From the NCBI RefSeq assembly GCF_902459465.1, contig NC_047083.1:4030001-4094000 (forward strand): a DNA stretch of 64,000 nt, read 5' to 3'. The notes below the pieces were generated by a model, which did no database searches, was not told the DNA's origin, and saw only the letters and a list, made by a program, of their open reading frames with translations. Shown piece after piece: positions 1 through 64,000 of this stretch. Numbering within the stretch: position 1 is the stretch's first letter; each line of letters opens with the position of its first letter. A program made the translations under genes and the position numbers. The DNA comes from Asterias rubens. Lineage: Eukaryota.

Positions 1-468
1 GAAAACAAGATACTGGTAAAATGAAACGGGATGTGAAACAAGCATCGAAAATCCTAGGGATAGACATCGATCTTGATGAAACTTGCAAAGATAAGGTTCG
101 ATCTAAAGCAGAGGCAGTCGAATGTAACACTAACCATCCATTGAACAAATTCTTCATCAAACTAAGAAGTGGTAGGTGATGGCAGTCACTTCGGTGCAAA
201 ACAAACATGTACCTCAACTCCTTCATACTCTGTCCGTCTACTCAACCTCAGTGTTGAACTACTTTGTTTACTTTCTGCTTAGAAGTTGTTTTCAGTATGA
301 TTCCATAGTGGTTTATTATGTAGTTTTCTCTGATTAATTAATATTACATTGTGTATGTATTTCCAGTAGTTTATTTATGTTTGTGTATTATTAATTGTGT
401 CTGTATTGCATGTATTCAAAATGAATTTTCCTCCATGGTAGGACCAATAAAAAATTGAATTGAATTAA
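1..468 (+). mobile_element. 3' end of a non-LTR retrotransposon (Rex/Babar-like LINE), decayed, in KIAA0930 intron 4
   Basis: Frame 3 reads ...NTNHPLNKFFIKLRSGR*WQSLRCKTNMYLNSFI, resembling the HPL..F..L.SGRR..S...T.R...SF C-terminus of such ORF2 proteins; followed by a T-rich UTR, AATAAA and a (TTGAA)n tail near 447-468. Confidence 0.7.
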
Positions 469-472
469 TTAC

Positions 473-6510
<6,038 letters not shown>

Positions 6511-6618
6511 CTTGTTTTTTAATTTATTGTTTTGCAGCTGTCAGAAGTTGATTTGTCAATAGAGGGCGTTATCAACACAACATACGGCTCTGAACACAGC
6601 AGCTGCAGAGCCGCGCAC

Positions 6619-6742
6619 TTTTCGAAACCACGGCTTCAGCCTTGGATTCGACTCAGGCTAGCTTTATAGCCCCGTGGTTGTTTTGAGAATGTACGCACTC
6701 GGGGCTTCGGAATCCAAATCGAAGCCGTGGTTTCGAAAAGGG
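6619..6742. mobile_element. Palindromic MITE ~110 bp upstream of the KIAA0930 ATG
   Basis: TIR ttttcgaaaccacggcttc / gaagccgtggtttcgaaaa. Confidence 0.75.
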
Positions 6743-7042
6743 CCATAAACTGCAATAAAAAGTTACTGACTACCTCCATGTTGATATTGAAAAAATACTC
6801 AATTTTTTTTTTAAAGTCTCCAGCCTCTTGCAAACCAATTAAATACATTTTCAGACCGCCACTACACTTCTGATTTGTTTTAAATTCTTGGCAGGTCAGC
6901 CGTTTTTTGTGCTAAACCAGTAATATAAAACACCCCTGAAAAAAAGCTAATGTGCTTTTCCCAACCGACTTGCTACTAGTTTTTGAGGCCACTCCTCCTA
7001 GCTCCATAAACTATATAACAACAGTTCGTTGCTTAAATAAAG

Positions 7043-7400
7043 CCATTGGACGCTTTCGGTAAACAGTAATGTCCAAGGCCCACACTTCGTGTATCACAAC
7101 TTCTATATAAAATAACAAACCTGTGAAAATTTAGGCTCAATCGGTCATCGGAGTCGGGAGAAAATCACGGGAAAACCCACCCTTGTTTCCGCACGTTTCG
7201 CCGTGTCATGACATGTTTAAAATAAATCCGTAATTCTCGATTGAGAATTGATATTGTGTTAATGTTTTCTCAAAAAGTAAAGCATTTCATGAAATAATAT
7301 TTCAAGAGAAGTCTTTCACCATTACCTTCTTCAAACCCTGTAAGTTATTAGTAAATCTTTGAACTTTAATTTTTTTTCTGTACCGAAAGTGGCTTTAATG
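7043..7400. mobile_element. Kolobok-type MITE (agccattggac family)
   Basis: Same body as 3991-4346 in the opposite orientation. Confidence 0.7.
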
Positions 7401-7638
7401 TCACACTAGATGATACACCTGTTCTGCTGCCCCTTTACGGCAAAATAATTATAAGTAAAAGATCCTAACCTTTAAGTTACATTTTTTCTAGTAACTTTTA
7501 ATAGTAAATATCAAACAAAACAAACACACGACAAGTTACAATTCCTCTTCAAAAAAGGACATTTAATTTTTATAAAAATAAGTCCAACTGCAATCTTTAA
7601 AATTTATACTACACGGAGTAAAGTGTAGCTACACTTAA

Positions 7639-8017
7639 AGGCAGTGGACACTATTGGTAATTACTCAAAATAATAATCATCACAAAACCTTTCTTTATTA
7701 CCAGTAATAGGGAGAGGTTGATAGTATAAAACATTGTGAGAAACAGCTCCCTCTGAAGTGAAGTAGTTTTCAAGAAAGAAGTAATTTTCCACGAATTTGA
7801 TTTCGAGACCTCAAGTTTAGAACTTGAGGTCTCGAAATCAAGCACCAGAAAGCACACAACTTCGTGTGACAAGGGTGTTTTTTTCTTTCATTGTTATCTC
7901 GCAACTTCTACAACCGATTGAGCTCAAATGTTCACAGGTTTGTTATTTTATGCATATGTTGAGATACACCAAGTGAGAAGACTGGTCTTTGACAATTACC
8001 AATAGTGTCCACGGTCT
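7639..8017. mobile_element. Kolobok-type MITE, dominant family AGGCAGTGGACACTATTGGTAATT; further copies near 11438-11790, 14090-14404, 14622-15009, 15482-15834, 19930-20277, 24775-25142, 26010-27258 (several), 28060-28348, 29203-29584, 31012-31394, 33737-34112, 34770-35135, 38352-38737, 53410-53760, 60420-60785, 61860-62355, 63040-63332
   Basis: ~370-380 bp, long TIRs, AG...CT termini flanked by TTAA. TTAA duplication is shown by a filled/empty pair (18262-18648 vs 51744-51747). TTAA TSD with RR...YY ends is the established Kolobok signature. Confidence 0.85.
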
Positions 8018-8618
8018 TTAATATCTATTTGAATATTTTAATTGCATCTTGAGTAAATTTACATACAGTTTTTTGTTGAAGACTAAAAATTAAATTTTAT
8101 CTTCTATGTATATTATTAATCAGGACCTGATGGGGTACCTTTTTGAAGTTGATTTGTCATATTGATTGAGATTTGGCTTGAATTTGAGGTTTGATGGAAT
8201 AAAAAAATGCTAAAATGCGCCCCAAAATAACATTTATTATTTATTAGCATTATTTTATATCAAATATATTATTATCATGTTATTATTATCTTGTTGAAAA
8301 AACAAGCCTGATATAAACAGAGATATGAAGGCAATTGTCTCCTGTTGCCCAGATTTTTGCCTTGGTGCCCCTGAAAAATGTTCCTCTATAGAAATTGACA
8401 ACTTCCTTATAGAGTTGCCCTTTTCTGGATAACAGCATGGCAATATGAACACAATGTCAAACTTTCATTAAGCTATTAAAGCTCAAAAGCGGTCAAGCGC
8501 AACAAAATTGTTAAAATAAAAGGTGTTACCATGGTTACCATCCAAAATACTATATTACAACATGTATTGTCTTTAACTGGTTTCCTGCAATTTTTTGCTT
8601 AATAGTATTGATGACCAG

Positions 8619-8859
8619 GGCCCAATTTCATAGAGCTGCTTAAGCACACAATTTTGCTTAAGCAAAACAAAACTTGCTTAGTAATATCAGATTCCCGGCC
8701 AAGACCCACTCAATTGTTATGCTAACTTAACAACAGCTAAATACCAGTCACAAGCAATGTATATGGCATGACATTTTTGCCATTAACATGTGAAAAATAA
8801 GCGAACTATTTTCGTGCTTAAGCAAATTTTTTGCTTAAGCAGCTCTATGAAATTGGGCC
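8619..8859. mobile_element. PIF/Harbinger-related MITE with CWG TSD, downstream of the TMEM183 stop (mirror at 37515-37755; relatives near 27785-28017, 35868-36058, 62758-63000)
   Basis: TIR ggcccaatttcatagagctgcttaagca; flanked by CAG (8616-8618) and CAG (8860-8862). Confidence 0.85.
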
Positions 8860-9054
8860 CAGTTCTTATATAGTGCTTTTCACACCCAAAGGGCATCTCT
8901 AAGCGCTACCAACATTAATGACAGTAAATTGTTCAGCATATGTTTTTCAGCTTTTGAGGAAGCTGGCCTAGGCTCCTATTGTCAGACTATTAACTATTTT
9001 GTTTACAAAGTTTCGTAAACTGTGGGTCATAGTGATAGGGCATAGGTCAGGAGG

Positions 9055-12000
9055 TCAATTGTTAGCGTTCCACATGTTCAACGTCCCATTTGAATGACCT
9101 CCGCTCTCCGATTCCAATCTGAAGTTATCGTTGAACAGCGGATGCCACCAGGGGTAAACGCGAGCGCAAAGCACGGGATCAAGAATCAAGATCGTTCGGT
9201 CGGCTCTCTTGGTGTGACGCACCATCGGCTCCTGAAATTCCAGCTTTAACTTGTTGTACATCATTCCGTAGCTGACGCTGAACGATGCGTTCACTAACTC
9301 CTTCCCCATGATCCGTTCGGGCTCCAAACGATGGCAAGTCTTACACATGATTTTCAAGATCCATTGATCACGATTAGGGTTCACAAAAATCTCTCGCTCA
9401 CAATCAGAAATCTGACACGTGCGACTCGTTTCCTGAAACTTCAAGTAGTAGACGTAGTTCGAGCCCTTGCGTCGACTGACGTGGTACATGAAAATGAGCC
9501 CCGACATGTTCTCCACCGCTTCGTTGGTGTTTCTCCGCGCGGTGTTGCGGTGGGCGAAAGGCGGGTAGATGAACTGGAGAGAGCGTATAACGAGGGTGCG
9601 CAGACCAAACGTTCGCTGGATGCTGGTGTAGTGAAGCTCCTTGGGGAGACTCTTTGCTGCTTCGGGACTCCAGTACCTAGAAAAACAGGAGAGACAATAC
9701 AAAACTTACCAAGATCTATCATTCTTGTTATAGTTAATTTTATTAGATTACACAAAAGGCGTCATTAGCCATTTTTGAGATTATATGTTGGACACATAGA
9801 GGGCGCACTGGTGATACTGCTTGCACAAACGCGACGGGACCGGAAGAAAACACGCGCGCCGATTTGTACGCGCGTTGCACATGAAGTACACATTGGAGTT
9901 TGTGTTTATTTAAAACGCTATGCGATAAACACACGCTGTGCGATGTTCTTTTTGAAAATGGCCGCATGCTCACATGTCGGGCCATGTATAAAGGCCAGTG
10001 CGCCCTCTAGATCTTAATAACTCTTTGGTTGCATATTGTAGAAGTGCATTGCTTGGTTTAGATGTAAACAGCAAACCGCAAAAACTGTACACGCTTGTAA
10101 TGAACGAACGCTAGCGGGCGCTCTGTTTCTCTGATTTCCGGATCTCACCATGTCCTGTGCTCACCAAGGTCTAGGACATTTGCAAATTGAAGGCGTGGCC
10201 AGACTATGCAAATGACTCGATTATTCATATCACGTGACGGGTTGAAGATGACTATTCAAACTAGACCGAGTCAAAGGTCAATGTGATCGGCGCGCTATTT
10301 TTAATAATCTTTGCTCAAAGAGTAATTCCGTGGTCATTATAGGCCTATTAAAAGGAAAACAGTGAAATTTTAAGTATAGACTACCTATTCAGATTATGGA
10401 TACGTGACGATTTGAAATCGTAAATAATGGTCAAAAATCGAACGTAAGATTAGCATTCAGAGAGTCCGTGTAACGGACGCTTGTATGGCCCCACGGCGTG
10501 GAGCAATCGGAACGTGAAATAAGCCTTGTGGAAAATCACGTACCGCCCATGCCGTGTCTAGCAAAAGTCATGCAATGCATTTACACTGCATGCACAACAC
10601 TGATGAATTATTCATGAGCCAACTGCAACGCAGCCTCTGATTGGCTCCACCGGAAAGTCGGGGGAGATTTGCCGAAAAACAATAAAAAAGTTAAGACCCG
10701 TCGTTGCAAATGTCCTAGACCTTGGTGAGCACAGGAAATCAGAGAAACAGAGCGCCCGCTAGCGTTCGTTCATTACAAGCGTGTACAGTTTTTGCCGTGC
10801 ATAATCGGAACGTTGGTTGTGTGTGACCACGCAACACCAATGGTCTAGGAACCTAGACTACCCAGGGAGCTGAGAAAGATTAAAGAAATGTTATTGGCCC
10901 AATGACCTGCAGCCGATTTCACGAAACACTAGGATTAATCCTAACTCGAGTTAGGACGAGTGATCCCTCCTAACTTGGGATAGGTTCAATGCGTCCTATT
11001 ATTTGGATACGGAAGTGAACTCGTCCTAAGTCCTAAGATTAATCCTAAAGTTAGGAAGAGTTTGGTGAAATTGACGGCAGGGCACTAACGTAAAGTGCAT
11101 TGAGACAGTTATTGCGAAATGCGCTAGAAGAAGGTGGAGTTATTTTCGGACTGACCTGAAATACAGCTTTCTCCAGAACCCTGCAGTGTTTGTCAAGGCG
11201 TACGTGTCACGGCAGAGACATGCAAAGGTTGAGATGTCTTCAGGGTAGATAAAGGCGGACACAAGGTACCAGATAACCGTTGGGTAAGCGTTGGCACTTG
11301 AAGAGTGACCTCCTGTAACTTGCTCTGCAGCAAATAAAGAGAGAGAGAGAGGGAGATGATGGACCGTTCAGATCTCTTGCATTCTAGAGCATGGCCTACC
11401 TTCATGGCTCTGCTGTGCTGCCGAATTCTGCGCTTAAAGGCAGTGGACACTATTGGTAACAACTCAAAATAATTTTCAGCATCAAAACTTACTTGGTAAC
11501 AAGAAACGGCTCCCTCTCAAGTAACGTAATATTTGAGAAAGAGGTGATTTGTCACTGAAATAATAAAAGACTTCAGGCCTGAAGCCTTTCTTTAGGAATC
11601 TAAAAGCAAACAAATTTGTGCAAAGTTTGTTTTCTTTCTTTTTATTCTTCATTTTGTTCTTCATCTTTGATGACCGATTGAGTCCAAATTTCTACAGATT
11701 TGTTATTTTCTACATACTGGGAACAGTACTGGTTGGGATACACAAAGTGAAAATACTGGTCTATGACAACTACCAAAGGTGTCCAGTGTCTTAACCACAG
11801 TGATGAGACGCCAGTTAGCATCTTAAACTTTAGATGAATCTCAAGACTAAACATGACTGCCTCTACTTACCGACTGGCACCCTTTCTGTTGTGTCTTCCT
11901 TCTCTACCATCTCAGTTAGCTCGACAACCTCGTCATCATCAGAGAACTCTCTGTCAAACCAGTCGTCAATCACATCATCTTGCGAGGTGTTCTTCAAGAT

Positions 12001-15000
12001 TTCACTAGTGCTGTCGACGAGTTTGACTTTAAAACAAACAAAGATGGTTACGTTGAAATGTGTCACTTGACAACGCATGTAATGGCTTTAAAAAAAAATT
12101 ATAATGCAAGTTTGCCAAGAACAAGGCTAAAAGCCACCCTTGAAGAACTCTCAAACCAGTCATCAATCACATAATCTTGCGAGTTGTCCTTCAAGAATTC
12201 ACTTGTGCTGTCGACGAGTTTGACTTAAAAACAAACAAAAAACGGTTTATAAATTGAAATGTGTCATTTCACAATGCATGTACATGTACTTGGGGTTTTG
12301 TTTGTTTGTTTTCTCATAATACAAATTTGCCCCAAACGAGGCAAAAAGCCACGCTTGAAGAGCTCTCTCTCAAAGTCATCAATCACATCATCTTGCGAGT
12401 TGTCCTTTAAGATTTCACTCGTGCTGTCGACGAGTTTGACTTTAAAAGAAAACAAAGATTGAAATGTGTCACTTCACAATGCATGTAATTGGTTTTTGTT
12501 TTTGTTGTTTATATTGTTTGCCCCAAGCAAGGCTAAAAGCCACCCTTGAAGAACTCTCTCTCAAACCAGTTGTCAATCACTTCGTCTTGTGAAGTATCCT
12601 TCACAAATAATAATAATATTTAAAATTTATATTGCGCCCCTTACATACAAAATGATCAGAGGCGCAGAACACTTGTTAAAAAGTAAAGAGTGGAAGAAAA
12701 AGACAAAGAAAAAAGACTGGTCACCAGGCCAGTGCCCAAACAAAAGTATGGGGATACGTCTGTCCCGCCAACAGAGAACTAATTAATTATTTATTACATG
12801 GGCCTATATCTCTGCTGGCATCGGTAATGTTTTGACCTTTTCAGGAGACAGACGCCTCCAACCCTAACTATGCTAAAATTCTAAACTAACTGGCAAGGTG
12901 ACCATAGAAGAAGACATGTTTTCACTCGTGCTGTCGACGAGTGTGACTTTAAACCGAAAGCGGTTACATTGAAATGTGCCCCTTCACAGGCCTGGGGTTG
13001 ATTTCACCTAACTCTTCATAAACTCTTAGGATTAATCTTAGGACTTAGGAAGGATTAAGTTCCTTAAACATAGCAGTTAGGACCGTCGGACCCATCCTAA
13101 ATTAGGACGAGTCTCGTTTTAACTCAAGATTTTTGTGAAAGTGTGGGTGAAAGCGGATGCTGGGGTGGGTTTCACAAAGAGTTGGGACTAGTCCCATCTT
13201 GAGTGAAGACTAGATAATATCTTTTTTTTAATTTTTTTTAATTTTTTATTTGTCATCTTCAGAACTAATTTTTATAAGTGCTGATTTGCAATGTTCCAAA
13301 ATAGCAGTTGCAATGAAAATTTCAGTGATGAAAGGTATTAGTGCAATGATCATTGCAAAACAAGGATGTCATTATGACATCATCAGAAGTCACATGACGT
13401 CATTTTAAAGGTGTTGTGTTTTAAATGTTTGAAAATTTATCACAAATCAACCAGAAGAGACCGTAGGTTTCTGTTTGCGGGATTGGGGAGGGATAAATTA
13501 GGTCATCATTTTTTTTCGTGTGCGTGACCTCACATGACCTCTACTTCCGGTCGCAACAGGAAGTGCCCCTTTAATTCAAAAGTGGCAAAAGGTATGAAGT
13601 TGCTTTCAACGATGTTAGTGCCTGGCAAGGGTGGGCAGTTAACAAAAAATATCTATGACGTCACAAAGTGCAACCGCGCCCTCTAGCGAATATGTCTATT
13701 TTTTTATTATTTTTTTTGTATGCAAGTTTGCCCCAAACAAGGCTGACTCTTTGTAAAGGGGGGCTACAAGAAAAGAACAAAAATAAAGATGAAAATAACT
13801 TTGACCCGTTGAAGGTCGAAATAGAGTGTATGTAGTGAGAAAGGCTGTTCCAAAGACGAGGGGCAGCAGTACTGAAAGATCCGTCTCCCCAGGAGCGATA
13901 AGATCTCAGTTCAGTCAGAAGATATTGACTTGCTGAGCGAAGACCAGCTCGACTGGAGTTGTTAGGCTTAATGAGTTTCAATTATTATGATAAATGTGCC
14001 GTTCGAATTTTATGTATTGAGCGGTAGGTTAAGATCATGAGTTGGTTAAACAATTTATAATTTTAATGGTAGCCATTGAAGATTACTTACTTGGTAACGA
14101 GCAATGGGGGATAAAAACATTGTGAGAAACAGCTCCCTCTGAAGTGACAAAGTTTTAGATAAAGAAGTAATTTTCCAAGAATTTGATTAAGAGACCACAG
14201 ATTTAGAATTTGAGGCCTCAAAATCAAGCATCTGAAGGCACACAACACCGACTGGCAAGGGTGTTTTTTCTTTCATAGTTATTGCGCAACTTCGACGACC
14301 AATTGAGATAAATTTTCACAGGTTTGTTTTTTTATGCATATGTTGAGATACACCATGTGAGAAAACTGGTCTGTGACAACTACCAATAGTGTCCACTGCC
14401 TTTAAACTTACTTTCTTTACGGATAGACATTGTAGCAGCTTTACTGGTCCTCTTGCTTAAAGCACGGCAGCTGGCATTATCAGCGAATGCTTGAAGAGTT
14501 ACATCTGGGAAGAGAACAGTTAAATAATAATTCTAGTAGATATAAACAGGAGATAAAAAACGTATGGGTAGTCAAAGTTGGGACGAGTAACTCTTCGTAA
14601 CTTGAGATAAGACAATAGTCTTAAAGACAGTGTACACTATTGGTAATTGTCAAAGACTAGTCTTCTCAGTTGGTGTATCTCAACATATGCATAAAATAAC
14701 AAACCTGTGCAAACTTGAGCTCAATTGGTCGTCGAAGTTGCGAGATAATAATGAAAGAAAAAACATCCTTGTCACACGAAGTTGTGTGCTTTCTGATGCT
14801 TGATTTCGAGACCTCAAATACTACTAAACTTGAGGTCTCAAAATCAAATTCGTGGAAAATTACTTCTTTCTCGAACACTACCTCACTTCAGAGGGAGCTG
14901 TTTCTCACAATGTTTTATACTATCAACCTCTCCCCATTACTCGTAATAAAGAAAGGTTTTATGATGATAATTATTTTGAGTAATTACCAATAGTGTCCAC

Positions 15001-16021
15001 TGCCTTTAACTCTTTGTGAAATCTACCCAAGAAGAACATATGCCACTATTTTTTAAGCTCCTTGACTAACCTATTTTTGGCAAACAGCTTAAACAATCCA
15101 GAGGACTTAGCATTATTTTAATTTCCAGTGAAAAAGTTTTTCCCAACTTGGAAAACGGTACCCCCCTGCAGTTGGGTCTTTCAAAAACACATTGCCTTGG
15201 AAACGGCAAGGTGGAAAATCGTTTGAGAATGTTTATGAACTGAATAATTTATGGCAAGCAAGGTGTTTTATAGGTAGATTACATACATATAGGCTACACT
15301 GCTGTCAAAATGGCCAACTTTAGTTCGCAAAGTATTAAAGAAACACCACGCGACTTCCGAGGCATACTTGTGTGGATCATAGCTTTCTACTAACGTCTTT
15401 CTAATAGTGCATTTTATAACACTATACAAACACTTATCATAGACCAACTTGCTCGATCAAAGGCAATGCGTCTCTTTAAGTTAAAGACATTTGACACGTT
15501 GGGTAGGCCTAATTGTCAAAGACCAGTCTTCTCACATAATAACAAACCTGTGAAAAATTGAGCTCAATTGGTTGTCAAAGTTGCAAATAACATTGAAAGA
15601 AAATACACCCTTGTCACACCAAGTTGGCATTCAGATGCTTGATTTTGAGACCTCAAAATCTGCTTCTGAGGTCTCAAAATCAAATTCATGGACAATTACT
15701 TCTTTCTCAAAAGCTATACCTCACTTTATAAGAGGGAACCGTTCAACCTCTCCCCATTACTCACTCAAGTAAGGTTTTATGCTAATAATTATTTTGAGCA
15801 ATTTAAAATTACCAATAGTGTACAGTGTCTTTAAGCTGAGGGAGTATTAACCAAGTACCTTGAGCTTGTACAAACTTTGAGGAGACACCACTGGCACTAT
15901 TCCGCCCCTTTTCTTTCTGCCAGCCTCCTCTGCTCTTCTCCTTGTTCTCGACGTGAAAGTGATCAATGCCTCTTGATTTCGTTGATCTCTTTCCCCGCTG
16001 CTTTCCACTGTTGAGTGGCAT
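9055..16021 (-). CDS. TMEM183: TMEM183 orthologue, copy a, ~400 aa: join(15859-16021, 14412-14504, 11871-12026, 11156-11324, 9055-9676)
   Basis: GT-AG junctions with consistent phases (1,1,1,2). Translation includes DVTLQAFA, an acidic stretch, YPTVIWYLVSAFIYPEDISTFACLCR...FWRKLY, LP.EL....GLRTLVIRSL...YPPF, NPN, MG...VS and ILDPVLCARVYPWWHP, matching recalled TMEM183A motifs (YPMDIWLLLASYIRPEDI, VIRSLYHMYEPF, VILDPVHSVRLFDWWHP). Exon 1 (MPLNSGKQRGKR...) is the least certain; it rests on phase and a basic N-terminus. Confidence 0.88.
10073..10860. mobile_element. Left-truncated fold-back/MULE-like element (TAGTC...GACTA family) in TMEM183a intron 4
   Basis: Inverted arms 10079-10139 / 10736-10796; right end ...ggtctaggaacctagacta matches 51757-52093; absent from the mirror arm. 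Confidence 0.75.
10912..11078. mobile_element. Harbinger-like MITE family (GATTTCAC TIR, ctaggac/gtcctaac-rich body); other copies 12983-13215, 25143-25273, 31918-32180, 35478-35648, 58397-58565, 60786-60918
   Basis: Imperfect TIRs gccgatttcacgaaac / ggtgaaattgacggc and a palindromic body. Confidence 0.7.
12030..12950 (-). repeat. ~200-bp tandem units, each carrying the acceptor and first ~85 nt of TMEM183 exon 3 (mirror units 34112-34515)
   Basis: Recurrent ttttaa(a)g|tcaaactcgtcgacagcacgagtgaaatc on the minus strand, with AG at 12224-12225, 12440-12441 and 12947-12948. Confidence 0.88.
13800..13985 (-). mobile_element. L2/CR1 LINE ORF2 3' fragment
   Basis: LRSASQYLLTELRSYRSWGDGSFSTAAPRLWNSL resembles the L2 C-terminal LRS...GDRAFS.AAP.LWN.LP motif. 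Confidence 0.75.
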
Positions 16022-16253
16022 CCTGGGGGAGCCTTTAGCATAGGTTGAACATGCATTTGACAGGATGGACTCTTTTATCCTTTTCAATCACAGAAAAAAA
16101 GTGTTTAAATGAATGTAGTGCGCGATTATAAATGATCTAAAGAGTAATGGATTTTGTTCCATTATAAACCCCATCTTGATACAGATTCCATGTATCAAAA
16201 ATACACAAGGGATGGGAATGCAATGGCCATAGATGGCGGACCTTAGTTGGCAC

Positions 16254-16588
16254 CATAGACATAGAACCCGGAGAACGCTGAGCTCGGCCACCCTCTGTGT
16301 CGTCTGTGGACGCGGCAGATAAATACCGCGCAATACGCGCGTATGGGAAAATTATCATTTTGTGACACGCGCGTATGGCAAAATGGCAAGATGTCAGGGC
16401 ACATAGACCGTTTCTAGTGTTTTCATTGGTCAATGATGATGTCATTGTATGGCAAAATTGCATTCCAAAATATTTTGCCATATTCGACGCGCTACGCAAA
16501 TGGCGTAAAGCGCGTCCATAAAAATGGTCTCACAAAGAAACCGCACACACAATGAGACACTCAGCGTTCTCCGGGTTCTATTTCTATG
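16254..16588. mobile_element. MITE with CATAG...CTATG ends and 8-bp TSD (P- or hAT-type), ~230 bp upstream of the TMEM183a ATG
   Basis: TIR cataga(c/a)atagaacccggagaacgctgag; flanks gttggcac (16246-16253) and gttagcac (16589-16596). Confidence 0.7.
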
Positions 16589-16641
16589 GTTAGCACCAAC
16601 TGTCACCTCACAATGGTATTAAACTAACAATAAAAATAGTG

Positions 16642-16684
16642 AGTAACCCTCCGGCCTGGCGGCCGTCGGGAGGAGGGTTACGTT
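16642..16684. repeat. GC-rich hairpin aaccctcc...ggagggtt, possibly a rolling-circle (Helitron-like) element end; also at 5656-5688 and 50018-50062
   Basis: Palindrome seen directly; family assignment is inference only. Confidence 0.4.
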
Positions 16685-16947
16685 TTATCGCAACTAAGTT
16701 ACTAACACCGCGGTAGCAAATGACCCATCCCATTTACCTACCCATAATAACGCATTGCAGTTCTGCATCGCGATAAAGTTAAACCTTATAAGTTATTTAT
16801 CTGTTTATGCCGGTACCGATGTATGGTCATGGTGTCATAAATCATTATGTATGTTAACTAAATATAAATTGTTAAAAAAAAAAAATTAAAAGTGGTTTAG
16901 GCCTAGGCCTACTTGTATTATTTTTTTCTTTGAAGTATTATTTAGGA

Positions 16948-17078
16948 AAAGTTTCCGTATGGCGCCACCACGTTTTCATTCGATATGAAATAATAATAGT
17001 ATCTAATTTACCTCAACTCAATGATATATCCCTTTTTGTAAAAATGAGTGAAAAAGTGGTGGCGCCATACGGAAAGTT
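16948..17078. mobile_element. MITE with TIR actttccgtatggcgccaccac (partial copy near 5780-5890)
   Basis: aaagtttccgtatggcgccacca ... tggtggcgccatacggaaagtt; missing from duplication copy b. Confidence 0.7.
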
Positions 17079-18031
17079 ATCCATTATTTATATCAACCAT
17101 GGGAGGAATATCAAATTCATTCAGTTTAGGAATAAAATATGATCCAATCCAAAGTAGTCACACTCACACAGAGTGTAGTGTGTGTACAAGGACACACCAC
17201 TGAGTACTGACACTGACAGTGCAGCGAGATTGAGAAGTCAGTGTAGGTATGGAATGGTTACACTACTGTAATAGTTTTGCAAGACTGGCCGGGTGAGATC
17301 TAACTTGCAATTATTGATTAATCTTACTTACCTTCACTATGTTTGCCAACTGACAGAACAGAGTGCAAAATTGGTGGTTTAGGAAGCTTGAAGTGGCTCG
17401 TTTGTTGTGCAATCGTGTCGAGACTGACGAAGGATGAAGGATATTGCTCAGCAAACTGTCAACAATGTTAGAGCGCCCTCTGTTGGTCACACTCTACTAC
17501 TGAAAAGGCGATACTAGACTTGTCCCCAGTCCTTACCTGACAGAACGTAGGCCTTTTTGCGAATCGATCTCTTAGAAAATAACTATATCAACTGCGAAAA
17601 GGCTTACTTTGGTATCAAAGTGTGACGTGTTTAGGTTGCACTACGAAATTGCCGTAGTAGTGTTTTTCATGGGGATTTGTTGAAAAACAGAATCAGGACA
17701 TTTTTGAGGATGGCAATCTTAAGTGCAGAAAAAATTGCGTCCAGGCTAGGACCTTCTCGACTGATCCCCTGTCTTATCGATGTGTGACGCCGTTTGGGCT
17801 TTAGGGGGTCGTGCTTGATGGGGTGCCGCATGAGCCTCGACAAGGCTATTTATCATATGTATCTGCTTCTTTGAAACCACTGTACCCCTCTGGCTGGTGT
17901 TTAAAACTTATGTTCAACAGTCTACAGCTTTGTGCAATTAACTGAAACTTAAAATATCAACATAAACCACAAGAGAAACTGACTGAGTAAATTAATTGGG
18001 TAATGATTTTGAGGGTTGAACAAAGAATTGA

Positions 18032-18105
18032 CAAGAATGGGATGTGAACCAACGACCTCCGGATTGAAACGTGTTGGCGCTCTACCAACTGAGCTATCCA
18101 GCCCT
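18032..18105 (-). mobile_element. tRNA-derived SINE head or tRNA pseudogene (degenerate copy near 51570-51620)
   Basis: Minus strand gggctggatagctcagttggtagagcgcc...ggttcacatccc gives A and B boxes, but the acceptor stem does not pair. Confidence 0.6.
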
Positions 18106-18265
18106 ATTTTGAAGGTCTCCATTTTTGTCAATATCTTTGTTCGGGGATGTTCAACAATGTTAGAGCGCCCTCTGTTGGTCACACTCTACACCCAGAAGCC
18201 ATACAACCGGGTCACACCCAAAATACGAAACAACCTGGAAAGAGGCAGCCAAGGGACCACCTTAA

Positions 18266-18644
18266 AGGCAGTGGACACTATTGGTAATTGTCATAGTCTG
18301 GCCTTCACAGTTGGTGTATCTCAACATATGCATAAAATAACAAACCTGTGAAAGTTTGAGCTCAATCGGTCATCAAACTTGCGAGATAATAATGAAAGAA
18401 AAGAACACCCTTGTCACACGAAGTTGTGTACGTTTAGATGGTTGATTTCGAGACCTCAAGTTCTAACTCTGAGGTCTCGAAATCAAATTCGAACAAAGTT
18501 ACTTCTTTCTCGAAAACTATGGCACTTCAGAGGGAGCCGTTTCTCACAATGTTTTATACCATCAACCTCTCCCCATTACTCGTCACCAAGAAAGGTTTTA
18601 TGCTAACAGTTACTTTGAGTAATTACCAATAGTGTCCACTGCTT
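18266..18644. mobile_element. Kolobok-type MITE present only in duplication copy a
   Basis: TTAA on both sides (18262-18265, 18645-18648); single TTAA in the paralogous empty site ccTTAAggggatgcg at 51744-51747. Confidence 0.92.
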
Positions 18645-20448
18645 TTAAGGGGATGCGACTTTTTGAAACTTAAATAATCTGACCTAAAAATTGGGACCCA
18701 AAGTTTTGCTTCCTCACACCACAAAAAACAGTAATGACAACAAATTAAAAGTTTTTTTTTTCATTGCTCATTTTTATTTAGGCTACTTGGTTACTGAGAC
18801 GATGTAAAGTACACCTAAGAAAACTCTACAAAGTTTTAAAAAAATTCAGTCCACTTTGGTTTATCCTTCAGTATCACTTTTTTTAAAGAAAAACTCAAAG
18901 TTGTGAAATCTTTTGAACCTTGTAAAGTAGGCATTACTTAAATCTTGAACAAAACAGTTTAGAAGCTGTGGAAGACAAAATTACTATAGGCATGCGGAGG
19001 ATTTGTCTTTTTAAACCGCTAAGCTCGAGTGTTCTACAATTATAACTATCGTCTTTTAGTTATGATTATTGTTATAATGAAATCAACCGAATGCGAAGAA
19101 TAATCGATTTAAAACACATGATACTTGTCTGATGAATCACTATACTCTTTTTTCAGGTCCCAGGATTACCAACCAAATTTCCACGTGATTTTCATGATAA
19201 TCAAACAACAGCTGAATGTCAGTCAACAAGCAAAATGCAACAAATTAATGAAAAAATTGGTTTGGTAGTCTTGTTTTTATCAAGGAAGAAATTTCATGCT
19301 AAGCAAATTTGTGTGCTTACAGACAGGCTTTATGAAATTGGGCCCAGATCAGAACTGACAGGGGATTTTTCCTCAGATTCTGGGTCAGGTTGACCCGTTT
19401 CTGGGTCACTTTGATACAAACTACGGGTAAAACTGACCCGAATATGACCTAAAGGGACCCGGATTTCAGGTCAAGTCTGTGTGATTGTGGCTCAATTCCA
19501 CTACTGTGTGCAGAGGAGGGTTTAGACAGTTTTTAAAATAAATGTAATATTTGATCGTGGAAGAGAAATTAAAGAACCCATAATGGTCACCACCATTGCT
19601 TAATTTAATTACTTAATCGAGATATAATAATAATTGTAAGCAATATCTTGTCCAAAGTATACACGTTTAGAGTTAATTATCACTAGATCAAGATCCGCGG
19701 TTTGGGTGGATTGTTCACGGGTGTTATGCTTAAGTATTTTATATTTTTTTGTATCAATTCAAAACTGTAAGATGGTGTGTACATAATAATTATACTCATT
19801 TTAAAGAGTTTAAACACATAATGTCGTACCAACTTTTTAAATGAACGTGTTTATCATGATTTTGACACCTGCTCAAAATGGTTTGTACAAACACATACAA
19901 GAATATAAACCAATGGGTACAAAACTTAAGCAAAGGACACCTTGTTAGTAATTGTCGAAGACCAGTATTCTCTAAATTAATAACAAACCTGTGAAAATTT
20001 GAGCTCAATTGGTCGTTGAAGTTGTGAGAAGACGAAGAAAGAATATAGCACAATATTGTCGCAAAGGTTGTGTGCTTTCAAATGCTTGAATTTGATACCT
20101 CAGCCGAGGTTCGAATCAATTCAACCTCTTTCTCAAAAACTACGTGACTTCAGAGGGAGCCGGTTCTCACAATGTTTTATACCATGATCAACAGCTGCTC
20201 TCCATTGCTCGTAACCAAGTAAGTTTTTATGCTAACAATTATTTTGAGTAATTACCAACAGTGTTCACTGCTTTTACGCTTATACAAATATGTTGACAAT
20301 CTGTTTTCAGAGTGTAGTATAGGCCTGTACGTATTTTTTTCGATAGCTAGTGATAATTAAAACGTCATCCGTCGTGAGGGAAAACACTGGTTATTATTAT
20401 TATTTTGTATTAATGTTATTATTAGTATAATAATTGTTTTTATTTTGT

Positions 20449-23400
20449 TTAGACGTCGATGCATCCAAGGTTCAAGTTCGCAACGTCGACAAAGAGGACC
20501 CTACCTACAATACCGAAGCATGCGTGAAAGTTGCTACCACTTATGTTGATGTCTGAAATTTTCAGACATAAGGTCAGGAACTTCGCAATACCGACGCACA
20601 CATATGGCGGATTCACAGCTAGTAGAGTAAAACAAAAAGAGAAACAAAATTAATTTAAAACACTGGGAGTTTTTGAACGCTAGGTGGCAGCAAACTTACC
20701 AGGTGAATTCCCTATAACGCGTGCGATTAGCTTCCCCCAGTGTACCGGGGTTTACACTCGTGATAGCCACAGAGACCCCGCTCGTGAGCTGGGTATGTGG
20801 TAGTCTTGGCCCAATACGTAAGTGCTCCATATTGGATAGTGTACTACGCTCCTGAGCTGGGTCTGTGGTACACTGGTCCCAAGACAGATACTTGCTTTTC
20901 AAAACCAGCAATTTTGTTGGACACAATTATTTCATTGGACGAACGTGCAGTCACGTAAGCATTCTGTATCTGTGTTTTGATTGGTCGGAGGTGTGACGTT
21001 TGACAGCTGCACTGACAGTCGTCTGCATATGAATGTAGGTGAAAGGTGAAGATGGACGAGGGTTGACCTGTAGGCTAGAGGCCACTCTCACGAGCCTCGA
21101 AGTGTGACGTCAGAGGTCAGGCTAGGTCTGGAGTGCAGTTTCGACCCCAAACAAATCCCAACCGAGTCAACAAGTCAGTTACCGGTTGGTCTGCTGAACA
21201 GCATCGTCACCGCGTCTCAACCGAGACGCGAAAACGCTCAACCGATGACCATATCTATGCCGATGACCAATGTTTCCGGTTGGGGTCGTCAAAACGCACT
21301 CATGTGGTGACTGACATCGGGAGAGACACGAGTATCACGTGTAAGCTAATCGAGCGCAAGGTCACATACGCAGTTTTGAGCATGCGCATAATTATTACCG
21401 ATAATATAGTCTGGTTCCCAGACCCAAAAATCTCCGACTAGGCTCTGTCGAATTTAGGGTCCGGTATCACCCAAAATCACGTGACCAAAAAGGAGGAATT
21501 CCTCCTCTTTCGAAGTTATCCGAAATGTTCCGAACGTGTTATCGTCAACAAAAAGTCCAATTGGAAATGAAAATAACGTGTAAACTCAATGGGGGACTTT
21601 GGAAAGCTGAGGGTAAAGGTCTGGGTATGTGCACATCACAGAGCACCATGTATTAAATGGACACGTTGTCTTGGGTCGGACGAGTTGGTCTATAAAAACC
21701 GTTTGCAACCGTTTGTTATAAAATATCCATTATTATGGATAGGAAGATGTTGTAATAGATTACTATCCCCACAAACACGCCTCGAAATTGCGTGGTTTTC
21801 TTTTTACTTTGCGGACTAACACGGTCGGCCATTTGATGGGAGTCCAAACGGCCGACCGTTTTAGTTGATGAGGTAAAAGGAAAATCGTACAATTTCGAGG
21901 CGTGTTTGTGTGGATCATTGTATTCTACTTTTACAACATCCTCCCACCCAAATGCATGTTATAACAAACGGTTGCAAACGCTTTTCAAAGACCAACTCGA
22001 CCAATTCAAGGCAACGTGTTCCTTTAAAGTGGTAAGTCTTCTGCCACCTAGCTTCACTGCACGCTGACATTAGTTCCTTTTCGAAGGGAAGATGTTAGGC
22101 GAAGCTAGAAAGATGCTAGGCGGAGCTAGAAAGATGTTAGGCGGAGCTAAGATATGTTAGGCAGAGTTAGAAGGACAGATGTTAGGCGCCGAGCTAGAAA
22201 GATGCTAGGCGGAGTTAGGAACATATTTTAGGCAGAGCTAAAAGGATACAGATGTTCTAAAAGCTAAAAGGATAGATAAGTTGAGCTAGAAGGATAGATG
22301 CCAGAATTGATTTATTTTTTATTAAGGGTCAATAATGGGGCAAACAAGACAAGATTCTTGGCTTACCCGACACCTCCTGGTTGACGATGGTGTCCCCGTT
22401 GACTCTCAGGATGATGTGAACGCCGTAGTTCTCCGGGATGTAGTCAACAATCAGCTCAGCTGAAAAAAAAGATAATATTATTAGAAAATTTTATTTAACA
22501 TCCAAGCAGATCCTTGCCATTTGATTGGAGGAATGTCCATCACGTGATAGCAAATAAAGTACCACTGCACGCTGAGTCACCCACCATGCTTTTTCGTTCC
22601 ATTCGAAAAAGCTGAGTAAAAACATCACTGCGTGCGTGGCGTGCGCGTGTCTTTGGTAACGCAGCAGTGTTACTGCCAAGGCAGCAAAAATACTACCATT
22701 CGGTTTCTGCGTGTCTAAAAATAGCTGTACAGAACGCGCATTGTGACTGTTGAATCCAACAGGCCGACCTAAAGAGAAACGGGTGTAATTTCACAATCAA
22801 AATTTGTAGTATCTTCCAATCAAAATGACAAAGATCTACTTGGATGTTATATAAAACAAATAACGAATGTTTTTCATTCGTGCAATGATGCAAATATTAT
22901 GTTCATTCGTTGAAAGCTGGAATGTTCCATTCAACTCGGCTCCGCCTCGTTGAATTGGAAAATTACATCTTTCAACCCATGAACGTATTCGCACCATTGC
23001 ACTCATAAACATTCATTTTGTGTATAATACTTTACTGAAAATATAAAAATTAAACGTTGTTGGTGTTTGTCACCCACACCTCTATAGACTTGATTCAAGT
23101 CTTAGATCGCGGTTATTCTTCTGCATCTCAGCCACGAAAACGCCCCCCTCATTCACTGACTCCCAGCATTTCGATAATACCCAATGGTCAACTTAGCACA
23201 CATGGCGTGATATAGAGCGCCAATGTATCATTGAGCGCAGTAATTAGATTGGGTATAACTAATTGTTGACACACTTCTTGAATTTGCATATCAAGTCAGA
23301 CTCTGATGAAGTTTTTGGGAGCATTCCATGGTCTGGAGAGCAAACATAAAAAAAGGTGCGACTTGCAGACTTGCGAATCTTTGACGGGGTTTGGTTCCGT

Positions 23401-25591
23401 GATACAAGTATAGTGTCTCTACAACGCATCTTTGGGTGCGTTCGTTTAGCTCCCCTGGGTCGACCCCGGTGCGTGGCGTGTTTTTTTTTACCAGGACGAA
23501 CGTGGGTAATTATCTGCACACACTCGTCCTGGGAAAAAAAAACCGCCACACACCGGGGTCGACTCAGGGAAGCTAAACGAACGCACCCATTGTTTCAGAC
23601 TTGTTCTTCCTTCCTGATCATGCTTCAGCTGAAGTCTTTTATTATTTGAATGAGAAATTACCTCTATCTGAAAACTACGTTACTTCAGAGGGAGTCATTT
23701 CTCACAATGTTTTGTACTATCAACAGCTGTCCACTGCTCGTTACCAAGTTAGTTTTAATACTAAAAATTATTGTGAAAAAATTACCAATAGTATCCGTAT
23801 GCCTATAATCAATCAGTATAATTTGAATCCTTTTTTTTCAGTCACTCTAATGGCATCGATCTGAGTGCTGCACTGCATAACAAATCATAGTAAGGGGCAT
23901 GTACATTTACTAATAAATACAATTAAAACAAATCAGCAGACTATTACCATTGACATCGATAGTATATGACCAAAACCCTAGGTCTATTGGAACGGAAATG
24001 GCTCCTGAGCAGGTCCCGACATCTCCCGACACCGAACACTGTCCGTTGGCAGAGATTGCTGGCTCATCTGGATTTGCAGAATAGACACAAATAAATATTA
24101 AAGAATGAACAATAACAGTAGTTAATTAAAGTAAATTATGAACTACAGAATTATGCAGTTGGCTTTATACTTCGATTCCAGTTTTTCTGGAAACTTCGGA
24201 GATCATTACATGCTTTACGGTAAAAAAAAAAAAAAAAAGGGAAAATATGTTACTTTGCGATGTTGCCAAAGATACAAAATTGTTATACAATTCAAAAAGG
24301 AGATTGCACTGAAACATTTCAAAATCACCCAAAAGAAAACATTTAAACACAACCAAATCCAGATTATTGAAGAACAATGAAACACCGTATTAATAGGAGG
24401 AAGGGACAGCAAGTTAAAAACAACAACCATAGAATGGACTAAAAACCATCAAACACCCAAACTAAATTGTTACAGAGATCAACTTTTCAAACAATGAAGA
24501 AACAAAATGAAATTCAGCAAAGCTCACGACTTGCCATTTTTCGTTCAAGTAGGTCTTTAGACAGAAAGAAAGAAATATACACCAATGACGTCACTTACAC
24601 AAATTAGCATCCGAGCTCAAACCGTACATGCTGGCCTTCTTCGCAACCGACACCATCTTCAAGAAGAACTCCTTTTCCTCGGAAGTCATCTCCACTCTCT
24701 CGATGTCTTTGATCTACAAACAGTCAAAGTCATCCTCATCGTTAACAATCCCCAGACGTGACACTTGTGTCCTTTAAGACATTGGACACCTTTGGTAACA
24801 GTCTTCTCGCTTAGTGAGTCTCAACATAATTAAATGCATAAATGACAAAACTGTGAACATTTGAACTCAATTATTGGTCGTCGAAGATGCGAGATAATAA
24901 TGGAAGAAAAAAATACCGTTGTCACGCAAAGTTATGTGCTTTCAGATGCTTGATTTCTGGTCTTCAAAATTTAATTCTGAGGTCTTTAAATAAAATTCAA
25001 ACATTTTGGGTTTAGTGGAAATGATTCTTTAGAGGGAACCGTTTCTCATAATGTTTTATACTATCAACAGCTCTCCATTGTTCGTTAACCGAGTCAGTGT
25101 TTAAATTGTTAATTATTTTGAGTAATTACCAATAGTGTCCATGGGTCGATTTCACAAAGAGTTAGAAAGACGTATTAAAAAACGTATGGCTAGTCTTAAG
25201 TTAGGACAGTAACTCGAGTAACTCGTCCTAACTCGAGATAAGAAAAGTCTTAACTCTTTATGAAATCCATCCCAGAGCCCTTAGGACAAAATGGGGTGGG
25301 GGGGGGGGGTAAAGCAAAGAGTATCAGGGCTGAATCATTTTAGCAAATTTTCTGTCACAGGTAAGTTTGTTTGAGTGTAAATTCGTAAGCAACAATCAAA
25401 TGGTTCAAAAACCAAAGCAAGAATATTCACACCGAGTAGGATAGGGGCCAAATAATTTGGCACACATGTCTGAAACAATATTAGGCCCTAAATAAAATGA
25501 AAACAAAGTGACAAACCTGTACGGACTTGGCAGTCACAGCGACGGCACACATGCCCAACACGAAGGCAAACTTCAAGAACCCACTCATCAT
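20449..25591 (-). CDS. Secreted Cys-containing pre-pro-protein with DUF4773-like domain, copy a, 190 aa: join(25517-25591, 24599-24713, 23948-24067, 22367-22459, 20449-20618)
   Basis: GT-AG junctions, phases 0,1,1,1, open to TAA: MMSGFLKFAFVLGMCAVAVTAKSVQ-IKDIERVEMTSEEKEFFLKMVSVAKKASMYGLSSDANLY-EPAISANGQCSVSGDVGTCSGAISVPIDLGFWSYTIDVNA-ELIVDYIPENYGVHIILRVNGDTIVNQEVSA-VNPPYVCVGIAKFLTLCLKISDINISGSNFHACFGIVGRVLFVDVANLNLGCIDV. Hydrophobic signal peptide. The Y.P..YG..L.LNG.....E.SA.NPP..C...C......HAC......LGC pattern is recalled as DUF4773; the domain call needs an HMM check. Confidence 0.85.
21651..22028. mobile_element. Kolobok-type MITE (aggaacacgttgccttg family); paralogue near 54990-55364
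   Basis: Ends ttaaatggacacgttgtcttg / caaggcaacgtgttcctttaa. Confidence 0.75.
22095..22290. repeat. ~20-bp minisatellite (gatgttaggcggagctagaaa)n next to exon 4; longer array in copy b (55425-55670)
   Basis: Direct tandem units visible; copy number differs between paralogues. Confidence 0.9.
22820..23030. repeat. Long imperfect palindrome centred on TTCAACTCGGCTCCGCCTCGTTGAA (copies 56160-56355, 57030-57235)
   Basis: Arms gttcattcgttgaaa...aatgttccattcaac / gttgaa...ttccatctttcaac.catgaac. Confidence 0.75.
23435..23588. mobile_element. Palindromic MITE with TIR gggtgcgttcgtttagct.ccctgggtcgac (paralogue 57649-57800; related ends near 27455-27485 and 62515-62545)
   Basis: Near-perfect ~150-bp fold-back. 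Confidence 0.8.
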
Positions 25592-25693
25592 GATGGGATA
25601 AGAATCTTCTGAATCGAAGGTAGAACTGGAAAACTGATTTCAGTAACCACTTTGGTCAAGTTGGTGTATGATTTGTCAGCGTGGACGGTGCCC

Positions 25694-25699
25694 TTTATA
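25694..25699 (-). promoter_or_regulatory. TATA box of DUF4773-like copy a
   Basis: TATAAA on the minus strand ~105 bp upstream of the ATG, conserved in copy b. Confidence 0.65.
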
Positions 25700-28096
25700 A
25701 AGGCTTGATGTATCGAGGGTGAGGGTATGGGTTTGCTTGGTAACTTCATGGTAATTGGTTTGTTCTAACCCGGATCTGATTTCATAGCCGGATCTTCCAA
25801 ATATTATTAATTTTTATTCATTGTTTCTCTTTAAAAAAAAAATTATCCAGGGGTTGTTATTGTATTAACAGCTTTTTATTTGATTTTGCTGAAAGTCGTC
25901 ATGGCCCAATTTCATGGCTCTGCTTCCTGACGAATTCTGTGCTTACGGTCACCATTCTCAGCTTGAACGGCAAGCGACAAATTTCTACGCAAGATAATAT
26001 CGAAGTCTTAAAGGCAGTGGACACTATTGGTTATTACTCAAAATAATTATTGGCATATAAACCTTTTTTGGTGACGAGTAACGGGGAGAGGTTGATGGTA
26101 TAAAACATTGTGAGAAACGGCTCCCTCTGAAGTGCCATAGTTTTCGAGAAAGACGTAATTTTCCACGAATTTGATTTCGAGGCCTCAAATTTAGAACTTG
26201 GGGTCTCGAAATCAACCATCTTTAAACGCACACAACTTCGTGTGACAAGGGTTATTTTTCTTTAATTATTATCTCGCAACTTCGATGACCGATTGAGCTC
26301 AAGATTTCACAGGTTTGTTATTTTATGCACCAACTGTGAAGGCTAGTCTTTGACAATTACCAAGTGTCCAGTGTCTTTCAAGACACTGGACACTATTGGT
26401 AATTGTCCAGTGTCTTTTAAGACACTGGACATTATTGGTAATTGTCAAAGACCAGTCTTCTCACATTGTGTATCTCAACACAGGCACAAAATAACAAACC
26501 TGTGAAAATTTGAGTTCAATTGATGGCCGAAGTTGCGAGATAACTATCAAAGAAAAAACACCCTTGTCACACGAAGTTGTGTGCTTTGATTTCGAGACCT
26601 CAAAATCTAATTCCGACGTCTCGAAATCAAGTTTTGTGGTAAAATGACTTCCTTCTCGAAAACTAAATACGTCACTTCATATGGATCCGTTTCTCACAAT
26701 GTATTTTACTATCAATCTCTTCCCATTACTCGCTACCAAGGTTTATGCTAATAATTATTGTAAGTATTAATTTTTGTGTACTTACTAAACTAAGAGTAAC
26801 ACAACACACTCTTTACATTTCGAGTTGTCCGTTATATTGCTTTCTAAAAATAGTGGTGATTATTTAACTCTGTTAAAGACAGTGGACACTATTGGTAATC
26901 GTCAAAGACCAGTCTTCTCACTTGGTGTATCTCAACATTATGCATACAATAACAAACCTGTGAAAATTTGAGCTCAATCGGTCGTCGAAGTTGCGAGATA
27001 ATAATGAAAGAAAAAAACACCCTTGTCACACGAAGTTGTGTGCTTTCTGATGCTTGATTTCGAGACCTCAAATTCTAAACTTGAGGTCTCGAAATCAAAT
27101 TCGTGGAAAATTACTTCTTTCTCAAAAACTACGTTACTTTAGAGGGAGCCGTTTCTCACAATGTTTTATACTATCAACAGCTCCCCATTAGTCGTTATCA
27201 AGTAAGGTGTTATGCTAATAATTATTATAAGTTATTACAAAGTGTTCACGGCCTTTAAAGGCACTAGACACATTTGGTTATCGTCAAATAGCTTTGACGT
27301 CATTCCAGGGGCTCACCTGGGTCAGCCCGCAGTGTCCTGCTTGTGGAGTGCGTCACTTGGGGGCTGGCCCTAGGTGCATGACGTCATAACGAGAGGGCGA
27401 GTGTGGCCGTTCGATTTGCTAAAGGCAGGGGCTCACCCGAGTGAGCACCGCGGGGTTGACCCAGGGAAGCTAATCGAACGCACCAAATTATAAGAAAACA
27501 TCAAAACAAAAGCGAATCCATATTACTGCAAAAACAACACACACAAAACCCCATAACAACAGGATCAGGAACAACAATTTAAAAACCCAAAGCCAAACAC
27601 GAATGGACTTTAACCCTATACAGCCAAAAATAAAACTGGGCTGGGCTGACAATTATATACATGTTTTTTTTCCCATTTTTTTTCAAGCATACATTAAAAA
27701 ACAACCTACAAAAAAGGTCCACCCTCGCCTAGACATTCGAAAGGACTCGTACCCCCTTTACGGCACTGTACCCGTTTGGTAATTGTCAAAGACCAGTCTT
27801 CTCGCCAAATTTACTTAGCATGAAATTTCTTCCTCGATAAAAACAGGATTACCAACCAAGTTTCCACGTGATTTTCAGGATATGCAAACAACAGCTGAAT
27901 ATCAGTGACAAGAAATATGCAACAAATGGAAATTTCGTTGGTAATCCTGTCTTTATAAAGGAAGAAATTTTATGCTAAGCAAATTTGTGTGCTTAGCAGC
28001 TCTATGAAATTGGGCCCTGGTCTATCCAAACATCAGCATCAAATGACAAGCCTGTATGTACACATTTTTGCTCAATTGGTCATCGAAGTTGCGAGA

Positions 28097-31000
28097 AAAT
28101 GATGAAAGAAATAACACTCATGTTGGACGAATTTGTATGCTTTCAGATAGGAATAAAATACTCCTGGCTAGAATGTCTTTCAATATTTCAGTGAGAAATT
28201 ACCTCTTTCTGAAAATCTATGCTTCTTCAGAGGGAGCCGTTTCTTACAATGTTTTATACTATTAACAGCTCTCCAATGCTCGTTACCAAGTAAGTTTTTA
28301 AGTTAATATTTGTTTTGAGTAATTACCAAACGTGTACCTTCCCTTTAAGCCAAATAGCATCTTTAACGTCACCCCATTTCACTTCAAACATTAGCCCCAC
28401 AGTCAAACCCGACGTACATGTGTAGCCCTTTTCACACTATAGTTATTTACCGGGAAATTCCCGGGAACTTGTTGTCAATATTTTTACACCTCACATAAAC
28501 CCTGCTCAGGGGTAGGGTTAAATCCATGAGTTAACCCGGGGGTAACACGTTGTTCCTGTGAAAAAGAAGCTAGTGTGAACAGTTGATAGTGTAGGCTAAG
28601 TCACAATTAAATCAAACTGGACAAGGCAGTTCAAGTCCACAGTTGATAGTGTAGGCTAAGTCACAATTAAATCCAACTGGTCAAGGCAGTTCACGTCCAC
28701 AGTTGATAGTGTAGGCTAAGTCACAATTAAATCAAACTGGACAAGGCAGTTCACGTCCACAGTTAATAGTGTAGACTAAGTCACAATTAAATCAAACAAG
28801 TCAAGGCAGTTCACGTCCACAGTTAGGCTACGACCATAATATGTTTGCAACGTCCGGCCTTGAACAAGGCGATCAATTGAGCATGCACTCGAAAATATTT
28901 AACGACTTGTCAACAAGTCTACTTCAGAGCAAAGAAAATATTTAACGACAAATGGCTACAAAGTTAAGTCTACTTTAACTGGTATTATGGTTTGTTTAAG
29001 GTCGTTCATGTGTGTCGTGTATAACCCGTGATCGTGTAGTCAGCATGTCAGTGATGATTATTATACGGGTGGTTATACACACGTGATCTGAGGGCGCGCG
29101 TCATCATCAACTTGACCAATCAGGGTCGAGCGTATAGCAGTGATGATGATGAACTTTATTTTTCTATGTACTGGTATCAACATATCCCTCAAATTCTCAA
29201 TTAAAGACACTGGACACTATTGGTATTGTCAAAGACCAGTCTTCTCACTTGGTGTATCTTAACATTATGCATACAATAACAAACCTGTGAAACATTGAGC
29301 TCAATTGGTCGTCGAAGTTGCGAGATAATAATGCAAAAACACTCTTGTCACACAAAGTTGGGTGCGTTCAACTGGTTGATTTCGAGACCTCAAAATTATA
29401 AATCTGAGGTCTCAAAATCAAATTCGTGGGAAACTACTTCATTCTCAAAAAACTATGTCACTTCAGAGGGAGCCGTTTCTCACAATGTTTTATACCATCA
29501 ACCTCTCCCCGTTACTCGTCACCAAATAAGGTTTATATGCCAATAATTATTTTGAGTAATAACCAATAGTGTCCACTGCCTTTAAGACTTCGATATTATC
29601 TTGCGTAGAAATTTGTCGCTTGCCGTTCAAGCTGAGAATGGTGACCGTAAGCATAGAATTCAGCGGGAAGCAGAGCCATGAAATTGGGCCATGACGACTT
29701 TCAGCAAAATCAAATAAAAAGCTGTTAATACAATAACAACCCCTGGATCATTTTTTTTTAATGAGAAACAATGAATAAAATAGCAACATAATGTTTGGGC
29801 AATAAAACATGAATAATATAATATTTATAAGATCCGGCTATGAAATCAGATGCGGGTTACGGTTTATTTCTTTTATTGTATAATGTACATAAAATGCCCT
29901 TCAAAAAAATGATGAAAGAAATAACACTCATGTTGGACGAATTTGTATGCTTTCAGATAGGAATAAAATACTTCTGGCTAGAATGTCTTTCAATATTTCA
30001 GTGAGAAATTACCTCTTTCTCAAAATCTATGCTACTTCAGAGGGAGCCGTTTCTTACAATGTTTTATACTATTAACAGCTCTCCAATGCTCGTTACCAAG
30101 TAAGTTTTTAAGTTAATATTTGTTTTGAGTAATTACCAAACGTGTACCTTCCCTTTAAGCCAAATAGCATCTTTGACGTCACCCCATTTCACTTCAAACA
30201 TTAGCCCCACAGTCAAACCCGACGTACATGTGTAGCCCTTTTCACACTATAGTTATTTACCGGGAAATTCCCGGGAACTTGTTGTCAATATTTTTTACAC
30301 CTCACATAAACCCTGCTCAGGGGTAGGGTTAAATCCCTGAGTTAACCCGGGGGTAACACGTTGTTCCTGTGAAAAAGAAGCTAGTGTGAACAGTTGATAG
30401 TGTAGGCACAGTCACAATTAAATCAAACTGGACAAGGCAGTTCACGTCCAAAGTTGATAGTGTAGGCTAAGTCACAATTAAATCCAACTGGTCAAGGCAG
30501 TTCACGTCCACAGTTGATAGTGTAGGCTAAGTCACAATTTAATCAAACTGGACAAGGCCGTTCACGTCCACAGTTAATAGTGTAGACTAAGTCACAATTA
30601 AATCAAACAAGTCAAGGCAGTTCACGTCCACAGTTAGGCTACGACCATAACATGTTTGCAACGTCCGGCCTTGAACAAGGCGATCAATTGAGCATGCACT
30701 CGAAAATATTTAACGACTTGTCAACAAGTCTACTTCAGAGCAAAGAAAATATTTAACGACAAATGGCTACAAAGTTAAGTCTACTTTAACTGGTATTATG
30801 GTTTGTTTAAGGTCGTTCATGTGTGTCGTGTAACCCGTGATCGTGTAGTCAGCATGTCAGTGATGATTATTATACGGGTGGTTATACACACGTGATCTGA
30901 GGGCGCGCGTCATCATCAACTTGACCAATCAGGGTCGAGCGTATAGCAGTGATGATGATGAACTTTATTTTTCTATGTACTGGTATCAACATATCCCTCA

Positions 31001-31490
31001 AATTCTCAATTAAAGACTCTGGACACTATTGGTTATTGTCAAAGACCAGTCTTCTCACTTGGTGTATCTTAACATTATGCATACAATAACAAACCTGTGA
31101 AAATTTGAGCTCAATTGGTCGTCGAAGTTGCGAGATAATAATGCAAAAACACTCTTGTCACACAAAGTTGGGTGCGTTTAACTGGTTGATTTCGAGACCT
31201 CAAAATTATAAATCTGAGGTCTCAAAATCAAATTCGTGGGAAACTACTTCATTCTCAAAAAACTATGTCACTTCAGAGGGAGCCGTTTCTCACAATGTTT
31301 TATACCATCAACCTCTCCCCGTTACTCGTCACCAAATAAGGTTTATATGCCAATAATTATTTTGAGTAATAACCAATAGTGTCCACTGCCTTTAAGACTT
31401 CGATATTATCTTGCGTAGAAATTTGTCGCTTGCCGTTCAAGCTGAGAATGGTGACCGTAAGCATAGAATTCAGCGGGAAGCAGAGCCATG
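28097..31490 (+). repeat. 1810-bp tandem duplication (unit 1 28097-29906; unit 2 29907-31490, truncated)
   Basis: Near-identical units; identical ORF-track entries at 29295 and 31105 (offset 1810). Confidence 0.92.
28579..28825. repeat. 61-bp satellite x4 (also ~30390-30635)
   Basis: Unit agttgatagtgtaggctaagtcacaattaaatcaaactggacaaggcagttcacgtccac. Confidence 0.92.
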
Positions 31491-31580
31491 AAGCACGGCC
31501 GTCGTCTAGACATATCATACGTGCGCTATATAAGACTTTGGTGTTGTTATTATCATTATTATCATTATTATTATTATTTA
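31491..31580 (+). mobile_element. SINE 3' tail fragment at the inversion junction
   Basis: gtgcgctatataagac...(ATT)n resembles the tail of the SINE at 58327-58920 and abuts the TMEM183b exon-2 acceptor. Confidence 0.6.
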
Positions 31581-32209
31581 ATTGTTCTTTTCCCAGATGT
31601 AACTCTTCAAGCATTCGCTGATAATGCCAGCTGCCGTGCTCTAAGCAAGAGGACCGGTAAAGCTGCTACAATGTCTATCCATAGAGAAAGTAAGTTGAAA
31701 GCAATCTTCACTGGCTTCCAGTGGCAATCTTCACAATGAGTTAGCCTTGTTTGGGGCATTCTTGCATTTAAAAAACAATTAAAAGAAATATAAAAAAATA
31801 CATGCGATGTGAAGTCATGCCTGGAATTATACGGCCATGCCCTGCGTTGCCCTGGTCTTGGCCTTGGTCCCCCCCCCCCTTCAAAAGTTTTGACTTGCCC
31901 CCTCCAAGGTGAAATTCCAGGGGTCGATTTGACAAAGAACTTAGTCCTAGGAGATATTAGCTAGTCTTAACTCAAGATGGGACTAGTCCCAACTCTTTGT
32001 GAACCCACCCCAGCAGCCGCTTTCACGAACACTTTCACGAAAATCTTGAGTTAAAACGAGACTCGTCCTAATTTAGGATGGGTCCGATCCATCCTAACTG
32101 CTATGGTTTAAGGAACTTAATCCTTCCTAAGATTAATCCCAAGAGTTTATGAAGAGTTAGGTAAAATCAACCCCAGGCGCGCCTGGGAAGTGACACATTT
32201 CAATGTAAC

Positions 32210-33717
32210 TGTCAGCACCCCGCTGAATTCACCAAGGAACCCTAAAATCACGACACCGAAATCAAACACTTTCGACTCCTTTTTTAGTTATGATTATTTA
32301 CATTATATTTACAATCAAGCATCAACTTCAAATAGAAATATTATGCAACTCCGAACTCTACTCAAACTTCTCTTAGCATCAAAATGCAACTCCAACTTCT
32401 TCTTAGCAATAATATGCAACTCCAAATTCAACTTAAATTCACAATAGCATCAATATGCAATCTCAACTTCTACTTAGCAATAATATGCATCTCCAAATTC
32501 CACTTAAATTCACAATAGCATCAATATGCAATCGCAACTTCTACTTAGCAATAATATGCATCTCCAAATTCCACTTAAATTCGCAATAGCATCAATATGC
32601 AATCTCAACTTCTACTTAACACTAATATGCATCTCCAAATATTGTTTTCTAGGCATAAAAGCCAGTCTTTCCTTTCTCCAACAAATACCTCCTCGGTGCA
32701 ACCTCCCTGATACATCAGTCCAGCCCTGCCGCGACTTCCCTGTCCGGCCCGACGTTTCGCCTACTGATGAACGCGCGTTATAACTGGAGCAACCTCGCCC
32801 ATTCCCTGGCCATCTTGGCGCATACTCTCGGCACATACTCTTGGCCATCTAAACAATAGAGTTTGTAATAACAAATAACACATAATAATGTGATTGACTA
32901 TGGCCCTTCTGAACAAACTTTGCACTAAAAACCATTTTGGATAACAGCACTTTTCTGTCACAACTTTCTCAAATGTCTCAAGCAAATAAAATAGTATTTC
33001 TTGTAACTAACATGACTAAAGCCAGATTACTCAATTCTAAATTAATATTGATTTATCAACACAGTTTTTGTTTCTTCACACAAAATGCACTGAAAATACA
33101 GACTTCGTTTTGGTTGAACTTCTTCACACAAAATGCACTGAAAATATAGACTTTGTTTTGGTTGAACTTCTTCAAACAAAATGCCCTGAAAATATAGCAG
33201 TTATAAACAATAAATAAATAGTTGGTTTAACTTACAGTCAATCCTGGGTGTTTCCGCCTGGATTCAATGTTAACTATGGTGATAAATTTCACCCTGCTCT
33301 GGTTTACTTTTGAAGCTCACGGTTTGAGCCAAGTATAGAGTGCCGACACACTCTATCCACGATGTTGCTGGCTCATCACAATGTCAGGTGAAAGAGCAGA
33401 GTGGCTGTGCAGTGTGTCCTTCTTACTGCTCTTACTGGAACTCTCTGGCCAACACCCTAAACTTGGAATGTCCCCCTGACTAAACTACTTGGCCTAATCA
33501 CCTTGAATAAATTATATACTTCACTGACCCAGTGTTACATAACCTGAAACCTCTATACCTGAAACCCCATGCTAAAAAGAACAAGGGAATGTTTAAACCT
33601 CTACACTCCAGTGAACCTAATCAATGACAACCTCGCAGGAACTTTTAACAATAGCCTGAACTTAAAGGTACATTGCTATATACAAATATATACAAAAAAA
33701 CAAGAAATTTTGTGACA
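32210..33717 (-). mobile_element. Probable solo LTR (1508 bp) in TMEM183b intron 2
   Basis: TGTCA...TGACA ends; 5-bp TSD GTAAC (32205-32209, 33718-33722); single GTTAC in the empty mirror site (12963-12967); internal ~63-bp (32340-32640) and ~48-bp (33070-33200) tandem repeats; no coding capacity seen. Confidence 0.75.
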
Positions 33718-36251
33718 GTAACCGCCTTCGGTTTGAAGGCAGTGGACACTATTGGTAATTGTCAAAGACCAGCCTTCACAGTTAATGTATCTCAACATTT
33801 GCATAAAATAACAAACCTGTGAAAATTTGAGCTCAATCGGTCATCGAACTTGCGAGATAATAATGAAAGAAAAAACACCCTTGTAACACGAAGTTGTGTG
33901 CGTTTAGATGGTTGATTTTGAGACCTCAAGTTCTAAATCTGAGGTCTCGAAATCAAATTCGTGGAAAATCACTCCTTTCTCGAAAAATATGGCACTTCAG
34001 AGGGAGCCGTTTCTCACAATGTTTTATACCATCAACCTCTCCACTTGCCACCAAGAAAGGTTTTATTCCAATAATTATTTTGAGTAATTACCAATAGTGT
34101 CCACTGCCTTTAAAGTCAAACTCGTCGACAGCACGAGTGAAATCTTTAAGGATACTTCACAAGATGAAGTGATTGACAACTGGTTTGAGAGAGAGTTCTT
34201 CAAGGGATGCTTTTAGCCTTGCTTGGGGCAAACAATATAAACAACAAAAACAAAAACCAATTACATGCATTGTGAAGTGACACATTTCAATCTTTGTTTT
34301 CTTTTAAAGTCAAACTCGTCGACAGCACGAGTGAAATCTTAAAGGACAACTCGCAAGATGATGTGATTGATGACTTTGAGAGAGAGCTCTTCAAGCGTGG
34401 CTTTTTGCCTCGTTTGGGGCAAATTTGTATTATGAGAAAACAAACAAACAAAACCCCAAGTACATGCATTGTGAAGTGACACATTGCAACGTAACCATCT
34501 TTGTTTCTTTTAAAGTCAAACTCGTGGACAGCACGAGTGAAATCTTGAAGAACACCTCCCAAGATGATGTGATTGAAGACTGGTTTGAGAGAGAGTTCTC
34601 TGATGATGATGATGAGGAAGAGATCGTCTTCATCGAGGTTGTCGACCTAACTGAGATGACGGAGAAGGAAGACATAACAGAAAGGATGCCAGTCGGTAAG
34701 TAAGAGGCAGTCATGTTTAGTCTCGAGATTGATCTAAAGTTTAAGATGCTAACTGGCGTCTCATCACTGTGGTTAAATGTACTGGACTCCTTTGGTAATA
34801 AATATTGTCATAGACCAGTATTTTCACTTTGTGTATCCCAACCAGTACTGATCCCAGTATGTAGAAAATAACCAATTCGTAGAAATTTGGACTCAATCGG
34901 TCATCGAAGATAAAGAGGAAAATGAAGAATAAAAAGAAAAAACAAAAAACTTTGCACAAATTTGTTATCTTTTAGATTTCTAAAGAAAGGCTTCAGGCCT
35001 GAAGTCTTTTATTATTTCAGTGACAAATTACCTCTTTCTCAAATATTACGTTACTTGAGAGGGAGCCGTTTCTTGTAAGTTCTTCAAGTAAGTTTTGATG
35101 CTGAAAATTATTTTGAGTTGTTACCAATAGTGTCCACTGTCTTTAAGCGCAGAATTCGGCAGCACAGCACAGCCATGAAGGTAGGCCCTGCTCTAGAATG
35201 CAAGAGATCTGAACGGTCCATCATCTCCCTCTCTCTCTCTCTTTATTTGCTGCAGAGCAAGTTACAGGAGGTCACTCTTCAAGTGCCAATGCTTACCCAA
35301 CGGTTATCTGGTACCTTGTGTCCGCCTATATCTACCCTGAAGACATCTCAACCTTTGCATGTGACACGTACGCCTTGACAAACACTGCAGGGTTCTGGAG
35401 AAAGCTGTATTTCAGGTCAGTCCGAAAAGAACCCCACCTTCTTCTAGCGCATTTCGCAATAACTGTCTCAAGGTGCCCTGCCGTCAATTTCACCAAACTC
35501 TTCCTAACTTTGGGATTAATCTTGGGACTTGGGACGAGTTCACTTCCGTATCCAAATAATAGGACGCATTGAACCTATCCCAAGTTAGGACGGATTACTC
35601 GTCCTAACTCGAGTTAGGATTAATCCTAGCGTTTCGTGAAATCGGCTGCAGGTCATTGGGCCAATAACATTTCTTTAATCTTTCTCAGCTCCCTGGGGAG
35701 TATACAACCCAAAGGCTTTTTCATACACAATGTCAGCCTCTACCCTCGCAGGTACCCATTTTTATACCCCTGTGTAAAGAAAAGCAAAATGCATCTTGCC
35801 CAATGACACAAGTGTCCTGACCGGGATTCGAACCCACACTCCGATGACTTAACCACCAGGGCCAAACTTCATAAAGCTTTTCAGCAGAAAATTCTGCTCT
35901 GTAGTATATTTCTTGGCTAAGCAACAAATAATCGGGGTACTAGTCACAGCAATGGTATCTGGACGGTGTTCTGACTGGTAACCTATTTTTGTTAAGCAAT
36001 CGTTTTTTGTACTAAGCAAGTTTTATGTGCCTTACAGGCTTTATGAAATTGGGCCCAGAACTTTAGTTCGATGCTCTGAAACCACTCGGACATAAGGCAT
36101 TTTGAGATATGGGGGACACAATACTATAACACCAGTAGTTTGGGTAAACCTGTCTGTTTACATCTAAACCAAACAATGCACTTCTACAATATGCAACCAT
36201 AGAGTTATTAAGATCTAGAGGGCGCACTGGCCTTTATACATGGCCCGACAT

Positions 36252-36400
36252 AGACCTTATCGCAAATACCAATGCGCACGCGCAGACTGTTGAATGAGGT
36301 GCATTGTGGGATTATATGGATCAAATTTGGATACCAGCAAGACCACAATGCACCTAATTCCTAGCTTTACGCGCGCGCCCCGGTATTTGCGAAAAGGTCT
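36252..36400. mobile_element. ISL2EU-like MITE with AT TSD
   Basis: 19-bp TIR agacctt(a/t)tcgcaaatacc, AT on both sides; the mirror empty site reads cacATgtcggg near 9974. Confidence 0.75.
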
Positions 36401-38744
36401 ATGTGAGCATGCGGCCATTTTCAAAAAAAGCATCGCACAAAAGTAGACAAAAGAGCATCGCACAGCGTGTGTTTATCGCATAGCGTTTTAAATAAACACA
36501 AACTCCAATGTGTACTTCATGTGCAACGCGCGTACAAATCGGCGCGCGTGTTTTCTTCCGGTCCCGTCGCATTATTTTGTGCAAGCAGTATCACCAGTGC
36601 GCCCTCTATGTGTCCAACATATAATCTCAAAAATGGCTAATGACGCCTTTTGTGTAATCTAATAAAATTAACTATAACAAGAATGACAGATCTAGGTACT
36701 GGAGCCCCGAAGCAGCAAAGAGTCTCCCCAAGGAGCTTCACTACACCAGCATCCAGCGAACGTTCGGTCTGCGCACCCTCGTTATACGCTCTCTCCAGTT
36801 CATCTACCCGCCTTTCGCCCACCGCAACACCGCGCTGGGAAACACCAACGACGCGGTGGAGAACATGTCGGGGCTCATTTTCATGTACCACGTCAGTCGA
36901 CGCAAGGGCTCGAACTACGTCTACTACTTGAAGTTTCAGGAAACGAGTCGCGCGTGTCAGATTTCTGATTGTGAGCGAGAGATTTTTGTGAACCCTAATC
37001 GTGATCAATGGATCTTGAAAATCATGTGTAAGACTTGCCATCGTTTGGAGCCCGAACGGATCATGGGGAAGGAGTTAGTGAACGCATCGTTCAGCGTCAG
37101 CTACGGAATGATGTACAACAAGTTAAAGCTGGAATTTCAGGAGCCGATGGTGCGTCACACCAAGAGAGCCGACCGAACGATCTTGATTCTTGATCCCTTG
37201 CTTTGCGCTCGCGTTTACCCCTGGTGGCATCCGCTGTTCAACGATAACTTCAGATTGGAATCGGAGAGCGGAGGTCATACAAATGGGACGTTGAACATGT
37301 GGAACGCTAACAATTGACCTCCTGACCTATGCCCTATCACTATGACCCACAGTTTACGAAACTTTGTAAACAAAATAGTTAATAGTCTGACAATAGGAGC
37401 CTATAGGCCAGCTTCCTCAAAAGGTGAAAAACATATGCTGAACAATTTACTGTCATTAATGTTGGTAGCGCTTAGAGATGCCCTTTGGGTGTGAAAAGCA
37501 CTATATAAAAACTGGGCCCAATTTCATAGAGCTGCTTAAGCAAAAAAATTGCTAAAGCACGACAATAGTTCGCTTATTTTTCACATGTTACTGGCAAAAA
37601 TGTCATGCCATATACATTGCTTGTGACTGGTATTTAGCTGTTGTTAACTTAGCATAACAATTGAGTGGGTCTTGGCCGGGAATCTGATATTACTAAGCAA
37701 GTTTTGTTTTGCTTAAGCAAAATTTTGTGCTTAAGCAGCTCTATGAAATTGGGCCCTGGTCATCAATACTATTAAGCAAAAAATTGCAGGAAACCAGTTA
37801 AAGACAATACATGTTGTAATATAGTATTTTGGATGGTAACCATGGTAACCTTTTATTTTAACAATTTTGTTGCTCTTGACCGCTTTTGAGCTTTAATAGC
37901 TTAATGAAAGTGTGACATTGTGTTCATATCGCCATTCTGTTATCCAGAAAAGGGCAACTCTATAAGGAAGTTGTCAATTTCTATAGAGGAACATTTTCAG
38001 GGGCACCAAGGCAAAAATCTGGGCAACAGGAGACAATTGCCTTCATATCTCATATACCAGGCTCGTTTTTTCAACAAGATAATAATAACATGATAATAAT
38101 ATATTTGATATAAAATAATGCTAATAACTAATAAATGTTATTTGGGGGCGCATTTTAGCATTTTTTTTATTCCATCAAACCTCAAATTCAAGCCAAATCT
38201 CAATCAATATGACAAATCAACTTCAAAAAGGTACCCCATCAGGTCCTGATTAATAATATACATAGAAGATAAAATTTAATTTTTAGTCTTCAACAAAAAA
38301 CTGTATGTAAATTTACTCAAGATGCAATAAAAATATTCCACTATAGATATTAAAGACAGTGGACACTATTGGTAACTGTCAAAGACCAGTCTTCTCACTT
38401 GGTGTATCTCAACATATGCATAAAATAACAAACCTGTGAAAATTTGAGCTCAATCGGTTGTAGAAGTTGCGAGATAATAATGAAAGAAAAAAAACACCCT
38501 TGTCACACGAAGTTGTGTGCTTTCTGATGCTTGATTTCGAGATCTCAAGTTCTAAATCTGAGGTCGCGAAATCAAATTCGTGGAAAACTACTTCTTTCTC
38601 GAAAACTACTTCACTTCAGAGGGAGTCGTCTCTCACAATGTGTTATACCATCAACCTCTCCCCATTACTCGTCACCAAGAAAGGTTTTATGCCAATAATT
38701 ATTTTGAGTAATTACCAATAGTGTCCACTGCCTTTAAACCGCTT

Positions 38745-39422
38745 ATGCCCGGGTCGACCACTTCGACCAAATCCTCAGTGACATCTTGCTGTTGTATAAA
38801 CCACCGAAACGTTTTTGAATTGGACCGTCCCCGACAACTCTCACGACTACCCTAATTTAAGGCACTGCTCCGCAGAAACGCCAGACAAATAAATCCAAAG
38901 ATAGAATCATAGTTAACCAACCAACACATTACCGTTTATTAATTTAAATAACTTCCAAAAAAACGTCCCATATAAATATTCGATTAATAATGCAACATGA
39001 TCCCTTACCTAAAACATACTCAAAAGCAACTGGTGACCCCAAGTTCAAATAAGGCAAAATGTCCATATCATCCAACTGCAATTTAAAGGGATTATTATAC
39101 ATTACATGGATGTTGGACTTCATTTCCCCTTATTTTTGCAGGGTGGCTAAAATAAGAGATGACTCAATACCCCCGCCGTACAGGCCCGTAGACTAGTTCA
39201 ACCTGCTTATTATGCAACGACGGCCAGTGTATTGAAACCATAACAGCCTATTCTTATAACATTACATTACATACATAAACGCACGTGGTTATTTAGTCTT
39301 GGTGCAAGACGTTTCTCGTTTCCTTTTCACGCACACCGCGGCCAATTCACCGACAGCGCGCGCGCCGACTCACCTGACTTTAGTTCACTCACCGCCCCGG
39401 AGAAACGTCTTGGTCCGTGTGC
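38745..39422. repeat. Left arm of a 678-bp fold-back (partner 40554-40835 plus 47977-48379), including an inverted copy of the last 23 Merlin codons
   Basis: Reverse-complement match with a few SNPs; 38747-38818 reads ARVDHFDQILSDILLLYKPPKRF*. Confidence 0.92.
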
Positions 39423-40835
39423 ATGTTTGAGTTATGTGACCTCACATACATATTCAACGTGTGGGTCAACAAAATACTACGCACGCGCACAACTGGAAAC
39501 AGACAAGCGGGCCAGTCTGGTAACTTGCATGCACCCGACGTGTCGAGTAAAAGCCTCGCTGCATCATGCTACGGCGGGAACCCGGGGAAATACACACCAT
39601 GTGCGTTTTATTGTGCATGCAAAGGCGATCACTGATCTTTATGTTATTATTAATTAGAGATCAGCGGTTGCGATCGATTGTTAGAGGGAAGAAATTGTCA
39701 GTCAATGAAAAAATACTATAAAAATATTGCTGACCGCATCGGCAAGACTCGAGGAGTCGAGAGTTTTATTTGCGGGTGAGAGAACTTGTAACTTGTATGG
39801 GTATATTTGCACATTATTTCGAAAATAAAGAAAGATATCCTGCATGGCCAAGTGCGTCGGCAAAGGATATGTCTGACATGTACATGTACCTTCTTGTACA
39901 CATGCACACAGTACACAACCGAATGCCAACGAGGTGTTGTGGCTGGGCTTCTTATCTTCGCGAAGACGTGTCAAATTACTCATAGGCTTAGATATTTAAT
40001 GGTGGTCGACCACCGGTTGATTTTAACCAAGCTGTGTGAGTATGATACGGACGTTTCGGATGTAGTGTTTAGTTTTTTCTGCATAAAAAGTACTTTCAGG
40101 CACTGTGACCCTACAATTTTTTTTACCTACAAAGTTACCCTTTGGACTAAGACTAAAAATGCCAGAAAATCCCATGTTCGTGAACATCGATCTATTTTTG
40201 TTAGCTCTGTTGCTAAACATCCTCGTTCATAACATTTTAAGATTCCATTCCCCTCAATTAATTGCACTTACAAAATTCTCAAAATCTTCCCTAAAAACGT
40301 ATTTTAGGGCAAACTAAATTCGCACATCGTTCAGCAGCAATCATGTTTACAAAAATTAAAAGACGAACGTAAATGTACAAGCCCGACACACCAACTAACA
40401 TACGAGGAAGCCTCGCTGTTTCTGGTTGCGTTGCACAGAAGACGTACAGATACCAGACTGTGGGAAATTATGCTGATACTGCTACGTCAGAGTTATGCAG
40501 GCCTAGCGCAGCACGGCATGATTGGAATGTGCTCGGAAATTCCCGAGCGATCAGCACACGGACCAAGACGTTTCTCCGGGGCGGTGAGTGGACTATATAA
40601 GTCAGGTGAGTCGGTGCGCGCGATGTCGGTGAATTGGCCGCGGTGTGCGTGAAAAGGAAACGAGAAACGTCTTGCACCAAGACTAAATAACCACGTGCGT
40701 TTATGAATGTAATGTAATGTTATAAGAATAGGCTGTTATGGTTTCAATACACTGGCCGTCGTTGCATAATAAGCAGGTTGAACTAGTCTACGGGCCTGTA
40801 CGGCGGGGGTATTGAGTCATCTCTTATTTTAGCCA

Positions 40836-43800
40836 TGAAAAGAAGGTGTACTTGAACTTTGATTTATTGGTGATCATATACCCGTGGTTCTATAGAGAAA
40901 GCAGAAATTAACCCCAATCAATTATACATATTGGGCTGGTAACAGTAATCATCGTTATACATTATACGCTATGATATGGGCCTACATGTACATTTATATG
41001 CATTGTAACAATGTGGATGTAAACAAATTGAAACGTGAATTACATGGAAAACCAACTTCCCTTAAAATCACCCTTTGTAATAATTAAAACAGTACTCACG
41101 ATTAGGATGTACGCACGGGACTTTGGTGATTAATAAAAGTGATTCGATGATTGGATTAACCTGGATATTTAGGAATTATTTGAGGAATTTACGTGATTAG
41201 TTTGGATTTGGACTTGTAAAATGGCGATTGGTATGATCATGGAAACATTGGAGATTTTGATTCAAGAGAGGGCGCTATAACAAAAACTGTCCTGATGCGG
41301 AGACTTTCTGACAGCCACCCCAAATTTAGGCTCTAAATTTTATCAAACAGAGAAAGTCTTCAAAAGTCCACGATAGGTGTCCATCTCTAGGGGTCTTCAC
41401 TATCGGTGATCTCAGGTAGGCGTATCAGACGCGCAACGGGTCTGGTGTATTCGCGATCAGCGACTTTAACTCTGGCCGCTCGGATGCGATCATCAACTCC
41501 AGGAAGTGTCTCGATGACTCTACCAACTAGCCAATGAGCTCTAGGCTGCTGAGGGTCGGCAATCATGACAACATCGCCACAGGTGAGGTTACGGCAGTCC
41601 TTTTGCCATTTTGGGCGAAGTTGGAGGCTTGGCAGGTAGTATTTCAGGAAATGTGACCAGAACTGGTCCGCTAGTACTTGGCTGTGGCGCCATCGGCGTC
41701 GTCCTATCAGCTCGTCGACAGGGTATACTACTTGTGGAAGTGACTGGTCGTGGCGTCCCATCAGTAGGATATTCGGAGTTATGGGATTGATGTCTGCAAC
41801 ATCAGATGAGATGTAGCCCAATGGCTTGGAATTGAGGATGCCTTCAATTTCTATCAGGACGGTGCGTAGTACGGCTTCGGTGACTGATTGGTCCTTGATT
41901 ACAACCTTGAGACCGTCTTTAATACTCTTGATCTCTCGCTCCCACACTCCGCCGAAGTGAGGTGCACTGGGTGGATTAAACTTGAATCTCACTTTCTGGT
42001 CGCCTAGTTGTGCAGCAAGGTCAGGTTTCATGGCATGGAATGCTTCCTGTAATTCAGTTTCAGCTCCCTTGAAATTGGTTCCGCAATCAGATATCAACTC
42101 ATAGGGCTTCCCTCGTCTGGAAATGAAGCGCCGAAAGGACATCAAGAAGGCATCGGTGTCCAGGCCTTCTAAGAGATCTATATGAATAGCTCTGGTCGTC
42201 ATACACTTGAAGATCACCCCCCACCTTTTCTCGGAGCGGCGACCAATCTTGACATGCATCGGACCGAAACAGTCAACACCGGTAGAGTAGAAGGCTGGCT
42301 TAAATAGACGGAGACGGGACGGAGGAAGATCACCCATCTTTGGTACTTCGGGTTTTGCGCGCCATTTGCGGCATTCAAAGCATTGATGCTGATGACGACG
42401 AATTGCCTCCCTTCCCCGGAGTATCCAAAACTTGCGTCTTAATTCAGCTAGAATACGTTCTGGACCATAGTGAAGAAGCTTCTCGTCATAGTCACGTATT
42501 ATCAGCTTGGTGATGTGGTGATGAGGATCAAGGACAATTGGGTATTTAACAGCATCGGAGAGGATTTCTGCCCTACGTAGTCGTCCTCCAACTCTGATGA
42601 GCTTTGCGGTTTCGTCATAGGCTGGGTCCAACTGTGAGAGCTTGCTCCCGGACGGTATTCCTCGTTTGGCATTTAAGGCAGACAGCTCTTCAGGGAAGCT
42701 TTCGAGTTGACATTTTTGGTACAGAAGATTTTCGATGTCCTCCCGCAACTGTGCTGTGTCATCTCCAGGTTTGGCCACCCCGTGAAGGGATAGTTTGAAA
42801 GCCTCTACCAGAGCGTCCCAGCTGTTGTACTGATGGAGATCGGGCTGCAATGGGTTTTCTACAATGGCAGTCTTACCACAGAAGGTTGCTTTCTTCAGCT
42901 CTGTTGCATCCTCTGTAGGGTCAGTGATTGGACTTTTCGGCCACTGAGACGGAGGTTGACGAAGATAGAGTGGGCCTGTCTTCCATCGGGATTCTTGACT
43001 CAGTTCTTTGAGTGACTTACCCCTGGTAATGTCATCGGCAGGGTTGTTCTGGGTGTCCACATAGCGCCAGTCCTGCACATCTGTAAGGGTCTGTATTTCG
43101 GTGACACGAGTACCAACGAAGACCTTATATCGGCATGATTCTGACTTCAACCACTGCAGGACTGTGGTCGAATCGCTCCATAGGGTGACCTTGTTGATCT
43201 CTAGGGTAAGTTCCTTACGAAGGAGATCGGCTAGTTGTGCACCGGTGAGAGCTGCTGATAACTCGAGTCGTGGCATCGATAGTTGTCTTTTCAGTGCCAC
43301 TCTGGATCGAGACATGAGAAAACTGACGCTGACGTTCCCCTTGTCTTCAGTGCGGAGGTAGGCAACTGATCCGTATACTCGTTCAGATGCGTCACAGAAA
43401 ACATGTAGTTCTCTATTGGAAGTCACTGTGTTGACATCAGGCGGGGTGTAACATCTCGGCAGTTTAACCAGAGGAAGGTCGGAGAGCTCCTCCTCCCAAG
43501 TGAGCCACTGATCACGGATCTTTCCTGGTTCCAGAGGGTCGTCCCAGTCTCGTTTTGTCTTCCAAAGGTCTTGCACTAGCACCTTAGCACGTGCTGTGAA
43601 GGGAGAAATGTAGCCAATTGGATCATACTGGCTAGCAAGAATCTTGTAGATAGTTCGTAGGTTGAGCGTCGAGTACTCAGTTGATCTGTGTTTATAACTG
43701 AGTTCGTCTGTTGAACATTGCCATCGAAGTCCAAGGGTGCCTTCGGACAAGTCGTTCTGACCAAAGGCTAACCAGAGCTCGTAGCCTTCAGATCTGGCAT

Positions 43801-46800
43801 TAGATGGAAGTTCATCAACTACTGAAGGGATGTTGCTGGCCCATTGTCTGATGTTGAAACCACCAGTTGAGAGTAGCTTTCGCATCTTCATAACGAGCTC
43901 CTTTGCTTCGGGTATGGTAGGTTTACTGTCAAGGCAATTGTCGACGTAGAATGCCTGGTCAACTGCACTGCAGACATCCTTGTCATCGCTGACGTGTTTG
44001 CGTAGTGCAAATGTGGCACAGCATGGGCTGCACGTGGTGCCAAATGGTAAAACTTGCCATTCGTAGATATCTGGCTCAACGTCTCGGTTCATCTTACGCC
44101 ATACAAATCGAAGGAGAGGTTTGTCTTCAGGGAGTAGTCTCACTTGATGGAACATTGCCTGAATATCCCCAGATATGGCAACAGGGTGTTGGCGGAATCG
44201 CAGGAATACGCCGAGCAGTGAAGCACCTTGTGTTGGCCCTGGTAGTAGGTGATTGTTGAGGATCTTGCCTTCATACTCGTAAGAGCAGTTGAATACCAAG
44301 CGGTGTTTTCCATTGTGCTCAACTACGTGGTGCGGAATATACCAGGACTCTTCAGTTTTCAGAGCTTCTTCGTTGCTGATGATTTTCACAAAGCCTGTGT
44401 CGACAAGGGTTTGGATAAGCTTGTTGTGAATTTCAGCTTTATCTGGGTGTTTTTGGAGGCGTCTTTCGTTCCGCTTCAGGTTTTGCATGACGGCTTCCTT
44501 AGTAGCTCTGAATTTGTTGTCGTCTTTGGTGCGAAGTAGAGGAGTGGCGTAGCGCTGAACTCCGTCAATCTCTATTCTGATGGTTTTCTCTTCAAGTGCC
44601 GCTATGGCTTGCTTATCTTGTTTCGAGCGAGTGACTTGCTTTTCAGAGTAGGGTAGGATGTCTGCTTGCCAGAGTCGTTCAACATTTTTGAGCAGATCTG
44701 TGGTTGGCTGAAGGGTTGTCGTGAATAAGCACTGTTGCTCTTCTGATTGGCTTTGAAGGAGATTGGCTGGACCCTGTAGAGACCAACCAAGTTTTGTGCA
44801 TACAGCTAATGGTGCTCCTCTGGGGCCAAATCGAACTGGTTGTATCGGGTGAATGAGATCAGCATAGTCTGAACCAATCAGGATTAGTGGGCAAGCCTTA
44901 TTGATCGGAGGCAAGGGTATCTGACGAAGGTGTGACCATCGTTTCTTGAGGGCTTCAACAGGATACGAGTACTCAGAGAGGCACAAGTTGTTGGCAGCAA
45001 AGGCACCATTGATAGGATATCTGACGTCAGAGTTGTCCCTGGGTGACACTTGCAGGTTAACTGATTTTCCTGCACATAGGAATGGCTCACTGTGCACTGT
45101 AGCCAGGAGTATGTTGTCTTCTACCCCAGAAAGCTTCAACGCTTGAACAGCTGGCATCAGGATCATGGTTCTCATTGAACCGTCGTCAAGGATGGCATAG
45201 GTCTCCATCATCCCTCCTGGTCCGTGAAGCAGAACTTTTACCACCTTTAGCATAATATGATGTGGTCGGGAGGGTTGGTCGATGAAGAGGGCTTGCGTTA
45301 CTGCTTCTGTGACGTAAACCTTACTAGCTCCGCTCTGGATGGCAGCATGGAGGGCAGTCAGGTGCTGTTCTTTGCAGGTGTTACAAGGTTTCTTCAGGGT
45401 GCAGTTTTCTGGCTTGTGGGAACGCCCACACCTCCAGCACCTATTCTTTTCCTTGATCCAGTTAATGATCTGTTCGGTTGTCAACTGTTTAAACTCTGTA
45501 CAGCTGTTGAGGTAGTGTGTTGTCTCGTTACACTTGGGACAGTAGGCTTTGGGTCTGTTTGGGCCCTTCTGTCCAGAGTAAGTGGTGTTCGTCGATGGGG
45601 GCATCGTTGGTGTTTCGTTTGTGACGAATACTGCTGTTGCAGGAGCATTCCTCTTCTGAAAGTGTTTATCCTTCTTATCAGTAGAAGGGTTGTCACTCTT
45701 CTGGATAGCAGTAGCCTGACTGACAATTCGCCTCGCTCGGGACTTCGTTTGCAACCAGTTTGCAAAGTGGAGTAGGGTATAGGTGTTGTTTGAGTCTACC
45801 TTAATTATGTCTCTACTAATGCAGTGCTCCACAAATCTATCTCTGTAGCTTGATGGAAGTTTGCTTAGGAGTCGGTCGACATGAGAACCGCACTTTAATT
45901 CATAGCCATTCTCTCCCTCCAGAGATTTAAGCATCCCTACCAATGAATGCACGGAGAGGGAAAAGTTCTCAAAGGCGTCATTGTCGTTGTACTTCACAGG
46001 GGGCATACTCAGGATGGAGTTGATTTCACTCTGTATCAACTGCCGTGGTTGACCGTACCTTTCTTTCAAGGCTTGCAGAGCTGCAGTGTATGGCTTGGCT
46101 TCATGGATGAAAGCTTCGGCTAACCTCTTGATGTTCCCGCTGAGTTTACCCAGCAAAACCTGGTACTTGTACGGCTCGGTTAAGTGGGGATGAACGTCGA
46201 TCAGGTTATCGAGTGCCATTTTTAGGAGGGCAAAGTCTTTCTCCTTTCCACTGCTGAAGGTAGGTAGTACTGGCCTTGGTATGCCATATGAAGAGGCAAT
46301 CAGCATCTCCGTGGAGTTCGGCATCATCATTTGTGCTGGAGCTGGCCCCATTGGATGTGATGGAGCCGGGTACGGTTGTGCGAAGGGGTTTGGAAAAGGT
46401 GGTGCCCAACCAACCGACTGTGTTGGTGCAGTCATAGGGTACGGATTGGTAACTGCCGGCTGCATGGACGGTGGTGTTACTTTAGATGGAGAATAAACAG
46501 CCGGAATGGTGACATCAACTACGTGTACTTCAGCTTTGTGCTTATGAGCTGCAGTATTGCTGTATGTAGGGAAATCACTCAAGTTGTCTATGTGAGTATT
46601 CTCAGCACTGACTGTGATTGTTTGACCCTGGGTTGGTGAGTCAGACAATGTTGTTTGGTTGATAGAAGATGGGGTCACAGTTTGATGCTGTTTCTCTATC
46701 TCTGGTTCTGGATCACTGTTGACCATGGCTGTGATCAGTCGTGCTTCATTTAGCTGTTGTTCCACTTCTCGCAATCTTCTTTGTCTTGATAGTCGTGTGT

Positions 46801-47976
46801 TCAGAGACTCGCGCTGACGAAAAGCATTTCGCTCAATTTCTTCGGCACGTCTACGAGCCGCAAGGGCTTCTTCGTCTGCGTGTATCCGTGCGGCATATGC
46901 CTCATCGTCTAGCCTTTGTAACTCTTCATCTGCTGATTGATCTTCCTCAATCTGGCGTTTCATCTCTTCCAGTTCAGCCTGTTTGCGTTGCTGTTTGAGT
47001 TTCGCTGATTGGGAGTCACTCAGTATTGACTTGAAGGAAGATTTACTGTGACGGGACTGTCCGCTGTAGAGTGAGTTCGATGAGTGAGAACTCCTCCGTG
47101 AACGAGATGTTTGTGTGGTTACAACGCTACGTTCATCTGTTCTGCCGGAAGTTGAAGGATGGTGGTCAATAACAAAGTCCTGAAAGTGGGCCGGCATACG
47201 TCTGTCCCGAGAGGACCGAGAACGGGATTGGACGGTAACAGCACTTGTCTGTAGTCCAACTGCTGCAGCTGTAGCTGTGCTGCAAACCCCGGTAGAGGAA
47301 GGTGAGGTCTCGACGATGGTGACAGTAACTGGGACTGGATGTGTACTGGTAGCTGGACTTGCAACTGGAATAGTAACACCGCCAATGGTAACTGCATGGG
47401 TATCATCAAGAGGGGTTGTCTGGTTAATGTTCTCGGTCTCCATTTCATTCGTAGCCATAGCTGTAGGTCGCTGGTTCAAATACGGGCTCGAAGGACCATG
47501 AAAAGAAGGTGTACTTGAACTTTGATTTATTGGTGATCATATACCCGTGGTTCTATAGAGAAAGCAGAAATTAACCCCAATCAATTATACATATTGGGCT
47601 GGTAACAGTAATCATCGTTATACATTATACGCTATGATATGGGCCTACATGTACATTTATATGCATTGTAACAATGTGGATGTAAACAAATTGAAACGTG
47701 AATTACATGGAAAACCAACTTCCCTTAAAATCACCCTTTGTAATAATTAAAACAGTACTCACGATTAGGATGTACGCACGGGACTTTGGTGATTAATAAA
47801 AGTGATTCGATGATTGGATTAACCTGGATATTTAGGAATTATTTGAGGAATTTACGTGATTAGTTTGGATTTGGACTTGTAAAATGGCGATTGGTATGAT
47901 CATGGAAACATTGGAGATTTTGATTCAAGAGAGGGCGCTATAACAAAAACTGTCCTGATGCGGAGACTTTCTGACA
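40836..47976 (-). mobile_element. Full-length BEL/Pao LTR retrotransposon, apparently intact and very recent
   Basis: 478-bp LTRs (40836-41313, 47499-47976) with TG...CA ends and no difference seen by eye; PBS TGGTCCTTCGAGCCC (47484-47498); PPT ggggtggc (41314-41321); GCCA flanks at 40832-40835 and 47977-47980. Confidence 0.97.
41387..47479 (-). CDS. BEL/Pao Gag-Pol polyprotein (~2020 aa; first true ATG at 47458)
   Basis: Single ORF with domain order Gag, three Cys/His knuckles (CPKC...HYLNSC, CWRCGRSH...C, CNTCKEQHLTALH), protease (AILDDGS), RT (DIQAMF, LPFG, FYVDN), RNase H (FCDAS, LELSAA, WSDS), integrase (H..LLH, CFEC, GVDCFGP, SDCGTNF, GGVWERE) and a C-terminal WSHF...Y...LQ.R.KW block; no env ORF. 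Confidence 0.96.
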   Translation of the reverse strand: MNQRPTAMATNEMETENINQTTPLDDTHAVTIGGVTIPVASPATSTHPVPVTVTIVETSPSSTGVCSTATAAAVGLQTSAVTVQSRSRSSRDRRMPAHFQDFVIDHHPSTSGRTDERSVVTTQTSRSRRSSHSSNSLYSGQSRHSKSSFKSILSDSQSAKLKQQRKQAELEEMKRQIEEDQSADEELQRLDDEAYAARIHADEEALAARRRAEEIERNAFRQRESLNTRLSRQRRLREVEQQLNEARLITAMVNSDPEPEIEKQHQTVTPSSINQTTLSDSPTQGQTITVSAENTHIDNLSDFPTYSNTAAHKHKAEVHVVDVTIPAVYSPSKVTPPSMQPAVTNPYPMTAPTQSVGWAPPFPNPFAQPYPAPSHPMGPAPAQMMMPNSTEMLIASSYGIPRPVLPTFSSGKEKDFALLKMALDNLIDVHPHLTEPYKYQVLLGKLSGNIKRLAEAFIHEAKPYTAALQALKERYGQPRQLIQSEINSILSMPPVKYNDNDAFENFSLSVHSLVGMLKSLEGENGYELKCGSHVDRLLSKLPSSYRDRFVEHCISRDIIKVDSNNTYTLLHFANWLQTKSRARRIVSQATAIQKSDNPSTDKKDKHFQKRNAPATAVFVTNETPTMPPSTNTTYSGQKGPNRPKAYCPKCNETTHYLNSCTEFKQLTTEQIINWIKEKNRCWRCGRSHKPENCTLKKPCNTCKEQHLTALHAAIQSGASKVYVTEAVTQALFIDQPSRPHHIMLKVVKVLLHGPGGMMETYAILDDGSMRTMILMPAVQALKLSGVEDNILLATVHSEPFLCAGKSVNLQVSPRDNSDVRYPINGAFAANNLCLSEYSYPVEALKKRWSHLRQIPLPPINKACPLILIGSDYADLIHPIQPVRFGPRGAPLAVCTKLGWSLQGPANLLQSQSEEQQCLFTTTLQPTTDLLKNVERLWQADILPYSEKQVTRSKQDKQAIAALEEKTIRIEIDGVQRYATPLLRTKDDNKFRATKEAVMQNLKRNERRLQKHPDKAEIHNKLIQTLVDTGFVKIISNEEALKTEESWYIPHHVVEHNGKHRLVFNCSYEYEGKILNNHLLPGPTQGASLLGVFLRFRQHPVAISGDIQAMFHQVRLLPEDKPLLRFVWRKMNRDVEPDIYEWQVLPFGTTCSPCCATFALRKHVSDDKDVCSAVDQAFYVDNCLDSKPTIPEAKELVMKMRKLLSTGGFNIRQWASNIPSVVDELPSNARSEGYELWLAFGQNDLSEGTLGLRWQCSTDELSYKHRSTEYSTLNLRTIYKILASQYDPIGYISPFTARAKVLVQDLWKTKRDWDDPLEPGKIRDQWLTWEEELSDLPLVKLPRCYTPPDVNTVTSNRELHVFCDASERVYGSVAYLRTEDKGNVSVSFLMSRSRVALKRQLSMPRLELSAALTGAQLADLLRKELTLEINKVTLWSDSTTVLQWLKSESCRYKVFVGTRVTEIQTLTDVQDWRYVDTQNNPADDITRGKSLKELSQESRWKTGPLYLRQPPSQWPKSPITDPTEDATELKKATFCGKTAIVENPLQPDLHQYNSWDALVEAFKLSLHGVAKPGDDTAQLREDIENLLYQKCQLESFPEELSALNAKRGIPSGSKLSQLDPAYDETAKLIRVGGRLRRAEILSDAVKYPIVLDPHHHITKLIIRDYDEKLLHYGPERILAELRRKFWILRGREAIRRHQHQCFECRKWRAKPEVPKMGDLPPSRLRLFKPAFYSTGVDCFGPMHVKIGRRSEKRWGVIFKCMTTRAIHIDLLEGLDTDAFLMSFRRFISRRGKPYELISDCGTNFKGAETELQEAFHAMKPDLAAQLGDQKVRFKFNPPSAPHFGGVWEREIKSIKDGLKVVIKDQSVTEAVLRTVLIEIEGILNSKPLGYISSDVADINPITPNILLMGRHDQSLPQVVYPVDELIGRRRWRHSQVLADQFWSHFLKYYLPSLQLRPKWQKDCRNLTCGDVVMIADPQQPRAHWLVGRVIETLPGVDDRIRAARVKVADREYTRPVARLIRLPEITDSEDP

Positions 47977-48305
47977 GCCACCCTGCAAAAATAAGGGGAA
48001 ATGAAGTCCAACATCCATGTAATGTATAATGATCCCTTTAAATTGCAGTTGGATGATATGGACATTTTGCCTTATTTGAACTTGGGGTCACCAGTTGCTT
48101 TTGAGTATGTTTTAGGTAAGGGATCATGTTGCATTATTAATCGAATATTTATATGGGACGTTTTTTCGGAAGTTATTTAAATTAATAAACGGTAATGTGT
48201 TGGTTGATTAACTATGATTCTATCTTTGGATTTATTTGTCTGGCGTTTCTGCGGAGCAGTGCCTTAAATTAGGGTAGTCGTGAGAGTTGTCGGGGACGGT
48301 CCAAT

Positions 48306-49241
48306 TCAAAAACGTTTCGGTGGTTTATACAACAGCAAGATGTCACTGAGGATTTGGTCGAAGTGGTCGACCCGGGCATTCTTACGGCGCCACATGTATT
48401 CGGCCAACCGGAAACCGAAGCCGTCGGTAGAGCTGGTAGTGTGGGTGCTCGGCAGACTCGTCTTGATCTGCCACCACTGGCACTCAATATTTTGAGTATG
48501 AGCGCCAGTGGTGGGATCAACGAAATTTAAGGAGTGATTTACCGTGAGATGAGTAAAATTTTCCTGACTGAGGCAATCATACGCTTTCCAACAGTCCGAT
48601 ATGATTGTGGATCCAGCGGCCACATATTCCTTAATTAAAGGAATAAAGGTCGCTAAATCCCGCTTTGGCACCTCAATCAGGAAAATTTCCTATGTCTCAC
48701 GGAAAATGCCGCCTAACACCCACTTACCCTCGACCAAACGACCTCGGTTGTATTTCCGGCGACCGAATTTTGACTCGTCGATTTCGACCGTCATGCCCGG
48801 CCCACCAATCCCCTTGCTGTACCGTTCCTCGACGACACGAAGACAAACCTCGCGGCAAAAAGTGAACCAGTCCACGACAGTTTTACTACTGGTTTGTTCA
48901 CCTTCGTGGACTGATGTTTCTCTAATTGCCGCAGAGGTTGTCGCTCGTGCCGCCCAGTAGTAGGTGAGCTTGAGGATTTTTTTCAGTGACATCTTGCTGT
49001 GGCTAAACCAGCTGTCATGACGGATGCTGCAACTGCGAGACCGCTTCCGGCACCCCCGATGTGTGCACCGCCACGAGAACCCGTCGGCACGGTCCGTCTT
49101 CACGGACCATGTCAACGGGTGGCGGCAGTACCGACAATCGGGGGCGTCGGCAATAAGTCCACGTTCTTTGCAGAACGCAATTGCAGCATCCGGCGTGGCA
49201 ACAGTCTCAAACAATCTCTCAGCATTCCAAAAGGTAGTCAT
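48306..49241 (-). pseudogene. Merlin (IS1016/ISXO2-like) DDE transposase, 311 codons, one in-frame TAG at 48690-48692
   Basis: The two ORF-track pieces are in one frame (GGIFRET*EIFLIEVPKRD). Motifs: CRYC...C...C zinc finger, VEIDESKFGRRKYNRGR, ISDCWKAY, TVNHS..FVDP.TGAHTQNIECQW. TIRs not found. Confidence 0.92.
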
Positions 49242-49593
49242 GGTTCAACTTAGAAAGCATGACAAGATGACTTCAAGACTTCAAGAGCTTCCTAATATAG
49301 CCCAAAAGAACAATTGGGAGACTTTCTAAATAATGACTCTTGGTGATAACGTGCGTCCTCGGTGGAACTCCCCTCGGGACTCATACTAGTGGAACAATCC
49401 AAAATAACCTTTCACGTGACTGATGTGTGAAGGAGTTCGTCATTCAGGACGGTATGAATATTCAACTTATGCAAAGCACTGGACAATCACAGCTTATTTT
49501 AATAATCATTAAAATTACATATTCATTATGACCTTTATTGACCCAGGTATATGGCAAACACATCTAGGACAGACAACTAAATTTGGTATCAAC

Positions 49594-49682
49594 GCCTCGT
49601 AGCCCGGTGGGTTAGGCTATGGACTATTGAATGTATAATAACTTGTTAACTCTGCTTTACAGGTTCGACTCCCGGTACTGCA
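49594..49682 (+). other. Degenerate tRNA-like pol III cassette
   Basis: A-box-like tagcccggtgggttagg and B box ggttcgactcccgg separated by ~45 AT-rich nt. Confidence 0.4.
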
Positions 49683-51756
49683 TTACATTATTTCATTGAT
49701 TACTAACTATCCATTTCTTCCAGCAGAGACACCAGATAGAGATACATGGAGACTGGATGAGAGAGAAGGCAGTATGGAGGAGAGAAGGGAGAAACGGGAC
49801 CTGTAGAAAAATCATGGGGTGTTTTTTTACATAAATTTTTTAGAGTTTAAAGTTTTTTTGTTTTTTTTTTAACCGATCCCCTATAAAAAACACTTTTTCA
49901 AAATTATTCATCCTAGCCCAATCGATTGAAAACATCCTCAGGTGCAAAAAAAAAAAGAAAAAAAGTTGGTGGCGAGGTCGTAAAATTTGTCCTATTAAAC
50001 TAACAATAACAATAGTAAGTAACCCTCCGGCCTGGCGCGGCCGTCGGGAGGAGGGTTACGTTATATCGCAACTATTGTTACTAACACCGCGGTAGCAAAT
50101 GACCCATCCCATTTACCTACCCATAATAACGCATTGCAGTTCTGCATCGCGATTAAGTTAAACCTTATTTATCTGTTTATGCCGGTATGGTGTCTACTAC
50201 AATACAAACTGTCATAAATCAATGTATGTTAAATATAAATTGTAAAACAAACAAAAAACAGGGGTTTAGGCCTACTTTTGTTATAATTATTATTTATATC
50301 AACCATGGGAGGAATATCAAATTCATTCAGTTTAAGGAATAAAATATGATCCAATCCAAAGTATAGTCATGTTGGGCGCAGCGCGATCGGTTGATCGCGC
50401 AGATTGACCGATCGCGCCCAACAGTCACACTCACAGACACCCCTAACATGACTACTGCGCTAGTGTGCAGTGCAGTGAGTGAGTTATGGTTACCAGTTAC
50501 ACTTTTATTGTAATAGTTTTGCAAGACTGGCCGGGTGAGATCTAACTTGCAATTATTGCTCAATCTTACTTACCTTCACTATGTTTGCCAACTGACGAAA
50601 CAGAGTGCAACATTGGTGGTTTTAGAGTAAGCTTGATGTGGCTCGTTTGTAGTGCAATCGTTATCGTGTGTGTGGAGACTGAAGAAGGATGCTCAGCAAA
50701 CTGTCTACAATGTTAGACCGCCCTCTGTTGGTCACACTCTACTACTGAAAAGGTGATACTAGACTTGTCCCCAGTCCTTACCTGACAGAACGTAGGCCTT
50801 TTTGCGAATCGATCTCTTAGAAAACTCCCGCGCATGCGCAATATCAACTGCGAAAAGGCTTACTTTGGTATAAAAGTGTGACTACGAAATTGCCCCTGTC
50901 GTAGTAGTGCTTTTCATGGGGATTTGTTGAAAAACAGAATCAGGACATTTTTGAGGATGGCAATCTTAAGTGCAGAAAAAATTGCGTCCAGGCTAGGACC
51001 TTCTCGACTGATCCCCTGTCTTATCGATGTGTGCTTTAGGGTCCCCTAGTCTTTGCCGAGTTTCGTTCATGTATTAGTCTTTATCGAGGCGCACCCGGCG
51101 GCGGCACCCCTAGACTTGATGACAAGTCGTTAGGCGCTGCCTATTTGTCTGTCTTTCATGCAACAGTCACAGTGCGATGTTACACATGCAACAGTCGTAG
51201 GTAGCGCGAGGCACACACATACTGGGATCGAGGGTGTGTGCATCGTCCCCGTAGTTACGCCGCGCTGTAACTACACACCGCGCTTAACAATTACCGTCTT
51301 GACTTCAAGACTATACGGCAGCCCCGAAGTCACTGAAAGTAATGGGGTCCTGCTTGATGGGGTGCCGCGTGCGCCTCGACAAGGCTATTCATCATGTATC
51401 TGCTTCTTTGAAACCACTGTAACCCCTCTGGCTGGTGTTAAAAACTTATGTTCAACAGTCTACAGCTTTGTGCAATTAACTGAAACTTAAAATATCAACA
51501 TAAACCACAAGAGAAACTGACTGAGTAAATTAATTGGGCAATAATTTTTGGGGTTGAACAAAGAATTGACACGAATGGGATGTGAACCAACGACCTCCGG
51601 TGCGGATTAAACGTGTTGGCATTTTTGTCAATATCTTTGTTCGGGGATGCCAGTCAGAAGCCATACAACCGTTAACTGCCGTGTAGCCAGGGGTCACACC
51701 CAAAATACGAAACAACCTGGAAAGAGGCAGCCAAGGGACCACCTTAAGGGGATGCG

Positions 51757-52093
51757 TAGTCTTGGTTCCAAGACCATTGATGTTGCGCGGTCACACACAA
51801 CCAACGTTCCTATATCTATGCACGGCAAAAACTGTACACGCTTGTAATGAACGAACGCTAGCGGGCGCTGTTTCTCTGATTTAGATCTCGTGTCATTTGC
51901 ATAGTCTGGCCACGCCTTCAATTTGCAAATATCCAAGACCTTGGTGAGATCATGGTGAGAGATCCGGATATCAGAGAAACAGAGCGCCCGCTAGCGTTCG
52001 TTCATTACAAGCGTGTACAGTTTTTGCCGTGCATAGATCGGAACGTTGGTTGTGTGTGACCGCGCAACACCAATGGTCTTGGAACCAAGACTA
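51757..52093. mobile_element. MULE-like fold-back MITE with 9-bp TSD, copy b only
   Basis: ~115-bp TIRs starting tagtcttggttccaagacc; GGGGATGCG at 51748-51756 and 52094-52102; single copy in the paralogue at 18649-18657. Confidence 0.88.
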
Positions 52094-53933
52094 GGGGATG
52101 CGACTTTTTGAAACTTAATTAATCTGACCTAAAAATTTGGACAGAAAGTTTTGCTTCCTCAAACCAGAAAGACAGTAAATACAACAAGTTAAAAGGTTTT
52201 TTTTTTCATTGCTCATTTTTATTTAGGCTACTTGGTTACTGAGACGATGTAAAGTACACCTAAGAAAACTCTACAAAGTTTCAAAAAGATTCAGTCCACT
52301 TTAGTTATCTTCAGTATCACTTTTTTTATAGAAAAACTCAAAGTTGTGAAATCTTTTGAACCTTGTAAAGTAGGCACTACTTAAATCTTGAACAAAACAG
52401 TTTAGAAGCTGTGGAAGACAAAGTTACTATAGGCATGCGGAGGATTTGTGTTTTGAGTTTTGAGTTTTGAGTGTTTTGAGTATTATTTTGAGTAATTACC
52501 AATAGTGTCCACTGCCTTTAAACCGCTTATCTCGAGTGTTCTACAATACAACTAGCGTCTTTTAGTTATGATTGTTATTATAATCAAATCAACCGATTTC
52601 CAGTAATAATCTATTTAAAACCCATGATACTTGTCTGATGAATCACTATACTCTTTTTCAGGGCCCAGGATTACCAACCAAAGTTCCACGTGATTTTCAT
52701 GATAAGAAAACAACAGCTGAATGCCAGTCAACAAAGCAAAATGCAACAAATTGATTAAAAGATTGGCTTGGTAGTCTTGTTTTTATCAAGGAAGAAATTT
52801 CATGCTAAGCAAATTTCTGTGCTTACAGACAGGCTTTATGAAATTGGGACCAGATCAGAACTGACAGGGGATTTTTCCTCAGATTCTGGGTCAGTTTGAC
52901 CCATTTCTGGGTCACTTTGATACAAACTACGGGTAAAACTGACCCGAACATGACCTAAAGGGACCCGGATTTCAGTTTGTGGATCAATTCCACTACTGTG
53001 TGCAGAGGAGGGTTTAGACAGTTTTTAAAATAAATGTAATATTTATTCGTGGAAGAGAAATTAAAGAACCCATAATGGTCACCACCATTGCTTAATTTAA
53101 TTACTTAATCGAGATACAATAATAATTGTAAGCAATATCTTGTCCAAAGTATACACGTTTAGAGTTAATTATCACTAGATCAAGATCCGCGGTTTAGGTG
53201 GATTGTTCACGGATGTTATGCTTAAGTATTTTATATTTGTATCAATTCAAAACTGTAAGATGGTGTGTACATAATATACTCATTTTAAAGAGTTTAAACA
53301 CATGTCGTACCAACTTTTTAAATGAACGTGTTTATCATGATTTTGACACCTGCTCAAAATGGTTTGTACAAACACATACAATAAACTAATGGGTACAAAA
53401 CTTAAGCAAAGGAAACCTCTTTAGTAATTGTCGAAGACGAGTATTCTCTAAAATTAACTACAAACCTGTGGAAATTTGAGCTCAATTGGTCGTTGAAGTT
53501 GTGAGAAGACGAATGAAGAAAAAAACACAATATTGTCGCAAAGGTTGTGTGCTTTCAAATGCCTGAATTTGAGACCTCAGTCGAGATCTCGAATACGAAT
53601 CAATTCAACCTCTTTCTCAAAAACTACGTGACTTCAGAGGGAGCCGGTTCTCACAATGTTTTATACCATGATCAACAGCTGCTCTCCATTGCTCGTAACC
53701 AAGTAAGTTTTTATGCTAACAATTATTTTGAGTAATTACCAACAGTGTTCACTGCTTTTACGCTTATACAAATATGTTGACAATCTGTTTTCAGAGTGTA
53801 AGTATAGGCCTGTACGTATTCTTTCGATAGCTAGTGATAATTAAAACGTCATCCGTCGTGAGGGAAAAACACTGGTTATTATTATTATTTTTTATTAATG
53901 TTATTATTAGTATAATAATTGTTTTTATTATGT

Positions 53934-56900
53934 TTAGATGTCGAGGCATCCAAGGCTCAAGTTCGCAACGTCGATAAACGCGACCCGACCGACAAGACCG
54001 AAGCATGCGTGAAAGTTATTACCACTTATGCTGATGTCTGAAATTTTCAGACATGCGGTCACGAATGTTGCAACACCATAGCACACGTATGGCGGATTCA
54101 CAGCTAGTAGAGTAAAACAAAAAGGGAAACAAAATTAATTTAAAACACTGGGAGTTTTTGAACGCTAGGTGGCAGCAAACTTACCAGGTGAATTCCCTAT
54201 AACGCGTGCGATTAGCTTCCCCCAGTGTACCGGGGTTTACACTCGTGATAGCCACCGAGACCCCGCTCGTGAGCTGGGTATGTGGTAGTCTTGGCCCAAT
54301 ACGTAAGTGCTCCATATTGGATAGTGTACTACGCTCCTAAGCTGGGTCTGTGGTAGACTGGTCCCAAGACAGATACTTGCTTTTCAAAACAAGCAATTTT
54401 GTTGGACACAATTATTTCATTGGACACGTAAGCATTCTGTATCTGTGTTTTGATTGGTCGGAGGTGTGACGTTTGACAGCTGCACTGACAGTCGTCTCGC
54501 ATATGAATGTAGGTGAAATGTGAAGATGGACGAGGATTGACCTATAGGCTAGAGGCCACTCTCACGAGCCTCGAAGTGTGACGTCAGAGGTCAGGCTAGG
54601 TCTGGAGTGCAGTTTCGACCCCAACCAAATCCCAACCGAGTCAACAAGTCGGTTACCGGTTGGTCTGCTGAACAGCATCGTCACCGCGTCTCAACCGAGA
54701 CGCGAAAACGCTCAACCGATGACCAATGTTTCCGGTTGGGGTCGTCAAAACGCACTCATGTGGTGACTGACATCGGGAGAGAAACGAGTATCACGTGTAA
54801 GCTAATCGAGCGCAAGGTCACATACGCAGTTTTGAGCATGCGCATATTACCGATAATAATGGTAAGTCTGCTGCCACCTAGTGTCCCAAAAAGTCCAATT
54901 GGAAATGAAAATAACGTGTAAACTCAATGGGGGACTTTAGAAAGCTGAGGGTGAAGGTCTGGTTATGCGCACATTACAGAGCACCATGTATTAAATGGAC
55001 ACGTTGTCTTGGGTCGGACGAGTTGGTCTATAAAAAGCGTTTGCAACCGTTTGTTATAAAATGCATTATTATGGGTAGGAAGATGTTGTAATAGATAACT
55101 ATCCCCACAAACACGCCTCGAAATTGCGTGGTTTTCCTTTTACTTTGCGAACTAACACGGTCGGCCATTTGATGGGTGTCCAAACGGCCGACCGTGCTAG
55201 TTGATGAGGTTAAAGGAAAATCGTACAATTTCGAGGCGTGTTTGTGTGGATCATTATATTCTACTTTTACAACATCCTCCTACCCAGATGCATTTTATAG
55301 CAAACGGTTGCAAACGCTTTTCAAAGACCAACTCGACCAATTCAAGGCAACGTGTTCCTTTAAAGTGGTAAGTCTTCTGCCACCTAGCGTCACTGCACGC
55401 TGACATTAGTTCCTTTTCGAAGGGAAGATGTTAGGCGAAGCTAGAAAGATGCTAGGCGGAGCTAGAAAGATGTTAGGCGGAGCTAAGATATGTTAGGCAG
55501 AGTTAGAAGGACAGATGTTAGGCGGAGCTAAAAAGATACTAGGCGGAGCTAAGATATGTTAGGCGGAGCTAGAAAGATGCTAGGCGGAGTTAGGAACATA
55601 TTTTAGGCAGAGCTAAAATGATACAGATGTTCTAAAAGCTAAAAGGATAGATAAGTTGAGCTAGAAGGATAGATGCCAGATTTTATTGTTTTTTATTAAG
55701 GGTCAATAATGGGGCAAACAAGACAAGATTCTTGGCTTACCCGACACCTCCTGGTTGACGATGGTGTCCCCGTTGACTTTCAGGGTGATTTGAACGCCGT
55801 AGTTCTCCGGGATGTAGTCCACAATCAGCTCAGCTGAAAAACAAAATAATATTAGAAAAATTTATTTAACCTCCAAGCAGATCCTTGCCATTTGATTGGA
55901 GGATTGTCCGTCACGTGATAGCAAATAAAAGTACCATTGCACGCTGAGTCACTCACCGTGCTTTTTCGTTCCATCCGAAAAGTACCATTGCACGCTGCTG
56001 CCAGCGTGCAACGAAAAAGCTGAGTAAAAACATCACTGCGTGCGCGTGTCTTTGGTAACGCAGCAGGTGTTACTGCAAGAAGGCATAGTAAAATTACTAG
56101 CATTCGGCTTCTACAGTTGAAATTGTTTGTTTTGAAAGTTGTATCTTTCAATCAAAATGACAAAGATCTACTTGGATGTTATATAAAACAAATAATGAAT
56201 GTTTTTCATTCGTGCAATGGTGCGAATAATATGTTCATTCGTTGAAAACTGAAATGTTCTATTCAACTCGGCTCCGCCTCGTTGAATAGAACATTCCATC
56301 TTTCAACTCATAAACATATTCGCACCATTGCACTCATAAACATTCATTATGTGTATAATATCGCCGTACTAGTGCGTTATATCGCCGTAATCGCCGTATT
56401 TTATTGCGTTATATCGCCGTATTTTATTGCGTTATATCGCCGTATTTTATTGCATTATATCGCCGTACTATTGCGTTATATCGCCGTACTATTGCGTTAT
56501 ATCGCCGTACTAGTGCGTTATATCGCCGTATTTTTTGCGTTATATCGCCGTACTATTTATTGCGTTATAATCGCCGTTTTTTATTGTGATATCAACATTC
56601 TACGGGGCAAAGACACAAGGCACGACGTCCGAGGTCCAAGTTTCTTTTCAGGTGAGTTGAGACCTTGTTTTAATTACTTATTTTCTAATTAGGGCACATT
56701 AACTGTGAATTGTACTCGTTTATTGCTGATTCGAGCAGTCCCAACATTATCATAGTACGGCGATATAACGCAATAAAATACGGCGATATAACGCAATAAA
56801 ATACGGCGATATAACGCAATAATACGGCGATATAACGCACTAGTACGGCGATATAACGCAATAGTATGGCGATATATCGCCGTAAAATAAAACAAGAGTT

Positions 56901-59900
56901 CTCTAGGAATTGGCCACCGTACAAAAATAATAGCTGAACAGAACGCGCATTGTAACTGTTGAATCCAACAGGCCGACCTAAAGAGAAACGGGTGTAATTT
57001 CACAATTAAAATTTGTAGTATCTTCCAATCAAAATGACAAAGATCTACTTGGATGTTATATAAAACAAATAACGAATGTTTTTCATTCGTGCAATGATGC
57101 AAATTATGTTCATTCGTTGAAAGTTGGAATGTTCCATTCAACTCGGCTCCGCCTCGTTGAATTGAAATATTCCATCTTTCAACGCATGAACGTATTCGCA
57201 CCATTGCACTCACAAACATTCATTTTGTGTATAATAATACTTTACTGAAAATTTAAAAATTAAACGGTGTTGGTGTTTATCACCCTCCCCTCTATAGACT
57301 TGATTCAAGTCTTAGATCGCGGTTATTCTTCTGCATCTCAGCCACGAAAACGCCCCCCCCCCCTCCTTCACTGACTCCCAGCATTTCGATAATACCCAAT
57401 GGTCAACTTAGCACACATGGCGTGATATAGAGCGCCAATGTATCATTAAGCGCAGTAATTAGATTGGGTATAACTAATTGTTGACACACTTCTTGAATGT
57501 GCATATCAAGTCAGACTCTGATGAAGTTTTTGGGAGCATTCCATGGTCTGGAGAGCAAAAATGAAAAAAAAGTGCGACTTGCAGACTTGCGAATCTTTGA
57601 CGGGGTTTGGTTCCGTGATACAAGTATAGTGTCTCTACAACGCATCTTTGGGTGCGTTCGTTTAGCTCCTCTTGGTCGACCCCGGTGCGTGGCGTGTTTT
57701 TTTTACCAGGACGAACGTGGGTAATTATCTGCATACACTCGTCCTGGGAAAAAAACCCGCCACACACCGGGGTCGACTCAGGGAAGCTAAACGAACGCAC
57801 CCATTGTTTCAGACTTGTTCTTCCTTCCTGATCATGCTTCAGCTCAAGTCTTTTATTATTTGAATGAGAAATGACCTCTATCTGAAATACGTTACTTCAG
57901 AGGGAGCCATTTCTCACAATGTTTTGTACTATCAACAGCTGTCCACTGCTCGTTACCAAGTTAGTTTTGCTACTAAAAATTATTGTGAAAAAAATTACCA
58001 ATAGTATCCGTATGCCTATAATCAATCAGTATAATTTGAATCCATTTTTTATTTCAGTCACTCTAATGGCATCGATCTGAGTGCTGCACTGCATAACAAA
58101 TCATAGTAAGGGGCATGTACTAATAAATTCAATTAAAACAAATCAGCAGACTATTACCATTGACATCGAAAGTATATGACCAAAACCCTAGGTCTACTGG
58201 AACGGAAATGGATCCTGTGCAGGTCCCGACATCTCCTGACACCGAACACTGTCCGTCGGCAGAGACTGCTGGCTTATCTGGATTTGCAGAATAGACACAA
58301 ATAAATATTAAGGAATGAACAATAATAATAATTAATAATAATAATAATTGTGGCTTCTTATATAGCGCACATGTCCGTCACTTAGTGACGCTCCTGCCGT
58401 CGATTTCACAAAACTCTTCCTAACTTAAGACTAATCTTAGGACTTAAGACGAGTCCCAACCCTGCACTGTAACATGTAGACCTTAAGATTAATCCTAAGT
58501 TAGGAAGAGTTACTCGTCCTAACTCGAGATAAGACGAGTACTACCTCTTTGTGAAATCGACGGCGGGCGCTGATCAGTATTTCCTGCAAGATGTGGGACT
58601 ACGTTTGAACTATGAGACCTAATTCTGACAGCACCATGTAATATTTGTACAAGGTGCTGTGGGCGCACCTTGTGCCGATCGGACAAGGAACACCGGGGCG
58701 AACTCCTTCTTTTTTCGATAAGTGCACTTGGTTATTTTACATTCGTTACATAACACATGAGACCAACGGCTTAACGTCCCATCCGAAGGACGAAGCAATG
58801 GTTAAGTGTCTTGCTTAAGGACACAAGTGTCATGGCTGGGGATTCGAACCAACACTCTGCTGATCAGAAACACAAGAGTTTGCACTCGGTGCTCTTAACC
58901 GTTCGTCCACGACACTTCCACGTTACAGAATTGGTAAGAATCAAAAATCGTGAAGATCACAAGTTAACATAAAACTTACATGGTCTAATGATGATTATAG
59001 TAGAAAAACATCTCATGGAATATTATTGTCTTAAATGTGTTGAGAAATAAATAATCTTATTTCCTGTTTTCGATTTTTATCGCTCAGCGAGCGTTGTACT
59101 AATTTTTCTTTTTGCATCGATGTCATGCAAAAATAGGAATCGGCTTTTCACTATTTTCTCGGGACCCAGATTGCCGATCGATCTCAAACTTCTACAGGTG
59201 TGTCAATTTATATATTTGGTGGATTACAAAGAGTGCTTACAAAAATATAGTAAAAAAACGATTGACACAAAAACAACAAATCACACGCTCACTGTGAGAT
59301 AAACTCCAAACGCGAGATTAGATTATTTATTTCACATGATTAGGACATTTCAGACGGATATATTTCAAAGGATATTTTCAAATATTAGGTCTATCATCAT
59401 CATTAGGTTTTTGCTTCTTAGCAATTCTGCAACGTTCCTAAACGAAATAAATAAGTAAATTGCTTCTTAGCAATTCTGCAACGTTCCTAAACGAAATAAC
59501 TAAGTCAATTATGAACGGAGAGACTGTTTAATTTGGACTTGATTGTCTAAACAAAATTAACTCTTTTGAGTACTCGAATTGAGTACAAACATCAAAAGAC
59601 AAATGCAGTGAATAAACAAAAAATTAATAATTTAGGTATAGGACGAATGTTCAATTTGGGACTTGATTGGCTAAACATAATAAACTAATCACAATTTAAA
59701 ACAACAATTAAAATTGAGAACAAACATCAACACGACAGTAAAAAAAAAATACAAAACAGTAGTTAATTAAAGTAGATTATGAACTACAGAAGTATGCAGT
59801 TGGCTTTATACTTCGATTCCAGTTTTTCTGGAAACTTCGGAGATCATTACATGCTTTACGGTAAAAAAAAACCAAACAAAAAAAAGGGAAAATAAGTTAC

Positions 59901-61242
59901 TTTGCGATGTTGCCAAAGATACAAAATTGTTATACAATTCAAAAAGGAGATTGCACTGAAACATTTCAAAATCACCCAAAAGAAACCATTTAAACACAAC
60001 CAAATCCAGATTATTGAAGAACAATGAAACACCGTATTAATAGGAGGAAGGGACAGCAAGTTAAAAACAACAACCATAGAATGGACTAAAACCATCAAAC
60101 ACCCAAACTAAACTGGTACAGAGAGCAACTTTTCAAACAATGAAGAAACAAAATGAAATTCAGCAAAGCTCACGACTTGCCATTTTTCGTTCAAGTAGGT
60201 CTTTAGACAGAAAGAAAGAAATATACACCAATGACGTCACTTACACAAAATAGCATCCGAGCTCAAACCGTACATGCTGGCCTTCTTCGCAACCGACACC
60301 ATCTTCAAGAAGAACTCCTTTTCCTCGGAAGTCATCTCCACTCTCTCGATGTCTTTGATCTACAAACAGTCAAAGTCATCCTCATCGTTAACAATCCCCG
60401 AACGTGAAACTTGTGTCCTTTAAGACATTGGACACCTTTGGTAACAGTCTTCTCGCTTAGTGAGTCTCAACATAATTAAATGCATAAATGACAAACTGTA
60501 AACATTTGAACTCAATTATTGGTCGTCGAAGATGCGAGATAATAATGGAAGAAAAAAATACCGTTGTCACGCAAAGTTATGTGCTTTCAGATGCTTGATT
60601 TCTGGTCTTCAAAATTTAATTCTGAGGTCTTTAAATAAAATTCAAACATTTTGGGTTTAGTGGAAATGATTCTTCAGAGGGAACCGTTTCTCATAATGTT
60701 TCATACTATCAACAGCTCTCCATTGTTCGTTAACCGAGTCAGTGTTTAAATTGTTAATTATTTTGAGTAATTACCAATAGTGTCCATGGGTCGATTTCAC
60801 AAAGAGTTAGAAAGAGATATAAAAAAACGTATGGCTAGTCTTAAGTTAGGACAGTAACTCGAGTAACTCGTCCTAACTCGAGATAAGAAAAGTCTTAACT
60901 CTTTATGAAATCCATCCCAGAGCCCTTAGGACAAAATGGGGTGGGGGGGGGGGGGGGGGTAAAGCAAAGAGTATCAGGGCTGAATCATTTTAGCCAAATT
61001 TTCTGTCACAGGTAAGTTTGTTTGAGTGTAAATTCGTATGCAACAATCAAATGGTTCAAAAACCAAAGCAAGAATATTCACACCGAGTAGGATAGGGGCC
61101 AAATAATTTGGCACACATGTCTGAAACAATATTAGGCCCTGAATAAAATGAAAACAAAGTGACAAACCTGTACGGACTTGGCAGTCACAGCGACGGCACA
61201 CATGCCCAGCACGAAGGCAAACTTCAAGAACCCACTCATCAT
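53934..61242 (-). CDS. Secreted DUF4773-like pre-pro-protein, copy b, 190 aa: join(61168-61242, 60245-60359, 58158-58277, 55741-55833, 53934-54103)
   Basis: Same exon lengths, splice sites and open frame as copy a. Mature part: KPAVSADGQCSVSGDVGTCTGSISVPVDLGFWSYTFDVNA-ELIVDYIPENYGVQITLKVNGDTIVNQEVSA-VNPPYVCYGVATFVTACLKISDISISGNNFHACFGLVGRVAFIDVANLSLGCLDI. Confidence 0.85.
56356..56885. repeat. Inverted pair of ~21-bp minisatellite arrays (tgcgttatatcgccgta...) at 56356-56580 and 56752-56885
   Basis: A forward array, then its reverse complement after a ~170-bp spacer; absent from copy a. Confidence 0.88.
58327..58920 (-). mobile_element. Full-length tRNA-derived SINE with (ATT)n tail and a nested Harbinger-like MITE (58397-58565), followed by a Kolobok-like element (~58920-59500); copy b intron 2 only
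   Basis: Head gtcgtggacgaacggttaagagcaccg...ggttcgaatcccc on the minus strand; tail at 58322-58350; whole block absent near 24113 in copy a. Confidence 0.8.
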
Positions 61243-61344
61243 GATGGGATAAGAATCTTCTGAATCGAAGGTAGAACTCGAAAACTGATTTCAGTAACCA
61301 CTTTGGTCAAGTTGATGTATGATTTGTCAGCGTGGACGGTGCCC

Positions 61345-61350
61345 TTTATA
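61345..61350 (-). promoter_or_regulatory. TATA box of DUF4773-like copy b
   Basis: Same position and context as 25694-25699. Confidence 0.65.
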
Positions 61351-63407
61351 AAGGCTTGATGTATCGAGGGTGAGGGTATGGGTTTGCTTGGTAACTTCCT
61401 GGTATTTGGTTTGTTCTTATGTTTGTTTGTTTTTTGGTTTGTTTTTTTCATTTCTGTTTATTTAGAGGCAGCTAAGTGGTGGGAAGTGGTTTGATTTATT
61501 GTTTGTTTTTTGTTTTTTTGTTTTTTTTAAGGGCATTTTATGTACATTATACAATAAAAGAAATAAACCATAACCCGCATCTGATTTCATAGCCGGATCT
61601 TATACATATCATATTATTCATGATTTATTGCCCAAACGTGTTGCTATTTTATTAATTGTTTCTCATTAAAAAAAAGGATCCAGGGGTTGTTATTGTATTA
61701 ACAGCTTTTTATTTGATTTTGCTGAAAGTCGTCATGGCCCAATTTCATGGCACTGCTTCCCGCTGAATTCTATGCTTACGGTCACCATTCTCAGCTTGAA
61801 CTGCAAGCGACAAATTTCTACGCAAGACTCTTGATATTATTATGATAATATCGAAGTCTTAAAGACACTGGACACTATTGGTAATTGTCAAAGACCAGTC
61901 TTCTCACATTTTGTATCTCAACACAGGCACACAATAACAAATCTGTGAAAATTTGAGTTCAATTGATGGCCGAAGTTGCGATATAACTATCAAAGAAAAA
62001 AACACCCTTGTCACACGAAGTTGTGTGCTTTGATTTCGAGACCTCAAAATCTAATTCCGAGGTCTCGAAATCAAGTTTTGTGGTAAAATTACTTCCTTCT
62101 CGAAAACTAAATACGTCACTTCATATGGATCCGTTTCTCACAATGTATTTTACTATCAATCTCTCCCCATTACTCGCTACCAAGGTTTATGCTAATAATT
62201 ATTTTAAGTATTTTTGTACTAAATTAAGAGTAACACAACACACTCTTTACATTTCGAGTTGTCCGTTATATTGCTTTCTAAAAATAGTGGTGATTATTTA
62301 ACTCTGTTAAAGACAGTGGACACTATTGGTAATCGTCAAAGACCAGTCTTCTCAAGTTATCGTCAAATAGCTTTGACGTCATTCCAGGGGCTCACCTGGG
62401 TCAGCCCGCAGTGTCCTGCTTGTGGAGTGGGTCACTTGGGGGCTGGCCCTAGGTGCATGACGTCATAACGTTCGATTTGCTAAAGGCAGGGGCTCACCCG
62501 AGTGAGCACCGTGGGGTTGACCCAGGGAAGCTAATCGAACGCACCCAATATAAGAAAACATCAAAACAAAAGCGAATCCATATTACTGCAAAAACCACAC
62601 ACACAAAGCCCCATAACAACAATTTAAAAACCCAAAGCCAAACACGAATGGACTTTAACCCTATACAGCCAAAAATAAAACTGGGCTGGGCTGACAATAA
62701 TATACATGTTTTTTTTCCCCATTTTTTTTTCAAGCATACATTAAAAAACAACCAATTTGGGCCCAATTTCATAGAGCAGCTAAGCACACAAATTTGCTTA
62801 GCATGAAATTTCTTCCTCGATAAAAACAGGATTACCAACCAAAATTTACACGTGATTTTTAGGATAGGCAAACAACAGCTGAATACCAGTGACAAGAAAT
62901 ATGCAACAAATGGAAATTTTGTTGGTAATCCTGTCTTTATCAAGGAAGAAATTTTATGCTAAGCAAATTTTTGTGCTTAGCAGCTCTATGAAATTGGGCC
63001 CTGGTCTATTCAAACATCAGCATCAAATGACAAGCCTGTATGTACAAATTTTTGCTCAATTGGTCATCGAAGTTGCGAGAAAATGATGAAAGAAATAACA
63101 CTCATGTTGGACGAACTTGTATGCTTTGAGATAGGAATAAAATACTTTTGGCAAGTATGTCTTTCAATATTTCAGTGAGAAACTACCTCTTTCTCAAAAT
63201 CTATGCTACTTCAGAGGGAGCCGTTTATTACAATGTTTTATACTATTAACAGCTCTCCAATGCTCGTTACCAAGTAAGTTTTTAAGTTAATATTTGTTTT
63301 GAGTAATTACCAAACGTGTACCTTCCCTTTAAGCCAAATAGCATCTTTGACGTCACCCCATTTCACTTCAAACATTAGCCCCACAGTCAAACCCGACGTA
63401 CATGTGT

Positions 63408-63804
63408 AGCCTCTTTCACACTATAGTTATTTACCGGGAAATTCCCGGGAACTTGTTGTCAATATTTTTACACCTCACATAAACCCTGCTCAGGGGTAGG
63501 GTTAAATCCCTGAGTTAACCCGGGGGTAACACGTTGTTCCTGTGAAAAAGAAGCTAGTGTGAACACAAGCGGGTTTAACTCAACCCAACTTTTGAGTCCA
63601 CTGTGTTGAGACGCCCGCATTTTTTACCACATTTCCTGGGGGTTAAAAGTCAGTGTGAAACGACTGCGCATAATTATTCCTGAGAAAAAGTACTCCCGGG
63701 AGTTACCAAATTGGGTTGCTTGGATGGCGTCGGGGTTAAAAACTCCCGGGAGTTTCCCGTGGAGTTTATTGCCCGGGAAATGGCTCTGCAGTGTGAAAAC
63801 GGCT
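63408..63804. mobile_element. CCCGGG-rich MITE, complete here and truncated at 28424-28578 and ~30234-30390
   Basis: Imperfect TIR agcc(t)ctttcacact / agtgtgaaaacggct. Confidence 0.7.
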
Positions 63805-64000
63805 TTACCGTATAAAAACAAAGTTACCCGCAATGCACGTACAAATAAAATACTCACAGCTTCACGTTGCATGCAGACGACCGAAAGCGCGCAGCTAACG
63901 AACATAATGAGGACAAATCAAAACATTAATATGGAATGGCATTTTTGCTCAAGTAAAGTCAAGTCTCAGATCTTTTTTGCGCATGTCGAGTCAAGTCGCA

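Follow-up and report, generated by a model that had tools for sequence, protein, structure and literature searches.

Why should two neighboring genes for a secreted DUF4773 protein in the starfish Asterias rubens (here copies a and b) be so similar in their introns and so different in the exon that encodes the core of the mature domain? The sequence-only reading of the 64,000-nucleotide stretch under study (the window) had taken them for a young pair, shaped either by diversifying selection or by exon-limited conversion with a more distantly related family member as donor. Our analysis points, with a probability of roughly 0.78, to the following answer: a and b are genuine tandem paralogues that are expressed together, and their exon-5 peak of divergence represents a mosaic of old sequence types rather than a burst of adaptive mutations, with an excess of replacement changes in copy a superimposed on it.

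Gene models and the duplicated block

Both copies are intact five-exon genes on the reverse strand, each encoding a 190-amino-acid DUF4773 protein. In copy a, exon 1 (25517–25591) supplies the start codon and signal peptide, exon 2 (24599–24713) an acidic/helical pro-region with a predicted helix at residues 36–55, and exon 3 (23948–24067) the beginning of the mature, cysteine-containing beta domain; these are followed by exon 4 (22367–22459) and by exon 5 with the stop codon (20449–20618), which holds the DUF4773 core with four of the six cysteines and matches the Pfam model PF15998 on its own (E=1.3e-8). The equivalent exons 1 to 5 of copy b lie at 61168–61242, 60245–60359, 58158–58277, 55741–55833 and, with the stop codon, 53934–54103. 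The spliced models translate exactly to the RefSeq proteins P0025 (LOC117305017) for copy a and P0026 (LOC117305230) for copy b, and on these rebuilt models both copies retain the reading frames, the splice sites and every one of the six cysteines of the mature domain, as had been claimed.

The genes are carried by a direct duplication of roughly 12 kb, recovered as colinear blastn chains: the block with copy a spans 16617–28581 and repeats the block with copy b at 49993–63565, the latter bearing extra insertions relative to a (e.g., 58337–59750). Substitution divergence is 1.5–6.6% per block by blastn. The spacer of about 21 kb between the copies contains an inverted TMEM183-like segment and a retrotransposon. 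At about 3%, the non-coding divergence of a and b lies within the range seen between alleles of broadcast-spawning echinoderms, as would be expected if the assembly had falsely placed two haplotypes of a single locus in tandem. The DNA run X4 offers a further hint of this kind, in that its contig of the a-type exon 5 has a depth of 9, under half that of the c-type contig (22.1; c is a third family member). Against such an artefact stand the gap-free state of the window (no N), the spacer, the kilobase insertions by which the blocks differ and, in the same run X4, the depth of the introns common to a and b, at 43.5 about twice that of c. Read depths in intron 4 next to exon 5 are useless, as it is laden with repeats, and X4 lacks a b-type contig though the index has all b words for this run, so that the absence there is uninformative.

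Transcripts bear on the same point. In the RNA run X1 the b-type exon-5 contig reaches a depth of 2748 with 0 differences to copy b and the a-type contig a depth of 951, and both continue from exon 5 into exon 4; thus, a single sample contains spliced transcripts of both exon-5 types. The types are found jointly in ten or more runs, drawn from five or more studies, and the sister species A. amurensis likewise has two a/b-type genes at separate loci. With these observations in hand, we regard a misassembly of alleles as very improbable. A DNA run labelled as another organism (X30) shows bA-like letters at b-specific sites, bA being one of the A. amurensis genes. Separately, the run X20 (organism D), from the same study as X1, has a b-type contig at a depth of 2.9 that may be carry-over.

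Divergence concentrated in exon 5

Segment by segment, a and b differ at 2 of 190 nt in exons 1 and 2, at 8 of 120 nt in exon 3 (seven of them amino-acid changing, 7N:1S), at 4 of 93 nt in exon 4 (three amino-acid changes) and at 24 of 170 nt in exon 5 (13 amino-acid changes). Exons 3–5 together thus hold 36 differences in 383 nt, with 23 amino-acid changes (7+3+13) and six purely synonymous codons. The introns and flanks diverge by about 3%, and the roughly 320 nt of intron adjoining exon 5 show about 4–5 differences. These figures agree with the earlier count for the signal and pro exons, for the amino-acid and synonymous codons and, within about one difference, for the adjoining intron (given as 5); the exon-5 count of 23 and the total of 35 were each one too low. 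At the 2.9% non-coding rate, 4.9 differences would be expected in exon 5 (P(>=24) = 6e-10), and positions 17–108 of the exon alone accumulate 15 against 2.7 expected.

One reading of this peak is that it arose after a young duplication from new point mutations alone, under diversifying selection on the mature domain. The 23 amino-acid changes versus six silent codons in exons 3–5, the 7N:1S of exon 3 and the hypervariable codons 143, 151 and 159, which adjoin conserved cysteines, all speak in its favor. However, where dN/dS above 1 had been anticipated, it is 0.58 in exon 5 and 0.81 over the mature domain; exon 3 taken by itself gives 2.4, a value resting on 7N:1S only. Moreover, synonymous changes in exon 5 are elevated, as the sequence-only reading had suspected: dS is 0.236 vs about 0.03 in the intron, that is, about 8–10 times the background. 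At half of the differing exon-5 sites (12 of 24) both states are also found elsewhere in the family. Nor is the pair very young, since its non-coding distance amounts to roughly three quarters of that which separates A. rubens from A. amurensis at this locus.

Conflicting phylogenies of adjacent segments

The family members compared are a, b and c in A. rubens and bA, eA, c' and d in A. amurensis. Two proteins of the latter species, P0027 and P0028, fall in the 90% cluster of b, with exact gene models at both loci. The two a/b-type genes of this species, bA and eA, lie at clearly different loci dispersed about 700 kb apart. The downstream flank of bA (TMEM183) continues that of a, and its upstream flank that of b; eA is a dispersed 14.5-kb copy with different boundaries. 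In exon 5, b and bA differ at 10 of 170 nt, a and eA at 13, and a and b at 24; over the first 72 nt, b and bA differ just once.

The maximum-likelihood tree of exon 5 groups b with bA (support 99/98), and an (a,b) clade is rejected by the AU test (p=0.0007). The remaining 4,651 aligned columns instead yield ((a,b),(bA,eA)) at 100/100 and reject (b,bA) (AU p=3.8e-7). The informative sites show the same discord: 65 support (a,b|bA,eA), one of which is in exon 5, and seven support (a,eA|b,bA), five of which are in exon 5 (Fisher p=8.8e-6). In these genes, neighboring segments are hence phylogenetically incongruent, and the conflict is localized to exon 5. The sequences support the view that the two exon-5 types predate the split of A. 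rubens and A. amurensis, this deep split being carried by about seven sites within 92 nt in seven genes of two species. The candidate old trans-specific tract corresponds to positions 17–108 of copy a exon 5 (20511–20602, reverse strand) and holds five of the seven (a,eA|b,bA) sites; its extent is bounded at 92–137 nt, with no sharper end-points.

The exclusion of (a,b) in exon 5 and the presence of the b type in bA are difficult to reconcile with diversification by point mutation after the duplication of a and b, as is the balance of changes in the b lineage (4N:5S). Together with the silent divergence they make that account of the exon-5 peak highly unlikely. A single sister-species comparison sufficed to separate a look-alike of selection from old variation; more generally, a pairwise exon-versus-intron contrast mimicking diversifying selection can stem from old variants that lie within younger DNA.

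Possible sources of the proposed exon-5 mosaic

The incongruence bears out recombination or gene conversion as a class of process. The narrower version, in which a recent duplication in each species was followed by exon-limited ectopic conversion of one exon 5 from a distant member (c, or a copy that is lost or missing from the sample), has some points to commend it: homology of c to a and b is limited to the exons and about 30 nt on each side, which would bound conversion tracts at the exon edges; a is identical to c along the last 41 nt of exon 5 and along most of positions 27–71; and other mosaics exist in the family, such as d, with a c-like exon 2 and a/b-like exon 1 and exon 4 regions. 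Yet neither exon 5 has a match elsewhere in the assembly, the third paralogue c differing from them at 19 and 25 nt, and a whole-genome donor search with protein and DNA recovered no close copy beyond a, b and c, the next match (on C3) being 45% identical. Further, sites at which a equals c interleave at single-nucleotide scale with sites at which a equals b and not c (17/18, 72/73, 86/87, 116/117), which would require several micro-tracts in each of two species, and at the two tract sites where c and c' differ, a has the state of c', not that of the c in its own genome. Such conversion from a more distant member therefore appears improbable, though repeated micro-conversion may be another conceivable route to the mosaic. 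We had also considered conversion of a by its neighbor c as the main cause, as exon-5 dS is lower between a and c (0.14) than between a and b (0.24); it was rejected because of the interleaving of c-like and b-like sites, with a/b-family states kept at 18, 72, 97 and 116.

We instead propose that a tract of about 90–140 nt in exon 5 exists as two sequence types older than the species split, with the b type common to b and bA and a putatively ancestral, c-like type common to a and eA. The DNA around the tract (introns, flanks, exons 1 and 2) coalesces within each species after the split; old tract types inside younger DNA call for recombination or gene conversion. As to the route, we tentatively favor one in which two old exon-5 haplotypes of a single ancestral gene outlived speciation and were fixed as loci by independent duplications, in tandem in A. 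rubens and at dispersed sites some 700 kb apart in A. amurensis. The main alternative, which we rate as somewhat less likely, is a duplication of old date: its non-coding DNA would have been homogenized within each species, and selection would have held exon 5 distinct. The latter has a parallel in the primate X-linked L/M opsin genes, in which gene conversion homogenized the introns and exon differences were retained. Like a and b, these are tandem paralogues in which an exon important for function differs more than the introns do; the exon tree conflicts with the non-coding tree, and selection, which we likewise consider for a and b, presumably maintains the difference between the exons. Unlike in the opsins, the tract in a and b covers about 90–140 nt of one exon in a protein of unassigned function, and the types of the sister species are non-tandem; given the last point, concerted evolution is no more likely than an independent duplication of old haplotypes.

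A more elaborate form of the haplotype route, which we consider rather unlikely in its entirety, is that balancing selection kept two exon-5 haplotypes of a secreted defense-type protein from before the split, that each species duplicated them independently into a "permanent heterozygote", and that a and bA then became the fast-evolving proteins. If true, it would be a case of repeated, independent resolution of heterozygote advantage via gene duplication.

Replacement changes in the copy-a lineage

In one lineage the proposal of diversifying selection, which fails for exon 5 (dN/dS of 0.58, b grouping with bA), keeps some support. Mature-domain changes number 13N:2S in lineage a, 4N:5S in b, 7N:0S in bA (p=0.013) and 3.5N:3.5S in eA. 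For lineage a, dN is 0.045 vs a non-coding rate of 0.013, that is, 3.5 times higher (Poisson p=1.5e-4), and its N:S ratio is not significantly above the neutral share (p=0.27). The excess of replacements in exons 3–5 of this lineage would be consistent with one copy being under positive selection or relaxed constraint; alternatively, the changes found in a alone may have been imported from unsampled donors rather than arising as point mutations. With c alone as outgroup b had seemed the fast copy, a polarization reversed for exons 3 and 4 on adding bA and eA, which leave b as the conservative copy.

The pattern recalls the "accelerated evolution" families of conotoxins and snake-venom PLA2, with conserved signal exons and introns and a hypervariable mature exon. 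Here too the signal-peptide exon is near-invariant (0–2 of 75 nt over seven genes), with differences of up to 35% in the mature exons, the cysteine framework is kept in all seven Asterias genes with variation beside the cysteines, and the mature exon diverges more than the introns at silent and at replacement sites alike. Unlike in those families, the exon-5 excess is old shared variation and not lineage-specific hypermutation, and a venom or toxin role would be putative only. The DUF4773 family on this chromosome is small (3–4 genes per species) and fast-turning-over.

Protein family and putative function

The encoded proteins have a secreted, propeptide-bearing, six-cysteine, all-beta DUF4773 layout. 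The Pfam model PF15998 scores 52–55 bits with a, b, bA, eA, c' and d (gathering cutoff 27) and 35–36 bits with exon 5 alone; neither exon 3 alone nor exon 4 alone has a Pfam match. Among 5.8 billion proteins, only four others were found at E<=1e-5, all from Asterias. In a 17-sequence alignment P139, C142, C152, C168, L185, G186 and C187 are invariant, and the starfish proteins have this motif (P139, C142, C152, C168, L185-G186-C187) in common with DUF4773 proteins of molluscs, arthropods and other invertebrates; unlike these, they form a lineage-specific subfamily with its own pro-region.

A Foldseek search with the AlphaFold model returned trialysin and venom family 2 among the DUF4773 matches, with probabilities of 0.82–1.0 but TM-scores of 0.20–0.29 and large rmsd; in a PDB-wide structural search no match stands out (best Z 7.2). 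Trialysin, the redulysins and heteropteran venom family 2 have an acidic propeptide, a DEER-like cleavage site and then a lysine-rich amphipathic lytic region (PMC10144120). The starfish proteins resemble them in being secreted and highly expressed and in the succession of signal peptide, acidic/helical pro-region and cysteine-rich beta domain. In contrast to them, a search of residues 26–63, which are acidic and then helical with four lysines in 36–55, revealed neither a DEER-type motif nor a lysine-rich lytic stretch, and TM-scores to this group are low (0.24–0.29).

A literature search found the locus and the protein accessions in none of the papers covered and DUF4773 named in passing in three, with members reported from octopus skin mucus and as a marker of an oyster hemocyte cluster. 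Going by the models, these might possibly be extracellular defense, cytolytic or recognition proteins, with candidate specificity residues beside Cys142 and Cys152. The predicted fold link to the assassin-bug venom family 2 and trialysin would suggest concrete assays, and the locus provides a natural experiment for DUF4773: two exon-5 types that differ at residues 143–151, beside conserved cysteines, in two species and at high expression.

A divergence peak confined to exon 5

The two DUF4773 genes of the window were rebuilt as five-exon models on the minus strand: copy a, with exons 1-5 at 25591-25517, 24713-24599, 24067-23948, 22459-22367 and 20618-20449, and copy b, with exons at 61242-61168, 60359-60245, 58277-58158, 55833-55741 and 54103-53934. 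Their translations, each of 190 aa, equal the RefSeq proteins LOC117305017 (P0025) and LOC117305230 (P0026), respectively, letter for letter. In both, exon 1 encodes a hydrophobic N-terminal signal-like segment, exon 2 a pro-region that is acidic and then helical, and exons 3-5 a six-cysteine all-beta domain scoring 52-54 bits against Pfam DUF4773 (cutoff 27). The copies lie in a direct segmental duplication, ~16617-28581 (holding a) versus 49993-63565 (holding b), offset by ~33.5 kb, with 1.5-6.6% substitution divergence per block and several insertions in one copy only.

Our recount from these models agrees to within one nucleotide with that of the sequence-only reading: a and b differ at 2/190 nt in exons 1-2, 8/120 in exon 3, 4/93 in exon 4 and 24/170 in exon 5, with 23 amino-acid replacements and 6 codons that change only silently across exons 3-5, and at 4-5 positions in the 320 nt of intron 4 beside exon 5. 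At the 2.9% a-b non-coding rate 4.9 differences would be expected in exon 5 (P(≥24) = 6e-10), and the peak stops within ~5 nt of the stop codon and within ~20 nt of the acceptor. That reading had put recent diversifying selection on the mature domain first as the source of this peak, which the exon-5 rates contradict (Nei-Gojobori dS 0.236, from 8 silent differences in 39.5 sites; dN 0.136; dN/dS 0.58): silent divergence is ~8-10 times that of the surrounding intron, and selection on amino acids is unable to cause it.

Two exon-5 types in two species

A. rubens and its sister species A. amurensis both hold further members of the family. In A. rubens a third intact paralogue, c (191 aa; G000:C23:4098332-4105559, plus strand, on the window's own chromosome NC_047083.1), lies 4.3-11.6 kb past the window end, head-to-head with b; it did not itself turn up among the A. 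rubens database proteins found by the searches and so may be unannotated. No further close copy beyond a, b and c was found in the 418-Mb A. rubens assembly. A. amurensis has two a/b-type genes, both inside b's 90% protein cluster: bA (P0028), between a TMEM183-like gene and the c counterpart c′ (P0001), and eA (P0027), ~660-700 kb away in opposite orientation. A fourth member, d (P0024), follows c′ in tandem (region CP134973.1:4451728-4485795) and has no A. rubens counterpart; its downstream flank matches the sequence beyond c in A. rubens, which is what a deletion or unequal crossover would leave. This gene is a mosaic, c-like in exon 2 and a/b-like in the exon 1 and exon 4 regions. Across all seven genes exon 1 (25517-25591 in a, 61168-61242 in b) differs at 0-2/75 nt, c and d included, exon 3 of which is ~30% different from that of a and b; the 5′ end of the family is under extreme conservation or homogenisation.

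Exon 5 groups the a/b-type genes across the species boundary. Its differences per 170 nt are 10 for b-bA, with 1 in the first 72 nt, 12 for bA-eA, 13 for a-eA, 19 for a-bA, 20 for b-eA and 24 for a-b. When the four genes were aligned over the whole locus, 4,809 columns were reliable; among the informative sites in these, 65 favour (a,b|bA,eA), 56 of them non-coding and 1 in exon 5, whereas 5 of the 7 favouring (a,eA|b,bA) fall in exon 5 (a-coordinates 20602, 20594, 20577, 20570 and 20511; Fisher p=8.8e-6 for this concentration). The exon-5 maximum-likelihood tree likewise unites b and bA at 99/98 and rejects an (a,b) clade (AU p=0.0007), whereas the tree of the other 4,651 columns is ((a,b),(bA,eA)) at 100/100, with a (b,bA) clade rejected (p=4e-7). 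Non-coding distances are ~3.0% for a-b, ~2.0% for bA-eA and ~3.5-4.7% between species. Taken together, these groupings and distances indicate that the two exon-5 types are older than the species split, with the surrounding sequence coalescing within each species.

Exon 5 holds 24 a-b differences, and at 12 of them both states recur in other family members. Six are b-only, 3-4 of them silent, and six are a-only, in four codons whose amino acid changes every time (V145I, V151L, A176L, I178V), A176L involving three nucleotides. The b-type states at exon positions 17, 35, 38, 42, 49 and 108 are common only to b and bA and derived relative to c, c′ and d. The headline reading moves from selection, except possibly on copy a, to the class of explanation that had been the serious alternative: a mosaic limited to the exon, in which recombination or gene conversion has set old sequence beside young. 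The evolutionary pattern is a known one, and this locus adds a case to it.

As to the route, we favour, at roughly two chances in five, a scenario in which two old haplotypes of one gene would have been captured as separate loci by independent duplications. Such duplications are favoured by three observations: the flank downstream of bA continues that of a and the one upstream continues that of b, eA is dispersed, spans 14.5 kb and ends at other boundaries, and outside exon 5 just 2/66 sites back the cross-species grouping. Somewhat more doubtful is concerted evolution after an old duplication, which would yield the same exon-5 contrast if more than 12 kb had later been homogenised in both species and the same 92-137-nt tract left distinct. 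A third route, repeated small conversions that copied c sequence into both a and eA, is improbable, because at positions 18, 72, 97 and 116, which alternate with the c-like sites, both genes retain a/b-family states.

Presence and expression of both types

The window has no N bases, and words of both exon-5 types co-occur in at least 10 sequencing runs from at least 5 studies. In run X1 one contig, at depth 2748, is identical to b exon 5 and another, at depth 951, is of the a-type; both extend into exon 4 sequence, and hence are spliced mRNAs within one sample. DNA run X30, which carries another organism label, has the b/bA letters at five b-specific sites and, at exon positions 26 and 159, agrees with bA, which supports that gene independently. 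In DNA run X4 (53946-54117 region) the a-type contig has depth 9.3, the c-type contig 22.1 and the intron sequence shared by a and b 43.5; a b-type exon-5 contig is absent among the contigs, though b-type words are indexed for the run. The exon-5 types may vary in copy number or between alleles, or the depths may be an artefact of k-mer contigs.

Protein change and possible function

Private changes in the mature domain run, replacement to silent, at 13:2 in a, 4:5 in b, 7:0 in bA and 3.5:3.5 in eA. In lineage a, dN (0.045) exceeds the lineage's own non-coding branch rate (0.013) 3.5-fold (Poisson p=1.5e-4), and the N:S ratio alone is non-significant (p=0.27). In each species, the pattern is compatible with one copy having come under positive selection or relaxed constraint; some changes may have been imported from unsampled copies. 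The family's most variable codons are 143 (V/Y/Y/L/Y/F/V) and 159, and a and b differ at residues 143, 145, 147, 149 and 151, all between Cys142 and Cys152.

The AlphaFold model is confident only at residues 68-190, an all-beta region with pLDDT 70-89. A PDB structure search gave nothing decisive (best Z 7.2); the AlphaFold-DB search returned DUF4773 proteins, including assassin-bug “venom protein family 2”, trialysin and redulysins, at Foldseek probabilities of 0.8-1.0 with TM of only 0.2-0.3. PMC10144120 describes trialysin and redulysins as pro-proteins that are secreted and combine a lytic helix with a Cys-rich domain without lytic activity; it also reports that insect cell viability fell on treatment with recombinant family-2 protein. 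The starfish proteins share with them a signal, a pro-helix and a Cys-rich beta domain but, unlike them, have neither the DEER site nor the lysine-rich stretch. As a lead, they may act outside the cell, in defence or as cytolysins.

Genomic surroundings

The A. amurensis TMEM183-like region downstream of bA matches the window twice in inverted orientation, at 8074-12583 (−) and 31495-38295 (+), the two segments being 87-97% identical to each other, so that the a/b duplication belongs to a larger and more intricate rearrangement. Between a and b lies a GC-rich block (38745-48379; up to 49% GC) with 100% identical 488-bp direct repeats (40833-41320 and 47496-47983) and 99% identical inverted 404-bp repeats, which looks like a recent LTR-retrotransposon insertion separating the two. 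A ~390-bp repeat, probably a SINE-like element, has more than 15 copies in the window at 75-93% identity (for example 7635-8021, 14621-15009, 18262-18648, 26873-27258, 29201-29585, 31010-31395, 33733-34113 and 38350-38737) and is present as well in introns of this family's A. amurensis genes. Elsewhere in the A. rubens assembly (G000:C11:7827430-7838262), at least six DUF4773 exon-5-like segments lie on one strand, ~1.3 kb apart, and are probably one multi-domain gene comparable to P0002/P0003 (866-901 aa, six DUF4773 domains).
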